From assembly GCA_963544395.1 (NCBI GenBank), contig CAUUFA010000001.1:66-64065 (forward strand): a stretch of 64,000 bases of DNA, written 5' to 3'. This DNA comes from an uncultured Bacilli bacterium (GTDB lineage: Bacteria > Bacillota_I > Bacilli_A > RFN20 > CAG-288). The position numbers were made by a program, and so were the translations under genes. Positions 1-64,000 of the stretch are shown piece by piece. The notes under the pieces were generated by a model. That model worked only from the letters and a program-made list of their open reading frames with translations. It had not been told where the DNA came from and ran no database searches. Position 1 is the first letter of the stretch; every line of letters starts with the position of its first letter.

Positions 1-20
1 GCTTTCATCGGGCTTTGAAT

Positions 21-917
21 TTACTTATCGGTCCGCTGGGCAGCAACTTCAGCAGCGAAATCTTCCTGCCTCTTCTCGATGCCTTCTCCAACCGCATAGC
101 GGACATAGGAGACGACAGAAGCGTTGTCTTCCTTTAAGACCTGACCGACTGTCTTGGATTCATCAAGGACGAAAGGCTCATCGACAAGAACCGATTCGAA
201 GAGAGTCTTTCTGACTCTGCCTTCGACGATCTTTCTCTGGATGGCTTCCGGCTTCTTGGCGAAGGTGGGATCGTTCTTGGAAGCTTCAAGCTGAACCTCG
301 GTCTCAGCATTGATGACCTCAGCGGGAACATCGTTCTCGTTGGTGTAGGACGGGTTGTTGGAGCAGACGTTGAGGGCAACACCATTGGCAGTCTCGCTGT
401 CTCCGCCCTTGAGGACGACGAGAGTCGCGATCTTGCCATTCATATGGATGTAAGGTCCGAAAACCTCATCATCCTTCTTCTCGACAATGGCGAAGCGACG
501 GAAGTCGAGCTTCTCACCGAGCTTGACACCGGCATCGACGAAGATTTCGTTGATGGTCTTGCCATCCGTATTGGCGCAGGATTTGGCCTCTTCCATCGTC
601 TTGGGGGCCTTAGAAAGGACAATCTCGTTGACTTCCTTGACTAAGGCGCGGAAAGGATCGGAGTTGGCGACGAAGTCGGTCTCAGAGTTGATCTCGACAA
701 CCGCAGCTCTGTTTCCTTCGACAAGCACCCAGGCAACACCTTCTGCAGCGATGCGGGAAGCAGCCTTCTTGGCCTGCTTGGCGATGCCCTTCTCACGAAG
801 GTAAGTGACGGAAGCTTCCACGTCGTTGTTATTGGCAAGAAGAGCTTTCTTGCAATCCATCAGACCGGCACCGGTCCGATCTCTCAACTGTTTGATTAAA
901 TCGATTAAATCAGACAT
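21..917 (-). CDS. tsf: Translation elongation factor Ts
   Basis: 298-aa ORF with the N-terminal EF-Ts UBA-like signature (LRDRTGAGLMDCKKAL...YLREKG). The start ATG overlaps the rpsB stop (TAATG at 915-919), which is the conserved rpsB-tsf arrangement. Confidence 0.95.
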   Translation of the reverse strand: MSDLIDLIKQLRDRTGAGLMDCKKALLANNNDVEASVTYLREKGIAKQAKKAASRIAAEGVAWVLVEGNRAAVVEINSETDFVANSDPFRALVKEVNEIVLSKAPKTMEEAKSCANTDGKTINEIFVDAGVKLGEKLDFRRFAIVEKKDDEVFGPYIHMNGKIATLVVLKGGDSETANGVALNVCSNNPSYTNENDVPAEVINAETEVQLEASKNDPTFAKKPEAIQRKIVEGRVRKTLFESVLVDEPFVLDESKTVGQVLKEDNASVVSYVRYAVGEGIEKRQEDFAAEVAAQRTDK

Positions 918-1960
918 TACTGATCCTCCTCTGCAGTCTTAGGGGCTTCTGTGTTAACTTCGGCAGTTTCGGCCGGCTTTGCTTCACCTTCCGGCTTCTT
1001 CTCATCCCGGTTGAACTTGCGGAAGTTCTTCTTAACGAACTTCTTGGCCCGTCTGGCATTGCCAGGCTTTCTCATTGCGATGGCATCATCTCTGAGCTTC
1101 ATCTTGATGGACTTGATCTGCTCGGTGGCATCGACGCCCTTGAGCATATCGGACATGGTCTGAGTAGCGCTAGCGGCATCCTTGTAGGCATATAACGGCT
1201 CACCGCCCTTGCCCTCGACAACCGCATCGGCAAACAGACCGACGATGATGCGGATAGAAGCTTCGCCATCGTCATTGGCAGGAACCAGATAATCGACAAG
1301 AGCCGGATCCGTATTGGTATCACCTAAGGCAAAGATCGGGATGTTGAGCAGTCTGGCTTCCTTGATAGCGTTGTGCTCCGTCTTCGGATCGACGATGACG
1401 ATCGCATTAGGAAGGAGACGGATCTCCTTGATGCCTTCCAGGTTGGAAGAGAGCTTTGCCTTGAGCTTCAGCTTCTCGGCCTGCTCCTTCTTCGAAAGCT
1501 TTTCGAACTCACCGGAAACTTCCTGCTGTTCAAGCTGCCTTAAAAGACCGATTCTCTTCTGAATAGTGCGGAAGTTCGTGAGGGTTCCGCCTAACCATCT
1601 GTGAGAGACATAGAAAGAGCCGGAACGGACCGCCTCTTCCTGAATCGCCTTCTGGGCATAAGCCTTGGTTCCAACAAAGAGAACCTTTCCGCCTTTGGAA
1701 ACAATATCCTTCAAAGCAACGTAGGCTGTCTGCATCTGACTGACAGACTTGTTGAGATCAATGATGTGAAGGTTGTTTCTCTTACCGTAGATGTACTGCT
1801 TCATGGCCGGATTCCAACGGGAAACCTTGTGACCGAAATGACAGCCGGCATCGAGCAGCGTCTTGGCGTTGACAACCGGATCATCCGGGTTGTGAACCGT
1901 AGCTGCCATCACGTCTTTCTTCTCTTCTTTGACCTGTTCGGTCTTGACTTCTTCGCTCAT
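917..1960 (-). CDS. rpsB: 30S ribosomal protein S2, with Lys/Glu/Ala-rich N- and C-terminal extensions
   Basis: S2 core motifs are present (HFGHKVSRWNPAMKQYIYGKRNNLHIIDL, RWLGGTLTNF). I moved the start from 1999 to the MSEEV ATG at 1960 because AAAGGAGG lies 7 nt upstream of it. Confidence 0.93.
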   Translation of the reverse strand: MSEEVKTEQVKEEKKDVMAATVHNPDDPVVNAKTLLDAGCHFGHKVSRWNPAMKQYIYGKRNNLHIIDLNKSVSQMQTAYVALKDIVSKGGKVLFVGTKAYAQKAIQEEAVRSGSFYVSHRWLGGTLTNFRTIQKRIGLLRQLEQQEVSGEFEKLSKKEQAEKLKLKAKLSSNLEGIKEIRLLPNAIVIVDPKTEHNAIKEARLLNIPIFALGDTNTDPALVDYLVPANDDGEASIRIIVGLFADAVVEGKGGEPLYAYKDAASATQTMSDMLKGVDATEQIKSIKMKLRDDAIAMRKPGNARRAKKFVKKNFRKFNRDEKKPEGEAKPAETAEVNTEAPKTAEEDQ

Positions 1961-2277
1961 GTTAGAGCCTCCTTTTTGTTGACCTTCTGAGTGTTTCAAG
2001 ATGCCAACCCAATGTGTTCTGCTTCGCTAGTCTGTTAGGATCTAGATCGGAAGGTGGGGCAAACACAGAGGACTAGTCAGCAAGATTCGCACTCATGGTT
2101 ATTCTGCGCACTTTAAATAAGTTAAGCGCATAATGTATATGCTATCACAATCAATAACGCGACACAACAGCTTGCTGATTCGCGAAGCATAGGCTTCGCC
2201 GCTCTTCTCTTTTCAAAAATTGATTATCTTCTTGATTCTGAAGGGGAAACACCTTATGATAGTAAAGCTTACGAATT

Positions 2278-2354
2278 GGCCTCATCGACAAGTGGCTTAA
2301 GTCTCAGCCCTCTCAAGGCTGCATCCGCGGGTTCGAATCCCGCTGAGGTCACCA
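2278..2354 (+). tRNA. tRNA-Glu (anticodon CUC)
   Basis: 77-nt cloverleaf folded by hand. Acceptor GGCCTCA/TGAGGTC, 3-bp D stem GAC/GTC, anticodon arm CAGCC-CTCTCAA-GGCTG, T arm GCGGG-TTCGAAT-CCCGC, encoded ACCA end. The overall layout matches Bacillus-type tRNA-Glu. Confidence 0.8.
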
Positions 2355-2369
2355 ATTGAATAAGAATCC

Positions 2370-2407
2370 GAACTCATCCTCCGTGACTGGGGATGGGTTC
2401 TTTTTTT
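2370..2407 (+). terminator. Intrinsic terminator after tRNA-Glu
   Basis: 10-bp stem GAACTCATCC/GGATGGGTTC (one G-T pair), 11-nt loop, then T7. Confidence 0.7.
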
Positions 2408-3348
2408 AGTTCTCCTTTTTTCACAAGCGGTTATAATTCAGACAAAAACCCGAGGGCACCTCTGAGTGTGATAAACCCGTTCGGTCGCAAAGCCAGCTCA
2501 GTCAGGAAGAACCACGATAAAGAATTGCGAAAGGAGCAAGAAACGCTTAAAAAAGGCAAAAAGAAGTAATGAAAGCATTTTGTTCATCGGAAAACATCTA
2601 TCTCAGAAGGATTTAAAGACGATAATGTCCATCGACAATGATTCGGTCTATGACTTGATTGAGCTCATCGAATACGCTGTCGAGATTCCTCTGGCCCAAG
2701 CGGAAGATGCCGGGGAGAGAATCGGTGAGGAGGCATTGGCCGATTCCGTCAGAGTTGTCGACGAGCTGAACGAAAATGCGAATGAAACCAACTTTGATTA
2801 CCTCAATAAGTAATTGGAGGATCAGTTTCAGCCATCATAGAAGAGATATATGAAACAGATATCGTTTCTGAAAAGCCGACGAGAACGGCGGAGTAATAGG
2901 CGCCATGTAGGAAAGTAAAAAACAAAGGTCAGAGATATTTTCATCATATTTATCTCGGCTCGGATTACCAAATGTGGAGCTTTTGGAACCATGGTCTCGA
3001 ACGATGAGTGCGCCGTTGATTTGATTGAAGCAACCCAAAAATACGCATGGGAAATCAGCCGATTCGATCTACGATATCAGTAACCACTCCTTTAATTTCT
3101 TCAACAGGCTCGAATGTGCCATCAAAAGGCGCTATTAACTTAACAGCAACGGCAATCCACAAGCTGTGCAAACAAGATCTCGTCGTAACACACTTTTTCT
3201 CGTCTCGACACCTTCAAAGGTATTTGGTCCAAGGTATCAAGTCAGTCGGGGATAATGACATCAACTTAAATAGAGAAATGTGACAAAACAAGTTTTTAAG
3301 AATATGTTTCGGATTAACAAATATAGTTTTGTAAACTTTTCTATTCAA

Positions 3349-3940
3349 GACGGAAAGAAGCATAGAGTAGCCATCATCGTTCCGGGGGTGGTTATTCATG
3401 TATATGCAGCTTAGTTAAAGGAAAACCAATTGCTCAAAAATTAAACAAAAAAGGAATATCTTGTTTTGTTCTTTATTATCGAGTTAGAAAAATGGCACAT
3501 TTTCCAAATCCCTAGATGATTTGGCAATAGCGGTTAGGGAGCTTTTATCGAAGGCTGATATACATAATCTTGATATGAACAATAATACCATTTTGGGCGC
3601 TTCCGCTTGAGAATATCTCGTCGCATCCTTTGGAAGTAATGCCGTAGGACATGCAAAATACGGGCTTCCAAAGCCAAAGATGATTGAACTTAACTATCCA
3701 GTTATCGGCATGGAAAAAGGAATAAGCCAAGATGACACGAGAAGACAAAGCCTAGGTCATGATATTTCAAAAGAGGATTTGCTATCCGTAGATGAGCGGG
3801 TGACACAAAATTATCCAAGCACATTCATATGATGCGGCTCTTCAGATAAAACTGTGTCTCCTGGAAATAGCTATCGTATGGCGATATCTTCAGAAGCGAA
3901 TTTAATCCACGTAATATATGCGATTTATCGCAAAGAATAG
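3349..3940 (+). pseudogene. Decayed alpha/beta-hydrolase (esterase) gene
   Basis: Conceptual translation hops between frames. It gives DGKKHRVAIIVPG / GGGYSCI..GKPIAQKLNKKGISCFVLYYRV / LDDLAIAVRELL..NNNTILGASA*EYLVAS (the GxSxG elbow is broken by TGA) / YPSTFI*CGSSDKTVSPGNSYRMA (TGA where Trp is expected). There are at least 2 frameshifts and 3 in-frame stops. Confidence 0.55.
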
Positions 3941-4091
3941 ACTTTCCCATCGTTTATTCTTCCTGACACAAAATACCGAACCACCGCCGCTGCAAGGCGA
4001 TGATTCGGCATCATTCTGACCTTTTTCAAACAGAGTTTCCTCTGTCCGATAAAAAGCCCGGTATTCATGACCCTCGTCTGCCTGGAGGAGA

Positions 4092-5009
4092 TCAGGCAGC
4101 CGAGTGTTCAGGAACCACAAAGGTGATAGCAGAAGGAATGACTTCGATCGTCAGCTTCGAAGCTTCGAAGACCTCACCGTCTATCGCATAGGCGACAGGC
4201 CGATCAGATTCGATAGTGGCGATATGACACTTCTCATAATGGATGAACTGCTTGGTTTTCGGATGATGGATATGTTCGCCGTGGCGGTAGATCTTCATGA
4301 AGCTAGCCGCTCTCAGCCTGCTGACTTTCTTGACGAGACAGACATCCATGATGCCGTCATCGACTCTTGCTTCCGGAGCGCAGTGATAGCCTCCACCGTA
4401 GCAGAAACCGTTGGCAAAGGCGACAAGCAGACCCTTTCCGTCGAAGCGCACCTTTCCATCGATGCTCAGCTTCAGCGGCTGATTCATCTTGAAGAAAAGG
4501 CAATGGACACAGGCTTTCCGGTAAGCCATATTGCCGGAGATGCCCTTTTTGCGCTTATAGCGGAGCTGAGCGAGCGTCACCTCACCATCGAAGCCAAAGT
4601 TGGTGATGTTGACACAATACCGGTCTCCGATTTTCAGTAGATCGATCCGCTTGGGTTTTCCGTGGATGGATTGCATGATGTCCTGGAAGTTTTCCACCGG
4701 CGGAAAATTTTTGACGAAATCGTTGCCTGATCCCGAGGCGAAGCAGGCGATCTGAGCATTGGGAAATTCGTAGGCGCCGTTGACGACATCATAGAGGGTG
4801 CCATCACCTCCGCAGGAATAGAACCGATAGGTTTCCTCCGGGCTATGCGTAAGCAGGTAGTCATGGACAAAGTGATTGGCATCGCCTTTGCACTTCGTCC
4901 TGTAGATCTCGTAGTCGAGCTTCTCTTCCAGGCTGTTGAGTTGTTTTTCGATCAGCGGTCCGACATCGTTGTTGCCGGCGTTAGGATTGATAATGAACAC
5001 GTGTCTCAT
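4092..5009 (-). CDS. Diacylglycerol-kinase-family lipid kinase (DAGK_cat / YegS-like)
   Basis: 305 aa. N-terminal MRHVFIINPNAG and the GGDGTLYDVVNG nucleotide-binding motif are typical of the LCB5/DagK/YegS family. It overlaps the upstream gene by 4 nt. Confidence 0.85.
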   Translation of the reverse strand: MRHVFIINPNAGNNDVGPLIEKQLNSLEEKLDYEIYRTKCKGDANHFVHDYLLTHSPEETYRFYSCGGDGTLYDVVNGAYEFPNAQIACFASGSGNDFVKNFPPVENFQDIMQSIHGKPKRIDLLKIGDRYCVNITNFGFDGEVTLAQLRYKRKKGISGNMAYRKACVHCLFFKMNQPLKLSIDGKVRFDGKGLLVAFANGFCYGGGYHCAPEARVDDGIMDVCLVKKVSRLRAASFMKIYRHGEHIHHPKTKQFIHYEKCHIATIESDRPVAYAIDGEVFEASKLTIEVIPSAITFVVPEHSAA

Positions 5010-6760
5010 AATTGAATATCGTGAAGTGCTTCGTCTTTGGCAATCTTCTGCTCCGGCTTGAGATCAAAGCCTAAGGTTCCGCCCGGATTCATGATGCCTT
5101 TCGGATCAAAGTGCTTCTTGAGCAGAGCGAGAACATCGTACTCTTTCTCTCCGAGATAGCCTTCTAACCACGGAGCAAAGCTCTTGCCGATGCCGTGATG
5201 ATGCGACATGGCAGCACCGGATTTCTGGATCGCATTGAGGATGCCATCCTGATACCGCTTGTACTCGTCTAGATCATTCATCTTGGCGATGAAGATGAAG
5301 TAGAGGTTTGCGCCCTGCGGATAGGCGTGAGAGAGATGGGTGGTGACGATGGTATCCTTCCGGCTCTTGCAGAACTTTCTGACCTCCTGATAGACCTGAT
5401 TCATGTTGCTCCAGTTGACCGTGCATTCCAGCGTGTCCGTCATGATGCCGAAATCCTGCATAGAATCACGGAGATAGGGATCGTTGAAGCGACCTTTCTC
5501 CCAGGCTTTTGTGACATAACCGGTCAAACTCATGCCGTGGTAGGAACGGGCGATTCTCTTGATGTTCTTCGCCACGTTTCTGGAGTATCCCTTCTCGCCA
5601 TCTGTGAAACCTAAGAAAAGGCAGCACTCCCCGACTTTGATGCCTCTCATCTTCATCAGTTTCGGAAGCGGAGTCTCATCGACACCATAGAGAGATAACA
5701 TGACCGAAGTCTCCTCCGGATCGGAGAGGCGGAAGACACTCGAGAATCCGCACTCTTTCTGCATCATCTCACGGCAAGCATCTTGTCCAGTTTTCCAATC
5801 TGGGAAAATGAAGGAAAAACGTTTCCGGTTTTCCGGCATGTAGCGGAAGACACGGAGCGTGACTTCCGTCAGGACACCAAAGGTGCCTTCGGATCCCATC
5901 ATGATCTGGTTCAGGGAAGGACCTGTCGCCTCACGAGGATAATGGGAGGTGACAATCTCCCCTAACGGCGTTGCATAGCGCTGTGAGAGGACGATGTCTT
6001 CGATCTTTCCGTAATAGGTGCTGTTCTGTCCGGCGCCTCTCGTGACGACCCAACCGCCGACCGAGCTGAACTCAAAGGACTGCGGGAAGTGTCCGCAGGT
6101 GTAAGCTCGCTTGGCATGGAAGCGTCTGACCGCATCGTTGAGGGCGTGCTCTAAGTCCGGTCCGGAGAGTCCGGTCTGGACTGTGATGGTCTGATCGATT
6201 TCATCGAAGGCGAGGATTTTGTTGTAGCGGAGCCTCATATCCAAGGAGACACCGCCCTTCATGCATTCGACACCGCGGGTGACAGAGGATCCTCCGCCAT
6301 ACACGTAAACCGGAATGCCTTTCTTCTGGCAATAGGCAATCGTCTTTTCGATCTGTTCCCGCTCGGAAGGATAAAGGACAAGATCAGGAATGTTTTCGAT
6401 CTTCTTCTGGCGCAGGCGCAGAAGATCGTACATCGTCTTTCCGTAAGCTACGGAGAGACGGGCGTAGCAATCTCCTCTGACATACTCTTTCCCGTAGACT
6501 TCCTCAAAGAAGGCGACATCCTCGGCTTTGACTTTCTTCGCTGGAATATCGAAGTCGACTTTGTCGAGGCCGATATCGCTCTGATACGCCTTGAAATCAT
6601 CATCCGTCATATGGAACTTCTCTTTGATCATGCCATAGAGACGCTCCTTGGGATATTTGACAAACTTCGGATCACCCCAGCGGAAGATAGATCGGTAGCT
6701 GTCGGCAGGAATCTCTCCCTGATACCATTTCGGCTCAAATCCTTTGTACGGCTTGCTCAT
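5006..6760 (-). CDS. FAD-linked oxidase (PCMH-type FAD-binding domain; alkyl-DHAP synthase / GlcD-like)
   Basis: 584 aa. FAD-binding region YVYGGGSSVTRG and a C-terminal HHHGIGK motif characteristic of FAD_binding_4/FAD-oxidase_C proteins. The N-terminal KWYQGE...FRWGDP region resembles AGPS-type enzymes. The start was set at MSKPYKG (AAGGAG RBS 8 nt upstream). Confidence 0.8.
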   Translation of the reverse strand: MSKPYKGFEPKWYQGEIPADSYRSIFRWGDPKFVKYPKERLYGMIKEKFHMTDDDFKAYQSDIGLDKVDFDIPAKKVKAEDVAFFEEVYGKEYVRGDCYARLSVAYGKTMYDLLRLRQKKIENIPDLVLYPSEREQIEKTIAYCQKKGIPVYVYGGGSSVTRGVECMKGGVSLDMRLRYNKILAFDEIDQTITVQTGLSGPDLEHALNDAVRRFHAKRAYTCGHFPQSFEFSSVGGWVVTRGAGQNSTYYGKIEDIVLSQRYATPLGEIVTSHYPREATGPSLNQIMMGSEGTFGVLTEVTLRVFRYMPENRKRFSFIFPDWKTGQDACREMMQKECGFSSVFRLSDPEETSVMLSLYGVDETPLPKLMKMRGIKVGECCLFLGFTDGEKGYSRNVAKNIKRIARSYHGMSLTGYVTKAWEKGRFNDPYLRDSMQDFGIMTDTLECTVNWSNMNQVYQEVRKFCKSRKDTIVTTHLSHAYPQGANLYFIFIAKMNDLDEYKRYQDGILNAIQKSGAAMSHHHGIGKSFAPWLEGYLGEKEYDVLALLKKHFDPKGIMNPGGTLGFDLKPEQKIAKDEALHDIQL

Positions 6761-6761
6761 C

Positions 6762-7118
6762 TTATTGATTCTCCTTTTCCATCGGGGCAGTCGTGATGAT
6801 ATCCGCACCCGAATCTAACACATTTTTCAACACCGTCGCATGAATCGGCAGAGGTTTACTGACGATGGTCTTATCGATTTCCTGAAGGATCGGGAAGATC
6901 AGCTCTTTAGGAACATCGACAGAAGTCTTTACCGGAATGACAGGATATCCTTCCACGCTGGTCCTTACGGTCGTGCAGAGAGAGCGGACAGGATGCGTCG
7001 CTTCCTTCGCAGCGTAGGTAGCGCCTCGCGGACAACGGTTTCCAGTGCACTTTCCTGTCTTCTCGTCATAGAAGAGATGACATCCGTTTGGACAGACAAT
7101 ACAGGTGAACTCTTTCAT
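6762..7118 (-). CDS. DUF1667 domain protein (Cys-rich partner of GlpA-like dehydrogenases)
   Basis: 118 aa with FTCIVCPNGCHL...CTGNRCPRG motifs. GGAGGA RBS. ATGA overlap with the upstream oxidoreductase. Confidence 0.8.
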   Translation of the reverse strand: MKEFTCIVCPNGCHLFYDEKTGKCTGNRCPRGATYAAKEATHPVRSLCTTVRTSVEGYPVIPVKTSVDVPKELIFPILQEIDKTIVSKPLPIHATVLKNVLDSGADIITTAPMEKENQ

Positions 7119-8356
7119 TTCTGTTCCTCCAAAGCAAACTCAACATCACCTTCTTCTGATACTGTAAGTGAGATTCGCTCCATTTCCGGCGGTCGCAGGG
7201 AAAGGTATTTCCGTCTGAGAATCTCTTTTCCAGCAGAGCGGACCACCAATGTCATATTCTGATAGACAGCAGAGGAGCGGAAGTAGAAGATGATCGGATT
7301 CTTCAATCTGGCATGGTCTATGCGCTGCGGAACGACATAAGCGATATGCTTATCGTGGCTGATCTGCGAATAGGCGGCGGGAATCTGCTTTGCATAGGTC
7401 GCAGCTGCTTTTCCGGCAATCTCTCCGGATTCCGAGACATAGTCAGCGAGGTCGTTGACATGCATTGCGTTTCCGCAACTGAAGACACCCGGCTGATCGG
7501 TCATGAAGTTCTGATCGACGATGGGGCCTTTGGTGGTACGTTCCAGCGAGATACCGAGCTTCTTCGCCAGCTCGTTTTCCGGAATCAGACCGACGGAGAG
7601 AATCAGAGCATCGCATTCGACATGACGCTCCGTTCCCGGAATCGGTCGCATCTTCTCATCCACCTTGGCGATAGTCACTGCCTCCAGGCGATCGGTGCCG
7701 AAGACTTCCGTCACAGTGTGCGATAGATGAAGCGGAATATTGAAGTCCTTCAGACATTGAGCGATGTTGCGTGCGAGACCAGAGGGTGTGCTCTTCACCT
7801 CATAAACCCCTTCGACCTCTCCGCCTTCCAAGGTGATGCGCCTAGCCATGATGAGACCGATATCGCCAGAGCCTAGGATGACTGCTTTTTTGATCGGCAT
7901 CAAACCTAAGCGGTTGATGTAGTTCTGCGCCTGGCCTGCCGTCATCACCCCCGCCGGATTCGTCCCTTGGATGAAAACCTGACGGGAGGTACGTTCTCGG
8001 CATCCTGTCGCTAAGATCAAAGTCTTCGATTGCTCCGTGTTCACGCCCTCGGCATTGACGATGTGAAGTCGGAAGCCTTCATCTGTTTTATCGATCTTCG
8101 TCACAAAGGAAGAGGTGAGACATTTGATTTCCAAACCCTCGAGTCCCTCGATCTCTTTAAATGCATATTCCGGACCGGAGAGCTTCTCATGATAGCGAGT
8201 CAATCCGAAACCGTCATGAATGCACTGCTTTAATATTCCGCCCAGCGAATCTTCTCTTTCGATCAGAAGCACCCTCGCCCCGGCTTTGGCAGCGCTAGAA
8301 GCAGCTGACAGACCAGCCGGACCGCCTCCGATGACGGCGACATCATATTGTGGCAT
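7115..8356 (-). CDS. NAD(FAD)-dependent pyridine-nucleotide-disulfide-type oxidoreductase
   Basis: The start was set at MPQYDVAVIGGGPAGLSAA (Rossmann GxGxxG), with an AGGAG RBS inside the end of the upstream gene. A second dinucleotide fold is at VILGSGDIGL. Confidence 0.85.
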   Translation of the reverse strand: MPQYDVAVIGGGPAGLSAASSAAKAGARVLLIEREDSLGGILKQCIHDGFGLTRYHEKLSGPEYAFKEIEGLEGLEIKCLTSSFVTKIDKTDEGFRLHIVNAEGVNTEQSKTLILATGCRERTSRQVFIQGTNPAGVMTAGQAQNYINRLGLMPIKKAVILGSGDIGLIMARRITLEGGEVEGVYEVKSTPSGLARNIAQCLKDFNIPLHLSHTVTEVFGTDRLEAVTIAKVDEKMRPIPGTERHVECDALILSVGLIPENELAKKLGISLERTTKGPIVDQNFMTDQPGVFSCGNAMHVNDLADYVSESGEIAGKAAATYAKQIPAAYSQISHDKHIAYVVPQRIDHARLKNPIIFYFRSSAVYQNMTLVVRSAGKEILRRKYLSLRPPEMERISLTVSEEGDVEFALEEQK

Positions 8357-8357
8357 G

Positions 8358-10070
8358 TCAACGATCTCCTTTCGTGTGTCGATAGAACATCTTCCCGTCA
8401 CCTTTCTTGCAGATGGAGAGGGGATCACGCTTCTCTTCTCTGGCAAGCAGCATCGTCACCATCGGCTGACAGAAGCCACCCTGACAGCGACCCATACCGG
8501 CTCTCACCCTGCGCTTGACACCATCGATGGTGACAGGCGGTAGCGGTGAATGGATAGCATCGAGGATCTCCCCTTCTGAAATCTCTTCGCAGCGGCAGAC
8601 GATATGGCCATAGCTTGGATTTTTCTGAATCAACGCATTGCGTTCCTCATCGGAGAGGAACCGAGTTTTCACGATGCCTTTCCGATAAGGATCCCAGCTT
8701 TCTTTCAGCGGAGCAGAAAGCATCTCCGAAGCCCAGCGGGCACAATCCTCGCCGATCGCCGGAGCAGCGGTCACACCCGGTGACTGAATGCCGGCGGCGT
8801 GGATGACATTCTTGGTCCACTTGCCTTTCTGAACCACGAAATCCTCTTCATAGGTGGCGGCACGGATACCGGCAAAATAAGTGATGATATCTCTTTGACT
8901 CAAAGCAGAGATGGTGTGAGCATGCTTAGCGAAAATTTTGCTGATCGAAGCGGCATCGGTGCTGAAATCCTCGCGATCCTGTGTTTCGATCGCATCCGGG
9001 CCGACTAAGATGTTGCCGTCGATGGTTGGGATGATTCCGCCTCCTTTGGAGTGGGTCTTTTTGACTTCGCCCATCTTCGGATAGACGCTGATACCGGTGC
9101 GACTGAGCTTCTTTGTCGCCTCCATATCTAGGATAGTGTCTGTTCCCTTCCGAGGATGGATGGAGAAGAAACGGTCTCCCATCATCTCAGCGATCTGATC
9201 GCTGAACGCTCCGGCGGCATTGATGACGACTTTCGGATAGATAGTGCCGCGGTTTGTCTGCACGGAAACGACCTGACCATTCTTTCTTTCCATCGAAAGT
9301 GCCATGGTCGAAAGTGCGATCTCCGACCCGTTTTTGATGGCGGATTCCCCTAAGGCGATCGTCAGCTCATAAGGCGAGACACAACCCGCTCCAGGAAGAT
9401 AGGCGCCGAAAGCGATCTCCGGTGCGAGGTTCGGTTCTACTTTGAGGAAGTCTTTCCGACGAAGGACTTTCACGCCACCGGGAACATGGTTCACTCTCGC
9501 TTTGTGCTTGAGATAAAAAGAGGCTAACGGATACAGGAAGCGATTGGTGAAGGCGACAGACTGACCGGTCTCCCGATAAGCGATATCCAGCTCCTTGCAG
9601 AGTTTTTCATAAACAGGTCGGGAGCGGAGAAGATATTCCAGCTTCTTTGATCCCTTCTTCAGATCGATGCCGACGTGGACACAGCCGTCGTTGTGCGATG
9701 AGGCGGCCAAAGCGACATCATTATCTTTTTCAATCAGCAGAGAGGTGAGCTTGTACCTGGATAGTTCCCGCAGGATGGCGCAACCGACGATGCCGCCTCC
9801 GATGACAAGGACATCCACTCTCCTTCCATCGTACTGCTGATCCTGAATCAACGGAGCGTGAACCGGTTTTAACGGCTTATCCGAACAATATTCGATGTCG
9901 TTGATAACCCCGTAGAAATGATGGCCTTTCGCGGCAAGCTTTCCCGCCTGGACCAGTTGCTGATATTCCTTAGTCTGGCCGCAAAGAACAACGCAGTCGT
10001 CTTTTTTCTCGATGCGGAAGGTCGGATTGATCTTCTTCAACCCTTTCTCCAGCTTTTTTTCTATCCTCAT
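8358..10070 (-). CDS. FAD-dependent glycerol-3-phosphate-dehydrogenase-like oxidoreductase with BFD-like [2Fe-2S] domain and a ~90-aa N-terminal extension
   Basis: Contains VDVLVIGGGIVGCAILRELS (DAO-type FAD fold). The C-terminal CRCEEISEGEILDAI...GMGRCQGGFC is a BFD-like 2Fe-2S motif. The start was set at MRIEKK (GGAGAGGAG RBS; ATGA overlap with the TetR stop). Confidence 0.8.
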   Translation of the reverse strand: MRIEKKLEKGLKKINPTFRIEKKDDCVVLCGQTKEYQQLVQAGKLAAKGHHFYGVINDIEYCSDKPLKPVHAPLIQDQQYDGRRVDVLVIGGGIVGCAILRELSRYKLTSLLIEKDNDVALAASSHNDGCVHVGIDLKKGSKKLEYLLRSRPVYEKLCKELDIAYRETGQSVAFTNRFLYPLASFYLKHKARVNHVPGGVKVLRRKDFLKVEPNLAPEIAFGAYLPGAGCVSPYELTIALGESAIKNGSEIALSTMALSMERKNGQVVSVQTNRGTIYPKVVINAAGAFSDQIAEMMGDRFFSIHPRKGTDTILDMEATKKLSRTGISVYPKMGEVKKTHSKGGGIIPTIDGNILVGPDAIETQDREDFSTDAASISKIFAKHAHTISALSQRDIITYFAGIRAATYEEDFVVQKGKWTKNVIHAAGIQSPGVTAAPAIGEDCARWASEMLSAPLKESWDPYRKGIVKTRFLSDEERNALIQKNPSYGHIVCRCEEISEGEILDAIHSPLPPVTIDGVKRRVRAGMGRCQGGFCQPMVTMLLAREEKRDPLSICKKGDGKMFYRHTKGDR

Positions 10071-10639
10071 GCTTTGCTCCTCTCCATCAGCCACGCTTTC
10101 AGCTGATCTTCTTTCTCTTTTCGACTATCTCCGATGGCTTCCTGAATGCAGAGGCCATCGATCAAGAGCATCAGCGCATACGCGGTGTTATGCGCATCCT
10201 TCTGCTCCGGGAAGAGCTGATGAATACTATCTTCCAGCTTCTGTTCCCACAGGTGCCACAGCTCTGAGTATCGGCTCTCTAGGTTGGGGTTTCCTCGCAT
10301 GCATTCGTTGACGAGATAGACATGAAGCTTGGCACGGTTGAAGAGCTTCGTTCCCTTATAGAGGACGACATCGAGAAAATGAGAATACGTGATCGGCACA
10401 TCCTGATGCCGTTTAAGCCATTCATTGAAATCGCTGAGCAGCTCTCCCATATGTTTCTCGATGATGTCAAGAAGCAAGCCGTCCTTCGTCGGATAATAGT
10501 AGTAGAGCGTGCCCTTGGAAATTCCCATCTTCCGCGAGACATCTAAGAGAGAAAAGCCGTTGGCTCCGATCTCGGAAACCAGGCTCTCTGCTGCCATGAT
10601 GATGCTGTCACGGCTCAGATCATTTTTTCGTTTTGCCAT
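10067..10639 (-). CDS. TetR/AcrR family transcriptional regulator
   Basis: TetR HTH signature: SRDSIIMAAESLVSEIGANGFSLLDVSRKMGISKGTLYYYYPTKDGLL. It is the first gene of the minus-strand operon. The start at MAKRK is uncertain because the RBS is weak. Confidence 0.85.
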   Translation of the reverse strand: MAKRKNDLSRDSIIMAAESLVSEIGANGFSLLDVSRKMGISKGTLYYYYPTKDGLLLDIIEKHMGELLSDFNEWLKRHQDVPITYSHFLDVVLYKGTKLFNRAKLHVYLVNECMRGNPNLESRYSELWHLWEQKLEDSIHQLFPEQKDAHNTAYALMLLIDGLCIQEAIGDSRKEKEDQLKAWLMERSKA

Positions 10640-10814
10640 TTCTGTCGGTCGCCCACCCGACACGATTATATCGCTTTGCAAGCGCTTCCACAAGAATAAG
10701 TTGATAATTTTTGATTCAGAATCAAAATCAGGTATCAGATTCCACCTGCTTTTGCTTTAGCAAAAAGATGGCATTCCTGCCGTTGTTCTTCTGGTTTCAA
10801 ACCAGTAAAATAGA

Positions 10815-11750
10815 ATGAAAATGATCATCAACACAGGTTCAAGAACCGATATTCCTGCCTTCTACAGCAACTGGTTCTATCAGCGGATTCAAGAGGAATT
10901 TGTCTGCGTGCGGAATCCTTTTGCTTCGCATCTGGTGACTCGCTTCACCTTGAATCCCAAAGTCGTGGATGCTTTGATTTTCTGCACGAAGAATCCTCAG
11001 CCGATGCTCCCTTCCCTGCAGAAGATTTCCAGCTACCGCCAGCTTTGGCATGTCACGATCACCCCCTATGGAAAGGATATCGAGCCCCAAGTGCCGGAGA
11101 AGAAACAAGTCATTGCATCATTCTGTGAACTCTCCAAGCTTATCGGAAAAGAACGTGTCGTCTGGCGCTATGATCCGATTTTCTTCTCCGAAAAATACTC
11201 CTTCGCCTATCATCTCCGAGCCTTCAAGACGATGTGTTCCCTTCTCAAGGGACACACCTCAGAATGCGTCTTTTCCTTCATCGACCTCTATGGCAAGACA
11301 AAGAAAAATTTTCCGGAAGTGAAAGAAGTTCCTTTCGATCAGCAAGTCTCTCTCATCCAGCAGTTCTCAAAGATTGCAGCAGAGAACGGGATTTTTCTTT
11401 CCTCCTGTCTCGAGGATGAGAGGTTAGCTTCCTGTGGTGTCGATGTCAGCGGATGTCTGACTAAAGAGAAGATCGAAAAAGCACTCGACATCCGTCTCTC
11501 TGTGCCGGAGAGATTTCAGCCTCCAAGAAGCGGTTGTCGTTGCCTTTTAGGCAACGATATCGGCGCTTATCAATCCTGCCTGCACGGTTGCCGATACTGC
11601 TATGCGACAGACAGTTTTACTCTCGCTAAGGAAAACTACGGATTACACGAAGACGATTCGCCTTTTCTGATCGGCAATGCGAAAGAAGATGACGTCGTCA
11701 AACTCTATCCGTCCGAAAGCTGGATTGCCAAACAGATGACACTCTTCTGA
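10815..11750 (+). CDS. DUF1848 domain protein
   Basis: 311 aa. The N-terminus INTGSRTDIPAFYSNWFYQRIQEEFVCVRNPF and the C-terminal Cys cluster (CRCLLGNDIGAYQSCLHGCRYCYA) match my memory of the DUF1848 family. Confidence 0.75.
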   Translation: MKMIINTGSRTDIPAFYSNWFYQRIQEEFVCVRNPFASHLVTRFTLNPKVVDALIFCTKNPQPMLPSLQKISSYRQLWHVTITPYGKDIEPQVPEKKQVIASFCELSKLIGKERVVWRYDPIFFSEKYSFAYHLRAFKTMCSLLKGHTSECVFSFIDLYGKTKKNFPEVKEVPFDQQVSLIQQFSKIAAENGIFLSSCLEDERLASCGVDVSGCLTKEKIEKALDIRLSVPERFQPPRSGCRCLLGNDIGAYQSCLHGCRYCYATDSFTLAKENYGLHEDDSPFLIGNAKEDDVVKLYPSESWIAKQMTLF

Positions 11751-11842
11751 TTCTTTCTCCGATTTCGAGAAGGCATTCATTTGCCTTGTGAAGAACGAAC
11801 AGATTCTATATACTCTTCCCGTCACAAAGTGAGGAGACGAAC

Positions 11843-12220
11843 ATGAAGTTCACAGAAGCCGGAAAAGCATTATTTGAAAAGTATCTGAAAGAAAACCATC
11901 TGGATATCGTCGCAATTTCCATCGAGGAGAGCGAGGATCAGGGAGCTGCGATCAACGTCAATCTGATCACCGAAAAAGAAGGAGAAGGGAAGAGAGTCAT
12001 CGATGTCGATGGCATCAAAGTGGCGATCTCTGAAGAAGATGAAGCCGGATTGGAAAAAGCCGTCTTCGATGTCGGCAGAAACAAAGGCGAATTCGTGATC
12101 GACCTGCCACATCACGAAGAGGGTTGCTGCTGCTCCGATGGCGATTGCGGCTGCGGATGCGATGAAGCCGAAGGCGGATGCTGTGGCGAGCATAGCTGTG
12201 GCTGCGAAAAATATCAGTGA
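11843..12220 (+). CDS. HesB/IscA-like small protein with Cys/Gly/Asp-rich C-terminal tail
   Basis: 125 aa with a GAGGAG RBS. The fold guess rests on length and the N-terminal pattern (MKFTEAGKALFEKYL...). The tail is CCCSDGDCGCGCDEAEGGCCGEHSCGC. Confidence 0.45.
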   Translation: MKFTEAGKALFEKYLKENHLDIVAISIEESEDQGAAINVNLITEKEGEGKRVIDVDGIKVAISEEDEAGLEKAVFDVGRNKGEFVIDLPHHEEGCCCSDGDCGCGCDEAEGGCCGEHSCGCEKYQ

Positions 12221-12317
12221 AACATCATTATCAACAAAAGGCTGCCAGAGACCATGTCAATGACAGCCTTTTTTCGTTTCGGAATTTCAGCCCGTCGAAT
12301 CAACAACCGCTTCTCGT

Positions 12318-12857
12318 TCAAAGGAGCGATTCCACAAAAGAGCGGACTTCATCCATCGGTGCAGTCGGCTCAAATCTAGCAACAACTTCGCCTTTCCTGT
12401 CGATGAGGAATTTTGTAAAATTCCATTTGATATCCGAATGATTCTGATAATCAGGATCAATGCCGGAAAGAAGCCTATCCATCATCGGGGCGGCTTCACC
12501 ATGGAAGCCTTTGAATCCCTGTTTGGCTTTCAGGAAAGTGTAGAGCGAAAGCTCATGCTCCCCGTTGACTTCGGCTTTTTTCATCTGATCGAAGGACGTG
12601 TGGTAGTGAAGCTGGCAGAACTCATGGATCTCCTCATCACTTCCCGGAGCCTGACCATAGAACTGGTTGCAGGGGATATCAAGAATCTCCAGCCCCTTCT
12701 CATGATCAGCCTGATACATCTGCTCCCGCTGCTCGTAATGAGGTGTAAATCCACACCCGGTCGCGGTATTGACAACGACCACCACCTTGCCACGGAAAGA
12801 AGAGAGCTTGACTTCTTCTCCGTTTCGATTCAGAACGGAATAATCATAGAATCCCAT
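12318..12857 (-). CDS. Glutathione peroxidase family protein
   Basis: Contains FYDYSVLNRNGEEVKLSSFRGKVVVVVNTATGCGFT, FPCNQF-like IPCNQFYGQAPG and WNFTKFLIDRKGEVV motifs. The start was set at MGFYDY (GAGGT RBS). Confidence 0.9.
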   Translation of the reverse strand: MGFYDYSVLNRNGEEVKLSSFRGKVVVVVNTATGCGFTPHYEQREQMYQADHEKGLEILDIPCNQFYGQAPGSDEEIHEFCQLHYHTSFDQMKKAEVNGEHELSLYTFLKAKQGFKGFHGEAAPMMDRLLSGIDPDYQNHSDIKWNFTKFLIDRKGEVVARFEPTAPMDEVRSFVESLL

Positions 12858-12995
12858 TTTTCTTACCTCTTGTGTCAGTGACACCTGTTTCTTGCCGTTA
12901 TCGTAGCAGAAAGAAAACGCAAAAGATAACAAGATGCTTCGCTACGAGTTTACTCGGATGATACAATTAACGCAGAGAGAAGGAGAATCAATCGT

Positions 12996-15053
12996 ATGGA
13001 CGAATCAATCAAGCCGTTATTCACGCCATGGAAGATCAATGGCTGTGAGATCAAGAACCGGATCGTCATGACCTCGATGGGAGGAACCGACATCTTCGGC
13101 TGGATGGAGATCAATCATTTCGACAAGGAAGCCGCCAAATTCCTGTTAGACAAAGCCGAGAACAATGTCGGTCTGATCTTACCGGGCTGCCAGCCTGTCT
13201 ACAACCCGATGTTCGGTCAGTGGCTGTATCGGAAAAAGAGCATGTACCGCAAGCTCAAGCCTTTCATGGAGGAGATACATCAGCATGGTGCGAAGCTTTT
13301 CGTACAGCTGACCGCTGGTTTCGGTCGCTCCTTCACCATCTCCGACAGCATGGAAAAATTAGCAACCAACCGCTTCCTCAAAGCTTTATCTAAGCCCGTC
13401 ATGGACTTTGACAAGATCTGCGCATCCGCCTCCCCTTCGCCTAACCGCTGGTCTGACCATGTCCCTTCCAAAGAGATGACCAAGAAGCAGATTCAGAAGT
13501 TCGTCGAAGCCTTTGCCAAGACCGCCAAGCTACTGAAAGAAGCCGGAGTCGATGGCGTGGAGGTCCATGCTGTCCATGAAGGCTACCTTTTAGATCAGTT
13601 CACTCTTCCCTACGTCAACCACCGCACAGACGAGTACGGCGGTTCCTTTGAAAACCGATACCGCTTTGCCACCGAAATCGTGAAAGCCATCAAGGGCGCC
13701 TGCGGCAAAGACTTTCCTGTTTCCTTACGGTATTCTGTCGTCTCCAAGACAAAAGGATTCCGCGAGGGTGCACTTCCTGGCGAAGACTATCAGGAAGCCG
13801 GAAGAGATATGGAAGAATCTGAAAAAGCCATCCGTTATCTATCCGATGCCGGCTACGATATGTTCAACTGTGACAACGGCACCTACGATGCCTGGTATTG
13901 GGCTCATCCTCCGATCTATATGCCGGAAAACTGCAATCTCGAAGAGGTGGAGCACATCAAAGCCTTCACGGACAAACCGGTCGTCTGTGCTGGAAGAATG
14001 GATCCGAGAGTCGGCGCCAAAGCGATTCAGGAAGGAAAGCTGGATGCGGTCGGTTTCGCAAGGCCCTTCTTAGCCGATGGAGCTTGGGTCACCAAGCTCA
14101 TGGAAGGAAGAGAAGAGGACATCCGTCCCTGCATCTGTTGCCACAATGCTTGTTTCGATATGGCTCATTGGAAAGGACATGCCAACGTTCAGCCTCTGGA
14201 CGACTCACTTCACCTTTCCCGCTGCGCCGTCAATGCGGAAACGATGCAATCCAATGTGCATTATCTCCAGAAAACTAATCATCCTAAGACCATCGCCATC
14301 ATCGGCGGTGGCATCGGTGGCATGGAAGCTGCCCGCGTGCTGAAACTCCGCGGACATAACCCCGTCATTTACGAGAAGAAAGACCATCTTGGCGGAATCT
14401 TCGTCGCCGCCTCAAGGGCGAGCTTCAAAGGCAAGCTCCGCGACCTCGAAAGTTGGTATGAGCTTCAGATGAAGGAACTGAACATCGATGTCAGACTCAA
14501 TCATGCTATCCAAGATGTTCATGAGGTCAAAGCCGACGAATACATCGTCGCCACCGGTTCCAAAGCGAGACGTTTAGGCTCGTTACCTGGATTTAACAGA
14601 ACGATCGATGCGATCGATTTTCTGGAAGGGAAACCTGTCGGAGAGAATGTCGTCGTCATCGGCGGCGGACTCACCGGATGCGAAATCGCCTACGAGCTCT
14701 TCTTACAGGGAAAGAAACCCGTCATCGTGGAAATGAAGGAAGACTTGATTGCGATGCCTGGTGTCTGCTTAGCGAACTCCTCTTTCTTAAGAGAGTTCTT
14801 CACCTGGAAGAAGGTTCCTGTCTATCTGGAAACAGCGACAAAAGAGATTACGGGAGACGCTGTCATCGTCACCACCAAAGAGAAGAAAGAGATCCGCATC
14901 CCCGCGGACAGCGTCATTTCCTCGGTCGGCTATGTGCCCACTCCGCTTGCTTCCAAGGAGAGCAAAACCGTTCACCTCGTCGGTGATTGCCTCAGTATAG
15001 GCAACCTTCGCACCGTCATATGGCGGGCTTACGACGTAGCGATGAAGATCTAA
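12996..15053 (+). CDS. NADH:flavin oxidoreductase (OYE TIM barrel + 4Fe-4S + FAD/NAD(P) domain; enoate / 2,4-dienoyl-CoA reductase family)
   Basis: 685 aa. OYE-like N-terminal half (GVEVHAVHEGYLLDQF), CICCHNAC Fe-S motif, C-terminal IAIIGGGIGGMEAA and VVVIGGGLTGCE Rossmann motifs. Confidence 0.85.
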   Translation: MDESIKPLFTPWKINGCEIKNRIVMTSMGGTDIFGWMEINHFDKEAAKFLLDKAENNVGLILPGCQPVYNPMFGQWLYRKKSMYRKLKPFMEEIHQHGAKLFVQLTAGFGRSFTISDSMEKLATNRFLKALSKPVMDFDKICASASPSPNRWSDHVPSKEMTKKQIQKFVEAFAKTAKLLKEAGVDGVEVHAVHEGYLLDQFTLPYVNHRTDEYGGSFENRYRFATEIVKAIKGACGKDFPVSLRYSVVSKTKGFREGALPGEDYQEAGRDMEESEKAIRYLSDAGYDMFNCDNGTYDAWYWAHPPIYMPENCNLEEVEHIKAFTDKPVVCAGRMDPRVGAKAIQEGKLDAVGFARPFLADGAWVTKLMEGREEDIRPCICCHNACFDMAHWKGHANVQPLDDSLHLSRCAVNAETMQSNVHYLQKTNHPKTIAIIGGGIGGMEAARVLKLRGHNPVIYEKKDHLGGIFVAASRASFKGKLRDLESWYELQMKELNIDVRLNHAIQDVHEVKADEYIVATGSKARRLGSLPGFNRTIDAIDFLEGKPVGENVVVIGGGLTGCEIAYELFLQGKKPVIVEMKEDLIAMPGVCLANSSFLREFFTWKKVPVYLETATKEITGDAVIVTTKEKKEIRIPADSVISSVGYVPTPLASKESKTVHLVGDCLSIGNLRTVIWRAYDVAMKI

Positions 15054-15066
15054 GACCATCAAAAAG

Positions 15067-15119
15067 AAGAGCCCTTGAGCAGCCTGATTCAGCGTCAGGT
15101 CATACAAGGGCTCTTTTTT
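15067..15119. terminator. Bidirectional terminator between convergent genes
   Basis: 11-bp perfect stem AAGAGCCCTTG/CAAGGGCTCTT with a large loop. It is flanked by an A-run and T6. Confidence 0.6.
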
Positions 15120-15127
15120 CATAGAAC

Positions 15128-16603
15128 TCAGTTATCGGATCTTGAATAACCGTTCTTCATATGACAGCTTGCTTCATAGAGAACCCGGTCAAGACATTTC
15201 TCCGTCTCACTCTTCACCATCGTTGCCATCTCGGCGTTAGCATTCAAGATCGCCTCAGGATCATGCTTTTCATCTGCCATCAAAGCGTCATAACGCTCTA
15301 GGATGTTATGTGTCTGCGCTTCAACCGCTTCCTGGTAACGTTCGATGTGGATAGCCGCCACCTGGAAATGTGCATCCGCAAGAGCGCCGATGATCCGGTT
15401 TGCCCAGTAGAAAGACTCGGTGGATACCGTCAATGTCGTTCCGGAGAAATATCCAGGCAGAGCTTCTACACCAGGATAGAGAGGAACAAAGGCATTGAAG
15501 GCGTTGGAACCGAAAGCCAGCCACTCAATCGCCCGGATTTCCTTAGGGACATAAGGTCTGATCTGGGTGCAGGTGAGGAATGAGGTTCTGGAGATGCCGA
15601 TAGGTCGATAGGCGCCCTTCATCGTAGGATCACCGAATTTGGCATAGGGATTATAGGGTGTTCCCTGATAATAGGAGGAGAGGAGATATTTCACATCTTC
15701 GATCGTGATTTTCCTCTCCGGAACTCGGCTCCAGGGAATATCGTCGGATTCGGGTGTGAAATCCGCATTCGGTCCATCCCATCGGCAGGTTCTAGGATTG
15801 AGATACCGCTCGATGAACCAAGCTCTCGGGGTGTTGTAGACATGATCGGAATCCGAGTGTGATCCAAAGGCGAGGCGAGGATTGAATTTTCCGTTCAGAG
15901 ATAAATCAAGATGATGAACCTGAACAAATTCCCGAAGGTCAGAGGAACAGAGATTTTCTTTCTTTTCGCCAAAGGCATCCTCAAAATCGAACTCATCCAT
16001 GCCGAACTGGTTGGGCATGACGACATATCGGTCATCGGGAACACGCCTAGCGATCCAGTGATGACCGCCGATAGTTTCCAGCCACCAAACCTCATCCACA
16101 TCGGAGAAGGCGATGCCGTTAGGTTCATAGGTTCCGTATTGTTCTAGCAGAGAACCCAAGCGCAACACACCCTCTCGTGCGGAGTGAATGTAAGGGAGCA
16201 CCAAAACGACGAGATCTTCTTCACCGATGCCGCCGATGACTTCCTCTCTGCCTTCCTCTGCCTTATGGAATTCGACATAAGGGTCAGCTCCTAAGACTCG
16301 GCCATTGGAAGTGATGGTCTCTGTCGCTGACATTGAGACGTTGAGTTCGTTGACTCCGGCAGCTGCCCAGATTCCTTCTTTCGGATCCACGTTGGGTTTA
16401 GCGGTGTAGCGAAGTGGATGGTCAGGCAATTCAATCCTGACATGAGAACCCACAGAGACATAAACATTAGGCTGATCTTCCGGAAGAACGACAGTGGCTT
16501 TCTTGACATGGAAGCTGCCCGATGGGGAATCGTCATTCCTGGCAATCATCGTCGATCCATCATACGTAGCTTTTTTACCGACTAAAATCGTTGTGCAAGG
16601 CAT
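15128..16603 (-). CDS. C69 family dipeptidase
   Basis: N-terminal MPCTTILVGKKATYDGSTMIARNDDS carries the N-terminal nucleophile Cys signature of peptidase C69. 491 aa. Confidence 0.9.
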   Translation of the reverse strand: MPCTTILVGKKATYDGSTMIARNDDSPSGSFHVKKATVVLPEDQPNVYVSVGSHVRIELPDHPLRYTAKPNVDPKEGIWAAAGVNELNVSMSATETITSNGRVLGADPYVEFHKAEEGREEVIGGIGEEDLVVLVLPYIHSAREGVLRLGSLLEQYGTYEPNGIAFSDVDEVWWLETIGGHHWIARRVPDDRYVVMPNQFGMDEFDFEDAFGEKKENLCSSDLREFVQVHHLDLSLNGKFNPRLAFGSHSDSDHVYNTPRAWFIERYLNPRTCRWDGPNADFTPESDDIPWSRVPERKITIEDVKYLLSSYYQGTPYNPYAKFGDPTMKGAYRPIGISRTSFLTCTQIRPYVPKEIRAIEWLAFGSNAFNAFVPLYPGVEALPGYFSGTTLTVSTESFYWANRIIGALADAHFQVAAIHIERYQEAVEAQTHNILERYDALMADEKHDPEAILNANAEMATMVKSETEKCLDRVLYEASCHMKNGYSRSDN

Positions 16604-16692
16604 AAGTGACCTCCTGATACATGCGACAATATTGTAAGAGTTTAGAAAGATAGTGTCATCTGTTATGTTTCAGGAGATGATAAGATATCTGC

Positions 16693-17217
16693 ATGGATCA
16701 CGAAGAATTCTCTTGGCAGAGAAACAGGAAGAGATGTGCGGAGATTGCCTTTTCCTATACGTTTTTTGTGCTGGGAGCCTCTTTGCTTCTTGGAACCTGT
16801 CTCTGGTTTCTCTTGCTCTGGCTGAAGCAGGCTTCTCTCTTAGGAGTTCTGTTCTGTTTTGCTCTGCCGCTTCTTATATCTTTTCTGTTTTTCCTCGTAT
16901 CGGTCGTGCTTCTCTCCACCCAGCATCAGAAAATCAGCATCCGGAAAGAGGAAATCGTCAAAACCTCTTCCTTAAACCTGACCGAAGAAATTCGTATTCA
17001 CCCCGAAGAAGTGAAGCGCATCCATCCTACCCGTTTTCTCTGGTTCTATGGTTTTCGCTTCATCGTCATCGGCTATGGAGAAAACGGTATTCCTTTCCAT
17101 CTGAAAAAAGAAGCCTTCATCCCTTTATTCCGTTTTCTTTCCCGAGAAGAGGCGCTCTCAGTCAAAGCAGCCCTTGAGCAGTTCGGCTATGCCGAAAACA
17201 GCTATCTGCGTCTCTGA
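16693..17217 (+). CDS. Hypothetical membrane protein (2-3 TM, cytoplasmic C-terminal domain)
   Basis: 174-aa ORF with hydrophobic segments (FSYTFFVLGASLLLGTCLWFLLLWL; LGVLFCFALPLLISFLFFLVSVVLL). I preferred it over the overlapping 16653 frame, which is low-complexity. Confidence 0.5.
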   Translation: MDHEEFSWQRNRKRCAEIAFSYTFFVLGASLLLGTCLWFLLLWLKQASLLGVLFCFALPLLISFLFFLVSVVLLSTQHQKISIRKEEIVKTSSLNLTEEIRIHPEEVKRIHPTRFLWFYGFRFIVIGYGENGIPFHLKKEAFIPLFRFLSREEALSVKAALEQFGYAENSYLRL

Positions 17218-17294
17218 TTCTGCTTCAGCTTCATTTTCGGTTCGTTTCTTTTTTTATCAGGAAAGAGTAAAATAGCCAAAAAGGAATCAGAATT

Positions 17295-18314
17295 ATGAGG
17301 CAGAATCAATTGAGCCGAGGTCCTCTCTTAAACGAGGATGGCAATCTCGCCGAAGCAGGGTACAGTTTTTCTCTTGTCAAAGACTATCATCGAAAGGCGA
17401 TCAGAGCCGGAAAAAGCAGAATCAAGGAATGGGATTATTACTACATCGGAAACCATCAGTGCGGCATCGCACTGACCATCGATGACAACTCTTATATGAG
17501 CCTGTGCTCCGTGACCATCTTTGACTTTACGGAGAAAAAGTACATGCAATCTTCCACCATGCACCTCTTCAGCTTCGGAAAAATCGCTCTTCCGGAGACA
17601 AGTGAAATCGGCGATGTCATGTACAAAGATAAACGTACCGAGATGCACTTTGACAACGATGGAAAAACCAGGCATCTTCACGGGATTTTCCGGCGGTTGG
17701 AAAAAGGAAAGGATCTCACGTTCGACATCTTTCTCACGCCGACCACCGATAAAACGATGGTGATTGCGACTCCGTTCTTAAAGAAAGGTCATTTCTACTA
17801 CAATCAGAAGAGAAACAACTTAAAAGCTTCAGGCGGTTATTACTACGATGGTATCCATCATTCCTTAGACGATGCCTATGGTGTCCTGGATTGGGGAAGA
17901 GGCGTCTGGACCTATCGCAACACCTGGTATTGGTCTTCGCTAAACGATTTCCAGGATGGTCATACCATCGGATTCAACCTCGGTTATGGCTTCGGCGACA
18001 CCTCAGCCGCCACCGAGAATATGTTCTTCTTCGATGACAAAGCCTACAAGCTTGGAAAAGTGAAATTCAATATTCCTCAGGTCAACGGAAAAGATTCCTT
18101 CTTGGATATTTGGACCATCACGTCCGATCGTCAGGATGTCTGCCTGAACTTCCATCCCATCTTCGACCGGAAGGGAGGCGGAAACGCCTTCCTCATCCGC
18201 TCCGATCAGAATCAGGTGTATGGTTACTTCAACGGAACCATCACGGTCGATGATCAAGTGATCGTCATACGGAATCTGTTAGGATTCGCAGAGAAAGTCT
18301 ATAACCGCTGGTGA
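17295..18314 (+). CDS. DUF2804 domain protein
   Basis: 339 aa. Family recognised from memory via N-terminal LLNEDGNLAEAGYS...RIKEWDYYYI and VLDWGRGVWTYRNTWYW. Confidence 0.7.
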   Translation: MRQNQLSRGPLLNEDGNLAEAGYSFSLVKDYHRKAIRAGKSRIKEWDYYYIGNHQCGIALTIDDNSYMSLCSVTIFDFTEKKYMQSSTMHLFSFGKIALPETSEIGDVMYKDKRTEMHFDNDGKTRHLHGIFRRLEKGKDLTFDIFLTPTTDKTMVIATPFLKKGHFYYNQKRNNLKASGGYYYDGIHHSLDDAYGVLDWGRGVWTYRNTWYWSSLNDFQDGHTIGFNLGYGFGDTSAATENMFFFDDKAYKLGKVKFNIPQVNGKDSFLDIWTITSDRQDVCLNFHPIFDRKGGGNAFLIRSDQNQVYGYFNGTITVDDQVIVIRNLLGFAEKVYNRW

Positions 18315-18357
18315 TTCAACTCAAAGGCTGAATCGTCTTCCCGTTTTCACTTGCTAT

Positions 18358-18384
18358 GCGATCTTGAAAAGAGATCGCTTTTTT
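18358..18384 (+). terminator. Intrinsic terminator
   Basis: Stem GCGATCT/AGATCGC, 7-nt loop, T6. Confidence 0.65.
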
Positions 18385-18491
18385 GATGTACACCGTATAT
18401 TGTTAGTTGAAACAAACTATGATATTCTTTTCTGAGACACCTCAATCAAATCAGTCTTTCATAACAAACCAGAAGGGAGAAAAAATCCACA

Positions 18492-19313
18492 ATGGAAAAA
18501 TTAGGCACCGTGGAGAGTACCCTCTTTGTTCCGATGTTAGGCAGGATCTATGCAAGCGAACACTTTCCTCATATTTTCTATGATGAAAAAGCTCTGTCCT
18601 TGAAACCCTCTCTTCCAAAGGAAGTCATCGATAACGACACACAGAATCAATACACCTATCTCGCCTCGGCTTGCCGCAGTGCAAACATGGATCGTTTCAT
18701 CCAAAGCTTCCTAAAACGTAGAACAGATGGCGTTATCGTTCAGCTAGGCTGCGGTCTCGAGACAACCTTCGACCGCAACGATAACGGAAAGAACAGATGG
18801 TACAGCATCGATCTTCCGGATGTCATCTCCTTCCGAAAGAGGATTCTTCCTCCTTCTGATCGTGAGATACTGCTTGCAGCCGATGTCTTTTCCGAAGGCT
18901 GGATAAAAGAGATTCAAAACAAAGAAGGAAATGCTCCTCTGCTTATCACGGCGAGCGGGTTGTTTTACTATTTTGAAGAAAATCAAGTCATTGATCTTCT
19001 GAAAAAGCTTTGTGCTTTCCGCAATGTCGAAATTGTTTTTGATGCGGTCAGCAAAAGCGGAATGAAGATGATGAAAAAGAAGTGGATGAAGAAAGTCGGG
19101 CACGAAGACGCCAAGATGTTCTTCTATGTGGATTCAGCCGTTAAGCTAGCGAATCAAATCAGTTCTCAGACTAGCGTTATCGCTGAAGAAGAATATTACC
19201 ATTTCATCAACAAACATAAACTTGGTTTTACAACAAAAATCAGTATGATGGTTTCGGATGCTTTCCATATGGTAAAGATGATTCATCTGAAGCTGAAAGA
19301 AGACATGCATTAG
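18492..19313 (+). CDS. Class I SAM-dependent methyltransferase (LCM/TcmP-like O-methyltransferase)
   Basis: 273 aa. Contains TLFVPMLGRIYAS... and the VQLGCGLETTFDR SAM-binding motif. Confidence 0.7.
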   Translation: MEKLGTVESTLFVPMLGRIYASEHFPHIFYDEKALSLKPSLPKEVIDNDTQNQYTYLASACRSANMDRFIQSFLKRRTDGVIVQLGCGLETTFDRNDNGKNRWYSIDLPDVISFRKRILPPSDREILLAADVFSEGWIKEIQNKEGNAPLLITASGLFYYFEENQVIDLLKKLCAFRNVEIVFDAVSKSGMKMMKKKWMKKVGHEDAKMFFYVDSAVKLANQISSQTSVIAEEEYYHFINKHKLGFTTKISMMVSDAFHMVKMIHLKLKEDMH

Positions 19314-19413
19314 CCCGCCAGCGGATGCGAAGGTTTTTTTCTGAAGTCGCATTCACTGAATCAATCGTTCTTCCTGATGTATCGTTAAAAGCACTATAAT
19401 ATCCGAAAACACT

Positions 19414-20127
19414 ATGACATTTGAACAGGGTTTCTTCCTCCGAAAGATACCGGACTTCCAAAAGCTGACCGTCTATGGATTTAAGAAGCAGACAGATAGT
19501 TATCATTTCACGAAGCTGCTGGAAAACAGCTGTTTTGAAGTGAGACTCAATATCAAAGAGAACGGTGAGATTAATGGTGGACTGTTCGATACGCTGACGG
19601 ACGATCCTTACCTTGTCATCTATTCCGATCGTGCCGTCGGTGATTTCGTGGCAAGAATCAGAGAGCAATATATTTCCCTGCTCAGCGATATTTCCTCTTC
19701 CTGCTTTCTCTCCGTTCCGTTTGTCTCTCCTCAAGCTAACCGGATTGCAAAGCTCATCAAGGCAAAACTGAATATTGAGCCAGATCATCCATTCAGAAAC
19801 AAGGCTATCTCTTCCTATGGAGTGTTCCGTCATCCGGAAAGCCGCTCTTGGTTCGCTTTGGTGATGTACCTCAAAGACAATGTCCCCTATCCAGGATTCA
19901 AAGCCGGGGAAGTCATCAACCTCAGAACGAGTACAGAACCGTCTGAAGCACAAACTCTTTCCTTCGTTCATCCTGCCTATCATATGAACAAGAAGACTTG
20001 GATCACCATCCCTCTCAATGAAGAGGCTGATGATGATCTGCTTATAAAACTCATCAAAGGAAGTTACCAGAGATCCGCAAGCAAAACCAAAAGACAGAAT
20101 AGAAAACTGCTTCAGAAAGCCTTATAA
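19414..20127 (+). CDS. MmcQ/YjbR family DNA-binding protein
   Basis: The C-terminal AYHMNKKTWITIPLNEEADDDLLIKLIKGSY is characteristic of the YjbR/MmcQ family. Confidence 0.7.
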   Translation: MTFEQGFFLRKIPDFQKLTVYGFKKQTDSYHFTKLLENSCFEVRLNIKENGEINGGLFDTLTDDPYLVIYSDRAVGDFVARIREQYISLLSDISSSCFLSVPFVSPQANRIAKLIKAKLNIEPDHPFRNKAISSYGVFRHPESRSWFALVMYLKDNVPYPGFKAGEVINLRTSTEPSEAQTLSFVHPAYHMNKKTWITIPLNEEADDDLLIKLIKGSYQRSASKTKRQNRKLLQKAL

Positions 20128-20139
20128 TACCTTTGCTGT

Positions 20140-20216
20140 GGTTCTGTAGCTCAGCTGGATAGAGTACCTGACTTCGAATCAGAGGGTCAAGAGTTCGAAT
20201 CTCTTCAGGACCACCA
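20140..20216 (+). tRNA. tRNA-Arg (anticodon UCG)
   Basis: 77-nt cloverleaf. Acceptor GGTTCTG/CAGGACC, D arm GCTC-AGCTGGATA-GAGT, anticodon arm CCTGA-CTTCGAA-TCAGA (one C-A mismatch), T arm AAGAG-TTCGAAT-CTCTT, encoded ACCA. Confidence 0.85.
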
Positions 20217-20319
20217 GTGGTTTTGTATCCGAACACTATATGTTTCTAAATATGGGTTCGGGTTAGAGTTCCGGATCACGGACTGGTCGAAAGTCCACAA
20301 GTTCCGGTGATAGATGAGA

Positions 20320-20342
20320 GTCACCAAGTCGGTGACTTTTTT
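20320..20342 (+). terminator. Intrinsic terminator downstream of tRNA-Arg
   Basis: Stem GTCACC/GGTGAC, loop AAGTC, T6. Confidence 0.6.
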
Positions 20343-21006
20343 CGTATACAGGCAATGTTTTTGCCGTCGGGATCTGTTTTTCAAAATTGCCACCTGGTAG
20401 GCTGTTAAGTGTATTTCAGCGATAGTCATCAGGAGGGTTTTTGATATTGTAAAATTCATTCTCGACCCATGAAGGGTAAGCCTATTGCTACAACTCGATG
20501 ACTAATTTCATCAAGAAAGAGGGCAACTCCATCATCGGCCAGTTCGCAAGGCACTCCTTCGAGATAAACTGGGGCCGAAGGGGCACCTTGCAGAGATAGA
20601 TTTACAAATCGCGGGCCAAACCGAGGTCACACAAGTCCGGGAGGATGTCGCCTTCGAGCTCGACGCCATCAGGATGGGAAGAGGATCGATGTCGTATTGC
20701 TCATAAGGCGCATGGTCTTCTCTCCCGAGTTCAAGAACGGGAAGGAGGGTTTTGTGATGGACGACGCAAAGCGGTCAAAATCCCAGCAATGGAAAGAAAC
20801 GCACTCAATTCAAAACGAATCAGGGTTGATGTAATCGAATGAACTAGAAAACCTTTTTATTCTTCTATCTGTATTCACTTTCTTATCGGAAGAGATTTTT
20901 ATTGATTTTCGTTGCAGCTAAGTGCTACTAATATTTATTAGCCTTTTAAATCTTCGACCAAAAAAGCCGTTTTTAAAAAGATACGTGCGAAAGGAGGAGA
21001 AGCACT

Positions 21007-21207
21007 ATGAAAAAGGCACTGATAAAAACACTGATTATTTTTATATCATCACTAATTTGCGGTTATGTTCTTTGGCTTGTTTTCAGTGATTTAGATGCTG
21101 GCCGCCTCTTTAATTATAATTATTCTCTCGTAATTTTCATTGAGATAGCTATGTATGGAAGTCTTATTATTTATGAAGTATCGAAAAAAGGAGGAGATGA
21201 AAAATGA
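21007..21207 (+). CDS. Small two-TM membrane protein
   Basis: 66 aa with an AAAGGAGGAG RBS and two hydrophobic helices. ATGA-coupled to the next gene. AT-rich. Confidence 0.55.
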   Translation: MKKALIKTLIIFISSLICGYVLWLVFSDLDAGRLFNYNYSLVIFIEIAMYGSLIIYEVSKKGGDEK

Positions 21208-22634
21208 TAAGCCTTATGTTGGCAGCATTGATGAGCATCAGCTCGACTGCTATTCAATCGACTGCCGTAGATGAGCAAAATGCCGTCAAAAACGAAATAA
21301 GAACAAGCCAAATAGACTCGGCGACAACTTTTGTGCAGTGGCATAACAACTCCTATCCCCTAACCAAGGATGAAGACTCAATGCAGATTTTCGCAGATTA
21401 TGATGTTGACGAAGAAGAGGCTGGCCGATCATTAGATGTCTATATTCAGGAAGAAACAATTTCTTATGAAGAGTTGATTCCTGCCTCCGATGCGATAGAA
21501 AGCGGAATAAGTTTGGATAACGTAGGTGATACAAAAACCGAAGAGTACCTGCATAACAAAGGCTATATCAAATTTACGACAACCGCTTATGCTTTGGGTT
21601 TCTATGATGGTCATATCGTCTATCATATTGACGTTAAGACCGAGCAGCAAAAGAAGTTTGTCATCAACCACAAGGATAATCTAATAATAAGGCATGGCGA
21701 TAATGCCGCTACTTATACTGATGACGAGTATCCTGCAAGTGGAACCAGATATACTCCATGCACGATTTACATGGCATATAGTTCAAATCCAATCACTGCC
21801 GATGAACACGAGAGTTTAAGCCCTGATTATTCATGTTCGGAAGCAGGCGTATATTACACTTTCACTGCTGGCGGATCTACAACCGTAGGAGATACCGCAA
21901 CAGTGATTTACGGTAACACTGTTGTCGAGGTTGATTATTATATGGTCGCGACTGACACAACTGAGGTTCAGCCAGTCTATGTCCACAATTACCATTGGCT
22001 CGTTGACTCCGTATCTATTTCTTTCAAGGGAGTTGGTGTCAGCATAAGCACAGGTCCTAATACTGATGTCATGGAAGGCAAAACCATGACCTTAAAAGGA
22101 TATAACAACCGGGTCAAAAGAAGCACTTATTCGGTTAATCCTGAAGATTGGGGATTTGAGCAACGCTATTATTTCCTTAACGAAGGCATAAAAACCTCCA
22201 CCCTAAATGTCGATGATTTTACCATCGATACGAAAAGATTAAGATGTGGCTACATTGAAGAGCAATATGTTAATTTGTCACCTAATCGTTACGATGCTGG
22301 AGATGCATATTTAGAATTGCACTTCAATAAGCCAATTTACGAATTCAGCACAAATCTTTCTTTTTGGAGTTCATCTGAATGGCTTTATTCTTCAAGTGGA
22401 GACTATGCATATTTGCAATATTTAAGTGCCGGCAACACTTGGAAAACATACGTTGATTTACTTTCTGTAGGCCTCCCTACTGATCGAACACAACAGAAAC
22501 ATTTTGAATGTGACTTTATTGAAGGAACCTATGGGATTAAATTCATTGCACACAAAGAAACACCAAACACAAATCGAAACAAAGGCAGGATATGTATTGG
22601 AAACGCTAGGTTTTCTTCTTTGACAATTGATTAA
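21204..22634 (+). CDS. Secreted protein of unknown function
   Basis: 476 aa with an AAAGGAGGAG RBS and an N-terminal signal-like segment (MISLMLAALMSISSTAIQSTAVDE). AT-rich. No motif recognised. Confidence 0.65.
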   Translation: MISLMLAALMSISSTAIQSTAVDEQNAVKNEIRTSQIDSATTFVQWHNNSYPLTKDEDSMQIFADYDVDEEEAGRSLDVYIQEETISYEELIPASDAIESGISLDNVGDTKTEEYLHNKGYIKFTTTAYALGFYDGHIVYHIDVKTEQQKKFVINHKDNLIIRHGDNAATYTDDEYPASGTRYTPCTIYMAYSSNPITADEHESLSPDYSCSEAGVYYTFTAGGSTTVGDTATVIYGNTVVEVDYYMVATDTTEVQPVYVHNYHWLVDSVSISFKGVGVSISTGPNTDVMEGKTMTLKGYNNRVKRSTYSVNPEDWGFEQRYYFLNEGIKTSTLNVDDFTIDTKRLRCGYIEEQYVNLSPNRYDAGDAYLELHFNKPIYEFSTNLSFWSSSEWLYSSSGDYAYLQYLSAGNTWKTYVDLLSVGLPTDRTQQKHFECDFIEGTYGIKFIAHKETPNTNRNKGRICIGNARFSSLTID

Positions 22635-22651
22635 AAACTTTCTAGAGTTTA

Positions 22652-23251
22652 ATGAGAAACGAGAATCCGAGCGTAATTAGGGATTACATTCCGCCCAAGA
22701 ACCACCATGGCTTCGTCTACGTCCAGGCCGGCAAGGAAGACGGGATCCCTTTATGGGAGCCCCGAAAGCCCACTCCAGACGAAAGAATTTCGATTGTCTC
22801 GAACTACATCAGGATGCATGGAAGCGAAGGCCCGATAAAGATATCCTTCTTCTCCGAAAAATTAGGAGTGAGCGACAGAACGATACAAGGGATAATCAGA
22901 TTGCTCGAAGGAGAGGGTGCAATAACCATAACCCCGATCTTCAACGAGAACGGAAAGTAACAGGGCAATCTATATTCCTGGACAGGCAAAGTCGACCCGG
23001 TGATTGGAAGCCCCACTATGGAGATGCTCTACAAGAGGTACGACTCCTACGGCTTCCGCTCATTCACCTGGGACGACTACAAGATGGAGACCGACCCGAA
23101 CGGCAAGGTATCCTGCCACGACTACCTACAATACCTAGACCTCATGGATGAGAAAAAGAGGCTCAAGAGAAAGAGGGAGAGAACATATAAGACCAATCTC
23201 ATAAAACTTAGAAAGCTCAAGGTCAGAGACAACTCCGAGAAGCCCATCTAG
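22652..23251 (+). pseudogene. HTH/winged-helix protein gene interrupted by one in-frame TAA
   Basis: ORFs 22652-22960 and 23000-23251 are in the same frame. Only the TAA at 22958-22960 separates them (...NENGK*QGNLYSWTGKVDPVIGSPTMEM...). An HTH-like segment is present: LGVSDRTIQGIIRLLEGEGAI. Confidence 0.55.
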
Positions 23252-23446
23252 AATTTTCAAAACCGGTTTCTGTCAAGCGAAATTTCAAAAAGTTTCATCG
23301 CCCGTTTCTTCGGCAGAATCGGTCTTTTTTTGATGGTCAAAAAAGTTTTTAGAAGAAAACGGTTAAGTTCATGGGTGAAATTCGGTATTTATAGTGAAGG
23401 GAGAGAATGCGTCCCTTCACGGTTTTCAAAGACAAGGAGGAAATGG

Positions 23447-23983
23447 ATGGGAGAGATTCTCAATCAGGGAAGAGGCGATTCAATCAAGCCGGTCATCATG
23501 GGGCTGTGTTCGGATACAAAGCCGAAAAGTTCCCTACCGGTGCATGAAGTCAAAAAAGCGGATTTCGGGCCCGAAAACGGCGAAAAGCAGAAACAGGATA
23601 AGGAAGTGGCACATTCTGCGTCACTTCCGCTTCCGAGGTGTTCGGACAGTGGGAAACCCACATGGCGCGATTCACGGAGGAAGGCCTACAGCCACGACGA
23701 AAGGAAGGACCTCAGAACCCTGGCCTACAGCTTCGGCGGGGACCTTCTGGAGAGGATGTCGTCCGATCAGGAGATGATGGAAAGAATCCACGCAAAGGAA
23801 GAAGCCAGGAAGATTCTGCTGAAGGCCATGGGATTCGTCCCCGGGAGGCCAATCCCCCACGCGAACGTGAAGACCGTGTTCGATGGAGAAAGCAACGTTG
23901 ACGATGAGGACAAAGAGTTTATCGAAGGAGGCTTCGTCTATATGAAAGAGAAGCCGAAGGAGGCCAAAGCTTATGATGCATGA
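23447..23983 (+). CDS. Hypothetical protein (charged, Lys/Glu-rich)
   Basis: The start was set at MGEILNQ, with AAGGAGG 6 nt upstream. The gene overlaps the recombinase start, and its position immediately upstream suggests an accessory factor. Confidence 0.45.
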   Translation: MGEILNQGRGDSIKPVIMGLCSDTKPKSSLPVHEVKKADFGPENGEKQKQDKEVAHSASLPLPRCSDSGKPTWRDSRRKAYSHDERKDLRTLAYSFGGDLLERMSSDQEMMERIHAKEEARKILLKAMGFVPGRPIPHANVKTVFDGESNVDDEDKEFIEGGFVYMKEKPKEAKAYDA

Positions 23984-25508
23984 CGTGAAGGTCAACCAGG
24001 ACCCGAGCCTGGCGAACAAGGCGGTTCTATATCTCCGCTATTCGTCGGAGGGGCAGACCGAGAATTCCATCGAGGGGCAAAGGAGAGACTGCGAGGAGTT
24101 CTGCAAGAGGAACAGTCTGGAGATCCTTGGCGAGTACGTCGACCGCGCCATCTCCGGGACCACCGACAGGAGGCCCGATTTCCAGCGGATGATGAGGGAT
24201 TCCGGGAGGAAGGTCTTCGGAAACGTCATCGTCTGGAAGACCGACAAATTCTCGCGCGACACCTTGGACACGATCTCCTATAGAAGGCAACTCGCCGAGA
24301 ACGGCGTGAAGCTATTGTCCGCCACCGAACCCAACATGGAAGGATCGTCAGCGGTCCTCTACAACTCCATCAACTACGGCTACAACCAGTACTATTCGCT
24401 CGAATTGTCGGAGAAGGTGAAACGTGGCAACCGAGAGAACGTCATCAACGGCAAACACCTTGGAGGAGTCCTGCAATTCGGATTCAAGAAAACCGAGGAC
24501 GGCCGTCTTGTGATTGATGAGAAGGAAGGGCCGATTGCTCAAGAGATTTTCAGGCTTTATGGCGAATCCGACATGTCCATCCTCGCCATCTGCAAGAAGC
24601 TTAAGTCCGAGGGAAAACGAAGAAACGACGGACGCGAGATAACCCATTCCTGTGTGGAGAAGATGCTCCAAAGCGAGAAATACATCGGCGTGATCAAATG
24701 CGAGGGTGAGAGAAACGAGCACGCCATCTCGGCCATCGTCTCCAAGGAGCTTTTCGACATCTGCCAGAAGAAAAGGACAAAGAGGAAGCATAAGAACTTC
24801 CTTATGAGGGCCGGGACTCCATACGTTCTCTCCGGGAAGCTCTTCTGCGAGAAGTGCGGGTCGCCTTATCTAGGAGAATCGGGAACCTCTAAGAGCAAAA
24901 AGATCTATTGCTACTACAAATGCAGCGGTGCCAAGCACCACGTCTGCGATGCAAAGCCCATAGCAAAGGAGGCGCTGGAGGAGACCATCGCCGCCCTGGT
25001 CATGGCTTTCCTCGACGACGACGAGACCGCCGATATGCTTGCCGACTACATCTACGGCCAGCAGAAGCAGGAGGATCCGTCCGTCGTCTCAATGAGGAAG
25101 AGGAAAGCGGAGGTCGACAAGCAGATTGCTAACTTTGCTAAGGCCATCGGGATGGGAATCATCACCGAGACCACCAAGTCATCTTTGCTCGCCCTGGAAG
25201 CCGAGAGGAACGAGCTGAAATCCTCTTTGGCAAAGGCCTCACTGAAGTCCAAGAGATACTCCAGAGACGAGATTAGACTTGCTATAAGCGATTTGGCCAC
25301 ATACGGAGGGGAAACCGAAAAGCAGCGGGAAGCCCTCATTAATGCATTCGTCAAGAAGGTCACGATTGAGACTGGAGGGTACATAAAGGTAGAACTGTGC
25401 CTGTTCGGCCATGACATCAAGTCAAAATCGGGCGATTCGGGGGAGATTAGTGTTCGGATAAAGTCCGCACTCCCCCACCATTATCGATTTTATGGCTCAA
25501 TGCATTAG
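23973..25508 (+). CDS. Large serine recombinase (resolvase catalytic domain + recombinase domain + zinc ribbon + coiled coil)
   Basis: Contains AVLYLRYSSEGQTENSIEGQ (catalytic Ser motif), VIVWKTDKFSRD and the Cys4 ribbon CEKCGSPY...CYYKCSGAKHHVC. 511 aa. Confidence 0.9.
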   Translation: MMHDVKVNQDPSLANKAVLYLRYSSEGQTENSIEGQRRDCEEFCKRNSLEILGEYVDRAISGTTDRRPDFQRMMRDSGRKVFGNVIVWKTDKFSRDTLDTISYRRQLAENGVKLLSATEPNMEGSSAVLYNSINYGYNQYYSLELSEKVKRGNRENVINGKHLGGVLQFGFKKTEDGRLVIDEKEGPIAQEIFRLYGESDMSILAICKKLKSEGKRRNDGREITHSCVEKMLQSEKYIGVIKCEGERNEHAISAIVSKELFDICQKKRTKRKHKNFLMRAGTPYVLSGKLFCEKCGSPYLGESGTSKSKKIYCYYKCSGAKHHVCDAKPIAKEALEETIAALVMAFLDDDETADMLADYIYGQQKQEDPSVVSMRKRKAEVDKQIANFAKAIGMGIITETTKSSLLALEAERNELKSSLAKASLKSKRYSRDEIRLAISDLATYGGETEKQREALINAFVKKVTIETGGYIKVELCLFGHDIKSKSGDSGEISVRIKSALPHHYRFYGSMH

Positions 25509-25929
25509 GTGTTGAGCTTTTTTGTCGGACTTTTTTGGTTGTATTCTGCCGTTTTTGGTTGCTCTTTAATTCTTATTTCAACATCGAGTTGCCCGAAACA
25601 ACAATTATGATAAGCAAAAAACAATCGAATTTCTTAAAAATATAACTGTTTCAAAGAAATTTAAGCACCTAAATGGCAAGGAAACGAAAACAAGAAAAAA
25701 AGATTAGCGCAAATCCCCTATGAATTCAAACAAGGCAATTGGCTTCGCAATAAATTATGGAGAAGATAAACATAATGAAAAAAGACGGGAATATGATCAC
25801 TTTGCCAATTTATACCATAATGTTTTTAAAAAGAGCCGCTGTTTGATCCGGTGCAATCCGTTTGTGCAATCGAACCAGGTTGCTCTAAAAGACTATCAGC
25901 AAACACAATGCTTTTGTGCGTTCAGGCAA

Positions 25930-26736
25930 TCACTTCAACACACCGTTCAGAATCTTGGCTTGATCCAACGGGAATAAGACCGACGTCCTCTCTAAATCGT
26001 GATAGGCGGTCTCCTTCTTTTTGCTGTCGATCAGAAAACCGACTGCGGTTTCAACATATATGGCGATGATATTATCTTTGCAGGACAGCATGATCTCCGT
26101 ATCAGGATACTTTGCTCTCAAGGAAGCAAATAATTTGGATTCCATAAGATCCGGCGAGCGCAAGAAAAAACGAGTGCCTTTATCTTCTTTTTCTGCATTT
26201 GGAAACCATTTAGAGGAGATTACGTTTTCCGCCATCTGTTTGTCTGATACAAAAAAGCAGGTAATCCGACCACAATAGCTTGTCTCCACCCGAGTGGAGA
26301 CAGCAGGGGCTTTTGATTGATACTGGAACGAATTCAAGGAGAAGCAGATGATCTCAAACGAATCAAACTCCATCCCTTCTGCTTTTCCTTTGATCTGATT
26401 GAAAAACTCACTTCGGTTGGATCGATTCACAGGAAAGCAGGACGAAAAATTCTTATATCCATCCCCTTTCGGCTCATAGACAACCTCATCTCCGTAATGT
26501 TCTTTGATGTACTCGTTATAGTACATAAAATCCAGATTCTTCTCCTCTTTCCGGATAAGGAAAAACAAAAGAGGAAGATAAACAACAAGAAGAACTGAGG
26601 CCGGAAGATAGGAGAATTTCGGATAAAAGAAATACAAACCGAGGAATCCAGCAATAGAAAGAAGCAACAGAATCAAAGTCAGAATGACAATCTGTCTCCG
26701 ATAATGCGTTTTTATTCGCACCCTGGTTTTTTCCAT
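25930..26736 (-). CDS. Hypothetical membrane protein (2 N-terminal TM + soluble domain)
   Basis: 268 aa from MEKTRV, starting 2 nt after the stop of the upstream gene. The topology resembles DUF3137-type proteins, but I cannot confirm that. Confidence 0.5.
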   Translation of the reverse strand: MEKTRVRIKTHYRRQIVILTLILLLLSIAGFLGLYFFYPKFSYLPASVLLVVYLPLLFFLIRKEEKNLDFMYYNEYIKEHYGDEVVYEPKGDGYKNFSSCFPVNRSNRSEFFNQIKGKAEGMEFDSFEIICFSLNSFQYQSKAPAVSTRVETSYCGRITCFFVSDKQMAENVISSKWFPNAEKEDKGTRFFLRSPDLMESKLFASLRAKYPDTEIMLSCKDNIIAIYVETAVGFLIDSKKKETAYHDLERTSVLFPLDQAKILNGVLK

Positions 26737-26738
26737 AT

Positions 26739-27404
26739 TTATCTTACACAATCCCCTGAATTAAACCAGTATAAACCAGGACCCCACATTTCTTTCGTAT
26801 ATGTTACCCCCTGCCCTTTGTCAAATGCCTTCATAACAGTCCAATTTACATAAATGAATAGACCGACAGCTGTAAGTCCGAGTCCTATTTCGCCCAAAGC
26901 GACAGAAAGAGCAGCCATTCCAGGGACAGATTTTATTGCTTCTGACAATTGTCCGATAAAATCTGGAGCATCATGTGAAATATCCATATAATTTGAAATT
27001 TGCATCATCATAATTTCATCTACATATATCTGATGACCCCGCCAAAATCTCTTAATGTAAGAACCCGTATTCCCAATTGGCTTCTTCTGCGATCTTCTCT
27101 TGTTGCTTAAACCGATATTTTGAGGTTTATCAAAAATCACCTCGGATTCGTTCTCGCCCAAAACGGACTCAACTCTGACCACTTGATCGTTTTCATTAAG
27201 TAATATGTCTTCTAAATTTGAATCCTTAGAATAAACATGCACCGCCCCAGATTCAAATGTTACCTTAAGCAGTTCCACAGAAATGCTTTCACAAACAGCA
27301 ATTTGATTCTGACGCTTTACACTAGCTACATTTTGAACAGGTTGAGTTATAGTAGGAAAAATCATCTTCACAAATGCCGGCAGGCAGAACATTAACGTTT
27401 CCAT
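26739..27404 (-). CDS. Hypothetical protein with C-terminal hydrophobic/Gly-rich helix
   Basis: 221 aa with a GGAG RBS. The C-terminal segment is GMAALSVALGEIGLGLTAVGLFIYVNW. No recognisable family. Confidence 0.5.
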   Translation of the reverse strand: METLMFCLPAFVKMIFPTITQPVQNVASVKRQNQIAVCESISVELLKVTFESGAVHVYSKDSNLEDILLNENDQVVRVESVLGENESEVIFDKPQNIGLSNKRRSQKKPIGNTGSYIKRFWRGHQIYVDEIMMMQISNYMDISHDAPDFIGQLSEAIKSVPGMAALSVALGEIGLGLTAVGLFIYVNWTVMKAFDKGQGVTYTKEMWGPGLYWFNSGDCVR

Positions 27405-27488
27405 CTATGTAACTCCTTTTCATTTTAGTTTATCCGGAAATCAGTAGAATAAAAAGATTCAGTGATGTATTTTTGTATACGATTATGG

Positions 27489-29359
27489 AACCTAAACTTT
27501 TCATGGTTTATACTACCATCTAGATGAAAATGCCGTTTCCTGCTTCGGAGGCGGCTTTTTTGATGGTTTTCTTCTCTTTTTTTGCTTAGAAATCCATTCC
27601 GGTTTTCTTTCGGTGGCGGTATAATACTACCATATAAGGAGGAAGGCCATGGTACACACGAACATCGAGGTTGAAACGCCCAAGCACATCAGGATCCGAA
27701 AGCAGAACGGCAACAGATACGTCTATCTCGTCACCGGCAGAAAAGGCGACAGCAAGGGAAACGAGAAAGACGTCACGGTCCTCATCGGCCGCGAAAGCCG
27801 AAAGGGATTCATGAATCCGAACGACAAATATTTCAGGATGTTCCCTGACAGCGGGACGATGTCCGACGTGCTTGAGCCCTCTTCCTTCGACACCCAGTCA
27901 AGGATCGGTTCCGTCGCAGCCATATACGGAGTGGCGGAGAAGACCGGACTGAAGTCCTGCCTCGACCTCGCCTTCGGAAAGGACGCTCCGCTGATTCTTT
28001 CGCTCGCATCGTATTATCTCATCGCCCGCGATTCGGCGGCTATGCTGTATTCGGATTTCATGTTCGACCATTACGGAAAGGCCGATACGATCGCATCGGA
28101 GGCAACGATCAGCAGACTCTTCAATGTCTCGATGTCAAGGGACAAGGTCGACTCGTTCCGTTCCGCGTTCCTGAAGCACTGCTTCACCAATTCGGACAAG
28201 ACGAAGAAAAGGGTATACGTGGACATCGATTCCACCAATTTCAACGTCTCCTCCGCGGGCTGCGACTCCGCCGAATACGGAAAGGCAAAGGACGACGAGG
28301 GCCTTCCGCAGATCAACATGGCTTACTTTCACGACCGCCAGAGCGGAATGCCGATATTCTACGATTCCTTCTATGGCTCGATCACTGATCTGAGCCACTG
28401 CATAACCGGAATCAAGTCGTTCTTCGACAACCTGAACATAAGCAAAAAGAATGTCGGGTACGATTTCATACTAGACAGAGGATACTTCAGCGAGACAAAC
28501 ATGGGATATCTCAGTGACAGCGGAGTCTCCTTTGCCGTAATGGGCAAGACATGCGAAATGTACAGGAACCACCTGGATGCGAACCGCGACCTCATCAGAA
28601 GCTCCGCAAGCCTGATTTCGATGGGACTGTACGGAACAAGAGTCCAGGGGAAGGCCTTCAAAGGCGCGAATGCCGACGACTACTATATCTATCTCTATTT
28701 CGATTCCACGAAGGAAGCCGAGGAAAAATGCGGGATAGAGGCAAAGCTCATCGATGCCAAGAAGGCCCTCGAAGGAAAGAAAAAGGACGGGAACGGAAGC
28801 CTGAGAAGGACGTACGGAAAATACCTCTGCATCGAGACGAAGGGGAAGGAGGAAACAATCAGGAAGGTCACGGTCAACAGCGGCAGCGACGATTCGATGC
28901 TGAAGGACGCAGGCTATTTCTGGATTGTGTCCACGATGAAGATGGAGCCTGAGGAGATGCTTAGGGCATACAGGGAAAGGGACGAGATCGAGAAATGCTT
29001 CCGCATCGTGAAGAGCGAAAGCGACCTGAATAAGACGTATGCGCAGAACGACAACGCGCTGTACGCCAAGCTCCTCATGGGCTTCATCACGTCAGTGATC
29101 AAAGCGGAGTTCACCTTCCAGACGGGGGAACTTTCCCACAGAAAAGGCAACCTGAGCGTCCAGAAGATGCTCATGGCACTCGACAAGATCATCATGTATA
29201 AGGTAAGCGGACACTATTCCATGAAGTACGCATATACTGCCCTACAGCAGGAAATCCTCAACGCTCTTTCGATCGAGAGTTCATCCATCGAAGCCATCGT
29301 CACCGACTGGAACTCCCGGCTTAAAAAGTGATGGTAGTATAAAACGTGAAAAGTTTAGG
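27489..29359 (+). mobile_element. IS element copy 1 (IS4-superfamily, IS1634-like), 1871 bp
   Basis: It appears base-for-base identical to 46290-48160, judged from spot comparison of both ends and from the identical embedded ORF translations. The 29-bp imperfect terminal IRs match at 27 of 29 positions: CCTAAACTTTTCATGGTTTATACTACCAT (27491-27519) versus the reverse complement of 29331-29359. Confidence 0.9.
27649..29331 (+). CDS. DDE transposase (IS1634/IS4 family)
   Basis: 560 aa. D-D-E candidates are VYVDIDSTNF, FILDRGYFS and the YRERDEIEKCFRIVKSE (YREK-type) motif. AAGGAGGAAGG RBS. Confidence 0.88.
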   Translation: MVHTNIEVETPKHIRIRKQNGNRYVYLVTGRKGDSKGNEKDVTVLIGRESRKGFMNPNDKYFRMFPDSGTMSDVLEPSSFDTQSRIGSVAAIYGVAEKTGLKSCLDLAFGKDAPLILSLASYYLIARDSAAMLYSDFMFDHYGKADTIASEATISRLFNVSMSRDKVDSFRSAFLKHCFTNSDKTKKRVYVDIDSTNFNVSSAGCDSAEYGKAKDDEGLPQINMAYFHDRQSGMPIFYDSFYGSITDLSHCITGIKSFFDNLNISKKNVGYDFILDRGYFSETNMGYLSDSGVSFAVMGKTCEMYRNHLDANRDLIRSSASLISMGLYGTRVQGKAFKGANADDYYIYLYFDSTKEAEEKCGIEAKLIDAKKALEGKKKDGNGSLRRTYGKYLCIETKGKEETIRKVTVNSGSDDSMLKDAGYFWIVSTMKMEPEEMLRAYRERDEIEKCFRIVKSESDLNKTYAQNDNALYAKLLMGFITSVIKAEFTFQTGELSHRKGNLSVQKMLMALDKIIMYKVSGHYSMKYAYTALQQEILNALSIESSSIEAIVTDWNSRLKK

Positions 29360-29367
29360 CTATATCA

Positions 29368-29396
29368 AAAATTGCCTTCAAATTGAAGGCAATTTT
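29368..29396. terminator. Bidirectional hairpin between the IS end and the IS66 tnpB remnant
   Basis: Perfect palindrome AAAATTGCCTTC-AAATT-GAAGGCAATTTT. Confidence 0.55.
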
Positions 29397-29441
29397 GTTA
29401 TAATATTCGAAATCAATATTTTAAATAATTTCGATAAATAG

Positions 29442-29788
29442 CTAAATTATCACTTTTTGCTCAACATCACCATTATATCTCTTTTGTATGATATCGAGTC
29501 CATCAAGAAGCCATTCCATCTGTTTATAAGTGATGCCGACGGCACCATTCTCCTTCAGCCATCGGAACTTACCCTTCTCAAGGCGGTATTGGGCCAGCCA
29601 GAACCCGGATCCACCCAGTAAAGAATCTTCAGACTGTCCTTTGACTTGCAGCAGAAGACATAGAGTGCATTCTCGAACGGGTCGATGCCCATATCTTTCA
29701 GCCTGACCACAAGACTGTTGATTCCACAACGGAAGTCAGTTGATCCGGTAATCAGATAAATATCAGGCTTTTCTTCGCGTTTATACAT
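29442..29788 (-). pseudogene. tnpB: IS66-family TnpB (orf2), frameshifted
   Basis: Two overlapping frames together give IYLITGSTDFRCGINSLVVRLKDMGIDPFENALYVFCCKSKDSLKILYW // GGSGFWLAQYRLEKGKFRWL...ITYKQMEWLLDGLD, the conserved IS66 Orf2 pattern. The frame changes near 29600-29615. Confidence 0.8.
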
Positions 29789-30104
29789 TCTTTATAGCTC
29801 CCAGGATTTCTACCAGTTCAGCCATATCGGAATAAGTTAATGTTAACCTTGCAGCGCCGATTTCGACATATACAGCTCTTGGGGAATCAAATGTATGGGA
29901 TGGCATGGTTTCATCCTCATAATCATGGATGAGTTTAGTCACAGTCAGTTCTTCTTCCTTCATTTTATGCCTGTATTTCCGGTCGTATATCGACTGGGTG
30001 TTTATCCCGTATTCTTCACAAAGCCCCTTGACGGAACGGCCTGTGCGCTTTGATTCTTCGTAGATTTCACGATAGTTTGTCGGGTTGTTCTTATTAAAAG
30101 CCAT
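29781..30104 (-). CDS. tnpA: IS66-family TnpA (orf1, HTH)
   Basis: 107 aa. It overlaps tnpB by 8 nt, as is usual in IS66 elements. GGAGG RBS. A GTAAGCG motif, the usual IS66 IR terminus, lies at ~30178-30184 on the same strand. No tnpC (DDE) follows. Confidence 0.7.
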   Translation of the reverse strand: MAFNKNNPTNYREIYEESKRTGRSVKGLCEEYGINTQSIYDRKYRHKMKEEELTVTKLIHDYEDETMPSHTFDSPRAVYVEIGAARLTLTYSDMAELVEILGAIKNV

Positions 30105-30282
30105 AAACTAAAAACCTCCGTTGTTGGCATTAATTTTGCCATGTACGGAGGCTGGCTTCTATACGGTCGGTTATTTTACGCTTACGGTTCTGCATGGTTT
30201 TCTCTCGAATTTCCACGAGTATTTCGCCTTCTGCTTCAACGACTCGCCGATCGTCGGGAAGAAGTTCTACCACGTGATAAGG

Positions 30283-30474
30283 ATGAAAGGGCAAATCGAG
30301 AAGTACAAGGAGTCTGGCGCCTTCGGCCTCGACCTGGACGACAGTTACTTCAAGGAGGAAATCGACTTCAAGCTCAACTGGGGGAAGAAGGAAAGGCAGA
30401 AGGGGTACCTATCGCTCGTGGAGAAATACTTGGACGAAATCTACGGATTCAAGGAGGGACTCAAGGATGGATAG
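30283..30474 (+). CDS. Small hypothetical protein (phage-module leader gene)
   Basis: 63 aa counted from the internal ATG. Overlap-coupled (ATGGATAG) to the next gene. The upstream part of the 117-aa ORF runs into the IS66 end, so the gene may be truncated. Confidence 0.35.
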   Translation: MKGQIEKYKESGAFGLDLDDSYFKEEIDFKLNWGKKERQKGYLSLVEKYLDEIYGFKEGLKDG

Positions 30475-30781
30475 CCTGGACATAGTGCTCACCATAATCA
30501 GCGTGTTGGGGACGCTCTCCAGCATCCTCTTCGCCTACCTCGCCTTCAAGAGGGGCGAGAGGAGTAGCCACAAGGACGAGGGGAAGAACGAGGGCGTGAT
30601 GCTCAGCGAAATCGGCTACATCAAGTCATCGATAGACAAGATAGAGAAATCGCTCAACCACCTCGAGGAGAGGTACAGCGAGCTTTCCAACAGGCTCGTG
30701 AAGGTGGAGGAGTCCACCAAGAACGCCCAAAAAAGAATCACCGAGCTTCATGAAGAGATGAAGGGAGGAAACAACCCATGA
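30467..30781 (+). CDS. N-terminal TM + coiled-coil protein (BhlA/UviB- or XhlA-like topology); paralogue of 41336-41629
   Basis: 104 aa with TM IVLTIISVLGTLSSILFAYLAF followed by a heptad-rich tail. By eye it is roughly 55-60% identical to the 97-aa protein at 41336-41629. ATGA-coupled to the holin. Confidence 0.6.
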   Translation: MDSLDIVLTIISVLGTLSSILFAYLAFKRGERSSHKDEGKNEGVMLSEIGYIKSSIDKIEKSLNHLEERYSELSNRLVKVEESTKNAQKRITELHEEMKGGNNP

Positions 30782-31170
30782 ACGAAATATTGCTGAACGT
30801 ATTGAGCTGCATAGTGACGGCGGTGATAATCCCGCTCATCACCCTGCTCGGCTCCAAGCTCATCAAGTGGATCTCGAGCAAGATCGGCAACGAGAAGACG
30901 GAGAAGTATATCACCGACGCCACGACCATCGTCCTCGATGCCGTCAAGTGCGTGTTCCAGACCTACGTCGACACCCTCAAGAAGGAGGGGAGCTTCGACA
31001 GGGACGCGCAGCTCACCGCGCTCAACAGGGCCAAGGACATCGTCCTTTCCCAGCTCAGCGAGGACGTCAGGGACTACATAAGCAAGAACTTCGGCGACGT
31101 CGATGCCTGGGTCACCACGCAGATCGAGGCGAGCATAGACACGCTTAAGACGATGAATTCGAAAACATAA
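30778..31170 (+). CDS. Phage holin (LL-H / holin superfamily 6-like)
   Basis: 130 aa with a single N-terminal TM (LLNVLSCIVTAVIIPLITLLG) and a long helical tail, similar to LL-H family holins as I remember them. Confidence 0.55.
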   Translation: MNEILLNVLSCIVTAVIIPLITLLGSKLIKWISSKIGNEKTEKYITDATTIVLDAVKCVFQTYVDTLKKEGSFDRDAQLTALNRAKDIVLSQLSEDVRDYISKNFGDVDAWVTTQIEASIDTLKTMNSKT

Positions 31171-31173
31171 CAA

Positions 31174-31216
31174 AAGACCGCTCAAACCCAACAACGGTGT
31201 AGGGGTGAGCGGTCTT
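31174..31216. terminator. Hairpin between convergent holin and immunity genes
   Basis: 10-bp perfect stem AAGACCGCTC/GAGCGGTCTT with a 23-nt loop. Confidence 0.45.
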
Positions 31217-32130
31217 TAATATACATAATCCGCTAAAAAAATATAATCTGGCGACTCAACGAACGGAAGATAGACGTCATTAGGCATTACATTTGGATAA
31301 AGTTTGTACAAAATAGAGCCATCATCAGTTATCCTAAACTCATATTTATATATGGAAAATTTTTTATAGAGATATATGAGTTCCGATTCCCACCATGAGC
31401 AATAAAACCTTTTAGGGTCAAACGCGATGTAAATATTTTTTGCACAATTTAGGTTATTTTTCGTGATTGATAATTTAAAAGAAGGTTTTATATTTTGCGT
31501 TTTCTGAGTTGTATCAGAAAGCTTAAGTTCTTTTGAATATTTCTTACACACGCCATCGTACCAACCGACGACAACAGGCTTTTTGTTTAGCAATGTTTCT
31601 GTGTCTTTTAATTCCGAGGGGACAAGCACTAACGCCCATAGCAATTGCTTTTGAGCATAATTGGCCTCCAAGCAAACCGCGTAAAGATAATCGCCTTTGA
31701 AAGTTTTTCTGAGGATGACATCGCCTTTTTGAAAATCCAGTTTTGGCTTTTTTGGATATATGATTTGTTTTGGCGGTTCGTCCAGCTCTTTAAGAAATCG
31801 ATAAGCAAGTCTTTTGCGTTTATATAAATCAGATGACGATAAGGCCAGGCTGGCTAAGCCAGCCTGGTCATTTTCAATGAGTTTGTTCTTTTCATAAGGA
31901 TTTAATTTATATGGGAATCCGATTTTATGGAGGGCTTTCAGCAAAGCGAATGCAGTGCTTGCCCTCACATAGCCATCATCCAAAGAGTCTTCATAAATTC
32001 TCTTGGCAATTTTATAGGCTTTTTTGCCTAAATCGTCATCGCTTTTAAGAGAATTGTAATAAGCAAAGAACAAGTTGTATGCCTCTATGTATTCGTCGGA
32101 AGACGATATATTCAATGACCACATTCCCAT
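31216..32130 (-). CDS. Candidate cognate immunity protein of the Rhs toxin
   Basis: 304 aa, starting 27 nt downstream of the Rhs stop with a GAGGTGGTG RBS. Very AT-rich: ~22% GC in the sampled line 31321-31380. No recognisable family. Confidence 0.55.
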   Translation of the reverse strand: MGMWSLNISSSDEYIEAYNLFFAYYNSLKSDDDLGKKAYKIAKRIYEDSLDDGYVRASTAFALLKALHKIGFPYKLNPYEKNKLIENDQAGLASLALSSSDLYKRKRLAYRFLKELDEPPKQIIYPKKPKLDFQKGDVILRKTFKGDYLYAVCLEANYAQKQLLWALVLVPSELKDTETLLNKKPVVVGWYDGVCKKYSKELKLSDTTQKTQNIKPSFKLSITKNNLNCAKNIYIAFDPKRFYCSWWESELIYLYKKFSIYKYEFRITDDGSILYKLYPNVMPNDVYLPFVESPDYIFLADYVY

Positions 32131-32157
32131 ATTTATTCACCACCTCAATGACTATTA

Positions 32158-35100
32158 TTAGAAGAACAAAGTCCAGTTTTTAGGGTTCAAAATGGTAGAG
32201 AAGACTTCTTTCAACGCCTCTGGCGACGCTAGTTCGAGAAGCTTTTTACCAGGGCTTGCAATTTTGTTTTGTAAACCAGTGTATCTAGACATGTTCGCAG
32301 CTTCGACCATGAATGAGAATTTATCCCCTTTTCCGGTCAAATCACAATAACGGATTGATGAACCGTGATGTGCTTTAAGCGAGACTCTAGCTCTAGTCAA
32401 ATTTCCTTTCCCGACATAGACTGTTTTGCCACTGTCGTCCAGAATCTCGTAAGAGCCACAACCATTATGTACGATGAGCAAACACCCGCACAATACAACA
32501 TATGTGTGGAACCCTTGGACGTTCAGATTGTATGTTTTGATTGGAGACGCTAATTTTTCAAATCTAACGTCTTTTAGCATTTTATCACAGCCTTTTGTCT
32601 TGAGGCAATAGCCCTTCTTTAGCTCGGACGCCGGCTTCCATCCTTCTTCAGTGAGGAAGCGGTGTCCTGGCGTGCAGATGATCTCGTCGTTGCCGATGAA
32701 GAGATGAACGACCTCGGCGGTCTCGTTGACGTAGACGTCCAGAACCTCCTTTTCGTCGTAGATTCCAAGGTCTTCGTCGTAAGAGAGGACCTTATCGCCT
32801 TGTTGGATTTCGTCTATGGCTTTCATGCCGAGCGAGGTAGCGACGAGCGTGCCGGAGACGAAACAGTATGAAGGGTTCATAGCGCCGGATATCGCCCCGC
32901 CGATCGCTCCCCACATGAAGCCATCAGCTGCGCCTTCGACGGCACCGGTGAAGGCTCCTCTTAGGGCTCCTTCCCATGTCCCAGTCCTGATACCTTCCGT
33001 GATTGCTCCCTGGACCGCCCCGGTGACGGCACCGACGGCAGCGCCGATTGCAGCGCCTTTCACAGCTCCCACGAGCATGGAGGTGGCTATGCAGGAAGCG
33101 CCTAATCCCCCTGTGGCTACGACAGCAATCGCGCAGACAGCGATGACGGCGACGCCGATGAGCAGCTTGGTGAACCAGTTTCCCCATTGCCCATTCTCGT
33201 CCGTCATGCCGATGGGGTTGCAGGAGCAGTAGGCGAAGAGGTTCATGCCCATTGTCTCACCGATTTTTCCTATCTGGGAGTCCATGCTTATGAATCTGCC
33301 GAGGTCAGGGTCGTAGTATCTGGTCTTGAGATAATAGAACCCCGTCTCGTCGTCATGGAAGTATCCGCGGAACATGAAGTGGTTTAGCTTCGCAATCTCT
33401 TTTCCCATTGCCGAATCGTCGATGTGGACTTGAGGCACGCCCCAGTCGTCGTAGTCGTAGGAGACATAGGAATGTCCCTTTGCGTCGATGACGGAGGCGA
33501 TGTCGCCCATGATGTTCCTCTCGTAGAAGTACTCCTTGTTTTCGTAGGTAAAGCCGACGAGCTGCCCAGCCTCGTCGTAGTTGAAGAGGACGATCTTTTC
33601 GTCACCACCCTCGACCCTCTTCATGGCCGCAATCCTGTCTCCCTCGATCGAATAGAACTCGTCGAAGTTGCTAGAGCGTTTTGTCGTGCGAATTCCGTCG
33701 GCGTTGTATTCGTAGGTGGTGCCGTTGGTGGACTTCAGCCTTCTTCCGGACCAAGACATGCGGATGTCGATGCCCGGTTTTTTGATCCTCGTCGGATTCC
33801 CGACGAAGGAATCGCCGTACTCGATGAATGTGCCGTCGCTTCTGGACACCAGCCTGTCCTTTATCGACGTGTCGTATCCATAGATCATGCCGTCCTTCGA
33901 CGTGATGTTGTTGTTCGCGTCGTAGGCATAGGAATGGGCGATGCCGCCGTGGTTTGAGGAAACGAGCCTTCCGAGTCCATCGTAGGTATATGTCTTGTCC
34001 GCCGGCAGCGTGGCGTTGTCCGATCCAGCCTTCCTGTAGGAGACGGACGAGATGCTTCCGAGCTTATCGTATCCATAGGCGATCTCGTGTCCGAGGAAGT
34101 TAGTCTCCTTCTCGACCTTCGTCGTGGTCAGGCCGGAGTTTCTCCTGTAGGAATACGCCTTTTCAAGAGCGGCGCCGTCCGTGACAATTTCCTTGGAAGC
34201 CGTTCTTCCGAGCTCGTCGTAATGGGTTCTGACGGAAACGGAGCAGCCTTCTTCTGCGATGGCGGAGACCCTTTCGTCGTCGATAAGACGATCGGAGAAA
34301 GCCAGCATTTCGATGCAGCCCTCGAGATGGTCGATTGGCTTACCGTACCCGTCGACGTCGCATCCGACATAAGTGAGGCAGCCGTCTAAATCGATGGCGT
34401 TGCTGAAAGCAAACGAACCGCTGTTGCCGTCGAGATCGATTTTAACAGACTTGCCGTCCCATCGAACTGCCAGACGGTGCCACGAGTCGCTTCCGACCGA
34501 AACACCTCCCAAAGTGAATTGCTGACTTCCGCTTTCGATTCGAAGCTTTCCGGCTTCGAGGAAGACCTTGAGGACTTTCGTGCCTTTGCCGGCGGAAAGC
34601 AGGAATCGCTTCCCGGAGACGGATCCCTTCGGCTTGAAGCGCATCGTGATGGTCCCCTCGTCCTTCAACAGGAGGTCGTATGCCAGCTTGGATGGGTTGC
34701 CGCGGTTCAGATTGACGAGGGAGCCGTAGCTTCCGTATACATGGCGTCTTTCCTCCTGGTCGAACTCGAAGGCCCTCGACTTGTCGACCTTGAAGGATGC
34801 CTCCGTGTAGGAGAACTCCTTGGGTTGCATCCTGTTGAGCGAGACGAGGGAGCCATTAAGGGAGATGACGTCCATACCTTCGTAGACCTTGGCATTGGAC
34901 CACGTGACGCCGCTGGCACCGTAGATTGGCTCGCCGAGAAGATACTTCTTTCCTTCCTCGTAGATTCCCTTGTAGTCGTCCTCCTCGTAGTCATAGGAAC
35001 CGACCCCTGCGAAGGCGAGGCGGAAGGCCATGTTGATAGGGTATTCCTTCTTGAGGCTGCCGCCGTCGTCGAGTTTGTAGAGGTCCATGAGGGTGAGGCT

Positions 35101-38100
35101 CTGGGAAGGCTCGCCAATGTGGAAGTACTTGAGCACTTTGAAATCCTTTGAGCAGGCGTAGTCCGTGCTCTTCACCTCGCCGTTGAGGACGAACATGGCG
35201 TAGATCCTGTCTCCAGATTTGGCGAACTTCATGCCGACGAGGTTCCAAGTGTCCATGGAAATCTTTCCATTGGAAGTGAGGATAGGTTTTTTTCCAGCAC
35301 TGTAGTCGTAGATGGAGATAGTCCCATCCTTCTCGGCAATCAACGTGAGCCTCTCGGCCTTGTAGATTTTGCTCGCATAGGTGAAGATCTTCTGCTGCCC
35401 GGCAATTGTGCCACTTGGCTTAATCCATCCGAACGCGCTCCTGCGGAAGGTCATGTCCGCCTTCCAGGCCGAATAGGAGAAGCGGTTGCTGATAGTGGAC
35501 TCCGGCTTTCTTGTGGAGTTGAGCGTGTCGATGTCGTAGATGACTGTGGCATTGTCGCTCTTGAAGGAAAGAGACTGGACGGTGTCGCCCAATGGGGAAT
35601 CGTCGTCGACGTTTATGCTCTCGGTGTAGGTAGTGTTCAGAATCGGCCTGCCGCCGTACATGCCCTTGAGGCCGCTTCCACCCTTGATGATTTCGTCTGG
35701 AAAAGCTCGTGCGAGTCTGGCGAGGTATCCGCTTGGCGTGTAGTCGTTGTACTCGCATTTGTATTCGAAGTCGATGCCCCTTCTGATGCCGAAGACAGTC
35801 TCGTCGATTCTCTGGAGGTTCTTGAGGTTGTCGGTGAAGTAGTGGAAGGAATCGTCCCCATGCTCGGAGGTTCCGTCTTCCCAGACGACCTTCCTGTTGG
35901 CGACGTTCCCGTCGGAATCGTAGTCGATGTATTCCCGGCATTTGTTGACGGCATCGTATACGCATGTGGCCATGTCGAATTCGTCATAGGTGTATTCTGC
36001 CTGGCGGATGCCGTTGAAGTTCACGTAGGATAGCCTTAGCTTGCCGTCGTAGCCGAAGTCGTAGTAGCCGCATGTGTCGTCTTGTCCGAGCGTCTGTCTC
36101 GTTGGCAGTCCGGTGTTGACTCCGCCGACCGACTTGCCGTATTCGTTCGAAACGATAGTCTTCCCGTCGAGGGTGACCCTCTTGATCTTTTGTGCTCCGT
36201 CGTATTCGAATCTGTAGACGGCGCCAGAACCAGTGGTGATCTTTGTGACGTTGCCGTTCGCATCGTATTCGTACTGGCAGGAGGACGAAGTGCCGTTGAG
36301 GCTATGCAATTGCTTTGAGAGCTCGCCTGCCGAGTTGTATGTGTATGTCATTGTTGTGCCGTTGGCGGAGGTCTTCTTTATCTTCCTTCCGAGGGAATCG
36401 TATTCGTATCGGGTGACGTTCCCGTCGTCGTCCGTCTCCGAAAGGACGTTCTTGCGGTCGTCGTATGTCGAGGAGGTCTTGAGAATGTCGCCGGCGCTGG
36501 AGACGACCTTCGTCTCGGTTTTGCAGCCGTTGGAGTACTTGAACTGAACCTTGGTATTCTGATTGTTGGTGATTTGGGAGACGGTCCCATCCTCGTTGAA
36601 GGAGTATCTGTAGGAATCGCCGGATTCATCGGTTGCCTCCGTGACTCTTTCGTTCTTGTCGTAGGAGACCTCTGCGGTCGTTCCGTCGGCGTTCACCATT
36701 TGGGTCATGTCCTTCTTCTCGTTGTAGGTGTACTGCTTGCCGAAGGAATCGCGGTATAGCTGGACAGCCTCGAACCAAACGTCGTTTGCACTCCTCGAGA
36801 AGAGGGTCACCGTGACCTTGTCGTATGCGCGCTCCGCAACGATGCTTCTGGTGAGTACCTGCCAGGAGTCGAAGTTTGGGTCGAAGTCGAAGCTGTGCTC
36901 AGAAGTGGTGCCCGTATCCACGTAATGGATCTTGACGGACACGCCGAACCTGTCGTTTGATGACGTGGTGCCTTTGCCGAAGCAGGTGAGGAGCAGCTCG
37001 TCTCCGGCTCCGCCATGAATCTCTATCTCTCTCTTGGCGGACTTTTCCTTGGTGATGTCACCAGAAAGCTTCATTGCCCTTTGTCCGAGGAATCCTTGAT
37101 AGGTATATGCGTCATAGATTAGGCCGATTCCGTCCAACGCGCCGCAATTGCTCATTTCCCACGGGTGATTTCCACCTGTTTCGAACCAACCATCGACGAT
37201 GTAGTTGTGCCTGATCTGGTGGTCGCCGCGGCAAAGCTGGATGTCATCGACAAATGCGGTGTATCCGCTGCCCGAGAGGAAAATGCTAACGTAGACGCTC
37301 AAGTGCTTATAGGTGTTTCCGCTAGTATCCGGAATGAAGATACTTCTGTTGTTCGCTTCAACCCAGTCGAAGTTACCGGAGAAATCGTTCTGAAGGGTGT
37401 AGACGTCCGTCATCCATACTTCCTTGGTGACTGTGGAACCGCCACCGTTGGATTTTCCGCTCTTGGTCTTGGAACCGCCTGAAGAGCCAGAAATGGTGGT
37501 TTTTTTCGTATATTCGACCTTAAGCTGCACCTTGATGTCGCCTGCATTGATGGCGCCAGTGGTCTTCATCCCTTTGATGAACACCCTGAAGGCATATGTT
37601 CCGGGGACAGGGGTACTGACGTATTGGTTGATCTTGACGTCGGAGGTCCCTTTTTCTATCATGAGGCATTTTTGTCCGTAGACTCCTCCGTCGACCACCT
37701 TAATGCCGTCCCTGCTGCCGCTAGAAAGCTTCCAGGCAGCGTTCTCGCCGAAAAGAGTCTCCTCGGTCTCGAACGAGCTGTTGTCGATGACGTTCCTTTC
37801 GTTGACTTGGACATTTGATTCGGATGTGAGCCCGCCAAGTTTTCCGTCAATGACTTCGCCGTAGTTTCGGGTAATAGACTTAGCCTCGTCGTCGATCATG
37901 ACCTTGCATCGGCCGTATCCGTCGAAGAAGTAGTCGACGTAGCGTCCGGTGTAGTCAGTCACACGGGTTTTCATCCCATTGTAGTCGAAGGTGCTGAAGG
38001 GGTTGCCGGTCGATGACGTGCCGCATTCTGTCTTGTGCACCCTTCCGGAGCCTTCGTATCCGATTTTTTCATGAATGCCTCCCTTGGCATCTTCGGCCGT

Positions 38101-39327
38101 GAGGAGCCTTCCAGAGGAATCATAAGTGAAGGCAGCTTCCTTGACGATGGAGGAGCTTGTTCCGATATAGCCGTAAGCATATTTGAGGCTTCCGACATCC
38201 CACGCGAAAGTCGTTTTGGCGATTAGGGTGCCATTGCAATCGTAGGCCCTGGCAGTGCTGACCTGGCGATTGGAATAGGAAATGTCGAGTCTCTCGCCTT
38301 CGCTGTTTCTGATGGAGGTCGGGCCGCTGGAGCCGAGAGTGTATGTTACCGTCTTTCTGTTCTCCAGTTCGAGCTTCGCAACCTTGAAGTTGGAGCCGCT
38401 TTTCTCGAATATCATCTTGTTACCCTTCTTGTCCACGAGAATGGCCTTGTTCCCGTCATTGCCGACAAGGAGGTATGTGGCGTCCGAGAAGGAGAGGAAG
38501 TAGGATCCCTCGATGTCCTCTATGGGTTCCAAATCGTAATTGTCCTTGATGTCGTCAGGCTCGCACCTATAGTAGCGCGTGGTCTTTCCACTCGGCTCGA
38601 CGATGTCATAGGTGTTGTCGTCAATCTTACTCATCTCGTATTCCGAGTTGGCTTTCCATTTTCCGTTGGAATAGAAGAAATCCAAAGTAATCGGGGCCTT
38701 TTCGCTAGGTGTGCCTATGGCCTCGAATTTGTGGATCAATTCGCCGGTGGCCACGTTCATGCTGGTGACGCCGGCATACCCGACCTCGTTCTGGACATAC
38801 TCGTACATGGAGTCAAGCCCGGAGATTTGGGCGAGCTGCATCTGTGCCACCACCTCGGAGTTGATGACCTCTTCGTTGATTTCCTTGACCTCGACGGAGC
38901 CATTGTCAGCTACGACCTTGAAGTAGAGGTCGACGGAAGATTTTCCGTCAAGCTTCGCTCTCAAGTATTTGGAGATGTCGAATTCAACGACGATCTCCGC
39001 CTGTCCGTAAGGGGCACTCTTGCCATCAAAGTTGACTGTGTCGATTTTGGCTCCGAGACTGCTTGTGTTGTCATTATTGAAATCTTCTTCGGAGCTTTCG
39101 TAGATTGAAATGGTGGCACTTCTTGTCGGTTCTTTCGCAGCCATCCTTATTGAAGCCGCAGCCACTTTGTGGGAAGAGAAGGGAACATCCGTTATGGACA
39201 GTTTCGCCTTCATGCAGTTGCCGGTCTTGAGGGCAATATATCCGTCCCCGTCCGCAGTCGCATTGCAGTATTTTCCATCGAATTGCATTTTTGGCTTCGA
39301 TGAGCCGTTGTTAATGTTGATAATCAT
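32158..39327 (-). CDS. Rhs/YD-repeat polymorphic toxin (2389 aa) with LamG/CBM-like modules, Gly-zipper TM region, Hint domain and GIY-YIG-like C-terminal toxin
   Basis: Many YD repeats (YEYDSLGRKIKK, YEYDANGNVTKI, YTYDGLGRLVS, YAYDANNNITS). The core-closing motif is RYYDPDLGRFISMDS. The Hint module runs CFVSGTLV...LIVHN. The tail is SYEILDDSGKTVYVGKG..R. The N-terminus (MIININNGSSKPKMQFDGKY) has no signal peptide and no LXG/WXG-like helix pattern. Confidence 0.9.
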   Translation of the reverse strand: MIININNGSSKPKMQFDGKYCNATADGDGYIALKTGNCMKAKLSITDVPFSSHKVAAASIRMAAKEPTRSATISIYESSEEDFNNDNTSSLGAKIDTVNFDGKSAPYGQAEIVVEFDISKYLRAKLDGKSSVDLYFKVVADNGSVEVKEINEEVINSEVVAQMQLAQISGLDSMYEYVQNEVGYAGVTSMNVATGELIHKFEAIGTPSEKAPITLDFFYSNGKWKANSEYEMSKIDDNTYDIVEPSGKTTRYYRCEPDDIKDNYDLEPIEDIEGSYFLSFSDATYLLVGNDGNKAILVDKKGNKMIFEKSGSNFKVAKLELENRKTVTYTLGSSGPTSIRNSEGERLDISYSNRQVSTARAYDCNGTLIAKTTFAWDVGSLKYAYGYIGTSSSIVKEAAFTYDSSGRLLTAEDAKGGIHEKIGYEGSGRVHKTECGTSSTGNPFSTFDYNGMKTRVTDYTGRYVDYFFDGYGRCKVMIDDEAKSITRNYGEVIDGKLGGLTSESNVQVNERNVIDNSSFETEETLFGENAAWKLSSGSRDGIKVVDGGVYGQKCLMIEKGTSDVKINQYVSTPVPGTYAFRVFIKGMKTTGAINAGDIKVQLKVEYTKKTTISGSSGGSKTKSGKSNGGGSTVTKEVWMTDVYTLQNDFSGNFDWVEANNRSIFIPDTSGNTYKHLSVYVSIFLSGSGYTAFVDDIQLCRGDHQIRHNYIVDGWFETGGNHPWEMSNCGALDGIGLIYDAYTYQGFLGQRAMKLSGDITKEKSAKREIEIHGGAGDELLLTCFGKGTTSSNDRFGVSVKIHYVDTGTTSEHSFDFDPNFDSWQVLTRSIVAERAYDKVTVTLFSRSANDVWFEAVQLYRDSFGKQYTYNEKKDMTQMVNADGTTAEVSYDKNERVTEATDESGDSYRYSFNEDGTVSQITNNQNTKVQFKYSNGCKTETKVVSSAGDILKTSSTYDDRKNVLSETDDDGNVTRYEYDSLGRKIKKTSANGTTMTYTYNSAGELSKQLHSLNGTSSSCQYEYDANGNVTKITTGSGAVYRFEYDGAQKIKRVTLDGKTIVSNEYGKSVGGVNTGLPTRQTLGQDDTCGYYDFGYDGKLRLSYVNFNGIRQAEYTYDEFDMATCVYDAVNKCREYIDYDSDGNVANRKVVWEDGTSEHGDDSFHYFTDNLKNLQRIDETVFGIRRGIDFEYKCEYNDYTPSGYLARLARAFPDEIIKGGSGLKGMYGGRPILNTTYTESINVDDDSPLGDTVQSLSFKSDNATVIYDIDTLNSTRKPESTISNRFSYSAWKADMTFRRSAFGWIKPSGTIAGQQKIFTYASKIYKAERLTLIAEKDGTISIYDYSAGKKPILTSNGKISMDTWNLVGMKFAKSGDRIYAMFVLNGEVKSTDYACSKDFKVLKYFHIGEPSQSLTLMDLYKLDDGGSLKKEYPINMAFRLAFAGVGSYDYEEDDYKGIYEEGKKYLLGEPIYGASGVTWSNAKVYEGMDVISLNGSLVSLNRMQPKEFSYTEASFKVDKSRAFEFDQEERRHVYGSYGSLVNLNRGNPSKLAYDLLLKDEGTITMRFKPKGSVSGKRFLLSAGKGTKVLKVFLEAGKLRIESGSQQFTLGGVSVGSDSWHRLAVRWDGKSVKIDLDGNSGSFAFSNAIDLDGCLTYVGCDVDGYGKPIDHLEGCIEMLAFSDRLIDDERVSAIAEEGCSVSVRTHYDELGRTASKEIVTDGAALEKAYSYRRNSGLTTTKVEKETNFLGHEIAYGYDKLGSISSVSYRKAGSDNATLPADKTYTYDGLGRLVSSNHGGIAHSYAYDANNNITSKDGMIYGYDTSIKDRLVSRSDGTFIEYGDSFVGNPTRIKKPGIDIRMSWSGRRLKSTNGTTYEYNADGIRTTKRSSNFDEFYSIEGDRIAAMKRVEGGDEKIVLFNYDEAGQLVGFTYENKEYFYERNIMGDIASVIDAKGHSYVSYDYDDWGVPQVHIDDSAMGKEIAKLNHFMFRGYFHDDETGFYYLKTRYYDPDLGRFISMDSQIGKIGETMGMNLFAYCSCNPIGMTDENGQWGNWFTKLLIGVAVIAVCAIAVVATGGLGASCIATSMLVGAVKGAAIGAAVGAVTGAVQGAITEGIRTGTWEGALRGAFTGAVEGAADGFMWGAIGGAISGAMNPSYCFVSGTLVATSLGMKAIDEIQQGDKVLSYDEDLGIYDEKEVLDVYVNETAEVVHLFIGNDEIICTPGHRFLTEEGWKPASELKKGYCLKTKGCDKMLKDVRFEKLASPIKTYNLNVQGFHTYVVLCGCLLIVHNGCGSYEILDDSGKTVYVGKGNLTRARVSLKAHHGSSIRYCDLTGKGDKFSFMVEAANMSRYTGLQNKIASPGKKLLELASPEALKEVFSTILNPKNWTLFF

Positions 39328-39347
39328 GTCTTGTTTTTTCCTTTCTG

Positions 39348-40184
39348 TTAAATCAATGTCTTCGCATGTGCTATCGCGCTGATGTCCAGCCTTCGATAGG
39401 CATACCCTTGCGAGAGTATGTCGACCGGTATCCCGACAAGCTCCTGCACATGCTGCTTGAGCTTGTCTATGAGAGACGTCTGCTCCATATTCGTGACGCC
39501 GTCGAAGAACCTCACGAGGAGATCGACGTCACTTCCTTGGTTGAATGTTCCGTCGGCGTATGAGCCGTACAGCCACATCTTCTCGACCTTGTATCCGTTC
39601 ATCAGGACTAGCCTGTCATCTACAATTTTCGAGACGATCTCCTCCCTTGGGACGAGCCTGTGCGGTCTCTTGCATCCTTTCCTAGATGAAGAGAACATTG
39701 CCTGTTCCAGTAGCATCGCGTAGGTTTTTTGCTCGTTAGTCAGGCCTTCTACAATTTCTCCGTAGAAGGCGGGACGAATCGTAAGGCAGAGTCCCCTTCT
39801 CTCGTAGATATGGTTGATGGTGAGGCAGGCGAATTCGGCGAAGCGGTCAATTTCCGCTTTCCTTAGCGCCTCCAGGACATACATGGCCTGGGTGGCAGGT
39901 ACATCGTCGACGTATGAGAGATAGGCCAAGGAAACGGAATTTCCGGCCTCTGCGCCGATGTCAGCGCAGGTAAGAAGGAAGAACGCCTTTCTGACCAGTT
40001 CCTGCGTGAATGGCAGTCTCAACGATCGATGGAGGAAGGCACAGGAATCACATATGCACTTGAAATGCGATTCCTCGGTTCCCCTCGGGGTCATTTTTCC
40101 GAGCATCAATGCTTTCGTGACGTTCCTTTCCATCTGCATCCCCAGCATCCTCGATAGGAAGTGGGGGAAGTCCCTGTCGTGCAT
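39348..40184 (-). CDS. Helical N-domain + minimal nucleotidyltransferase (MNT, Pol-beta superfamily) fusion protein
   Basis: 278 aa. The C-terminal LYGSYADGTFNQGSDVDLLV...IPVDIL is the GS-x(10)-DxD plus third-Asp MNT motif. The N-terminal ~170 aa are unassigned. It is a paralogue of the next gene. Confidence 0.7.
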   Translation of the reverse strand: MHDRDFPHFLSRMLGMQMERNVTKALMLGKMTPRGTEESHFKCICDSCAFLHRSLRLPFTQELVRKAFFLLTCADIGAEAGNSVSLAYLSYVDDVPATQAMYVLEALRKAEIDRFAEFACLTINHIYERRGLCLTIRPAFYGEIVEGLTNEQKTYAMLLEQAMFSSSRKGCKRPHRLVPREEIVSKIVDDRLVLMNGYKVEKMWLYGSYADGTFNQGSDVDLLVRFFDGVTNMEQTSLIDKLKQHVQELVGIPVDILSQGYAYRRLDISAIAHAKTLI

Positions 40185-40185
40185 G

Positions 40186-41043
40186 TCAGAATATCCTCCT
40201 TCTGAATCGCCGAATGTCCTTCGACTCGCAGAAAATGTCGCGGGAGTCTATCACGTCGACGGGAATCGATAGGGATTGCTCGAGGAATCTCTCAAGTTCG
40301 GGGTGTTCCAGTCCTTCGGCGTTCACATCGACAACGACGTCGAGGTCGCTGTATTCGTTGAATAATCCGTTCACGTAGGAACCCGTCATCCAAAGGTGTC
40401 TTACGCCGTGATCGGCTTTAACCCTTTTCCTCATTTCCGACAGCTCCGAGGCAAGTTCGTCAGGCGAATAGTCCCTATGCTTCGTGTTGTAGCGCACTGA
40501 AACGGGGATGAGCCCAGTCATCATACCTTCCAGGTCATCCCTTTCCATCCCGGCATCCGCAAATTGTGCCAACGCCGAGAGGAACTGGTGGTAGAAGATG
40601 ATTGGAAGGTAGCAGTTTTTCGTCATGATCCAGTTGAAAATGCAGGCCGCCACCCTCGAAGTCTCGATTCCGAATATCCCGGTCCTGACGCAGCGGATGA
40701 ACATGGTTGTTGCTGCATCGGGTCCTTCGTCGTTCTGAGAGATCTCCAACTCCTTGGCAAGTCGTTTCCCTTTTTCCTCGGAGAATGATTGGCGAAGGGA
40801 CTTGGAAACCTTCGCAAGGGCATTTTGGAAGTCATCCTCAAGGAAGAAGGAGCGGTATATTTCTTGCCATAGGCGGAGATCCCTTTCGTCGTTGGTTTCC
40901 GGCTCCTTGAGATCGTGGTACACCTTGTTTTTCTCGAACATGCCCTCGAGCCTGTTGCGTTTCGGGTTCGACATGCAGAGGAACTTGAACGGAATCTTTG
41001 GGTTCATGGATCCGCATTTGAGAATCGTGAATTCTTTGATCAT
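40186..41043 (-). CDS. Helical N-domain + minimal nucleotidyltransferase (MNT) fusion protein
   Basis: 285 aa with C-terminal MTGSYVNGLFNEYSDLDVVVDV...IPVDVIDS. ATGA-coupled to the holin upstream. One nt separates its stop from the next ATG. Confidence 0.7.
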   Translation of the reverse strand: MIKEFTILKCGSMNPKIPFKFLCMSNPKRNRLEGMFEKNKVYHDLKEPETNDERDLRLWQEIYRSFFLEDDFQNALAKVSKSLRQSFSEEKGKRLAKELEISQNDEGPDAATTMFIRCVRTGIFGIETSRVAACIFNWIMTKNCYLPIIFYHQFLSALAQFADAGMERDDLEGMMTGLIPVSVRYNTKHRDYSPDELASELSEMRKRVKADHGVRHLWMTGSYVNGLFNEYSDLDVVVDVNAEGLEHPELERFLEQSLSIPVDVIDSRDIFCESKDIRRFRRRIF

Positions 41044-41330
41044 TCCTTTTCACCTCCATTTTTCTTTTGGAAAAGCTGCTTGATAATCTGATTGGCTCCC
41101 GTGGAACCTCCACCAGACACGAAGCCGATAACCAAGGCTTCGTAAACGTTTTCTGCATTCACAAGCTCAGGTGCAGTGAAATAGATGAGCACCGCTAGAA
41201 TCCCTCCGGCCACGATTGTGACGACGGGAATGAACTTATAGGCGCTATCGACTTTCTTGAAAATGAGCTTGTAGATTTCGCCAATGACATAGCAGCAGAC
41301 GACTATGATTGGCACATAGGCAATGTCCAT
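41040..41330 (-). CDS. Phage holin (phi-LC3 / Phage_holin_1-like)
   Basis: 96 aa with TM helices (VPIIVVCCYVIGEIY; FIPVVTIVAGGILAVLIYF) and the GFVSGGGSTGANQIIKQ motif typical of LC3-type holins. Confidence 0.6.
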   Translation of the reverse strand: MDIAYVPIIVVCCYVIGEIYKLIFKKVDSAYKFIPVVTIVAGGILAVLIYFTAPELVNAENVYEALVIGFVSGGGSTGANQIIKQLFQKKNGGEKE

Positions 41331-41335
41331 TTGGT

Positions 41336-41629
41336 TTAATTTCCTCCCTTCCCGCAGAGCTCGTCTATTCGCTTTTCGGCATTCTTGATGGATTCCTCGA
41401 GCTTTGCTAGACGCTCCGCGACATTGCGGTATCTTTCGTCGACGATTCCGATGTTCTTTTCGACCCTGTCGACACAGGCTTTGATGTATCCGATGTCGGA
41501 TAGCATCGTCCCTTCGTGCTTGCCTTCCTTGTGATGATCCATTCGCTCGTTTCGCCTAAAGGCCAATAGAGCGAAAAGGATGCTCGAAAGGGAAGCGACA
41601 AGGGAAGTGATAGAAATAGCTAATTCCAC
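41336..41629 (-). CDS. N-terminal TM + coiled-coil protein, paralogue of 30467-30781
   Basis: 97 aa with a GTG start 9 nt after AGGAGG. Contains TM ISITSLVASLSSILFALLAF and then a coiled coil. Confidence 0.6.
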   Translation of the reverse strand: MELAISITSLVASLSSILFALLAFRRNERMDHHKEGKHEGTMLSDIGYIKACVDRVEKNIGIVDERYRNVAERLAKLEESIKNAEKRIDELCGKGGN

Positions 41630-41653
41630 ATACCTTTACCTCCTATGTGATTA

Positions 41654-41722
41654 AGTGAAGGCTAGGAGAGCTTCGCCGCTTTCCACCCCCCCGACCCAAG
41701 CGGGTGGCTCTCTTCGCCTTCA
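41654..41722. promoter_or_regulatory. GC-rich compound palindrome between the sigma-like gene and the holin/Rhs operon
   Basis: Outer stem GTGAAGGC/GCCTTCAC plus GAGAGC/GCTCTC. The inner pairings CCACCC/GGGTGG and CCGCTT/AAGCGG are mutually exclusive. No U-tract on either strand. Confidence 0.5.
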
Positions 41723-41756
41723 CATGTAAAAGGAGAAAAAACGTCTTCTTGATAAC

Positions 41757-42320
41757 CTAATCGATGAAAGTTTTAAGTTTTTCCTCGATTTCCGCTGAGG
41801 CCTTGACGAGCCTTTTGTGAACGGATGGCTGGGATATGCCAAGGGCTTTTGCTGCGTTTCGCTCAGTGTCACCATTTATCCTTATAGATACGTATATGGT
41901 TCGGTCAGTCTCATCCATAGAAGAGATGGCGGCTTCAAAGGCATCCTGTATTTCAGAATATGAATAAGCCTTGCTAGGATCGTTTTCCGTATCGATAAAA
42001 TCGATGTGCGAATTGCCTTCTTGCATGGCTTCTATGGAAACAGCCGACCCAGCTCGGGAATGGTTTGGCCCGAATGGGCATTCCGTTGAACAGTTGAGGC
42101 GACATTTGACTGGAAGACCATTCTTATTGAAAAGGACGCATCTTGATTCCTCGTCCTTTTGCTTATATTCCTTTTCATCCATGGAACGCAGCATCCTGAA
42201 AAGGGCATAGTCGCACCAGATGCGCCCCTTATATTCCAAGTCGTAGTAACAAGGGGTCTCATCGGTCTTCTCGTAGCCCCATTTGTAGCCGTTTTCTTCA
42301 AAATAATTCTTATTTGTCAT
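41757..42320 (-). CDS. Sigma-70 region-4-type HTH protein with Cys-rich N-terminal domain
   Basis: The C-terminal DRTIYVSIRINGDTERNAAKALGISQPSVHKRLVKASAEIEEKL is a region 4.2-like HTH. Eight Cys lie in the N-terminal half (C..C...C...CRLNCSTEC). The start was set at MTNKN (GGAGGA RBS). Confidence 0.6.
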   Translation of the reverse strand: MTNKNYFEENGYKWGYEKTDETPCYYDLEYKGRIWCDYALFRMLRSMDEKEYKQKDEESRCVLFNKNGLPVKCRLNCSTECPFGPNHSRAGSAVSIEAMQEGNSHIDFIDTENDPSKAYSYSEIQDAFEAAISSMDETDRTIYVSIRINGDTERNAAKALGISQPSVHKRLVKASAEIEEKLKTFID

Positions 42321-42337
42321 AAAAATCCTCCATGAAG

Positions 42338-42404
42338 TCACGGAGGAAAGACATTTCGGACAGGCTAAAAAAGACGCCTTTTCCTCATGGAAACACCTCC
42401 GTGA
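42338..42404. promoter_or_regulatory. 9-bp perfect inverted repeat TCACGGAGG...CCTCCGTGA in the divergent intergenic region
   Basis: The arms are at 42338-42346 and 42396-42404. The repeat lies directly upstream of the sigma-like gene start. Confidence 0.4.
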
Positions 42405-42569
42405 GAATTAGCGCCAGCCTGTGCAAATCAGAACTTGGCTACTGAAGAAGACCGCATGTTTGCAAAACCGATATCATGAAGCCTCCCTTTGTTTCTTTGA
42501 AAACTTTTTCTTTGGCTTTTACATTTTTCCAATCCTCCTTTCATCGAGGTTTTATTCAAAGAGCCTGAA

Positions 42570-42578
42570 TGCTAGAAT
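42570..42578 (+). promoter_or_regulatory. Candidate extended -10 (TGcTAGAAT) for the three-gene ATPase operon
   Basis: TGCTAGAAT lies ~94 nt upstream of the 42672 ATG. The -35 (TTTTAT) at 17-nt spacing is weak. Confidence 0.3.
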
Positions 42579-42638
42579 ATTGGTAGAACCGATAGCACCA
42601 AGGCTCACACTTAATTTAGCTTTAGCGAAAAAACGATT

Positions 42639-42666
42639 CGGTACGCCTCGGTACGGTTTGCGGTAC
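42639..42666 (+). repeat. Three direct CGGTAC repeats immediately upstream of the 42672 start codon
   Basis: CGGTAC occurs at 42639, 42649 and 42661, a spacing of 10 and 12 nt. No Shine-Dalgarno sequence lies between the last repeat and the ATG. Confidence 0.5.
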
Positions 42667-42671
42667 AAGCC

Positions 42672-43667
42672 ATGGATGACAAGATAACCTTTGCGAAATT
42701 TATCGATATTCTTTCAATTAGCAGGAAGAGCCCGACATACATTTTCCTTCCTGAGCTTTTGGATGCTTTTACAGGTTGGAAGTTGAATAATGGTGAACTG
42801 GATTTGCCAAACCTTTGCGACGAAGCAAATCCAAATACGCTGAAAGCGAAAGCCAACGGCAAAAGGGAGATTTCCAAGGAGGAAGCGACGACATTGCTCG
42901 AGAATTACGACCACGATGCCTTGGAAACCTATTTCTACGATTTGATATCGAACGTCCATCTGGTCGAGATAAGGAACGCCATCGTCCGTTATGGCTTCAA
43001 GTTAAAAACCAGCCTCGATGATTCTTCGATTCCAGAGATATGCGCGAAGCTGATGAAGAAGATAATCTATGATCTGAGCGTTGGCAGGAAGGAAACGTTG
43101 CCTCCTCTCGAGTATCTTGATTTCAAAAGCCTAAGCGCCACGGCCTTCAAGGCAGCTGAATTCAAGGACGGTGCCCTTTACATAAATGGCGAGAAGATTC
43201 CGATATCGAGGAAGCTTTCGCAGATGGACATCAAAGTCGACGGCAATCTGCTTTTCGTCAAGAGGCTGTTCGAGGTCTATTCCGAGGCGCTTGGCAAATC
43301 GGTTTCGGAGCCAAAGGATCTTCTCGGCACAAAATTCGAAAGGCATCTCTCCGAGCACACCAAGTTCTACTTCGAGGCGAGGTACAAGGGAAATGCCGCA
43401 AGGGAATTGTTCGACGAAGGCGAAAGCGAATTCAACGCCATAAAAGATGAGATAGAAGCAGGCATTTTCGATGCCCTTTATTTCGGAAAATACGACAGCG
43501 GCATGGATAGGTTGACAAAGGTCATGAACGCTGTTGCGGCGAATCTCCAGCTGAACAGCTCTTTGCTTTTGAACATCAGGGGCTTCATCAACGTTCCTAC
43601 CAGAAAGGGGATCCTTCATATCCTGGTCGAGGTGGGAAGGATTAAGTCATGGGTGAACCCGGAATGA
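42672..43667 (+). CDS. Effector-position protein of a Lamassu/ABC-3C-like operon (unknown N-domain + helical C-terminal adaptor-like domain)
   Basis: 331 aa and helical, with no catalytic motif recognised. The C-terminal ...DRLTKVMNAVAANLQ...TRKGILHILVEVGRIKSWV resembles ABC-3C effector C-terminal domains as I remember them. ATGA-coupled to the next gene. Confidence 0.55.
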   Translation: MDDKITFAKFIDILSISRKSPTYIFLPELLDAFTGWKLNNGELDLPNLCDEANPNTLKAKANGKREISKEEATTLLENYDHDALETYFYDLISNVHLVEIRNAIVRYGFKLKTSLDDSSIPEICAKLMKKIIYDLSVGRKETLPPLEYLDFKSLSATAFKAAEFKDGALYINGEKIPISRKLSQMDIKVDGNLLFVKRLFEVYSEALGKSVSEPKDLLGTKFERHLSEHTKFYFEARYKGNAARELFDEGESEFNAIKDEIEAGIFDALYFGKYDSGMDRLTKVMNAVAANLQLNSSLLLNIRGFINVPTRKGILHILVEVGRIKSWVNPE

Positions 43668-44101
43668 GCAGCAGCGTTTTCAACTCGGTATACGAGACGA
43701 GCTTGAGGCTCGTGTTGCTGCTTTCTGCTTTCGAGGAGCCATTAACCTCCGAAGAGCTTTTCGCCTTCGATTTCGTATCCACGTACGGGAAGGAGTTCGG
43801 CTTGACCGACGTCAGCTTGAACGGGGACAGCGAATTTACCATGAGCAAAGCAACCCTGAGGAGGAAAAGGGTCATGGAATCGATTTCGTATTTAGTAAGA
43901 AACGGTTATGCGGCACCTGTCGCAGTGGAGGATGTGGTAAGGTACGAACTGCTCGAAAAAGGGGAAAAGCTATATAAAAAAATATATTCCACTGGATATG
44001 CCGAGAAATATATCTTGACCGTGGAGCTGGGAAAAAATGGCCTATTTTCCAAAAACGAAAGCGCCTTGAATCTAATACTCGAGAAAATAAAGGAGGGGTA
44101 A
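43664..44101 (+). CDS. Middle-component-like small protein (LmuC / ABC-3C MC position)
   Basis: 145 aa from MSSSVF (ATGA overlap with the upstream stop). Helical with a probable winged-helix region (RRKRVMESISYLVRNGYA). It sits between the effector and the ATPase. Confidence 0.5.
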   Translation: MSSSVFNSVYETSLRLVLLLSAFEEPLTSEELFAFDFVSTYGKEFGLTDVSLNGDSEFTMSKATLRRKRVMESISYLVRNGYAAPVAVEDVVRYELLEKGEKLYKKIYSTGYAEKYILTVELGKNGLFSKNESALNLILEKIKEG

Positions 44102-44104
44102 TGA

Positions 44105-45928
44105 ATGGACGACATTTACTTCAGGAAAGTCATCGCCCGCGGAATTGGCAAGAGGGAATCATCCGTGGAGCTCTCGCGTGGGCTCAATATAATCTGCGGT
44201 CCGTCAAATACTGGGAAAACCCTGATATTCAAGGTGTTCAAGCAGGTATTCGGTGCGGAAAACAAAAAAGGGCTAAAAAACGACGATGAGCCATTTATCA
44301 TCGAGAATGATACGGGATACACCGACTTTTCGCTCGTGATATCAAAAAACGGCGACGATGTCATGCTTACGAGGAAAATCGATTCGGACATAATAAGCGT
44401 CGAAAGCAATAGCCCTTATGTGGAGTCTGGCGATTACGCATATACGACCAAGAGGGGTTACAAGCTCATCAACGAAGCTCTTTTGCAGATTTTCAATGTC
44501 GAGCCGTTCAAGCTCCCGTCCAAAAAGGACGGTACGCCCACCTCTTTCTCATTGAAATTCCTCGACTACCTATTTTTGGCCGACGAAGAGCGAATCGACA
44601 AAGGCAGCCAAATCCTGCTGTTCCACAGTCAGAAATACGACTCGACGACACAATCGCAGGCCAACCTGCTTTACCTGCTTTACGATCTGGATTTTTCGCG
44701 TTTCCTGAAAAACGAGGACACGGAAAAGGCCACGATTAGAAGAGGCGCGGTCAGAAAATACATAAACGCCAGGATCGAAAGCAATCAGAAGGAGATCTCC
44801 TCGCTCGAAAAGAAATTAAAGGAACTACCGATGGTAGAGAGCGACTCGAACGTACTTCAAAGCGAGCTTGACAAAATTAGGGAGAAGATTGATGGCAAGT
44901 ATAAAGAGAGCTCTGATTTGGAAGGCTCTATAAGAGAGCTGAGCGAAAAGATGGAGTCAGACGGAATGCTGATTGAGAGGCTTGAGAGCCTTTCGTCCCA
45001 ATACACGTCGGATTTGGAAAGGCTGAATTTCATCATCTCCGGAAAGGACGACTTGGACTCCAACGAAGAAGAGCACGAATGCCCATATTGCCATAGCCGA
45101 ATCCGCGAGGAAAAAGGTCAAGTCAGCATAGAAGAATTCAAAAACGAGGCTAAATCGGCTCTCAATAATCTCAACGACGTTTCAGAAACCCTTTCCGACC
45201 TATTGAAAGAGAACAAGGAAGACGAAAAGAAGCATAAGGCGTATCAGGAAAAGCTTTCGGAGGTCGGGCTAGACATCGGCAAACTGTCGAAAGAAAGAGA
45301 AAATCTCGAAAGCACATTGAGGCGATTCGATGAGCTTATCGAGTGTCAAAAGCGCATCAAATACCTGCAAAATGACAACGAAAACCTGGAAAAAGATTTA
45401 TTCGAAATATCAGGGCAAGTCAAAGTCAAAAGGGAGGAATTTAAACCGAGTGAGCTTTTCCAAGCATCCTTTTTCCAGGCAATGACCACAAACATCAGGG
45501 GAATCATGGGCTATTGCGGCGACCAAAGATACATCTCAACCGAGTTCGACAGGGCGAGCTTCGACATTTCAGTTCGTGGTCAAAGCAAATCGGCGAACAA
45601 CGGGAAGGGATACAGATCCTTCCTCAATTCCGTGACCCTCCTGTCGTTTAGGAAATTTCTTGATGAAAAAGGAAAGCACAGACTGCCCGTTTACGTCTTG
45701 GACTCCCCACTGAAGAACCTTGACGTTGGTGTGCTCGACAGGGACAACATAAAGGACAGGTTCTTCAGATACCTCACGGAAGCCTCAAGGCTTGGGCAGC
45801 TAATAATCATCGAAAACACGAACAACTTCACCATGACAGATGAATTGAGGCAAAATGCCAACGTCATAGAATTCACTCACGGTGCGAAGGAAGGCCGTTA
45901 TGGATTCTTGCTGGATCATCATGATTGA
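44105..45928 (+). CDS. Rad50/SMC-like ABC ATPase with coiled-coil insertion and central CxxC (LmuB-like)
   Basis: 607 aa with an AAGGAGGGG RBS. Walker A GPSNTGKT (aa 32-39), a ~220-aa heptad-rich insertion, CPYC at aa 326-329, and a C-terminal GKGYRSFLN...LPVYVLDSPLKNLD (signature-like plus Walker B/D-loop). Confidence 0.8.
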   Translation: MDDIYFRKVIARGIGKRESSVELSRGLNIICGPSNTGKTLIFKVFKQVFGAENKKGLKNDDEPFIIENDTGYTDFSLVISKNGDDVMLTRKIDSDIISVESNSPYVESGDYAYTTKRGYKLINEALLQIFNVEPFKLPSKKDGTPTSFSLKFLDYLFLADEERIDKGSQILLFHSQKYDSTTQSQANLLYLLYDLDFSRFLKNEDTEKATIRRGAVRKYINARIESNQKEISSLEKKLKELPMVESDSNVLQSELDKIREKIDGKYKESSDLEGSIRELSEKMESDGMLIERLESLSSQYTSDLERLNFIISGKDDLDSNEEEHECPYCHSRIREEKGQVSIEEFKNEAKSALNNLNDVSETLSDLLKENKEDEKKHKAYQEKLSEVGLDIGKLSKERENLESTLRRFDELIECQKRIKYLQNDNENLEKDLFEISGQVKVKREEFKPSELFQASFFQAMTTNIRGIMGYCGDQRYISTEFDRASFDISVRGQSKSANNGKGYRSFLNSVTLLSFRKFLDEKGKHRLPVYVLDSPLKNLDVGVLDRDNIKDRFFRYLTEASRLGQLIIIENTNNFTMTDELRQNANVIEFTHGAKEGRYGFLLDHHD

Positions 45929-45989
45929 ACTTAATTTATTATGTGGAGTTTAGCATACCTAAATGATAAAATAATGAAGGGTGCTAATA

Positions 45990-46289
45990 ATGCTTCAACA
46001 GATATTTGGAAACAAAGTCAGGGAATCGAGAATCCAGCAGGGTTTGTCGCAAGACGAATTGGCTCTTTGCTGTGGAATGGATCGCCCTCAGATTACCAAA
46101 ATCGAACAAGGAAAGGTCAATGTCACGCTTGAAACGATAGAAAGACTTAGCCAGGCTCTAAAAACCAAGACGTCATTGCTTCTGGATGAGAATCTTTCCC
46201 TGCATCCGTTTGTTAAATGGGCTGGAGGGAAGACTCAGCTTTTGGATAGGCTTCATGCCTATATGCCTAACGAATTCAACAATTATTTA
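45990..46289 (+). pseudogene. XRE-HTH::Dam-type (D12 class) adenine methyltransferase, truncated by IS insertion
   Basis: XRE HTH (RIQQGLSQDELALCCGMDRPQITKIEQGKVNVTLETIERLSQAL), then HPFVKWAGGKTQLLDRLHAYMP (the Dam N-terminal KWAGGK motif). The reading frame runs into the IS left end at 46290 after ~30 aa of the MTase domain. Confidence 0.7.
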
Positions 46290-48160
46290 AACCTAAACTT
46301 TTCATGGTTTATACTACCATCTAGATGAAAATGCCGTTTCCTGCTTCGGAGGCGGCTTTTTTGATGGTTTTCTTCTCTTTTTTTGCTTAGAAATCCATTC
46401 CGGTTTTCTTTCGGTGGCGGTATAATACTACCATATAAGGAGGAAGGCCATGGTACACACGAACATCGAGGTTGAAACGCCCAAGCACATCAGGATCCGA
46501 AAGCAGAACGGCAACAGATACGTCTATCTCGTCACCGGCAGAAAAGGCGACAGCAAGGGAAACGAGAAAGACGTCACGGTCCTCATCGGCCGCGAAAGCC
46601 GAAAGGGATTCATGAATCCGAACGACAAATATTTCAGGATGTTCCCTGACAGCGGGACGATGTCCGACGTGCTTGAGCCCTCTTCCTTCGACACCCAGTC
46701 AAGGATCGGTTCCGTCGCAGCCATATACGGAGTGGCGGAGAAGACCGGACTGAAGTCCTGCCTCGACCTCGCCTTCGGAAAGGACGCTCCGCTGATTCTT
46801 TCGCTCGCATCGTATTATCTCATCGCCCGCGATTCGGCGGCTATGCTGTATTCGGATTTCATGTTCGACCATTACGGAAAGGCCGATACGATCGCATCGG
46901 AGGCAACGATCAGCAGACTCTTCAATGTCTCGATGTCAAGGGACAAGGTCGACTCGTTCCGTTCCGCGTTCCTGAAGCACTGCTTCACCAATTCGGACAA
47001 GACGAAGAAAAGGGTATACGTGGACATCGATTCCACCAATTTCAACGTCTCCTCCGCGGGCTGCGACTCCGCCGAATACGGAAAGGCAAAGGACGACGAG
47101 GGCCTTCCGCAGATCAACATGGCTTACTTTCACGACCGCCAGAGCGGAATGCCGATATTCTACGATTCCTTCTATGGCTCGATCACTGATCTGAGCCACT
47201 GCATAACCGGAATCAAGTCGTTCTTCGACAACCTGAACATAAGCAAAAAGAATGTCGGGTACGATTTCATACTAGACAGAGGATACTTCAGCGAGACAAA
47301 CATGGGATATCTCAGTGACAGCGGAGTCTCCTTTGCCGTAATGGGCAAGACATGCGAAATGTACAGGAACCACCTGGATGCGAACCGCGACCTCATCAGA
47401 AGCTCCGCAAGCCTGATTTCGATGGGACTGTACGGAACAAGAGTCCAGGGGAAGGCCTTCAAAGGCGCGAATGCCGACGACTACTATATCTATCTCTATT
47501 TCGATTCCACGAAGGAAGCCGAGGAAAAATGCGGGATAGAGGCAAAGCTCATCGATGCCAAGAAGGCCCTCGAAGGAAAGAAAAAGGACGGGAACGGAAG
47601 CCTGAGAAGGACGTACGGAAAATACCTCTGCATCGAGACGAAGGGGAAGGAGGAAACAATCAGGAAGGTCACGGTCAACAGCGGCAGCGACGATTCGATG
47701 CTGAAGGACGCAGGCTATTTCTGGATTGTGTCCACGATGAAGATGGAGCCTGAGGAGATGCTTAGGGCATACAGGGAAAGGGACGAGATCGAGAAATGCT
47801 TCCGCATCGTGAAGAGCGAAAGCGACCTGAATAAGACGTATGCGCAGAACGACAACGCGCTGTACGCCAAGCTCCTCATGGGCTTCATCACGTCAGTGAT
47901 CAAAGCGGAGTTCACCTTCCAGACGGGGGAACTTTCCCACAGAAAAGGCAACCTGAGCGTCCAGAAGATGCTCATGGCACTCGACAAGATCATCATGTAT
48001 AAGGTAAGCGGACACTATTCCATGAAGTACGCATATACTGCCCTACAGCAGGAAATCCTCAACGCTCTTTCGATCGAGAGTTCATCCATCGAAGCCATCG
48101 TCACCGACTGGAACTCCCGGCTTAAAAAGTGATGGTAGTATAAAACGTGAAAAGTTTAGG
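46290..48160 (+). mobile_element. IS element copy 2 (identical to 27489-29359), same orientation
   Basis: Same 1871-bp sequence and the same IRs (46292-46320 and 48132-48160). Confidence 0.9.
46450..48132 (+). CDS. DDE transposase (IS1634/IS4 family), copy 2
   Basis: The 560-aa translation is identical to 27649-29331. Confidence 0.88.
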   Translation: MVHTNIEVETPKHIRIRKQNGNRYVYLVTGRKGDSKGNEKDVTVLIGRESRKGFMNPNDKYFRMFPDSGTMSDVLEPSSFDTQSRIGSVAAIYGVAEKTGLKSCLDLAFGKDAPLILSLASYYLIARDSAAMLYSDFMFDHYGKADTIASEATISRLFNVSMSRDKVDSFRSAFLKHCFTNSDKTKKRVYVDIDSTNFNVSSAGCDSAEYGKAKDDEGLPQINMAYFHDRQSGMPIFYDSFYGSITDLSHCITGIKSFFDNLNISKKNVGYDFILDRGYFSETNMGYLSDSGVSFAVMGKTCEMYRNHLDANRDLIRSSASLISMGLYGTRVQGKAFKGANADDYYIYLYFDSTKEAEEKCGIEAKLIDAKKALEGKKKDGNGSLRRTYGKYLCIETKGKEETIRKVTVNSGSDDSMLKDAGYFWIVSTMKMEPEEMLRAYRERDEIEKCFRIVKSESDLNKTYAQNDNALYAKLLMGFITSVIKAEFTFQTGELSHRKGNLSVQKMLMALDKIIMYKVSGHYSMKYAYTALQQEILNALSIESSSIEAIVTDWNSRLKK

Positions 48161-48703
48161 ATGGAAAAAGAAAAACAACACCAGCTGACCGATCAGAAAA
48201 TCAAAAAGGCAGCAAAGCTGCTGTTTTCGAAAAAGAATCCTCAGAACATCACAGTCGAGGAGGTATGCGCTCTCGCCGGAGTGAAGAGAATCACCTTCTA
48301 TCATCATTTCCACTCCAAAGATGAATTCCTCCTTCGCTCAATTCAGGAAATTCTGGAAACTGAGGGAAAATCATCTTTTCCTGAAATTTTGGATTATGCC
48401 CTTGGTTATATCGATAAAAACTATCCGATGTTCGTTCATCTGAACCAAGGCGGTTTTCTTCATCTTTGTACAGCAAGGCTGGAGAACGCTCTTGCGGAGA
48501 GCCTGATCAGCAGCGGTTTTTCCGAAGCAGAGATTTCCTTCCTCTGTTTTGGCAGCGTAGGCATCATCGAAAAATTCATTGCGCTTGAAGATCAAAAGAG
48601 AATGAAAACATCCTTTCATCGGCTGCGGGAAATACTAAGCAAGGACAATATCGTTGCTTCTTTTCATAATATGGTAAAGCAGGACGATGAGCGTCATTTC
48701 TAA
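48161..48703 (+). CDS. TetR/AcrR family regulator
   Basis: TetR HTH: KIKKAAKLLFSKKNPQNITVEEVCALAGVKRITFYHHFHSKDEFL. The ATG is the first base after the IS right IR. Confidence 0.8.
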   Translation: MEKEKQHQLTDQKIKKAAKLLFSKKNPQNITVEEVCALAGVKRITFYHHFHSKDEFLLRSIQEILETEGKSSFPEILDYALGYIDKNYPMFVHLNQGGFLHLCTARLENALAESLISSGFSEAEISFLCFGSVGIIEKFIALEDQKRMKTSFHRLREILSKDNIVASFHNMVKQDDERHF

Positions 48704-48786
48704 GATCTCTTATCTCAAACATGCGGTGAGCATATTTCCCCTCTTTGTTTTTTGGTAGTCTATAATAGAGTTGTTTTGAAAGGAGA

Positions 48787-49287
48787 ATGATTATGGCTGA
48801 AATTTCCAAAACATTAGCAGAGATGATCAACAAGCAGATCAACGCAGAGTTCGAGAGCGCTTATCTCTATCTGGGCATGTCCAATTACTATATTGGAAGA
48901 GGCTTCATCGGTCTTGGTTCCTGGTTTGCTACCCAGGCAAAAGAAGAGAATGAGCACGCCGAGAAGTTCATCGCCTATCTCAATCAGGAAGGACATAAAG
49001 TCATCCTTTCTGACATCAAGGCGCCGAAAGAAGAGTATGGTGATTTACGGGAGCCGCTCGTCAAACAGCTCGCTCATGAGCAGGGTGTCACCGCCTTGAT
49101 CTACGCCTTGGTCAATCAGGCTGAGAAGGATAAGGACTATCGTTCCTTAAGCTTCCTCAAGTGGTATGTCGATGAGCAGACAGAGGAAGAGGCTCACTCC
49201 CGTGATCTTATCCTTCAGTATGACTTCATGAAAGATGATGTCGCTGCCCTTCTTAGGTGGGACAAGGCTCTTGGCAAGAGAGACTGA
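48787..49287 (+). CDS. ftn: Non-haem ferritin
   Basis: Ferroxidase-centre pattern: INAEFESAYLYLGMSNYY...EENEHAEKFIAYL...LAHEQGVTALI...YVDEQTEEE. AAAGGAG RBS. Confidence 0.9.
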   Translation: MIMAEISKTLAEMINKQINAEFESAYLYLGMSNYYIGRGFIGLGSWFATQAKEENEHAEKFIAYLNQEGHKVILSDIKAPKEEYGDLREPLVKQLAHEQGVTALIYALVNQAEKDKDYRSLSFLKWYVDEQTEEEAHSRDLILQYDFMKDDVAALLRWDKALGKRD

Positions 49288-49316
49288 TCCTCCTTCATCC
49301 GTCAGCATCCAAATCC

Positions 49317-49390
49317 AGCCCCGGTGTCAGGATATCGCAGAAAGAAATTTCCTTGCGAATCGCTCCTGACAGCGGGGCTTTTCTTGTTTT
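49317..49390 (+). terminator. Terminator-like long hairpin after ferritin
   Basis: 16-nt arms AGCCCCGGTGTCAGGA/TCCTGACAGCGGGGCT with one mismatch, followed by a T-rich run. Confidence 0.5.
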
Positions 49391-49498
49391 CGTCCGGTCG
49401 AAAACACATTGTCAGTTCACCCATTTCCTTCTCTCATTGTGAACACGTTCATAACCCTTTCCCCAAAACCGTTTTTGTTGTATACTTGTTCCGTCATT

Positions 49499-50032
49499 AT
49501 GCCAAAGATATTAGATAACCCACAGAAACGCATCTTAGATGCGACCCGAGAAGAGATCTACCGTGAAGGTTTAGAGGACTTCAAGATGAGAGATGTCGCC
49601 AAGCGCTCCGGCATCGGAGTCGGCACCATCTATCACTATTATCCAGACAAGCTGGCGCTCATCGCCTCCGTCGTCGTGGAAGATTGGATGAAAGAAGTCG
49701 AGTTCATCCAAACCAAGATCGAAATCTCCTTCTCTTTCGAGGAAGCGATCAAGCATCTCTATGATGGCATTCAGGACTTCCGCTCCAAAGAGCAGAACAT
49801 CTTCCAGCAGATCCGCTCCTCTGAGTTTTCCATTTATTATTTTAAGAACAGAAGTCTCTTCCTCGAGCAGGTTCAGAACATCATCAAACAGGCTATGGAT
49901 AAATTCCATTACACCTGCGATGAGGAAACTTCCTTCCTGATGGCAACCTGTGTCGTCGAATCCATCCGCAGCCGAGCGCTCTCCTTCGATACCCTCATCC
50001 ATTCGATCTGCAAGCTGATTACGATCAAGTAA
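49499..50032 (+). CDS. TetR/AcrR family regulator
   Basis: The start was set at MPKILDN. HTH: RILDATREEIYREGLEDFKMRDVAKRSGIGVGTIYHYYPDKLAL. Confidence 0.8.
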   Translation: MPKILDNPQKRILDATREEIYREGLEDFKMRDVAKRSGIGVGTIYHYYPDKLALIASVVVEDWMKEVEFIQTKIEISFSFEEAIKHLYDGIQDFRSKEQNIFQQIRSSEFSIYYFKNRSLFLEQVQNIIKQAMDKFHYTCDEETSFLMATCVVESIRSRALSFDTLIHSICKLITIK

Positions 50033-50065
50033 AAAACAGGAAATAGATAGTTTTTATCGTTCAAA

Positions 50066-50098
50066 AAAGGATGCCGCGGACTGTTCCCGGCATCCTTT
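50066..50098. terminator. Bidirectional terminator
   Basis: Stem AAAGGATGCCG/CGGCATCCTTT, flanked by A-rich and T-rich runs, between convergent genes. Confidence 0.6.
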
Positions 50099-50120
50099 AT
50101 TTTCTTACTGCTAAGCAGGA

Positions 50121-50702
50121 TTATTTTGCCAGCGCTGCGTTGATGGCTCGGTTTTCCTTAGAGACTGGATTGAGGACGAACTTGATGTCAAAATCATCAC
50201 AGATTTCGCGCAAGGTGCTTTCGCTCTTGTGGGCAGAGTCAGAGTCGCACTCCAGCTCGTAATCCGTCTTATCGCCATAAACGTTTTTCGACATATCCAA
50301 AGTCGTTCCACGATATTCGACCATGCGGCGATGCGAGGTCAGCGTGGCGAGGACTTTGAGCTTCTGAGGGTCGATATGAAGCGTATCCAGGAAATCTGAG
50401 ATATCGCCTCTAGGGAAAACGTTGTGATTGATCAAGGAATCCCGTTCCTTGTCATTCAGTGACTGGTTTTTCTCTAACAGGCCCTCACTGAGCGGAGCCT
50501 TCATCGTGAGCCTGGTCACGCCATCGACCACGCGGACACGGCAGATCATGTCGTATTTCTTGAGCAGACGATCATCCGAATCCAGATAGTAATTGGTCTG
50601 AACAATCTCCTTCTCCGGGAAATTCAGCTTCTTGGTGATCTTCTCTGCTTCAGATTTGGAAAGAAGAACTTTCGATTCAATTTCAATGTTGTTACTGGAC
50701 AT
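50121..50702 (-). CDS. CYTH domain protein (triphosphatase/CyaB-like)
   Basis: The N-terminal IEIESKVLL is the ExExK motif of the CYTH fold. 193 aa from MSSNN. Confidence 0.75.
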   Translation of the reverse strand: MSSNNIEIESKVLLSKSEAEKITKKLNFPEKEIVQTNYYLDSDDRLLKKYDMICRVRVVDGVTRLTMKAPLSEGLLEKNQSLNDKERDSLINHNVFPRGDISDFLDTLHIDPQKLKVLATLTSHRRMVEYRGTTLDMSKNVYGDKTDYELECDSDSAHKSESTLREICDDFDIKFVLNPVSKENRAINAALAK

Positions 50703-50771
50703 ATTTAGAGCCCTCTGACTTTGTGTATTATGATACAATAATCACGCGAAAATAGAAAGAGACAAGAGCCT

Positions 50772-51548
50772 ATGGAACCAACAGAATTCGTTATATACTC
50801 CAAAAAAAGAGAAAATAACGAATCACTAATTTGTGGAATCCGAAGCAAATTAGAGCAGAACGGTTTCCGTTACAACGAACAGAAACCGGATCTGATCCTG
50901 GTTTTCGGTGGCGATGGCTCTTTGATGAGGGCAGTCCACGAATATAAAGGAAGAGGGCGTTATCTTCTCCTCAACACGGGGCATCTCGGATTCTATTCCG
51001 ATTTCCACGCTGAAGAGAGCCAAGCCTTCATCCAAGCTCTGCTCCATCAGGAACCGAAAGAAGAGTTCCTACCCTCCTACACTTTCACGATCGATGGTGA
51101 GTCACATCACTTCACCAACGATGTCGCACTTCAGTCCGGAGAGACTTGCTTTATGAAGATTTATGTCAACGATGAGCTTCTCACCGAGAGCAGAAACAAC
51201 GGCATCGTCATCTCGACGCCCATCGGAACAACCGGGTATCTGACAAGCTTAGGATCACCCGTTGTCATCGGTTCACCTGACATCTACCAGTATGCGCTCC
51301 TCGCTCCCTGCTACAACCGCATGTTTCCGAATCCGATCACCAAAGGGATACTCACCGGAAAAGACGTTCTTCGCATCGAGATCAAAGAAGACACTGTTGA
51401 TATCTATGTCGATGGAGGAAAGAAAAAAGAAGCCCGAAACGGAATCTTCACCTTCCGCCACAACAGAACCGACGGAATCACCTTGCTTCATCTTCGTGAT
51501 ACCTCTTATGTCAGCCGCTTACGGAAGAATATTTCAGGAAAGGATTGA
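50772..51548 (+). CDS. nadK: NAD kinase
   Basis: Contains DLILVFGGDGSLMRAVH (GGDG motif), NDVALQSG and the TGYLTSLGSP motif. Confidence 0.9.
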   Translation: MEPTEFVIYSKKRENNESLICGIRSKLEQNGFRYNEQKPDLILVFGGDGSLMRAVHEYKGRGRYLLLNTGHLGFYSDFHAEESQAFIQALLHQEPKEEFLPSYTFTIDGESHHFTNDVALQSGETCFMKIYVNDELLTESRNNGIVISTPIGTTGYLTSLGSPVVIGSPDIYQYALLAPCYNRMFPNPITKGILTGKDVLRIEIKEDTVDIYVDGGKKKEARNGIFTFRHNRTDGITLLHLRDTSYVSRLRKNISGKD

Positions 51549-51551
51549 CCT

Positions 51552-51956
51552 ATGAACGATACTGTCATCAGCACCAGAATACCCACAGTCTGGATCATCG
51601 TCATCGCTCTTGTTGCTGCCCTTGTTCTCCTTGCTCTTCTCTGTTTTATCATCATAAAGATTCATCGTCGTAAGCAGATAGAAGCGTCCGAGAATGCCGC
51701 AGCAGAAAAAGTGAAAAGCGCTGCTTCCCACCTTTCCTCTCTCTTCGGAGGTAACGAAAATATTGTTCAGATTGCCTCTAAAGGATCCCGTGTGACGGTG
51801 ACCGTCAAAGATCCTTCAGCCGTTGAAAAGAAAGAAATCGATAAAACCTTAGATTCCGTCATGTATATGGGAAACAAAGTCGTCTTCATCATCGGAGAGA
51901 AGTCAGAAGAGTTCCAAAAGCTGCTATCTGAAAATGTTGATAAGCAAAAGAAGTAG
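51552..51956 (+). CDS. Membrane-anchored PTS-EIIB(Glc)-like domain protein lacking the phospho-Cys
   Basis: N-terminal TM (VWIIVIALVAALVLLALLCFIII). It also carries LSSLFGGNENIVQIASKGSRVTVTVKD, which parallels the EIIB pattern GG.eNI......CaTRLR..v.D with Cys replaced by Ser. Confidence 0.55.
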   Translation: MNDTVISTRIPTVWIIVIALVAALVLLALLCFIIIKIHRRKQIEASENAAAEKVKSAASHLSSLFGGNENIVQIASKGSRVTVTVKDPSAVEKKEIDKTLDSVMYMGNKVVFIIGEKSEEFQKLLSENVDKQKK

Positions 51957-52110
51957 TAAAACTACTTCTTTTTTTACTTTAACAACTTCTATTTTTTAGA
52001 AAAAAGTTCATTATGCATGCAACCGATAGTTGCGAGTATGAAAACCAGAATTGGTAGTGCAACCGCCGCCACAACCGATATACTTTAGCCATACAACGGA
52101 GGACAAAACG

Positions 52111-52812
52111 ATGAACATCAAAATCGCAGACCGCTTGGTCGAATTACGAAAGAAGTACGGGTATTCCCAAGAAGACTTAGCGAATAAGTTAGGATTATCC
52201 AGGCAAGCCGTGTCGAAATGGGAGAGGGCAGAGGCTAGCCCAGATACCGATAATCTGATCTGCTTGGCCAAGCTCTACAACGTCTCCTTAGATGAGCTCT
52301 TATCCACGGATCAGAGCATCGAGGATATCGCTGAAGAGACCAAAGAGAGAGAGGAAGAATCCAAGGCTCAGTCTCACTCTGAAACTGGGAAGAAAGAAGA
52401 AAAAGATTCGAACAAAGAGAAGAAAATGACAGCCGCAGACCGCAAACAAACAGCGATCACCAGCACCATCGGCGGACTGACCGCATTAGTCATCACGATC
52501 ATCTATCTGACTTTAGGTTTCCTTCTTCCTGACGGAAAAGGCTGGATCAACTACTGGATGCTTTTCATCCTGGTTCCTGTCATCCCTTCCATCTATGAAG
52601 CTTTCTATAAAAAGAAGATCACGGCTTTCTGCTATCCCTGCCTCATCGCCGCTATCTATTGCTACTTAGGCATGAACATTGCAAACGGCTGGCATCCGTG
52701 GTGGGTGCTCTTTGTCACCATTCCTGCCTTCTACACCGGATTCGGTGCGATCGACAGGCTCATTCACAAGAACGACCCCGACTATCAGGAAGAAGACAAA
52801 GACGAAGAATAA
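52111..52812 (+). CDS. XRE-family HTH protein with C-terminal multi-TM domain
   Basis: The start was set at MNIKIADRL (GGAGG RBS). HTH: YSQEDLANKLGLSRQAVSKWERAEASPDTDNL. Four hydrophobic helices are present in the C-terminal half. Confidence 0.8.
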   Translation: MNIKIADRLVELRKKYGYSQEDLANKLGLSRQAVSKWERAEASPDTDNLICLAKLYNVSLDELLSTDQSIEDIAEETKEREEESKAQSHSETGKKEEKDSNKEKKMTAADRKQTAITSTIGGLTALVITIIYLTLGFLLPDGKGWINYWMLFILVPVIPSIYEAFYKKKITAFCYPCLIAAIYCYLGMNIANGWHPWWVLFVTIPAFYTGFGAIDRLIHKNDPDYQEEDKDEE

Positions 52813-52957
52813 GCCTGAGGAAGAGAGCAATCTCTTCCTTTTTTGATGGAAAAGTCCCTTGCCTGGCAAACCATATCTTGAAAGCGATCGATTTTCGGAT
52901 AACATACATCTGCCAAAGGAAATCTGATATAATGCTGTGTCTATCGGGAGGTATGAG

Positions 52958-54544
52958 ATGTTGACCGTTTCTGATTTATATATGCAGTTTGGAACGAAAG
53001 TTCTTTTCAAAGACGTCAATCTGAAATTCACACCCGGAGAATGCTACGGCATCATCGGGGCCAACGGAGCCGGGAAATCCACGCTGCTGAGGATCGTCGC
53101 CGGAGAGCTGGAACCGACCGGCGGTCATGTTTCCAAGGATCCTAAAGAGCGTATGTCCATCCTCCGTCAGGATCACAACGCCTTCGATGATACTGAGGTT
53201 CTGAGAACGGTGTTATTGGGTTATCCAAGACTGGTTCAGGTCATGGATGAGAAAGATGCCCTGTATGCGAAAACGGACTTTTCCGAAGAGGACGGAACCA
53301 AAGCGGCAGAGCTGGAAAACGAATTTGCCGAGATGAATGGCTGGAACGCTGAGAGCGATGCTCAGACCCTGCTTCAGCAGTTAGGGATTCCTGAAGAGTT
53401 CCACCACACGCTGATGAAAGACCTGGATGCCAAGATGAAGGTCAAAGTCCTATTGGCTCAGGCGCTGTTTGGAAATCCGGATATTCTGATCTTAGATGAG
53501 CCCACCAACAACCTGGATGCGAAAGCCTGCAAGTGGTTAGAAGACTTCCTCATCAATTTCGAGAACACGATCCTGATCGTCTCCCACGACCGTTACTTCC
53601 TCAACCGGGTCTGCACCAGAATCCTGGATGTCGATTATAATCAGATCAACCTCTTCATCGGAAACTACGACTTCTGGGTGCAGTCGTCGCAGCTCATCCA
53701 GGCTCAGCTTCGGGATGAAAACAAAAAGAAGGAGGAGCGGGTCAAAGAGCTTCAGGACTTCATCCGTCGCTTCGCAGCCAACGCCGCGAAATCGAGGCAG
53801 GCGACTTCTAGAAAGAAATCATTGGAGAAGATTCAGCTCGATGATCTCAAACCTTCCTCCCGCCGTTATCCCTTCATCGACTTCCGCAGCGAGTTCCAGT
53901 TAGGAAAAGATGTCTTGGAAGTCCATCATCTGACCAAAGATGGCCTGTTTAAGGATTTATCCTTCGTTCTGACCAACACCGATAAGGTCGCTTTCCTAGC
54001 GGATAACTCCCTTGCCATCACCAAGCTGTTTGACATCCTCAACAATCTCGATGCTCCTGACAGTGGCGAATTCCATTACGGCATCACCATACATCCGACC
54101 TATATCGCTGCGTCCCTGGCGGAATTCAACAACGTGGATACGACGTTAGTCAATTACTTACGGCCTTATGCCAAAGAGACCACCGACACCTATATCCGAG
54201 GATTCTTGGGAAGGATGCTCTTCGGGGGAGAAGATGCTTTGAAACAAGTCAAGGTTCTCTCCGGCGGAGAAAAGGTCCGTCTCCGCTTCTGCAAAGTGAT
54301 GTTAGAGCCCGGAAACCTCATCATGCTCGATGACCCGACCAACCATCTCGACCTTGAGTCCATTGAATCTCTCAATAAGGCGATGAAAGAGACAAAGTCG
54401 GTTCTCCTCTTCTCCTCACACGATAGAGAACTCATGAATACGATGGCAAACCGCATCATCTATCTCCGCGCTGATGGCACATATGTCGATCGCTATATGA
54501 CCTACGACGAATTCGAGGATCAGTACTTCGTCAAAGGAAAGTAA
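52958..54544 (+). CDS. ABC-F family ATPase (two ABC domains, no TM)
   Basis: Two Walker A/signature sets (GANGAGKST ... LSGG-type, ILILDEPTNNLD; LSGGEKVRL, LIMLDDPTNHLD) and an interdomain linker rich in K/E/R. Confidence 0.9.
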   Translation: MLTVSDLYMQFGTKVLFKDVNLKFTPGECYGIIGANGAGKSTLLRIVAGELEPTGGHVSKDPKERMSILRQDHNAFDDTEVLRTVLLGYPRLVQVMDEKDALYAKTDFSEEDGTKAAELENEFAEMNGWNAESDAQTLLQQLGIPEEFHHTLMKDLDAKMKVKVLLAQALFGNPDILILDEPTNNLDAKACKWLEDFLINFENTILIVSHDRYFLNRVCTRILDVDYNQINLFIGNYDFWVQSSQLIQAQLRDENKKKEERVKELQDFIRRFAANAAKSRQATSRKKSLEKIQLDDLKPSSRRYPFIDFRSEFQLGKDVLEVHHLTKDGLFKDLSFVLTNTDKVAFLADNSLAITKLFDILNNLDAPDSGEFHYGITIHPTYIAASLAEFNNVDTTLVNYLRPYAKETTDTYIRGFLGRMLFGGEDALKQVKVLSGGEKVRLRFCKVMLEPGNLIMLDDPTNHLDLESIESLNKAMKETKSVLLFSSHDRELMNTMANRIIYLRADGTYVDRYMTYDEFEDQYFVKGK

Positions 54545-54547
54545 ATA

Positions 54548-54580
54548 AAATGGTTTCCCGTTCAACTCGGGAAACCATTT
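54548..54580. terminator. Bidirectional terminator
   Basis: 13-bp stem AAATGGTTTCCCG/CGGGAAACCATTT with loop TTCAACT. Confidence 0.7.
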
Positions 54581-55152
54581 CAGTTGATAATACCAAGATT
54601 GACGAGGTCTTTCTCTAAAGCATCTCTAGGAAGACCCATGATGGTGTAGTACTCACCATCGATTACTTTCGCGTTGATGAACTCCGAATCCTGAACGCCG
54701 TAACCGCCCGCTTTATCATAAGGGGAGCCTGTATCCAGATAAGCTTCGATCTCTGCATCCGCCATCTTCTCGATGAAGAGGTGGGAGACGCAGATACGAT
54801 GCTTCAGCTCCATGTCACCTTTACGGATGACATAGGCCGTGACGATCTCGTGCGTGTTTCCGCTCAAGAGACGAAGCATCCTCAAGGCATCGTCGTGATC
54901 CTTGGGTTTGCCTAAGAGCTTTCCCTGATAGGAGACCATCGTATCGGAGGCGATAGTGATATCGTCAGGATAGAGGCGAGAGACCTCTTCTCCTTTCCCC
55001 ATCGCTTCCTTCAGGCAGTAGATCTTGACATCGCTGTCATGGACTGTCCTCTCATCGAAGTGAGAGGGCACACATTGAAACGGGATTCTGTCCCCTAAGA
55101 TATCCTTCAGAATCTCTTTCCGTCTCGGAGACTGGCTAGCCAGAATGATCAT
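54580..55152 (-). CDS. maf: Maf-like nucleoside-triphosphate pyrophosphatase
   Basis: Contains MIILASQSPRRKEIL...DKAGGYGVQ motifs. 190 aa. It overlaps the RNase J stop by 4 nt. Confidence 0.9.
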   Translation of the reverse strand: MIILASQSPRRKEILKDILGDRIPFQCVPSHFDERTVHDSDVKIYCLKEAMGKGEEVSRLYPDDITIASDTMVSYQGKLLGKPKDHDDALRMLRLLSGNTHEIVTAYVIRKGDMELKHRICVSHLFIEKMADAEIEAYLDTGSPYDKAGGYGVQDSEFINAKVIDGEYYTIMGLPRDALEKDLVNLGIIN

Positions 55153-56849
55153 TGTTTTTTCTCTCCGTTATAGTTCATGATGACAGGGATAATGATTGGA
55201 TTGCGATGCGATTCCCGATAGAGGAACCTAGAGGTGACGTTCTTCACCGTATTCTTGACTTCCTGCATGGAAATCTTCTTGTGGGCATTGAGCAGGTTCA
55301 TCACTTCGATGCCGATGATCTCAGAAGCTTTTCTCTGCAACCCCTTCTTGTTGGATGAGATGAAGCCTCTCGATGCTACAACCGGCTGTGAGATCAAAGT
55401 GTTCGCCTTCTGATCGATGAGCAGATACACGCCGACGAAACCTTCGTTCATCAGTGTGGAGCGATCCTTGATGACAGCGTTGGAGATACCGACTGCGCTC
55501 TTTCCATCGATGTAGATGGAATCTGCCTGCACCCGGGAGCCGCGGCTGACCTGATGGTTGATGAGCGTGAGGACGTCGCCGTTCTCGCAGACGAAGGTGT
55601 GATCCTTGGGAAGTCCGCATTCAACACCGACCTTCGCATGAAGCTTAAGCATTCGATACTCGCCGTGGATCGGCATGAAGTAATGCGGCCTTGCAAGTTT
55701 CTGCAGCAGTCTCATCTCCTGCCTTGAAGCGTGTCCGGAAGCGTGAAGATTCGTGAAAGAAGAATTAAGGATAACGCTGGCGCCAAGCCTCGTGAGCTGA
55801 TTGACAACTCGATTGACAGATCCGGTGTTGCCAGGGATGACAGAAGCGGAGAAGATGATGGTATCGCCGGGTAGGACGTTGATGAAGCGATGATCGCCTC
55901 TGGCGATTCTGGACATGACCGCCATCGGTTCGCCCTGCGTTCCGGTGCAAAGAATCGTGATCTGATCTGCGGGAAGATGCTTGAGATCTTCCGGCTTTGC
56001 CAGATATTCATCCGGGCACTTGATGTAACCGAACTCTCTGGCAGCCTGGATGTTAGATTCCATAGAACGACCGAAGACGATGATCTTCCGCTTGAAGCGG
56101 ATGGAGGTTTCGATGATCTGCTGGATACGGGAGATGTTAGAGGAGAAGGTGGAGATCAGAAGCCGTCCCGATGCTTCCGAGAAAACATCCGTGATGCCTT
56201 GAATGACGCTCTTCTCAGACTTAGTGTAGCCTTCCCGTTCTGCGTTGGTGGAATCCGCCATCAGCAAATCGATGCCCTGATCGCCATACCGAGTCAGCTT
56301 GCTTAAGTTGAAATCAGCATCGACAGGGGTGAGGTCGATCTTGAAGTCGCCCGACTCCACGACCGTCCCCTGAGGCGTGTTGATGAAGACACCGAAAGAA
56401 TCGGGGATCGAATGTGTGACATGATAAAACTCACAGCGGAAATCACCGAACTGAAGCTTGTCATCCTCTTCGTATTCGATGATTTTGGTGTTCGTATTGA
56501 TACGGTCGTCCTGCAGCTTGTGACGGATGAGAGCACAGGCAATCTTCGGCGCATAAATTGCCGGGATGTTGACCTGCTGAAGCAAGAAAGGAATTCCCCC
56601 GATGTGGTCTTCGTGGCCATGGGTGATCACCAAAGCCCTGATCTTGCTTTGTTTTTCAATCAGATGCGTGAAATCCGGAATGACATAATCGATTCCGGGC
56701 ATCTCATCTCCGGGGAACATGACACCGCAGTCAATGATGAGAAGATCGTTGACATTTTCCAGGCAATACATGTTTTTGCCGACTTCCCCAAGCCCGCCGA
56801 GAGCATAAATCTCGACCGGTGAAGTCAAAGCATTTGCAAATTCAGACAT
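55149..56849 (-). CDS. rnj: Ribonuclease J
   Basis: Metallo-beta-lactamase HxHxDH (ITHGHEDHIGG), beta-CASP and the C-terminal domain. The N-terminus is EIYALGGLGEVGKNMY. The start was set at MSEFAN (GAGGT RBS). Confidence 0.9.
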   Translation of the reverse strand: MSEFANALTSPVEIYALGGLGEVGKNMYCLENVNDLLIIDCGVMFPGDEMPGIDYVIPDFTHLIEKQSKIRALVITHGHEDHIGGIPFLLQQVNIPAIYAPKIACALIRHKLQDDRINTNTKIIEYEEDDKLQFGDFRCEFYHVTHSIPDSFGVFINTPQGTVVESGDFKIDLTPVDADFNLSKLTRYGDQGIDLLMADSTNAEREGYTKSEKSVIQGITDVFSEASGRLLISTFSSNISRIQQIIETSIRFKRKIIVFGRSMESNIQAAREFGYIKCPDEYLAKPEDLKHLPADQITILCTGTQGEPMAVMSRIARGDHRFINVLPGDTIIFSASVIPGNTGSVNRVVNQLTRLGASVILNSSFTNLHASGHASRQEMRLLQKLARPHYFMPIHGEYRMLKLHAKVGVECGLPKDHTFVCENGDVLTLINHQVSRGSRVQADSIYIDGKSAVGISNAVIKDRSTLMNEGFVGVYLLIDQKANTLISQPVVASRGFISSNKKGLQRKASEIIGIEVMNLLNAHKKISMQEVKNTVKNVTSRFLYRESHRNPIIIPVIMNYNGEKKQ

Positions 56850-56963
56850 AGATATACCTCGTAAAAAATAAGAAAACAAAATGATTTTTCAATCGTCTGT
56901 TATTTCAACCATTGTAAACAAGAGAGCCTCTTTTGACAAGTGATTTTTTCAGGATGGAAAGAA

Positions 56964-57539
56964 TCAGCAGGCGATGGCGTCCGGATCGGTGCGGAAAGGA
57001 TCCTTCCGATCGATTTTATCGGTATAAAGAATGCCGTCGAGATGATCGTACTCATGCTGGAAGACAATCGCCGGATAGCCAAACAGCCGGAGAGTAACCT
57101 CTTGATCCGAGACGACATCAAACGCCTTCAGCGTGATCTTATAATAACGGTAGACATAGCCGGGCTTGTCTTTCGGAACGCTGAGGCATCCTTCACCGGT
57201 TTCAAGATAGGCTTTCTTGACGCTGGTGGAAAGGATCACCGGGTTGACCAAACCATATTCATAATGTTTGTCACCATCATCAAAATAAATGGCGAAAAAG
57301 CGCTGGGAGATGCCGATCTGAGGAGCGGCGATCCCTACGCCGGCTCGTATGTGAAGTTCCTTTGCTACTTCTTCTTTCTGCGACTCTTTCAGATATTCGA
57401 CCATATCTAAAAGGGTCTGTCTGATCTCAGGGGAGACAGGAAGAGCAACCTCAGCAGCTCTCTGATGAACCACAGGCTCTTCATCGGTATAAATTCTAAA
57501 GTTTTTCATAATCCGGTTGGTATTATATAACTTTTCCAT
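56964..57539 (-). CDS. def: Peptide deformylase
   Basis: Three motifs are present: GVGIAAPQIG, EGCLSVP and QHEYDHLDG. The start is uncertain (57539 or 57509). The full ORF start at 57584 is unlikely because it overlaps the divergent gene. Confidence 0.85.
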   Translation of the reverse strand: MEKLYNTNRIMKNFRIYTDEEPVVHQRAAEVALPVSPEIRQTLLDMVEYLKESQKEEVAKELHIRAGVGIAAPQIGISQRFFAIYFDDGDKHYEYGLVNPVILSTSVKKAYLETGEGCLSVPKDKPGYVYRYYKITLKAFDVVSDQEVTLRLFGYPAIVFQHEYDHLDGILYTDKIDRKDPFRTDPDAIAC

Positions 57540-57582
57540 CACCCGCGGAATGATTTTGCCCGGTAAATGATATAATAACGGC

Positions 57583-57912
57583 ATGACTGAGGAAGAATTT
57601 CTTCAAGAAGAGAACGAGTTTCTAATCGCTGTCCGTGAGTCAGCCCTTTATCGCCGAACAAAGGAGCTCTCCGATAAAATCGATCAGGATCCTAGGCTCT
57701 GCTCTCTGGCAAAACAGAGAGATGATTTTTATGAGCGATCCACCTATGCGGAAAGCGAAGAAAAGCAGAAGCTGCTTCTGGAATTCAAGAGGCTCGATGA
57801 TGGACTGAGAAACGATCCGCTTGTATCCGAATATCTCGCCTGTTATCAGGAGATGCGGGAAATCCTCGGGCATCTTTCCAATCTCTTTGCCAAGGAGCTA
57901 CAAACCCTATGA
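57583..57912 (+). CDS. YlbF/YmcA-like helical protein
   Basis: 109 aa and helical. Its position upstream of rsmD-coaD mirrors the Bacillus ylbF...ylbH(rsmD)-coaD neighbourhood. Confidence 0.45.
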   Translation: MTEEEFLQEENEFLIAVRESALYRRTKELSDKIDQDPRLCSLAKQRDDFYERSTYAESEEKQKLLLEFKRLDDGLRNDPLVSEYLACYQEMREILGHLSNLFAKELQTL

Positions 57913-58457
57913 TCAGAATCATCGCAGGAATCTACAAGGGAAGATTCCTGAAAATACCAAACAGCAAAGTGACGCGCCCCACGATGGATAAAGTCAGGCA
58001 GGCGATCTTCTCTGCCATGAAGGACAAAGCCGTCCACGCTCTTGCCCTCGATTTGTTCGCCGGATCCGGAGCGATGGGAATCGAGGCGCTCTCGCGCGGC
58101 GCCAAGAAAGCTTATCTCAACGACAAGGACCATCAGACGTTCCGTCTAATGGTCGGCAATCTCAAAGATCTCGATATCCCCAGCGATCAGTATGAAGTCA
58201 GCAACATGGATTACCGTCTCTTCCTGAAGAAGCATCGCGATGTTCAGTTTGACTTGGTTTTTCTCGATCCACCCTATCGTTTCACCATCAATCAGGAGAT
58301 CATCGAAGAGATGCAGAAACAGAACCAGCTTGCCAAAGGAGCACTCATTGTCTCCGAGCAGGATTATCCAAACCCGGATATCCCGGGATTCACAAAAAGG
58401 GAATACCGCTATGGTGAGAAATATGTCGCACTATATGATAAAGGGGACACAGAATGA
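57909..58457 (+). CDS. rsmD: 16S rRNA (guanine966-N2)-methyltransferase RsmD
   Basis: Contains MIRIIAGIYKGRFLKIPNSKVTRPTMDKVRQAIFS, LDLFAGSGAMGIEALSRGA and DPPY motifs. Confidence 0.9.
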   Translation: MIRIIAGIYKGRFLKIPNSKVTRPTMDKVRQAIFSAMKDKAVHALALDLFAGSGAMGIEALSRGAKKAYLNDKDHQTFRLMVGNLKDLDIPSDQYEVSNMDYRLFLKKHRDVQFDLVFLDPPYRFTINQEIIEEMQKQNQLAKGALIVSEQDYPNPDIPGFTKREYRYGEKYVALYDKGDTE

Positions 58458-58945
58458 AAACAGCAGTTTATCCGGGATCCTTTGATCCCCTGACCAACGG
58501 TCATCTCGACATTGCTCTCAGAGCTAGGAAAATCTTCGATAAAGTCATCATCATGATCGCCGATAACCCGGCAAAACGGGGAAGCTATCTCTTCAGCGGA
58601 GAAGAGAGAGTCGCTTTAGCAAAAGAAACCTTCCGACAATATGATGGTTTTGAGGTCGTGCTCTGCACGAGCCTTGTGGTGCGGAAAGCTAAGGAACTAG
58701 GCGCCCAGGCTCTGATCCGTGGATTGAGAGCCGTCACCGACTATGAGGCGGAATTCCAGCTTCACGAAGTCAACGAGTACATCGAGCCGACGGTCGATAT
58801 GGTCTATCTGATGGCGGCCAAGGATCAGGCGTTTGTTTCCTCAAGCAGCGTCAAAGAGCTCTTCTTCCATGGGGAAGACATCGAAAGACTCGTTCCGGAA
58901 CCTGTCTACCAAGCAATGCTGAAAAAGAAGCAACAGACACGATAG
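58454..58945 (+). CDS. coaD: Pantetheine-phosphate adenylyltransferase
   Basis: Contains AVYPGSFDPLTNGHLDI (HxGH-type motif) and the ISSSLVKE-like FVSSSSVKE. ATGA overlap with rsmD. Confidence 0.93.
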   Translation: MKTAVYPGSFDPLTNGHLDIALRARKIFDKVIIMIADNPAKRGSYLFSGEERVALAKETFRQYDGFEVVLCTSLVVRKAKELGAQALIRGLRAVTDYEAEFQLHEVNEYIEPTVDMVYLMAAKDQAFVSSSSVKELFFHGEDIERLVPEPVYQAMLKKKQQTR

Positions 58946-58957
58946 AGCAATAAAAAT

Positions 58958-58992
58958 CCCTCGGCGCATTCGTCCGAGGGTTTTGTTTTGCC
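58958..58992. terminator. Terminator between convergent genes
   Basis: Stem CCCTCGG/CCGAGGG with a 9-nt loop, followed by TTTTGTTTT. Confidence 0.65.
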
Positions 58993-59895
58993 TTATTTCT
59001 TATAGATTTCGAAGTTGTAGATATCCAGCATCTGCGTGGCGATATTGGCATATGCAGAGATATCCAGGCCACCGATTTCGTTGAAGGTAACTCTTGCAGG
59101 TGTGGTATAGCGGATGACATTCTTATCAGAAGAAGTATCGGCGCTGTATCCTGCAGTATCTGTGATGTAATTGGCAGCGCTCTTGTCCTTGATGAAGGTG
59201 ATGAAGAGTGGCGTCGGAAGCGTTCCGCCGGATGTCGGCGCATCCAGTCTGGTGTTGAGGATGGTCTCCGTAACCTTGCTGTTACGATGCACATCATCCT
59301 GATGGAGATAAACGTCTTTAACCGCTTGCTGAACATCGAATTGTTGCTGCAAGGTGATGTCACCGTTTTTATAATCAGCGAGCGTGCCTTGCTTCTTTGT
59401 CGTAGCCTTTGCATCATCTTTGACCCATGAGACATCGATGGTATAGAACTTCAGATTTTTCTTAGCAAAATTCTTGTTGTAATCGTTATACCAGGTTTCG
59501 ACACCCTTCTGCATCGAGCTGCAGGCATCGCAGTTGGACTTGTAGAACATAACGACAAACCCGACTTTGTTCTCATCGATCTTGGAGTTGGCATCTCCGA
59601 TGGCTCCGTTGCAGTCTTTGTTGCTGCCATCAAGATAGCCTTCCAGCTGAGAATAGGAGATTCTCTTCTTCTTGAAGAAGTTCGATTGGCTGTTCGTCGT
59701 GCTGGCGACGATCGCCTTGGTGATGTAAGGGATAGAGACGACGATGCTGACAACGACACCGACAATCAAAAGGACCTGCAGCCAAGCGGCTGATTTGAAC
59801 CATTCCCAGGCAGCGACAGCATGGGCCTTGCCGGCTCCTTTGCCTTTCTTTTCTTTCCTGGAGAGACGGGCTTCTTCGTTTTCATTCTCAGGCAT
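58993..59895 (-). CDS. Membrane-anchored extracytoplasmic protein with thioredoxin-like CxxC
   Basis: 300 aa with a basic N-terminus and TM (AAWLQVLLIVGVVVSIVVSIPYI). FVVMFYKSNCDACSSMQ resembles a Trx-fold CxxC motif. Confidence 0.45.
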   Translation of the reverse strand: MPENENEEARLSRKEKKGKGAGKAHAVAAWEWFKSAAWLQVLLIVGVVVSIVVSIPYITKAIVASTTNSQSNFFKKKRISYSQLEGYLDGSNKDCNGAIGDANSKIDENKVGFVVMFYKSNCDACSSMQKGVETWYNDYNKNFAKKNLKFYTIDVSWVKDDAKATTKKQGTLADYKNGDITLQQQFDVQQAVKDVYLHQDDVHRNSKVTETILNTRLDAPTSGGTLPTPLFITFIKDKSAANYITDTAGYSADTSSDKNVIRYTTPARVTFNEIGGLDISAYANIATQMLDIYNFEIYKK

Positions 59896-59952
59896 GGGAT
59901 TCCCTCCTTGCTAGCACACAGCGTTATGTTAAAAATAGGCTTATAAACAAAA

Positions 59953-60026
59953 TGGTGCCCCGAGCCAGAATTGAACTAGCAACTGGCCCTTACCAAGGGC
60001 CCGTTATACCGTTTAACTAAGGGGGC
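59953..60026 (-). tRNA. tRNA-Thr (anticodon GGU) candidate
   Basis: 74 nt on the minus strand. D arm GTTA-AACGGTA-TAAC, anticodon arm GGCCC-TTGGTAA-GGGCC, T arm GCTAG-TTCAATT-CTGGC, encoded ACCA. The acceptor stem has only 5 clean pairs (C6-C67 and T7-T66 mismatch). Confidence 0.5.
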
Positions 60027-60122
60027 AATCATCTATTTCACGGTGGATAACCGCACGAACTAATATAGCGAATCCGGTACTCAAAGTCAATAAAGAATCC
60101 ACCTTTGAAAAGAAAGGGGAGA

Positions 60123-61727
60123 TTATCGCTTCAGCTCCTTACGAAAGAGCTCCAGCGAGGCATCCCGAACGCCTTTGACTTCCAAGGTAGAGTAGCGAAG
60201 GATGTTGACTAATCCGATGTGATTCGGGTTCTTTTTCACGTCCTTCCGCTTCGCAATCATCACAGTTCCGCTCTCCTGATGAGAAAGATAACAGGCTAAC
60301 TCCGCCGCAAGATCGATGACTCTCTGTTTCTCTTTGCCTTCCAGAATGACGACGTGCGCTCCTGGGTAATCCTTGATGTGGAGGAACACATCTTCCTTGG
60401 TGGCAATGTCGAAAGTCAGCGTCTCGTTTTGCAGGCCGTTCATGCCGAAGCCGATCTTCCCGCCCTCAGCAAGGAGATAATGCGGCTCACATTTCTTGTT
60501 CTTCGAAGCTTTTGGCACGTATCGCTTGCTCTGCTTTTCCTTGATATATCCTTCCTGTATCAGCTCACTTTTCAGTTCCAGAATATCGCGAGGTGTTCCG
60601 TCCTGAACTTCCGTCTCTTTTTTGATCAGGTAATCAATCTCATCTTTATTTTTCTCGATGAGTCCATTGAGAATCTCAATACCGCTTTTGGCTTTCCGAT
60701 AAAGTTTGAAATAACGGTTCGCATTGTTCGGCGCATCGAAAATAGGATTTAGCGGAATCTTGTATCCGTCCATTTCAAGCGAGGTGTCGCCCTTGTGAAT
60801 CTCGGCCTGGTATTGATAAATCAACTGACCATAGTCATAATAGACCATCCTCTCTTTAGCGGAGGAAAGATCCTCGTTGAGGTTATTCAGCTTTTTCTTT
60901 GCCACCTTCAGTGCCTTCTCAATCAGCTTCATCAGATCCTTTTCTTTTTCTCTCCGAGCAAGCTCTTTCTGATCGCCGATATAAGTCTGATAGATCTCCG
61001 AAACAGCGAGAGGCTTCGCCTCTTTCTGATCAAAAGAGAAAGGGACGATATCCTTTCCTAATAGGTAAATCTGCTTCGAAGCAGCAATCTTCTTCAGCGT
61101 CTCATTCAAATCGTGTCCTTGAGATACATAACGCTCCAGATTCCGATAAAGGAAGTTTGTCAGATACGTCCTGACTTCCGCAATATCCTTCACCTCTGTC
61201 GGCAGCGTATCCCGTTCCGGAGGATAAACATAAGGAACATTCCTCGCCACAAAAATGCCTTTTTCCAGATCAGTCTTCTCCTTATATAAAGAGACGATCT
61301 TCCCATACGGATAGGCGATCAGATAACAGTTTGGCCGATTGGGGAAAAGTTCCAGAATGAAGTCGTATCCGGAATTGATCTCGGTGAGGTCGTTGGGATT
61401 AGCAGAGACGGTAATCGTCAGAATGCGTTCCCCTTTTCGCTTGCTGACAGAGGTGACTGTTCCCATAGCCATCTTTTTGAGGGAATTGAAAAAAGGCGTG
61501 TTCATCGCCACCTTGGTGTAGCGGTCCATCGAATAGGAGACGAAAGGATTGTTCGGTTCTAAGGAAAAAACCAAGGTCCCATGACGGATCGTGTCCGGGA
61601 GCACCTCGGAATAAGGGATTCCGAAATGATTTTCCCCTAAGGCAAGAGGGTTGCCAAACGTAGCGCCGACAAGCTGTTCCTTCAGCTGATCGGCGACGAT
61701 AGAAAGAGAAACATTGTCCAAAGCCAT
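60123..61727 (-). CDS. rqcH: NFACT-family RNA-binding protein (RqcH / fibronectin-binding protein A-like)
   Basis: 534 aa with an N-terminal NFACT-N pattern (MALDNVSLSIVADQLKEQLVGATF), a coiled-coil middle and a C-terminal DUF814 motif (IKDYPGAHVVI). Confidence 0.85.
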   Translation of the reverse strand: MALDNVSLSIVADQLKEQLVGATFGNPLALGENHFGIPYSEVLPDTIRHGTLVFSLEPNNPFVSYSMDRYTKVAMNTPFFNSLKKMAMGTVTSVSKRKGERILTITVSANPNDLTEINSGYDFILELFPNRPNCYLIAYPYGKIVSLYKEKTDLEKGIFVARNVPYVYPPERDTLPTEVKDIAEVRTYLTNFLYRNLERYVSQGHDLNETLKKIAASKQIYLLGKDIVPFSFDQKEAKPLAVSEIYQTYIGDQKELARREKEKDLMKLIEKALKVAKKKLNNLNEDLSSAKERMVYYDYGQLIYQYQAEIHKGDTSLEMDGYKIPLNPIFDAPNNANRYFKLYRKAKSGIEILNGLIEKNKDEIDYLIKKETEVQDGTPRDILELKSELIQEGYIKEKQSKRYVPKASKNKKCEPHYLLAEGGKIGFGMNGLQNETLTFDIATKEDVFLHIKDYPGAHVVILEGKEKQRVIDLAAELACYLSHQESGTVMIAKRKDVKKNPNHIGLVNILRYSTLEVKGVRDASLELFRKELKR

Positions 61728-61802
61728 ATGCCAATTATAGCAAAGATAAGCGGATTCCGGATAAAAAAAAGACCCCAGGAATCAACCCGGGGCATGAATG
61801 AA

Positions 61803-61934
61803 CTAGAACTCGTTGTGAATCATCAGCGAAGCGAAGATGCCATCGGCAAGAGCGGTCGCATAAGACTGCTTCTCTTCGGTTCTCTTGTTCAGTTTCTTTT
61901 CTCTCTTGAAGAGAGAAGACAAAAACTTTTTCAT
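61803..61934 (-). CDS. Small ORF (43 aa), not in the supplied ORF track
   Basis: It encodes MKKFLSSLFKREKKLNKRTEEKQSYATALADGIFASLMIHNEF. A strong AAGGAGGT RBS ends about 10 nt upstream of the ATG. Confidence 0.4.
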   Translation of the reverse strand: MKKFLSSLFKREKKLNKRTEEKQSYATALADGIFASLMIHNEF

Positions 61935-62076
61935 TTCTGATCATACCTCCTTGTAGATGTGCCATTTGTCTTTCGTCTCGCCTCTGCTTGGCTGATTAGG
62001 TCGACAGAATCGATTTGGTATCAAATGGAAGAGTACTTTACCCAAGTCCAACTGCATTGTCAACTGAGTTGACAGA

Positions 62077-62958
62077 ATGAAAGCGTTTTATTGTTATTTG
62101 ACAGAAAAAGAAACTTTGTTTAGAGAAATAGCCACTTTCTTTCCGTATGATAACAAAGCGATGGATGACAAAGAATTCCACGAGCTTTCCTCTCGGATCA
62201 GAGACCTATCCCAGAAGGCTGCCAGCGAAAGCTATCTGACTCACACTTCCTTCCTCAGCCTATCGCAGCAGGCTTACTTTTATACGCTCGTCAAATCTAT
62301 GTCCAGGACCATCAACGGAGTGCGTTATGTCCTCTATGGAGGACATGAGGAAGCGGATCGGAAAATTCTGTATTTCCTTCCTTATTATATGAAGGAAGAA
62401 GAGCTGCTGCTTCAGGAAGAAAAAGGAAAGAATGGAACGATCGCCTTGCTTCACCTCTCTCCGAAAAACGTGAAGTTTTCCGACCATCTCATCCATCGCG
62501 ACTACCTCGGGGCTCTGATGCACTTAGGTTTTGACCGGAGCATGTTCGGCGATATCCTCACCGACGGAACAGAAGGCTATATCTATGTGCTAAGAAGCGT
62601 GGCAGAAATGGTGAAACAGGAACTAGGCAAAGTCTCGCACACCATCATCGATGTTGAAGAGCTCGATCTCGAACAATGCCCGCTTCAGCCTCGCTTTGAG
62701 GAGACGAACATCCATGTCGCTTCCGCAAGGTTAGACAGTGTCATCGCCGAAGTCTATCATCTCTCCCGACGCGACGCCCAGATCCTCATCGCTTCAGAGC
62801 GTGTCTTCGTCGAGGGAAGAACCATCGAGAACAACGCTCATCTCCTCAAAGCCTCAGAGCGGATCTCCGTATCCGGAAAAGGAAAATTCATCTACCTCGG
62901 GCAAGAAAAAGTCACCCGGAAAAACCGGCTTTCCGTCAAAGTGAAACGGTACGGCTAG
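62077..62958 (+). CDS. YlmH-like RNA-binding protein (S4 domain)
   Basis: The C-terminal S4 motif is ARLDSVIAEVYHLSRRDAQILIASERVFVEGRTIENNAHLLKASERISVSGKGKF. The N-terminal region is YlmH-like. Confidence 0.75.
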   Translation: MKAFYCYLTEKETLFREIATFFPYDNKAMDDKEFHELSSRIRDLSQKAASESYLTHTSFLSLSQQAYFYTLVKSMSRTINGVRYVLYGGHEEADRKILYFLPYYMKEEELLLQEEKGKNGTIALLHLSPKNVKFSDHLIHRDYLGALMHLGFDRSMFGDILTDGTEGYIYVLRSVAEMVKQELGKVSHTIIDVEELDLEQCPLQPRFEETNIHVASARLDSVIAEVYHLSRRDAQILIASERVFVEGRTIENNAHLLKASERISVSGKGKFIYLGQEKVTRKNRLSVKVKRYG

Positions 62959-63046
62959 CCAAAAACAAAGAAATTCATTTTCGTGAACCGATTCATAAAA
63001 GATGAATTATAATGAGGCAGCACATATCTCTTTGGAGGAAAAGGCA

Positions 63047-63858
63047 ATGAATCGAAAGACGGTTGCGATCACTGGTTCTGGAAGAGGATTTGGTTTTGCG
63101 ATGCTGAAGCTGTTTTATCAGAATAATTTCAATGTCGTGATCATCGATGTGAGTGAAGCCTCATTAGGCGAGGCGAAAACAAAGCTAGAGGCAAAAAAAA
63201 GGCGGGTCAGATTCTGACCTTCGTCGCAGATGTCACAGACAGAAGCACGATTCAGCACGTCATCGACGAAACCGAAAAAACATGCGGCGGAATCGATATC
63301 TGGATCAACAACGCCGGTGTGAACCAGGCGATGTGTCCGATCTGGGAGCTGGATGAGAAGACCATCTCAAGGCTCATCGACATCGATCTGAAAGGGACGA
63401 TCCTATGCACCAACGTCATCATGCCTCTATTCATCAAGCAGAACCGCGGACAGCTTTATAACATCGAAGGCTTCGGCAGCGATGATGCGACCATCACCGG
63501 TCTTTCCGTCTATGGAACCGCCAAGCGTGGCGTCACTTATTTCACCGAAGCTTTGGCCCACGAAGTCAAAAAGAGCGGAAAGAACATCCAGATCGGAAAG
63601 ATCACGCCTGGCATCATGTTCACCGGGTTCATCAACCACAACCTCGGCGATACGAAATTCGAATTGGATGAGAAGACAAAGAAGATCTACAACATCCTTG
63701 GGGATTATCCGGAGACCATCGCCGCCTTCATGGTCAGCCGTATCATCAAGAATCGCAAGAACGGCGTGAAACTCATGTGGCTCACCAAGCGGAGAGCGAT
63801 GGGAAGATTCCTCAAAGCACCGTTCAGCAAGCGGGATTTTTTCAAAGAAGCGAAGTAA
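63047..63858 (+). pseudogene. SDR-family oxidoreductase, frameshifted in an A8 run
   Basis: Frame 1 gives MNRKTVAITGSGRGFG...EAKK. After the A8 tract (63193-63200), the continuation (K)AGQILTFVADVTD...NNAG...YGTAK is in the +2 frame (equivalently -1) relative to the first part. One extra base in the run would restore a ~270-aa SDR. Confidence 0.75.
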
Positions 63859-64000
63859 TTGAACACCGTGCTTTCAGAAGTTAAGAATCAGGCAGCATAG
63901 ATCCGGAAAAGCAGATAATTCCGGACTCTTTGCGGAAGGAGATGATATAGCGAAGCTAAGAACCTGTCTTTGGCTCCGATCCGCTTGGCATACGGAGCTC

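Follow-up and report, generated by a model that had tools for sequence, protein, structure and literature searches.

A gene cluster on the minus strand of the 64-kb window (the whole stretch of DNA analysed) combines a sigma-70-family-like regulator and a phage-type holin with a 270-kDa Rhs toxin that carries no signal peptide. We consider it fairly probable, judging from gene content and sequence, that the cluster serves to release a polymorphic Rhs toxin from the cytoplasm by way of the holin and under control of the sigma factor, in a manner analogous to that of the TcdR/TcdE and UviA/UviB systems. Because the same genes are found together in many Gram-positive-type bacteria that are only distantly related, the cassette is probably a so far undescribed release route for Rhs toxins, and no description of an Rhs/holin release cassette was found in the literature searched. 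The first-pass annotation had read the locus as a dedicated holin-gated route for the Rhs protein, and conserved linkage, purifying selection and the missing signal lend support to that reading, with release itself predicted from the genes.

Gene content of the cassette

The operon spans positions 42320-31216 in the order sigma-like regulator, XhlA-like protein, Hol44 holin, two nucleotidyltransferase (NTase) proteins, Rhs and immunity candidate, and all seven genes of the first-pass annotation were found where it had placed them. The spacing from the XhlA-like gene to the immunity candidate is 5, -4, 1, 20 and 27 nt, and a 127-nt spacer containing a palindrome separates the sigma gene from the XhlA-like gene. 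The claimed lack of a peptidoglycan hydrolase held in family scans of the open reading frames of the island and its flanks, and none was present in the precomputed Pfam lists of related contexts. IS elements lie near the operon.

The Rhs gene (32158..39327, minus strand) encodes 2389 aa with RHS repeats and an Rhs-associated core. All on the minus strand, its parts are a family-specific N-terminal domain (aa 1-170, nt 38818-39327), a YD shell with inserted lectin-like domains (Laminin_G_3, nt 34267-34668), the core (nt 33187-33414), a Gly-zipper/TM segment (nt 32926-33069), a PT-HINT domain (nt 32491-32847) and a variable C-terminal toxin (nt 32161-32490). The N-terminal domain has just 7 representatives in 1.84 billion proteins, all of which align from residue 1. 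The N-terminus had been described as non-hydrophobic, and the hydropathy profile confirms this: the highest 15-residue mean within the first 45 aa is 0.14, compared with 2.7-2.9 in two Sec-type relatives. Targeting signals of the Sec or T7SS type (Sec, LXG and WXG) were sought and none was found, with LXG and WXG absent from Pfam and NCBIfam profile scans of the N-terminus.

The Rhs protein is 90-99% identical to its close relatives, dropping to ~20% over the last ~110 aa, and the gene at the immunity position, 21-24% identical in the same relatives, switches along with the toxin tip. These alignments identify the Rhs protein as polymorphic, and its exchange of tip and immunity gene is of the kind typically seen in competition between bacteria. 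The candidate immunity protein itself (31216..32130, minus strand, 304 aa, GC 0.36) is without a TM helix and had no match in family or PDB searches.

The XhlA-like membrane protein (41336..41629, minus strand, 97 aa, GTG start) has an N-terminal TM helix and a C-terminal coiled coil, and matches phrog_1863 (7e-16) and, weakly, PF10779 XhlA and phrog_1193. BhlA-type proteins such as UviB also have a TM helix and a coiled coil, and are thus similar to it by description. The next gene (41040..41330, minus strand, 96 aa), annotated at first pass as a holin, is borne out as a member of the Hol44 family by its matches to PF16079 (Hol44, holin superfamily V; 3e-13, full model covered) and to phrog_1129 'holin' (6e-14). 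The dN/dS values are 0.06-0.23 for the XhlA-like genes and 0.06-0.49 for the holin genes (most comparisons of either gene give 0.06-0.3, with a single pair at 0.49), and the holin genes are maintained by purifying selection.

A second pair (30467..31170) is convergent on the operon and consists of an XhlA-like gene (30467-30781, plus strand; phrog_1863 3e-19), paralogous to the first with 54% protein identity, and of a gene for a holin of the LL-H type (30778-31170, plus strand; phrog_13712 'holin' 1e-28). An XhlA-like and LL-H-type pair is the sole holin module of the cassette in a Bacillales MAG (L016), and no pair of this type was observed in L001, a close relative; it is uncertain that the second pair is part of the system.

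Two accessory proteins encoded between the holin and Rhs genes on the minus strand (accessory protein 1, 40186..41043, 285 aa; accessory protein 2, 39348..40184, 278 aa) are paralogues that share a predicted degenerate Fic-fold N-terminal domain and a minimal nucleotidyltransferase (MNT) domain of the MntA type. NTP_transf_2/Polbeta domains are C-terminal in both (NTP_transf_2 2.5e-10 in accessory protein 1). The AF2 models (pLDDT 82.7 and pTM 0.80 for accessory protein 1, pLDDT 81.9 for accessory protein 2) were compared with known structures by Foldseek, which matched the C-terminus of accessory protein 1 to MntA (7bxo) and its N-terminus to the Fic proteins 3cuc, FICD and CdFic (TMt <=0.64, prob 1.0), and accessory protein 2 to MntA 7bxo and Fic 8uqu and 4x2c. 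The GS...SDxD...D carboxylates are invariant in accessory protein 1, and the Fic motif HPFx[DE]GNGR is absent from both proteins. The two had been described as helical proteins with an MNT domain; the MNT part stands, and the helical part appears from the models to be a degenerate Fic fold.

Linkage across lineages

Relatives were recovered from genome and metagenome contigs with the Rhs protein alone as query, not the holin, and come from Tissierellaceae, Bacillales, Acholeplasmatales, Ca. Izimaplasma, and human-gut and other MAGs. The census comprises 15 distinct signal-less Rhs lineages with usable upstream sequence; many of the loci are metagenomic, with gene calls made in this analysis. 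The Rhs proteins share 25-40% identity with that of the window. Identities this low exclude that the related loci are one recently spread element.

The most constant partners of the Rhs genes are the Fic/MNT proteins, encoded in 15/15 lineages, and a gene of the accessory protein 2 family lies immediately 5' of Rhs in every one. A sigma-70-family gene is found in 12 lineages, and an XhlA-like gene with a recognised holin in 11 (Hol44 in 10, LL-H in 1); three others have a small membrane protein that is not recognisable as a holin, and one has neither. The survey of holin adjacency suggested at first pass therefore finds the linkage conserved, in 11 of the 15 lineages. The arrangement is shuffled (divergent in L016, with the sigma gene on the opposite strand in L015, and also rearranged in L037/L047) while the genes stay together, and this points to selection having kept them linked, not to a frozen accident. 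One lineage (L054/L055) has only Fic/MNT, Rhs and immunity genes, set amid housekeeping genes, and neither a holin nor a sigma gene lies within 6 kb, so a linked holin is not obligatory. The cassette is absent from both Sec-type Rhs relatives recovered as controls (L022 and L023, the only two).

Regulator and promoter-like motif

The regulator gene (41757..42320, minus strand, 187 aa) begins with an ATG at 42320, preceded by GGAGG 7 nt upstream, and its product matches Pfam Sigma70_r4_2 at 27.1 bits (cut-off 25.7). Sigma70_r4_2 and TIGR02937 cover the C-terminal part only, region 4 alone being detectable, and the N-terminal half is Cys-rich. A profile built from 12 regulators of the cassette finds full-length sigma factors among PDB entries (8x6g_H, 2e-10, profile positions 6-199) as well as FliA and SigW, and the homologues in L015, L016, L047, L052 and L053 score above the TIGR02937 cut-off. 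By these profile matches, the cassette regulators are a true sigma family.

A promoter-like motif, GGTTATCA-N18-TTTTACAT-GTGAAGG (41717..41757, minus strand), begins at the final base of the sigma stop codon. Lineages A, B, E and G have the motif GGTTRTYA ... TAxAxGTGARGG in the spacer that separates the sigma gene from the XhlA-like gene, and in L024 it is additionally present upstream of the sigma gene; the chance expectation for the 8-mer is ~1 per 16 kb per strand. A fifth lineage has a similar -10 region and a hairpin. In the window, the corresponding stem-loop (41656..41722, minus strand; the palindrome of the first-pass annotation) lies where the presumed 5' UTR of a transcript from the XhlA-like gene to the immunity candidate begins, and folds with -33.8 kcal/mol (z = -2.0, hairpin z-scores being weak taken individually). 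Lineages A, B, C, E and G all have a hairpin that begins at the same UGA(A/G)GG position, and the arms differ by lineage yet are complementary (covarying: GAAGGC/GCCUUC, GAGGGGG/CUCCCUC, GAGAG/CUCUC). An intrinsic terminator was rejected as an explanation of the window's stem-loop because it has no U-tract. Together, the sigma-factor matches of the regulator family and the shared promoter-like motif support the earlier suggestion that the operon may be switched on by its own sigma factor.

Proposed release and alternatives

In the proposed mechanism, the dedicated sigma-70-family regulator would activate a promoter immediately 3' of its own gene, and the single long transcript would encode the XhlA-like protein, the holin, the two Fic-fold/nucleotidyltransferase proteins, the signal-less 270-kDa Rhs protein and the immunity protein. 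The Rhs protein would fold and accumulate in the cytoplasm with its toxic tip inside the YD shell, and would exit when the XhlA-like protein and the holin permeabilise the producer membrane. Since the cassette encodes no endolysin, passage through the wall would rely on host autolysins triggered by membrane depolarisation, a step that would be unnecessary in the wall-less hosts of the Rhs family, and release would probably be fatal to a subpopulation of producers. The released protein may then target competing bacteria and deliver the TM/Gly-zipper, PT-HINT and variable toxin module, with kin shielded by the immunity protein. The Fic-fold/MNT pair could act by nucleotidylylation on the Rhs protein or on the timing of release. 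Against release stand the need for a 270-kDa protein to cross a Gram-positive wall with no hydrolase encoded, the small membrane proteins of three lineages that are not recognisable holins, and the window regulator, in which only sigma region 4 is seen.

Divergent from the sigma gene is a Lamassu (ABC-3C) defence system, LmuA/LmuC/LmuB (42672..45928, plus strand), with the Pfam domains CTD6, MC2 and AAA_23 and PADLOC matches to LmuA (4e-49), LmuC (2e-30) and LmuB (3e-142). Lamassu divergently adjoins the cassette in six lineages, and further neighbours are a HamA gene accompanied by a helicase, genes of the Pycsar type and an MNT/HepT pair. A functional link between Lamassu and the cassette is unproven. 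The siting of the cassette in defence islands means that the holin module could serve defence instead: the sigma, XhlA-like, holin and Fic/MNT genes would form an abortive-infection or suicide module, perhaps with Lamassu, and the co-inherited Rhs protein would exit by an unlinked route. MNT domains typically occur in toxin-antitoxin and defence systems, and L054/L055 retain Rhs without a holin, both as expected from such a module. We nevertheless regard it as unlikely, given that the holin, Fic/MNT and Rhs genes are contiguous (4-nt overlap, 1-nt gap, 20-nt gap) behind a single promoter-like motif, that the linkage persists in the Lamassu-free lineages E, I, J, F and M, and that the module is absent beside the Sec-type Rhs relatives. 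Moreover, no alternative export apparatus was seen within the 64-kb window, and a swapped Rhs tip with an immunity gene is typical of competition between bacteria.

Less probable still is that the Rhs protein is never released and acts inside the producer as an intracellular effector, or is displayed on the surface after holin-assisted insertion as a contact-dependent weapon. The Gly-zipper/TM segment after the core could anchor a fragment in the membrane, and the N-terminal and inserted lectin-like domains suggest surface binding. However, this TM segment follows the core, and in characterised Rhs proteins autoproteolysis cleaves off the post-core part together with the toxin; the immunity gene that co-varies with the tip fits an attack on neighbours; and no holin is known to place a large protein in a membrane.

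That the holin genes are remnants of a decaying prophage lysis cassette adjoining Rhs by chance, a counter-explanation already named at first pass and in keeping with the phage protein families of both small proteins, the nearby IS elements and the second holin pair, is very improbable in view of a linkage kept in 11 lineages at just 25-40% Rhs identity, intact reading frames with dN/dS of 0.06-0.3, and searches that found no phage structural genes around the cassette in the window, no viral relatives of the Rhs family (0 among 2.9 million viral contigs) and no DNA similarity to phages in either the second holin pair or the remainder of the island. By these searches the element is not phage-borne.

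Comparison with known systems

The large clostridial toxin (LCT) loci (C. difficile PaLoc TcdR/TcdE/TcdA/TcdB, P. sordellii TcsL and C. perfringens TpeL) are described as having a sigma-70-family factor and a phage-type holin beside a huge signal-less toxin (PMC9527704), and the release of these toxins as holin-dependent (PMC9527704, PMC3369941, PMC8878733, PMC12150058). A further likeness is the promoter-like motif, which precedes the toxin operon and, in L024, the sigma gene as well. The cargo here is an Rhs anti-bacterial toxin with an immunity gene, whereas that of the LCT loci is a glucosylating host toxin; the holin is of the Hol44 type and has an XhlA-like protein as its partner; Fic-fold/MNT proteins are a constant component; and the cassette sigma factors reach 20.7 bits against the NCBIfam BotR model, below its cut-off of 138. 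An endolysin or endolysin fragment, absent here, is retained in all LCT and Bcn5 loci known to that account (PMC9527704).

In the BCN5 locus of C. perfringens pIP404, an inter-bacterial toxin, the UviA sigma factor and the small membrane protein UviB (a BhlA-type holin) are reported together (PMC9527704), and the same three kinds of protein are encoded together here. Unlike our cassette, BCN5 has no Fic/MNT pair or second holin, the cargoes are unrelated, and the Bcn5 loci of the same account always contain an N-acetylmuramoyl-L-alanine amidase (PMC9527704). In Type 10 secretion of Serratia chitinases and of the Yersinia entomophaga Tc toxins (including the Rhs-type TcC), a phage lysis module (holin/endolysin/spanin) is described as acting in a specialised subpopulation that lyses (PMC10847048, PMC4259817). 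A like re-use of such a module to release a large cytoplasmic cargo is proposed here, but release from the Gram-negative hosts of these accounts requires both a peptidoglycan hydrolase and a spanin, and our cassette encodes neither; the regulators and accessory genes are dissimilar.

An XhlA-like TM/coiled-coil protein followed by a holin resembles xhlA-xhlB-xlyA of Bacillus subtilis PBSX, and the two genes probably derive from a lysis cassette of the PBSX type, although here there is no xlyA-type amidase and no prophage, and toxin-system genes lie 3' of the holin. With Sec-dependent Rhs/WapA-type and T7SS LXG toxins, the protein shares the Rhs shell, core, variable C-terminal toxin and adjoining immunity gene; it differs in having a family-specific N-terminal domain from residue 1 in place of a signal peptide, LXG or WXG. 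The C-terminal domains of the accessory proteins match MntA in sequence and fold and keep the catalytic GS...DxD...D motif, but without the HEPN/HepT partner of the MntA/HepT type VII toxin-antitoxin system. Their N-terminal domains are predicted to share the fold of Fic AMPylases without the HPFx[DE]GNGR active-site motif, and, in contrast to both of these systems, the two proteins are encoded as tandem paralogues ahead of the Rhs gene.

The operon and its island

Seven genes lie close together on the minus strand between positions 42320 and 31216, as the first-pass annotation had described, and all of them are recovered by ORF listing and family scans. The first encodes a sigma-like regulator (42320-41757, 187 aa) whose C-terminus is a sigma-70 region 4 (PF08281, 27.1 bits). 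After a 127-nt spacer that contains an imperfect palindrome come an XhlA-like protein (41629-41336, 97 aa; phrog_1863 at 7e-16, with a weak match to XhlA itself), which has one N-terminal transmembrane (TM) helix and a coiled coil, and a holin (41330-41040, 96 aa; PF16079 Hol44, 3e-13; phrog_1129). Two paralogous accessory proteins with C-terminal minimal nucleotidyltransferase domains (41043-40186 and 40184-39348, hereafter the Fic/MNT pair) precede the Rhs protein (39327-32158, 2389 aa). The last gene encodes an immunity candidate (32130-31216, 304 aa) without a match in the family scans. Apart from the 127-nt spacer, the junctions measure 5, -4, 1, 20, and 27 nt. The most economical reading of this arrangement is a sigma-controlled operon from which Rhs would be made in the cytoplasm, the phage-derived XhlA-like/holin pair then opening the membrane.

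The ORFs scanned across the 64-kb window include no match to peptidoglycan hydrolase families or to components of the type VII secretion system (T7SS), in line with the earlier statement that the island has no peptidoglycan hydrolase. The operon sits in an island of ~28 kb, from a tRNA-Arg gene (20140-20216) to ~48.2 kb, with housekeeping genes on either side (EF-Ts, S2, RNase J, Maf, and others). Also found in the island are a serine recombinase (23973-25508), IS66 fragments, a Lamassu/ABC-3C system, and two identical IS copies of 1869 bp in direct repeat (27491-29359 and 46292-48160), which encode a 560-aa DDE transposase and have 30-bp terminal inverted repeats. The two copies bracket the Rhs cassette and the Lamassu system in the manner of a composite transposon, and the second interrupts an HTH and Dam-like methyltransferase ORF (45981-46328) that terminates within the IS end. 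Four ORFs of 217-476 aa (21204-22634, 23330-23983, 25930-26751, and 26739-27404) surround the serine recombinase beside the tRNA-Arg gene and have no Pfam or PADLOC match. An att-type repeat of the tRNA-Arg end was sought at the far side of the island and not found.

Conserved linkage across lineages

Relatives of the accessory proteins with at least 86% identity represent the same island in close strains (a single-sequence search with MNT-2 yielded such relatives alone), which by itself would prove little and would not amount to deep conservation. The first 240 aa of Rhs have seven representatives among 1.84 billion proteins, each aligning from residue 1. Rhs itself was therefore taken as the starting point: an alignment of its first 900 aa was scanned against genomes, metagenomes, and viral contigs, and extra contexts were gathered with a profile of accessory protein 1. 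We counted 15 lineages with at least 2.5 kb upstream of Rhs, using our own ORF calls and iterated HMMs; the lineages were delimited by eye from differing Rhs N-termini, and most loci are metagenomic. Their Rhs proteins are 25-40% identical to that of the window.

A Fic/MNT gene immediately precedes Rhs in all 15 lineages, and a sigma-like gene is present in 12. An XhlA-like gene is paired with a Hol44 holin in 10 lineages and with an LL-H holin in one (the Bacillales MAG L016), so that the conserved holin adjacency posed as a test by the first-pass annotation is found in 11 of the 15. Three lineages have another small membrane protein (Tissierellaceae L015/L045, L037, and L047), and one has neither a holin nor a sigma gene (L054/L055). 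According to the records, the hosts are Tissierellaceae, Bacillales, Acholeplasmatales, Ca. Izimaplasma, and uncultured Firmicutes/Bacilli. Acholeplasmatales and Izimaplasma have no cell wall. No peptidoglycan hydrolase appears in the precomputed Pfam lists of seven related contexts. All cassette genes are absent around the two Rhs relatives with signal peptides, from Lachnospiraceae (L022) and Erysipelotrichaceae (L023), which are the sole Sec-type controls (n=2).

Several variants depart from the arrangement in the window. In L016, the XhlA-like/LL-H pair diverges from the sigma-NTase-NTase-Rhs genes. L037 and L047 (lineages F and M, the latter the wall-less Ca. Izimaplasma) have in common an opposite-strand protein of 120-124 aa with 2-3 TM helices. 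There, the XhlA-like/Hol44 pair is replaced (L037 6303-7805, L047 7049-8953) by this membrane protein, a conserved soluble helical protein of 95-98 aa, and a second sigma-like gene, and the proteins of the replacement set have no family match. The minimal variant L054 (6621-14821)/L055 consists of one Fic/MNT gene, Rhs, and a small downstream (immunity) gene. It is surrounded by housekeeping genes (RNase Y, MiaB, MiaA), and holin and sigma genes are both absent within 6 kb. Lineage B2 (L052 4778-7412) has three added genes between the sigma and XhlA-like genes, encoding a 423-aa PGAP1-like hydrolase, a 159-aa protein, and a third NTase protein.

The adjacent Lamassu system

A Lamassu/ABC-3C system with genes in the order LmuA/LmuC/LmuB (42672-45928, plus strand) diverges from the sigma gene. 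The trio is complete according to PADLOC (LmuA 4e-49 over its full length, LmuC 2e-30, LmuB 3e-142), and Pfam identifies CTD6 in LmuA and MC2 in LmuC; LmuB is an ABC ATPase. Six lineages have Lamassu back-to-back with the Rhs cassette, although their Rhs proteins share just 25-40% identity with that of the window (related loci L027 2760-6065, L049 1570-4805, L052 586-3737, L053 4276-7505, and L043 6814-7788). In lineages D and H, it directly abuts the XhlA-like gene and the sigma gene is absent.

This adjacency could be island co-inheritance or functional coupling. It is also the main ground, together with the holin-less lineage, for the chief rival explanation, in which the holin module serves the defence island. 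That explanation is the less likely one, given the operon structure, a linkage that persists without Lamassu, and the two Sec-type controls (n=2).

Maintenance of the holin genes

A prophage lysis cassette or its remnant would be another origin for the XhlA-like and holin genes. A search of GenBank phages gave two weak holin matches and no match to the XhlA-like protein. Against this origin, viral contigs hold no relatives of Rhs, the island (including a second holin pair) has no DNA similarity to GenBank phages, and all copies of the XhlA-like and holin genes are intact. Their dN/dS values range from 0.06 to 0.3 in five within-lineage pairwise comparisons, with one outlier of 0.49 at very low divergence, and are equal to or below those of the remaining cassette genes. 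The two genes are kept by selection and do not represent prophage debris.

The second pair, overlooked in the first reading, lies on the plus strand and consists of an XhlA-like gene (30467-30781), 54% identical to the first, and an LL-H-type holin (30778-31170; phrog_13712 at 1e-28). It is convergent on the immunity gene of the operon and adjoins IS66 fragments. It is missing in the close relative L001, and the same type of pair forms the holin module of the Bacillales MAG L016. Among phages, the closest homologue of the LL-H-type holin belongs to an Anaeroplasmataceae phage (53% identity).

A polymorphic toxin without an export signal

The Rhs protein contains Rhs repeats (PF05593 at 5e-24, also TIGR01643), an Rhs-associated core (TIGR03696, 70 bits against a cut-off of 32.5; aa 1972-2047), a Laminin_G_3 domain, a Gly-zipper/TM segment (aa 2087-2134), and a PT-HINT domain (aa 2161-2279), followed by a terminal tip of ~110 aa. 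It is 90-99% identical to its close relatives across ~2250 aa and ~20% identical in the last ~110 aa, and the gene downstream is unrelated to its counterpart in these relatives (21-24% identity). The locus thus has the hypervariable tip and co-varying downstream gene by which Rhs/YD polymorphic toxins are recognized. The GC content drops from 0.53 in the Rhs body to 0.43 in the tip and 0.36 in the immunity candidate, and orphan tip and immunity modules lie downstream in several related loci. Such a pattern is the hallmark of inter-bacterial polymorphic toxins. Neither the tip nor the immunity candidate has a match in family databases or the PDB; a GIY-YIG-type nuclease in the tip (motif SYEILDDSGKTVYVGKG, nt 32161-32490) is unsupported by Pfam, NCBIfam, or the PDB.

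The N-terminus had been described as non-hydrophobic and devoid of an LXG/WXG-type helix, and both descriptions hold. Over the first 45 aa, hydropathy per 15 residues peaks at 0.14 in the window Rhs and at -0.5 to 0.8 in the family, versus 2.7-2.9 for L022 and L023, the relatives of Sec type. This hydropathy profile lacks the N-terminal signal peptide of a Sec-dependent, WapA-type Rhs. Export as a T7SS toxin is not supported: Pfam and NCBIfam searches reveal no LXG/WXG or WXG100 domain in the Rhs N-terminus, and no T7SS gene occurs within the 64 kb of the window. A profile of the N-terminus retrieves a weak alginate-lyase match alone (0.018).

The sigma factor and the intergenic hairpin

Twelve cassette regulators were combined into a profile, which matches sigma factors of the PDB as a whole (8x6g_H, 2e-10 over profile positions 6-199; FliA; SigW). 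TIGR02937 scores above its cut-off in five regulator homologues, and in three of these the match spans nearly the entire model. In the window copy, TIGR02937 covers the C-terminal part alone, and the Cys-rich N-terminal half has no match in the family scans. The sigma-type HTH of the first-pass annotation thus stands as region 4 of a sigma-70 family member, with no other sigma region in the window copy. Assignment to the TcdR/BotR subfamily is without support, the BotR/TcdR-type model giving one weak match among the cassette regulators (20.7 bits, cut-off 138).

The sequence GGTTRTYA occurs directly past the stop codon of the sigma gene in lineages A, B, E, and G, followed ~17-19 nt beyond by a TAxAxGTGARGG block. 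Chance would place this 8-mer on a given strand roughly once in 16 kb, so four occurrences within a few bases of the stop codon far exceed that expectation. In L024, the motif is additionally found upstream of the sigma gene. The operon contains no further copy of the motif, and this fits a single transcript.

The palindrome noted earlier starts precisely at GTGAAGG. A hairpin occupies the equivalent position in lineages A, B, C, E, and G, with arms that differ yet remain complementary. Its stability is modest (z -0.4 to -3.7 across lineages). With z of just -1.6 to -2.0, the palindrome does not qualify as strongly stable, and we relied on position and covarying arms instead. An intrinsic terminator is rejected, since a U-tract is absent and a generic terminator scan omitted the palindrome. 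We read the hairpin as a putative 5'-UTR stem-loop or operator, not a terminator.

Release of the toxin and known holin-dependent systems

If the holin pair opens the membrane, host autolysins would be the obvious candidates for passage of the 270-kDa Rhs through the wall without an encoded hydrolase, a question that would not arise in wall-less carriers. The proposed release would work like the TcdR/TcdE and UviA/UviB systems, whose signal-less toxins come with a holin and a factor of the sigma-70 family (PMC9527704). An endolysin gene or remnant is stated for all large clostridial toxin and Bcn5 loci (PMC9527704), whereas none was found at the window locus or in the annotated related contexts. 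Type 10 secretion likewise involves a holin, which is present here (PF16079, 3e-13), but its dedicated peptidoglycan hydrolase was not found. As outlined in PMC10847048, type 10 secretion releases Tc toxins through a lysing subpopulation, which resembles the release proposed for Rhs. The cassette belongs to none of these three families, because the endolysin is missing, the sigma subfamily is unmatched, the cargo is different, and the Fic/MNT pair is new. Relative to known holin-dependent toxin release, the cargo, the accessory proteins, and the lack of an endolysin are new.

Taken jointly, four elements would make up a system dedicated to the release of signal-less Rhs from Bacillota and related wall-less bacteria, a combined reading that we put forward tentatively and rate at somewhat under even chances. 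In it, the cassette's own sigma factor would fire a single operon, and the XhlA-like protein and holin would open the membrane in an endolysin-free manner. The Fic/MNT pair would be obligatory, and may mark or prime Rhs or time the holin via nucleotidylylation. Where Lamassu is back-to-back, sensing of invading DNA may be coupled to altruistic lysis and toxin release.

How very large signal-less toxins leave Gram-positive cells is under debate even for TcdA/TcdB of C. difficile, with secretion set against targeted lysis. A full-text literature search, of incomplete coverage, turned up neither a holin-linked Rhs nor another such polymorphic toxin in Gram-positives, nor this operon organisation for Gram-positive Rhs, which had been called undescribed at first reading. 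Holins are unmentioned in a 2012 catalogue of polymorphic-toxin trafficking, and Rhs in a 2022 review on holin-mediated translocation. A new Gram-positive polymorphic toxin system published in 2022 is a different, S8-peptidase system, and a 2026 paper on bacterial teneurin-like YD proteins states that, where a signal peptide is lacking, they may rely on unknown routes (PMC13018210). The cassette would represent a second case, compact and independent, of a holin module retained with a signal-less giant toxin across deep lineages, endolysin-free. It makes testable whether a holin alone suffices for release, what the invariant Fic/MNT pair contributes, and whether defence systems are coupled to toxin release. 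The polymorphic-toxin catalogue would gain a trafficking mode, and the cassette would supply a rule for spotting such toxins in gut metagenomes.

The accessory Fic/MNT pair

With 33 clusters among 5.8 billion proteins, the accessory-protein family is rare; because of its constancy, it is the best marker of the system. AlphaFold models of both proteins (pLDDT 82-83) combine an N-terminal domain of Fic fold (Foldseek prob 1.0 to 8uqu, 4x2c/4x2e CdFic, 3cuc, and FICD; TM-scores 0.43-0.64) with a C-terminal MntA-type NTase (Foldseek 7bxo, 1no5, 1wot). By sequence, the Fic relation falls below significance (E ~0.5), and we accept it at the level of the predicted fold alone. The Fic fold is shared with Fic/Doc AMPylases, but the active-site motif HPFx[D/E]GN[G/K]R is absent from both paralogue alignments. 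As in MntA/HepT toxin-antitoxin systems, there is an MNT domain with its catalytic motif, and the NTase carboxylates (GS...SDxD...D) are invariant across lineages; in contrast to those systems, no HEPN/HepT partner was matched in the operon, the neighbour being the second Fic-fold/MNT protein.

The first ~40 residues of accessory protein 1 are modelled by AF2 with lower confidence. Across lineages, the N-terminus of this protein (40960-41043; YNPKIDFKML) resembles that of Rhs (39280-39327; consensus N.T..PKI.V.SKFL), and the likeness may reflect a shared recognition peptide or coincidence.

Follow-up and report, generated by a model that had tools for sequence, protein, structure and literature searches.

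A short Lamassu/ABC-3C operon of the CTD6/MC2 subtype whose LmuA head lacks conserved catalytic-type residues, in an uncultured gut Bacillota genome

Introduction

Two short type II Lamassu systems, DdmABC of Vibrio cholerae and LmuACB of Salmonella, both of which are Lamassu Cap4-CTD7-MC3, have been characterised structurally and biochemically. Their operons encode an effector, a middle component and an SMC-like ATPase, the C-terminal domain (CTD) of LmuA is a docking and oligomerisation module, and the mechanism of LmuA release followed by oligomerisation comes from cryo-EM of Cap4 Lamassu. Another described group, the 'Clade O' short Lamassu (Haudiquet et al. 2025, PMC12663957), has kept LmuB and LmuC intact while the effector domain of LmuA has seemingly been lost.

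The operon reported here lies in a window of 64,000 nucleotides (the whole stretch of DNA that was analysed) from an uncultured Bacilli bacterium. It follows the operon logic of DdmABC and LmuACB and shares with them a short LmuB of ~600 aa, a canonical Walker A and a degenerate Walker B. It differs from both in its CTD and middle component families (CTD6 and MC2 instead of CTD7 and MC3) and in its head, in which neither a Cap4/PD-(D/E)xK nuclease nor catalytic residues are found whereas theirs is Cap4; the CxxC zinc hook of its LmuB is missing in V. cholerae LmuB. With Clade O it has in common the short format, the integrity of LmuB and LmuC and the lack of an effector that can be recognised. 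Unlike the Clade O description, however, the N-terminal region of its LmuA is retained as a folded, selected domain of ~145 aa.

Results

An earlier sequence-only reading had proposed that three co-directional, translationally coupled genes form an anti-phage or anti-plasmid module of Lamassu/ABC-3C type, set in surroundings that fit defence, with an effector domain that could not be recognised and whose chemistry would be undescribed. The three open reading frames and the features read within them are as follows.

42672-43667, + strand: lmuA, 331 aa, effector/adaptor subunit of a short type II Lamassu (PADLOC LmuA PDLC03857)
42672-43106, + strand: LmuA N-terminal head, aa 1-145 (AF2 model; no known family)
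43107-43250, + strand: LmuA linker, small beta-meander, aa 146-193 (AF2 model, conservation)
43254-43652, + strand: LmuA C-terminal domain CTD6, aa 195-327 (Pfam PF20282)
43664-43667, + strand: ATGA overlap of the gene 2 ATG with the gene 1 TGA, coupling lmuA to lmuC (sequence read directly)
43664-44101, + strand: lmuC, 145 aa, ABC-3C middle component MC2 (Pfam PF20288, PADLOC PDLC03875)
44090-44098, + strand: AAGGAGGGG, ribosome-binding site of lmuB (sequence read directly)
44105-45928, + strand: lmuB, 607 aa, short-type SMC/Rad50-like ABC ATPase, presumed DNA sensor (PADLOC PDLC03867)
44198-44221, + strand: LmuB Walker A GPSNTGKT, aa 32-39 (motif read)
45080-45091, + strand: LmuB zinc-hook CPYC, aa 326-329, at the coiled-coil apex (motif read)
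45689-45706, + strand: LmuB Walker B VYVLDS, aa 529-534, a D-S variant (motif read)

The coupling described by the earlier reading is borne out: the TAA stop codon of lmuC (44099-44101) is separated by 3 nt from the lmuB ATG at 44105, the ribosome-binding site lies just before it, and lmuC opens at the ATGA overlap, which gives a product of 145 aa (the start chosen by the ORF lister, 43649, gives 150 aa). The Walker A, the VYVLDS segment and a charged, heptad-rich insertion of coiled-coil type (~aa 215-445) also stand as they had been read in LmuB. All three frames are intact and equal in length to their homologues, and their products match known families so strongly that the operon is far beyond chance. 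PADLOC models are covered full length by LmuA (aa 6-330 on positions 2-325 of the 327 of PDLC03857, E 3.9e-49), by LmuB (aa 1-605 on positions 1-603 of the 605 of PDLC03867, E 2.7e-142) and by LmuC (PDLC03875, E 2e-30). The matches to an ABC-3C middle component and C-terminal domain that had been anticipated were obtained in Pfam, with MC2 over aa 5-140 of LmuC (E 4e-23) and CTD6 in LmuA (E 1.9e-20). The LmuB motifs fit the published consensus of the Walker A (Gx4GK[S/T]) and of the short-Lamassu Walker B (hhhhD[Q/S/T/E]), and its single CxxC falls within the 0-2 of short LmuB proteins (PMC12663957). These family matches, together with the Walker A, the short Walker B and the one CxxC, support the assignment of the operon to a short type II (LmuA-LmuC-LmuB) Lamassu/ABC-3C of the CTD6/MC2 subtype. 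The linker of LmuA, whose strands (aa 162-176) have low pLDDT in the AF2 model, carries ETLPPL and LYINGEKI motifs that are conserved in homologues. CTD6 would dock to LmuB and LmuC and is presumed to be the oligomerisation domain, these roles being carried over from the solved CTD7 and CTD12 systems; a PDB sequence search with LmuA, LmuC and LmuB matched no chain with any of the three.

Judged from profile matches, this subtype is already catalogued in a defence database of 2023 (PADLOC), head included, given that PDLC03857 covers the whole of LmuA and that another locus outscores the window on the same model set. This best-scoring example seen of the PADLOC-DB v2 subtype is Streptococcus prophage Javan630 (genes 0054-0056), in which gene order is identical (333, 150 and 609 aa against 331, 145 and 607 aa) and the same domains recur, namely a head of no known class with CTD6, an MC2 protein and a short LmuB. 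The window has diverged from it, as its scores indicate (LmuA 166 against 410 bits, LmuB 473 against 851 bits) and as does the 24.5% identity of its LmuA to the Javan630 protein over aa 54-329 (tblastn). The Javan630 copy resides in an intact prophage, the window copy in a chromosomal island that is bracketed by IS elements and belongs to a lineage of gut MAGs. We found 22 close homologues of LmuA. The family is rare and its distribution patchy: in a collection of 5.8 billion representatives, clustered at 90% identity, ~95 clusters belong to it. NCBI names members 'ABC-three component system protein'. The subtype of PDLC03857, PDLC03875 and PDLC03867 may be the 'Lamassu-Hypothetical' of DefenseFinder. 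In the literature, we found no paper in which the CTD6/MC2 Lamassu subtype was tested experimentally.

In this uncultured gut Bacillota genome the operon occupies a defence locus that resembles a hotspot, and the context given in the earlier reading, an IS-bracketed island with a restriction-modification (R-M) remnant and a polymorphic toxin, was recovered in full. Two identical IS copies of 1871 bp (27489-29359 and 46290-48160) bracket the operon, a 2389-aa RHS/PT-HINT toxin gene is found at 32158-39327, and two further genes flank the cassette.

41757-42341, - strand: small sigma-70 region-4 gene at the left border of the hotspot, context outside the system (Pfam Sigma70_r4_2)
45981-46289, + strand: remnant of an HTH-fused Dam-type methylase of a DpnII-type R-M system, cut by the IS (Pfam HTH_3)

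The boundary of the second IS copy at 46290 cuts the methylase gene, whose counterpart in locus L002 is intact (347 aa) and accompanied by a second methylase and a DpnII restriction enzyme. R-M systems lie directly downstream of the operon in L002, L011, L013 and L014, and in Javan630, C. saccharobutylicum and Acidilutibacter it stands beside phage replication genes. Upstream synteny is kept among related gut MAGs, while the downstream flank differs between genomes. A small sigma-like gene is divergently positioned upstream of the cassette in L002, L005, L006, L011 and L012; elsewhere the divergent small gene is without a family match in those loci scanned, and pairwise similarity among these upstream proteins is weak. 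The lmuA-lmuC-lmuB operon is present in L001-L005 and L011-L016, and it is conserved intact in L001-L003, L005, L011-L016 and Javan630. All homologous loci that we examined carry the three genes together, and a conserved fourth gene is absent from all of these loci. The proposal that the genes form a defence module of Lamassu/ABC-3C type is supported by CTD6, MC2, the full-length PADLOC matches, the adjacency of R-M systems and the prophage hotspots.

The head of LmuA (aa 1 to ~145) is predicted by AF2 to be an all-alpha domain of ~7 helices, with pLDDT above 90 at almost every residue of aa 11-140. It is acidic, both in the window (net charge -4, pI 5.2) and across the family (median net charge -7, pI about 5). 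It is under strong purifying selection, its dN/dS of 0.04-0.06 being not above that of the CTD (LmuA overall, 0.04-0.07), and it is conserved at protein level down to ~20% identity. The only conserved positions in a 60%-non-redundant set of this family are L29, N53, P54, G63, A125, L127, D134 and G138, that is, one acidic and one amide group as polar side chains and no conserved His, Cys, Ser, Lys, Arg or Glu; across ~95 clusters, N53, P54, G63, A125, L127, D134 and G138 alone are kept. Read from the alignment, residues of this kind do not amount to a catalytic set, and we see no motif in the head for the binding of nucleotides or metals. It has no Pfam match in the window protein or in 19 family members, no match among NCBIfam families and PDB sequences, and its model has no significant Foldseek match among PDB folds, enzyme structures included. 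In the head, as in the catalogued subtype, none of Cap4, Mrr, PDDEXK, SMEK, HNH, Sir2, protease, lipase, hydrolase and FMO is recognised, and the earlier observation that genes 1 and 2 hold no catalytic motif is confirmed. The sequence-only reading was therefore right that no known effector class matches, but the novelty that it implied was overstated, since positions 2-180 of PDLC03857 align to the head alone and the head is without sign of catalysis. Its claim of an undescribed effector chemistry is weakened by a head in which nothing points to a catalytic 'killing domain'. As the head is acidic, all-alpha and without conserved catalytic-type residues, it is more likely to be functional yet non-enzymatic than to embody a new chemistry.

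The same domain is found outside Lamassu. After removal of the shared sequence P0032 from both sides, the head and phage N-terminal domains align profile to profile with a probability of 96.6% (hhalign, E 5e-10), and the head profile matches a single phage sequence at 91% (E 1e-6). By Foldseek, the head matches three gut-phage proteins of BFVD (probability 1.0, TMq 0.50-0.55; rmsd 2.7-4.7 A over ~142 columns), one of which, of 279 aa, resembles Terrisporobacter phage TPDSL_ph1 CDS0042 (278 aa) in size alone, a likeness that does not imply family identity. The phage family concerned is PHROG phrog_6948 (e.g., TPDSL_ph1 CDS0042 and Erysipelothrix phage phi1605 SER90K_17), which has an N-terminal helical domain of ~125 aa homologous to the head; a direct hmmscan with the window head gave no match to phrog_6948 at E <= 0.01. 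Like lmuA, genes of this type come first in a cassette placed between a divergent small gene (sigma-70 region-4-like in those tested) and a small gene with a repressor or regulator annotation. Their C-terminal domains, in contrast, are unrelated to CTD6, and their partners are an AAA_13 ABC ATPase, RecD/Dda-like helicases or a 552-aa protein with the annotation 'chromosome segregation protein' and a P-loop-like motif instead of LmuC and LmuB. At a single prophage hotspot the head opens alternative cassettes with differing partners, and in Streptococcus phage PhiSdyV1524 it precedes an HNH-like, apparently inactive zinc ribbon, an arrangement that would be compatible not only with an effector function but also with an accessory or regulatory one. 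By these profile and model comparisons, the head appears as a module reused by related prophages atop other ATPase- or helicase-based cassettes.

Discussion

The question arises as to what a conserved head devoid of catalytic-type residues contributes to a Lamassu cassette, or whether the operon serves defence at all. That the ATPase would be a housekeeping repair protein of RecN/SbcC/RecF/SMC type is exceedingly improbable: weak SMC and Rad50 matches arise through the coiled coil and the P-loop, and conserved upstream synteny among related gut MAGs could be read in its favour, yet the best NCBIfam scores of LmuB (ASRP 42 bits with a cut-off of 300, SMC 29 with 729, Rad50 25 with 700) amount to 25-42 bits against cut-offs of 300-1087, no SbcD/Mre11 partner gene, nuclease or kleisin lies alongside LmuB, whose neighbours are LmuA and LmuC, and the varying downstream flank, the presence on prophages, the neighbouring R-M systems and the rare and patchy distribution all run against a core-genome role. 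We also consider it very unlikely that the operon is a decaying or inactive passenger of the IS-bracketed island, its head being vestigial or a mere recombination flank. The adjoining R-M system has indeed been destroyed by an IS insertion, and homologous recombination could make use of the 5' region that the alternative cassettes share; however, the intact, homologue-length frames and the low dN/dS of LmuA speak against decay, and conservation of the head reaches down to identities at which flanks for DNA-level recombination are meaningless.

Two further explanations take the head to be functional. It could be a regulatory, sensing or self-recognition module rather than an effector, which may bind a phage or prophage protein, spare the replication of a resident prophage or, as a degenerate Xre-like HTH, autoregulate the cassette, while immunity would be carried out by direct action of LmuB and LmuC on DNA ends or by a partner supplied in trans. 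We regard this as unlikely, although several observations speak for it: at one prophage hotspot all of the alternative cassettes begin with the head, irrespective of the NTPase that accompanies it, and sharing of this kind would fit an interaction with something common to phage or host and not a cassette-specific weapon; in PhiSdyV1524 it is N-terminal to another domain; and Clade O seemingly dispenses with the effector domain altogether. The motif TL(K/R)xxxNGxxx(I/L)S(K/R)xxAxEL is reminiscent of the stretch of Xre/cI repressors that runs from the recognition helix to helix 4, and Xre-type HTH structures recur among the Foldseek matches of the head, all of them insignificant (E 4-8, TMt up to 0.42). 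Against an HTH stand the acidity of the head, a well-ordered insertion of ~20 residues where the short turn between helices 2 and 3 would sit in the AF2 model, and the lack of any HTH Pfam family at E <= 1 or HTH structure with a Foldseek E below 4. Moreover, in all tested Lamassu systems the N-terminal domain of LmuA is the effector and is needed for defence, and the lack of a conserved fourth gene in any locus also weighs against this explanation. Conversely, the head could be a new enzyme, whose catalytic site may consist of a few divergent residues or may be completed only in the LmuA oligomer, much as composite sites are built in the Cap4 tetramer. The characterised LmuA heads are all enzymatic, purifying selection on this one is strong, and D134 and N53 are conserved; still, one acidic and one amide side chain, in a small helical bundle that matches no enzyme structure and shows no nucleotide- or metal-binding motif, make this explanation improbable.

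The best explanation, which we put forward tentatively and at somewhat short of an even chance, is a Lamassu-type activation followed by a binding-type, non-enzymatic output of the head. By analogy, a LmuB dimer joined at the CPYC zinc hook would hold LmuC and the CTD6 of a single LmuA in a resting LmuA1-LmuB2-LmuC1 complex, which would sense phage or plasmid DNA by its ends or by its replication intermediates. ATP binding would then free LmuA, slow hydrolysis being expected from the D-S Walker B, and the freed LmuA would oligomerise via its CTD. This transfer of architecture is one of analogy because the solved Lamassu systems have CTD7 or CTD12 and MC3 where the window has CTD6 and MC2, and because the three proteins match no PDB sequence. 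More speculatively, it is tempting to propose that the multimerised head sequesters or blocks a protein target, for which a component of DNA replication or transcription is the most plausible candidate; phage propagation might thereby be halted, perhaps at the expense of the host cell. Since the known Lamassu effectors are all enzymes, a binding-type effector would be without precedent in the family.

Assignment of the operon to Lamassu

The operon at 42672-45928 belongs to Lamassu, an assignment that we regard as close to certain. Its three ORFs stand at the coordinates that a sequence-only reading had given them, the ATGA overlap and the 3-nt gap being both present, and the 607-aa protein carries GPSNTGKT where that reading had put Walker A:

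42672-43667: lmuA ORF, 331 aa
43664-43667: ATGA overlap of lmuA and lmuC (sequence read)
43664-44101: lmuC ORF, 145 aa counted from the ATG of the overlap
44090-44098: AAGGAGGGG upstream of lmuB (sequence read)
44099-44101: TAA stop of lmuC, then a 3-nt gap to the lmuB ATG at 44105
44105-45928: lmuB ORF, 607 aa
LmuB aa 32-39: GPSNTGKT
LmuB aa 326-329: CPYC
LmuB aa 529-534: VYVLDS

Promoter and terminator scans were uninformative, with counts near the shuffled expectation. In Pfam, the gene 1 product carries at aa 195-327 the CTD6 domain of ABC-3C systems (E 1.9e-20) and the gene 2 product is an MC2 middle component (E 4e-23). All three proteins are matched end to end by PADLOC models: LmuA by PDLC03857 (aa 6-330 on model positions 2-325 of 327, E 3.9e-49), LmuC by PDLC03875 (E 2e-30) and LmuB by PDLC03867 (aa 1-605 on positions 1-603 of 605, E 2.7e-142); the Lamassu call made from the sequence alone was therefore right. 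That the operon is instead a housekeeping repair system has a negligible probability, since LmuB scores 11-42 bits on the NCBIfam models of Rad50, SMC and related housekeeping ATPases, whose cut-offs are 300-1087; the housekeeping alternative, which the same reading had named as an outcome speaking against Lamassu, thus fails. Haudiquet et al. (PMC12663957) give short LmuB a length of ~600 aa, a Walker A of the form Gx4GK[S/T], a Walker B of the form hhhhD[Q/S/T/E] and 0-2 CxxC hooks, and the LmuB of the window has every one of these features.

A subtype already catalogued

The head, i.e., the N-terminal domain of LmuA (aa 1 to ~145), aligns by itself to positions 2-180 of PDLC03857 (E 3.3e-15), and this model matches 18 of 19 family members. 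A three-gene operon of the Streptococcus prophage Javan630 scores far above the window on the same three models (410/194/851 bits vs 166/104/473), so that the window system is to be seen as a divergent member of a Lamassu subtype held in a 2023 defence database. It is in this sense an ordinary, if divergent, member of a subtype that defence-finder tools recognise. Several family members are labelled 'ABC-three component system protein' by NCBI, and the published name of the subtype may be the 'Lamassu-Hypothetical' of DefenseFinder. The subtype might also correspond to Clade O of PMC12663957, which is described there as having 'seemingly lost the effector domain'. The lactococcal plasmid Lamassu (PMC11381338) is of the long Cap4 type and was ruled out as the same subtype.

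When 1.84 billion representatives were searched exhaustively with an HMM of the head, 14 proteins came up. Seven of them are full-length and LmuA-like (314-341 aa), and the rest are fragments or shorter proteins, together with a repeat protein of 738 aa whose head match is weak and partial. The wider word-indexed search gave 95 clusters, nearly all of ~330-aa proteins with CTD6, and within this LmuA family the head always comes with CTD6. Members come from Streptococcus suis, Erysipelothrix, Clostridium, Lysinibacillus, Acidilutibacter and Anaerovoracaceae, where sources are named, and otherwise from gut metagenomes; among genomes, MAGs of uncultured gut 'Bacilli' or 'Mollicutes' come nearest to the window.

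The LmuA head

The claim of an unrecognisable effector stood in part: the head matches no entry of Pfam, NCBIfam or the PDB, and is nonetheless covered by PDLC03857. In the window protein, aa 1 to ~195 had no Pfam or NCBIfam match, a Pfam scan of the head in 19 family members matched none of them (0/19), and PDB sequence searches with all three proteins, profile searches included, gave no relevant match, the LmuA profile hitting de-novo designed proteins alone, by chance. With 18 close homologues as input, AF2 gave a poor model of full-length LmuA (pLDDT 58), and Foldseek on it was meaningless. The head-only model built from 19 divergent sequences reached a mean pLDDT of 83.6, with values >90 over nearly all of aa 11-140, and predicts seven helices and, after them, an ill-defined linker that includes a small beta-meander. 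A Foldseek search of this model against the PDB returned nothing significant (best E 1.3), Xre/cI-type HTH domains recurring among the noise-level matches. It is worth noting that NTLKAKANGKREISKEEATTLLENY at LmuA aa 54-79 (window 42831-42908) resembles the Xre/cI signature 'recognition helix - G-K-R - helix 4'; it is preceded by an ordered loop of ~20 residues at the expected position of helix 2 and the turn, in a domain that is acidic overall. A DNA-binding HTH was accordingly considered and downgraded on account of the acidity, the long insertion and the insignificance of the matches. Indeed, the median net charge of the head is -7 and its pI about 5, which speaks against plain DNA binding.

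Of the head positions, only L29, N53, P54, G63, A125, L127, D134 and G138 are conserved at >=85% within a 60%-non-redundant set, and they look like a structural rather than a catalytic pattern. SMEK and HNH nucleases, heads of short Lamassu in PMC12663957 (SMEK is counted among nuclease domains in PMC10810196), were rejected, the head being all-alpha and having no Pfam match. In place of the undescribed effector chemistry proposed from the sequence alone, the data are better served by an uncharacterised, probably non-catalytic head in a catalogued subtype.

Relatives of the head in phage proteins

Foldseek against BFVD matched the head to three gut-phage proteins, all uncharacterised and respectively 141, 279 and 426 aa long (probability 1.0, TMq 0.50-0.55, rmsd 2.7-4.7 A, about 142 columns). 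By sequence, a related N-terminal domain of ~125 aa was found in Terrisporobacter phage TPDSL_ph1, Erysipelothrix phage phi1605, phage NatCom_9287, Ruminococcus phages NatCom_28775 and NatCom_3870, and Streptococcus phage PhiSdyV1524, the TPDSL_ph1 and NatCom_9287 proteins matching phrog_6948 (PHROG, function not known). Profile-profile comparison of the LmuA head with these domains gave 96.6% probability (E 5e-10, 117 columns) once a sequence common to both alignments had been dropped, the uncorrected figures being 99% and E 5e-18. The phage proteins differ from one another in their C-termini and partner genes:

TPDSL_ph1 and phi1605: head protein of 278 aa; partner, a 918-930-aa RecD/Dda-like SF1 helicase
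NatCom_9287: head protein of 187 aa; partners, a 216-aa protein and, after it, an AAA_13 ABC ATPase of 759 aa (Pfam E 3e-114)
PhiSdyV1524: head protein of 372 aa; partners, a 74-aa protein followed by one of 552 aa that is annotated 'chromosome segregation protein' and has a P-loop-like motif

In the 372-aa protein of PhiSdyV1524-fexAoptrA (locus L010, 5001-6119), a Cys-rich and HNH-like stretch comes after the head, CCAFPGCD...YEVSVIE...NLIALCPDCF, in which the usual catalytic histidines are apparently replaced by Ser or Val and by Phe, and this suggests an inactivated HNH zinc ribbon. The helicase, AAA_13 and 'chromosome segregation protein' cassettes look like uncharacterised candidate defence systems encoded by prophages.

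A prophage hotspot

These phage loci share a common layout. On one side lie phage replication genes, with DNA polymerase I or primase in most loci and, where identified, an Enc34/Gp2.5-like SSB and an exonuclease, annotated as such or of DUF2800/PDDEXK type. The last gene of this series is small and, where tested, sigma-70 region-4-like, and the cassette starting with the head runs divergently from it. In most loci the cassette is followed by a small gene of Xre/HTH_26 type or annotated as repressor or regulator, often with an R-M gene next. The same layout surrounds LmuACB in C. saccharobutylicum and Acidilutibacter, and the window keeps it, with the sigma-like gene, LmuACB and an HTH-fused Dam methylase gene in succession:

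41757-42341 (minus strand), window: small divergent gene
4067-4519, L004: small divergent gene
2857-3480, L006 (TPDSL_ph1): small divergent gene
3050-3556, L007: small divergent gene
3718-4290, L008: small divergent gene
3959-4576, L009: small divergent gene
4078-4596, L011: small divergent gene
4001-7648, L006: phage cassette, same hotspot and N-terminal domain
4001-7518, L007: phage cassette, same hotspot and N-terminal domain
5001-8612, L008: phage cassette, same hotspot and N-terminal domain
5001-7992, L010: phage cassette, same hotspot and N-terminal domain
45981-46289, window: HTH-fused Dam-type (D12) methylase gene downstream of lmuB, cut by an IS at 46290
27489-29359 and 46290-48160, window: two identical 1871-bp IS copies in direct orientation

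The hotspot context supports a defence role of the LmuACB operon and makes plain that cassettes with different NTPases draw on the same head.

In each of the loci examined, the small divergent gene (150-212 aa) lies upstream of the head cassette. It encodes a sigma-70 region-4-like protein in the window, L002, L005, L006 and L011/L012, no family match being on record for the others. The divergent proteins are only weakly alike, the MAG protein, for example, matching that of NatCom_9287 with E 1e-5 (database of nine sequences). Where the window has the interrupted methylase gene, the related MAG locus L002 holds an intact DpnII-type R-M system (9311-12566 of L002), with an HTH-Dam methylase of 347 aa, an N6_N4 methylase, an ORF of 177 aa and a DpnII REase; in the window the IS is followed by a TetR gene in place of further R-M genes. 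Each IS copy codes for a DDE transposase of 560 aa and carries terminal inverted repeats (CCTAAACTTTTCA...), and the roughly 17 kb between the copies contain the Lamassu operon along with an RHS toxin locus and the remnant of the R-M system. As two identical direct copies flank it, this region could move as a composite element.

The block at 32158-42341 (minus strand) adjoins the Lamassu operon in the window and in L001-L003 and L005, and is kept even at 55% LmuA identity. It encodes a 2389-aa RHS/YD toxin with PT-HINT, proteins with a nucleotidyltransferase domain, of which the window has two, a holin of the Hol44 family, a 97-aa XhlA-like protein and the small sigma-70 region-4 protein. The combination of a sigma factor, a holin and a large toxin recalls the layout of the C. 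difficile PaLoc, and the block may be a holin-dependent toxin-export locus. The holin and XhlA-like genes, upstream of the operon, had suggested a prophage lysis cassette, but in L005 they are conserved along with the RHS toxin and a sigma-like gene, which fits export better.

How the system might act

In Cap4 Lamassu, three structural studies describe one LmuA held by its CTD as an inactive monomer on an LmuB dimer with LmuC; DNA ends and ATP trigger its release, and freed LmuA tetramerises through the CTD, whereby the head is activated. The window system may follow the same course of holding, release and tetramerisation, a transfer that we infer by analogy, because its CTD and MC families differ from those of Cap4 Lamassu. 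The output would then be the binding or sequestration of a protein target by the multimerised acidic head. Taken as a whole, Cap4-style activation with such an output is a plausible account that stops somewhat short of being probable. A head that serves in regulation, sensing or prophage self-recognition, LmuB and LmuC doing the work, is unlikely, though well worth keeping in mind, and a cryptic enzyme, set beside conserved positions of structural appearance, seems quite improbable. An inactive or vestigial system can be given very little credit, since the head is not decaying: its dN/dS is 0.04-0.06 against 0.06-0.07 for the CTD in pairs with unsaturated dS, and in informative pairs its dN falls within the CTD range, lower in some and higher in others.

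It is tempting to go further and to regard the head as a new class of non-enzymatic defence output, or as a prophage self-recognition module, swapped whole among at least four NTPase-coupled cassettes (short Lamassu, AAA_13 ABC ATPase, 552-aa 'chromosome segregation protein' and RecD/Dda-like helicase systems) in one Bacillota prophage hotspot, a proposal that we offer as a doubtful one.

Significance

The reuse of the head across different phage-borne cassettes, of which we found no description in the available literature, is more interesting than the window operon itself. Its position at the start of several unrelated ATPase or helicase cassettes gives a handle on the target, be it a common interaction partner or a common toxicity, and points to three more candidate defence cassettes in gut and streptococcal phages. 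To our knowledge, every mechanistically understood Lamassu kills by an enzyme (Cap4 nuclease or lipase) activated by release and oligomerisation, whereas the subtype of the window keeps the whole sensing and release machinery with a head that is not enzyme-like. It therefore lends itself to testing whether Lamassu, and more generally immune sensors of the SMC-like kind, can act by binding or sequestration; if the reading of a non-enzymatic output is true, Lamassu immunity would be possible without any catalytic effector.
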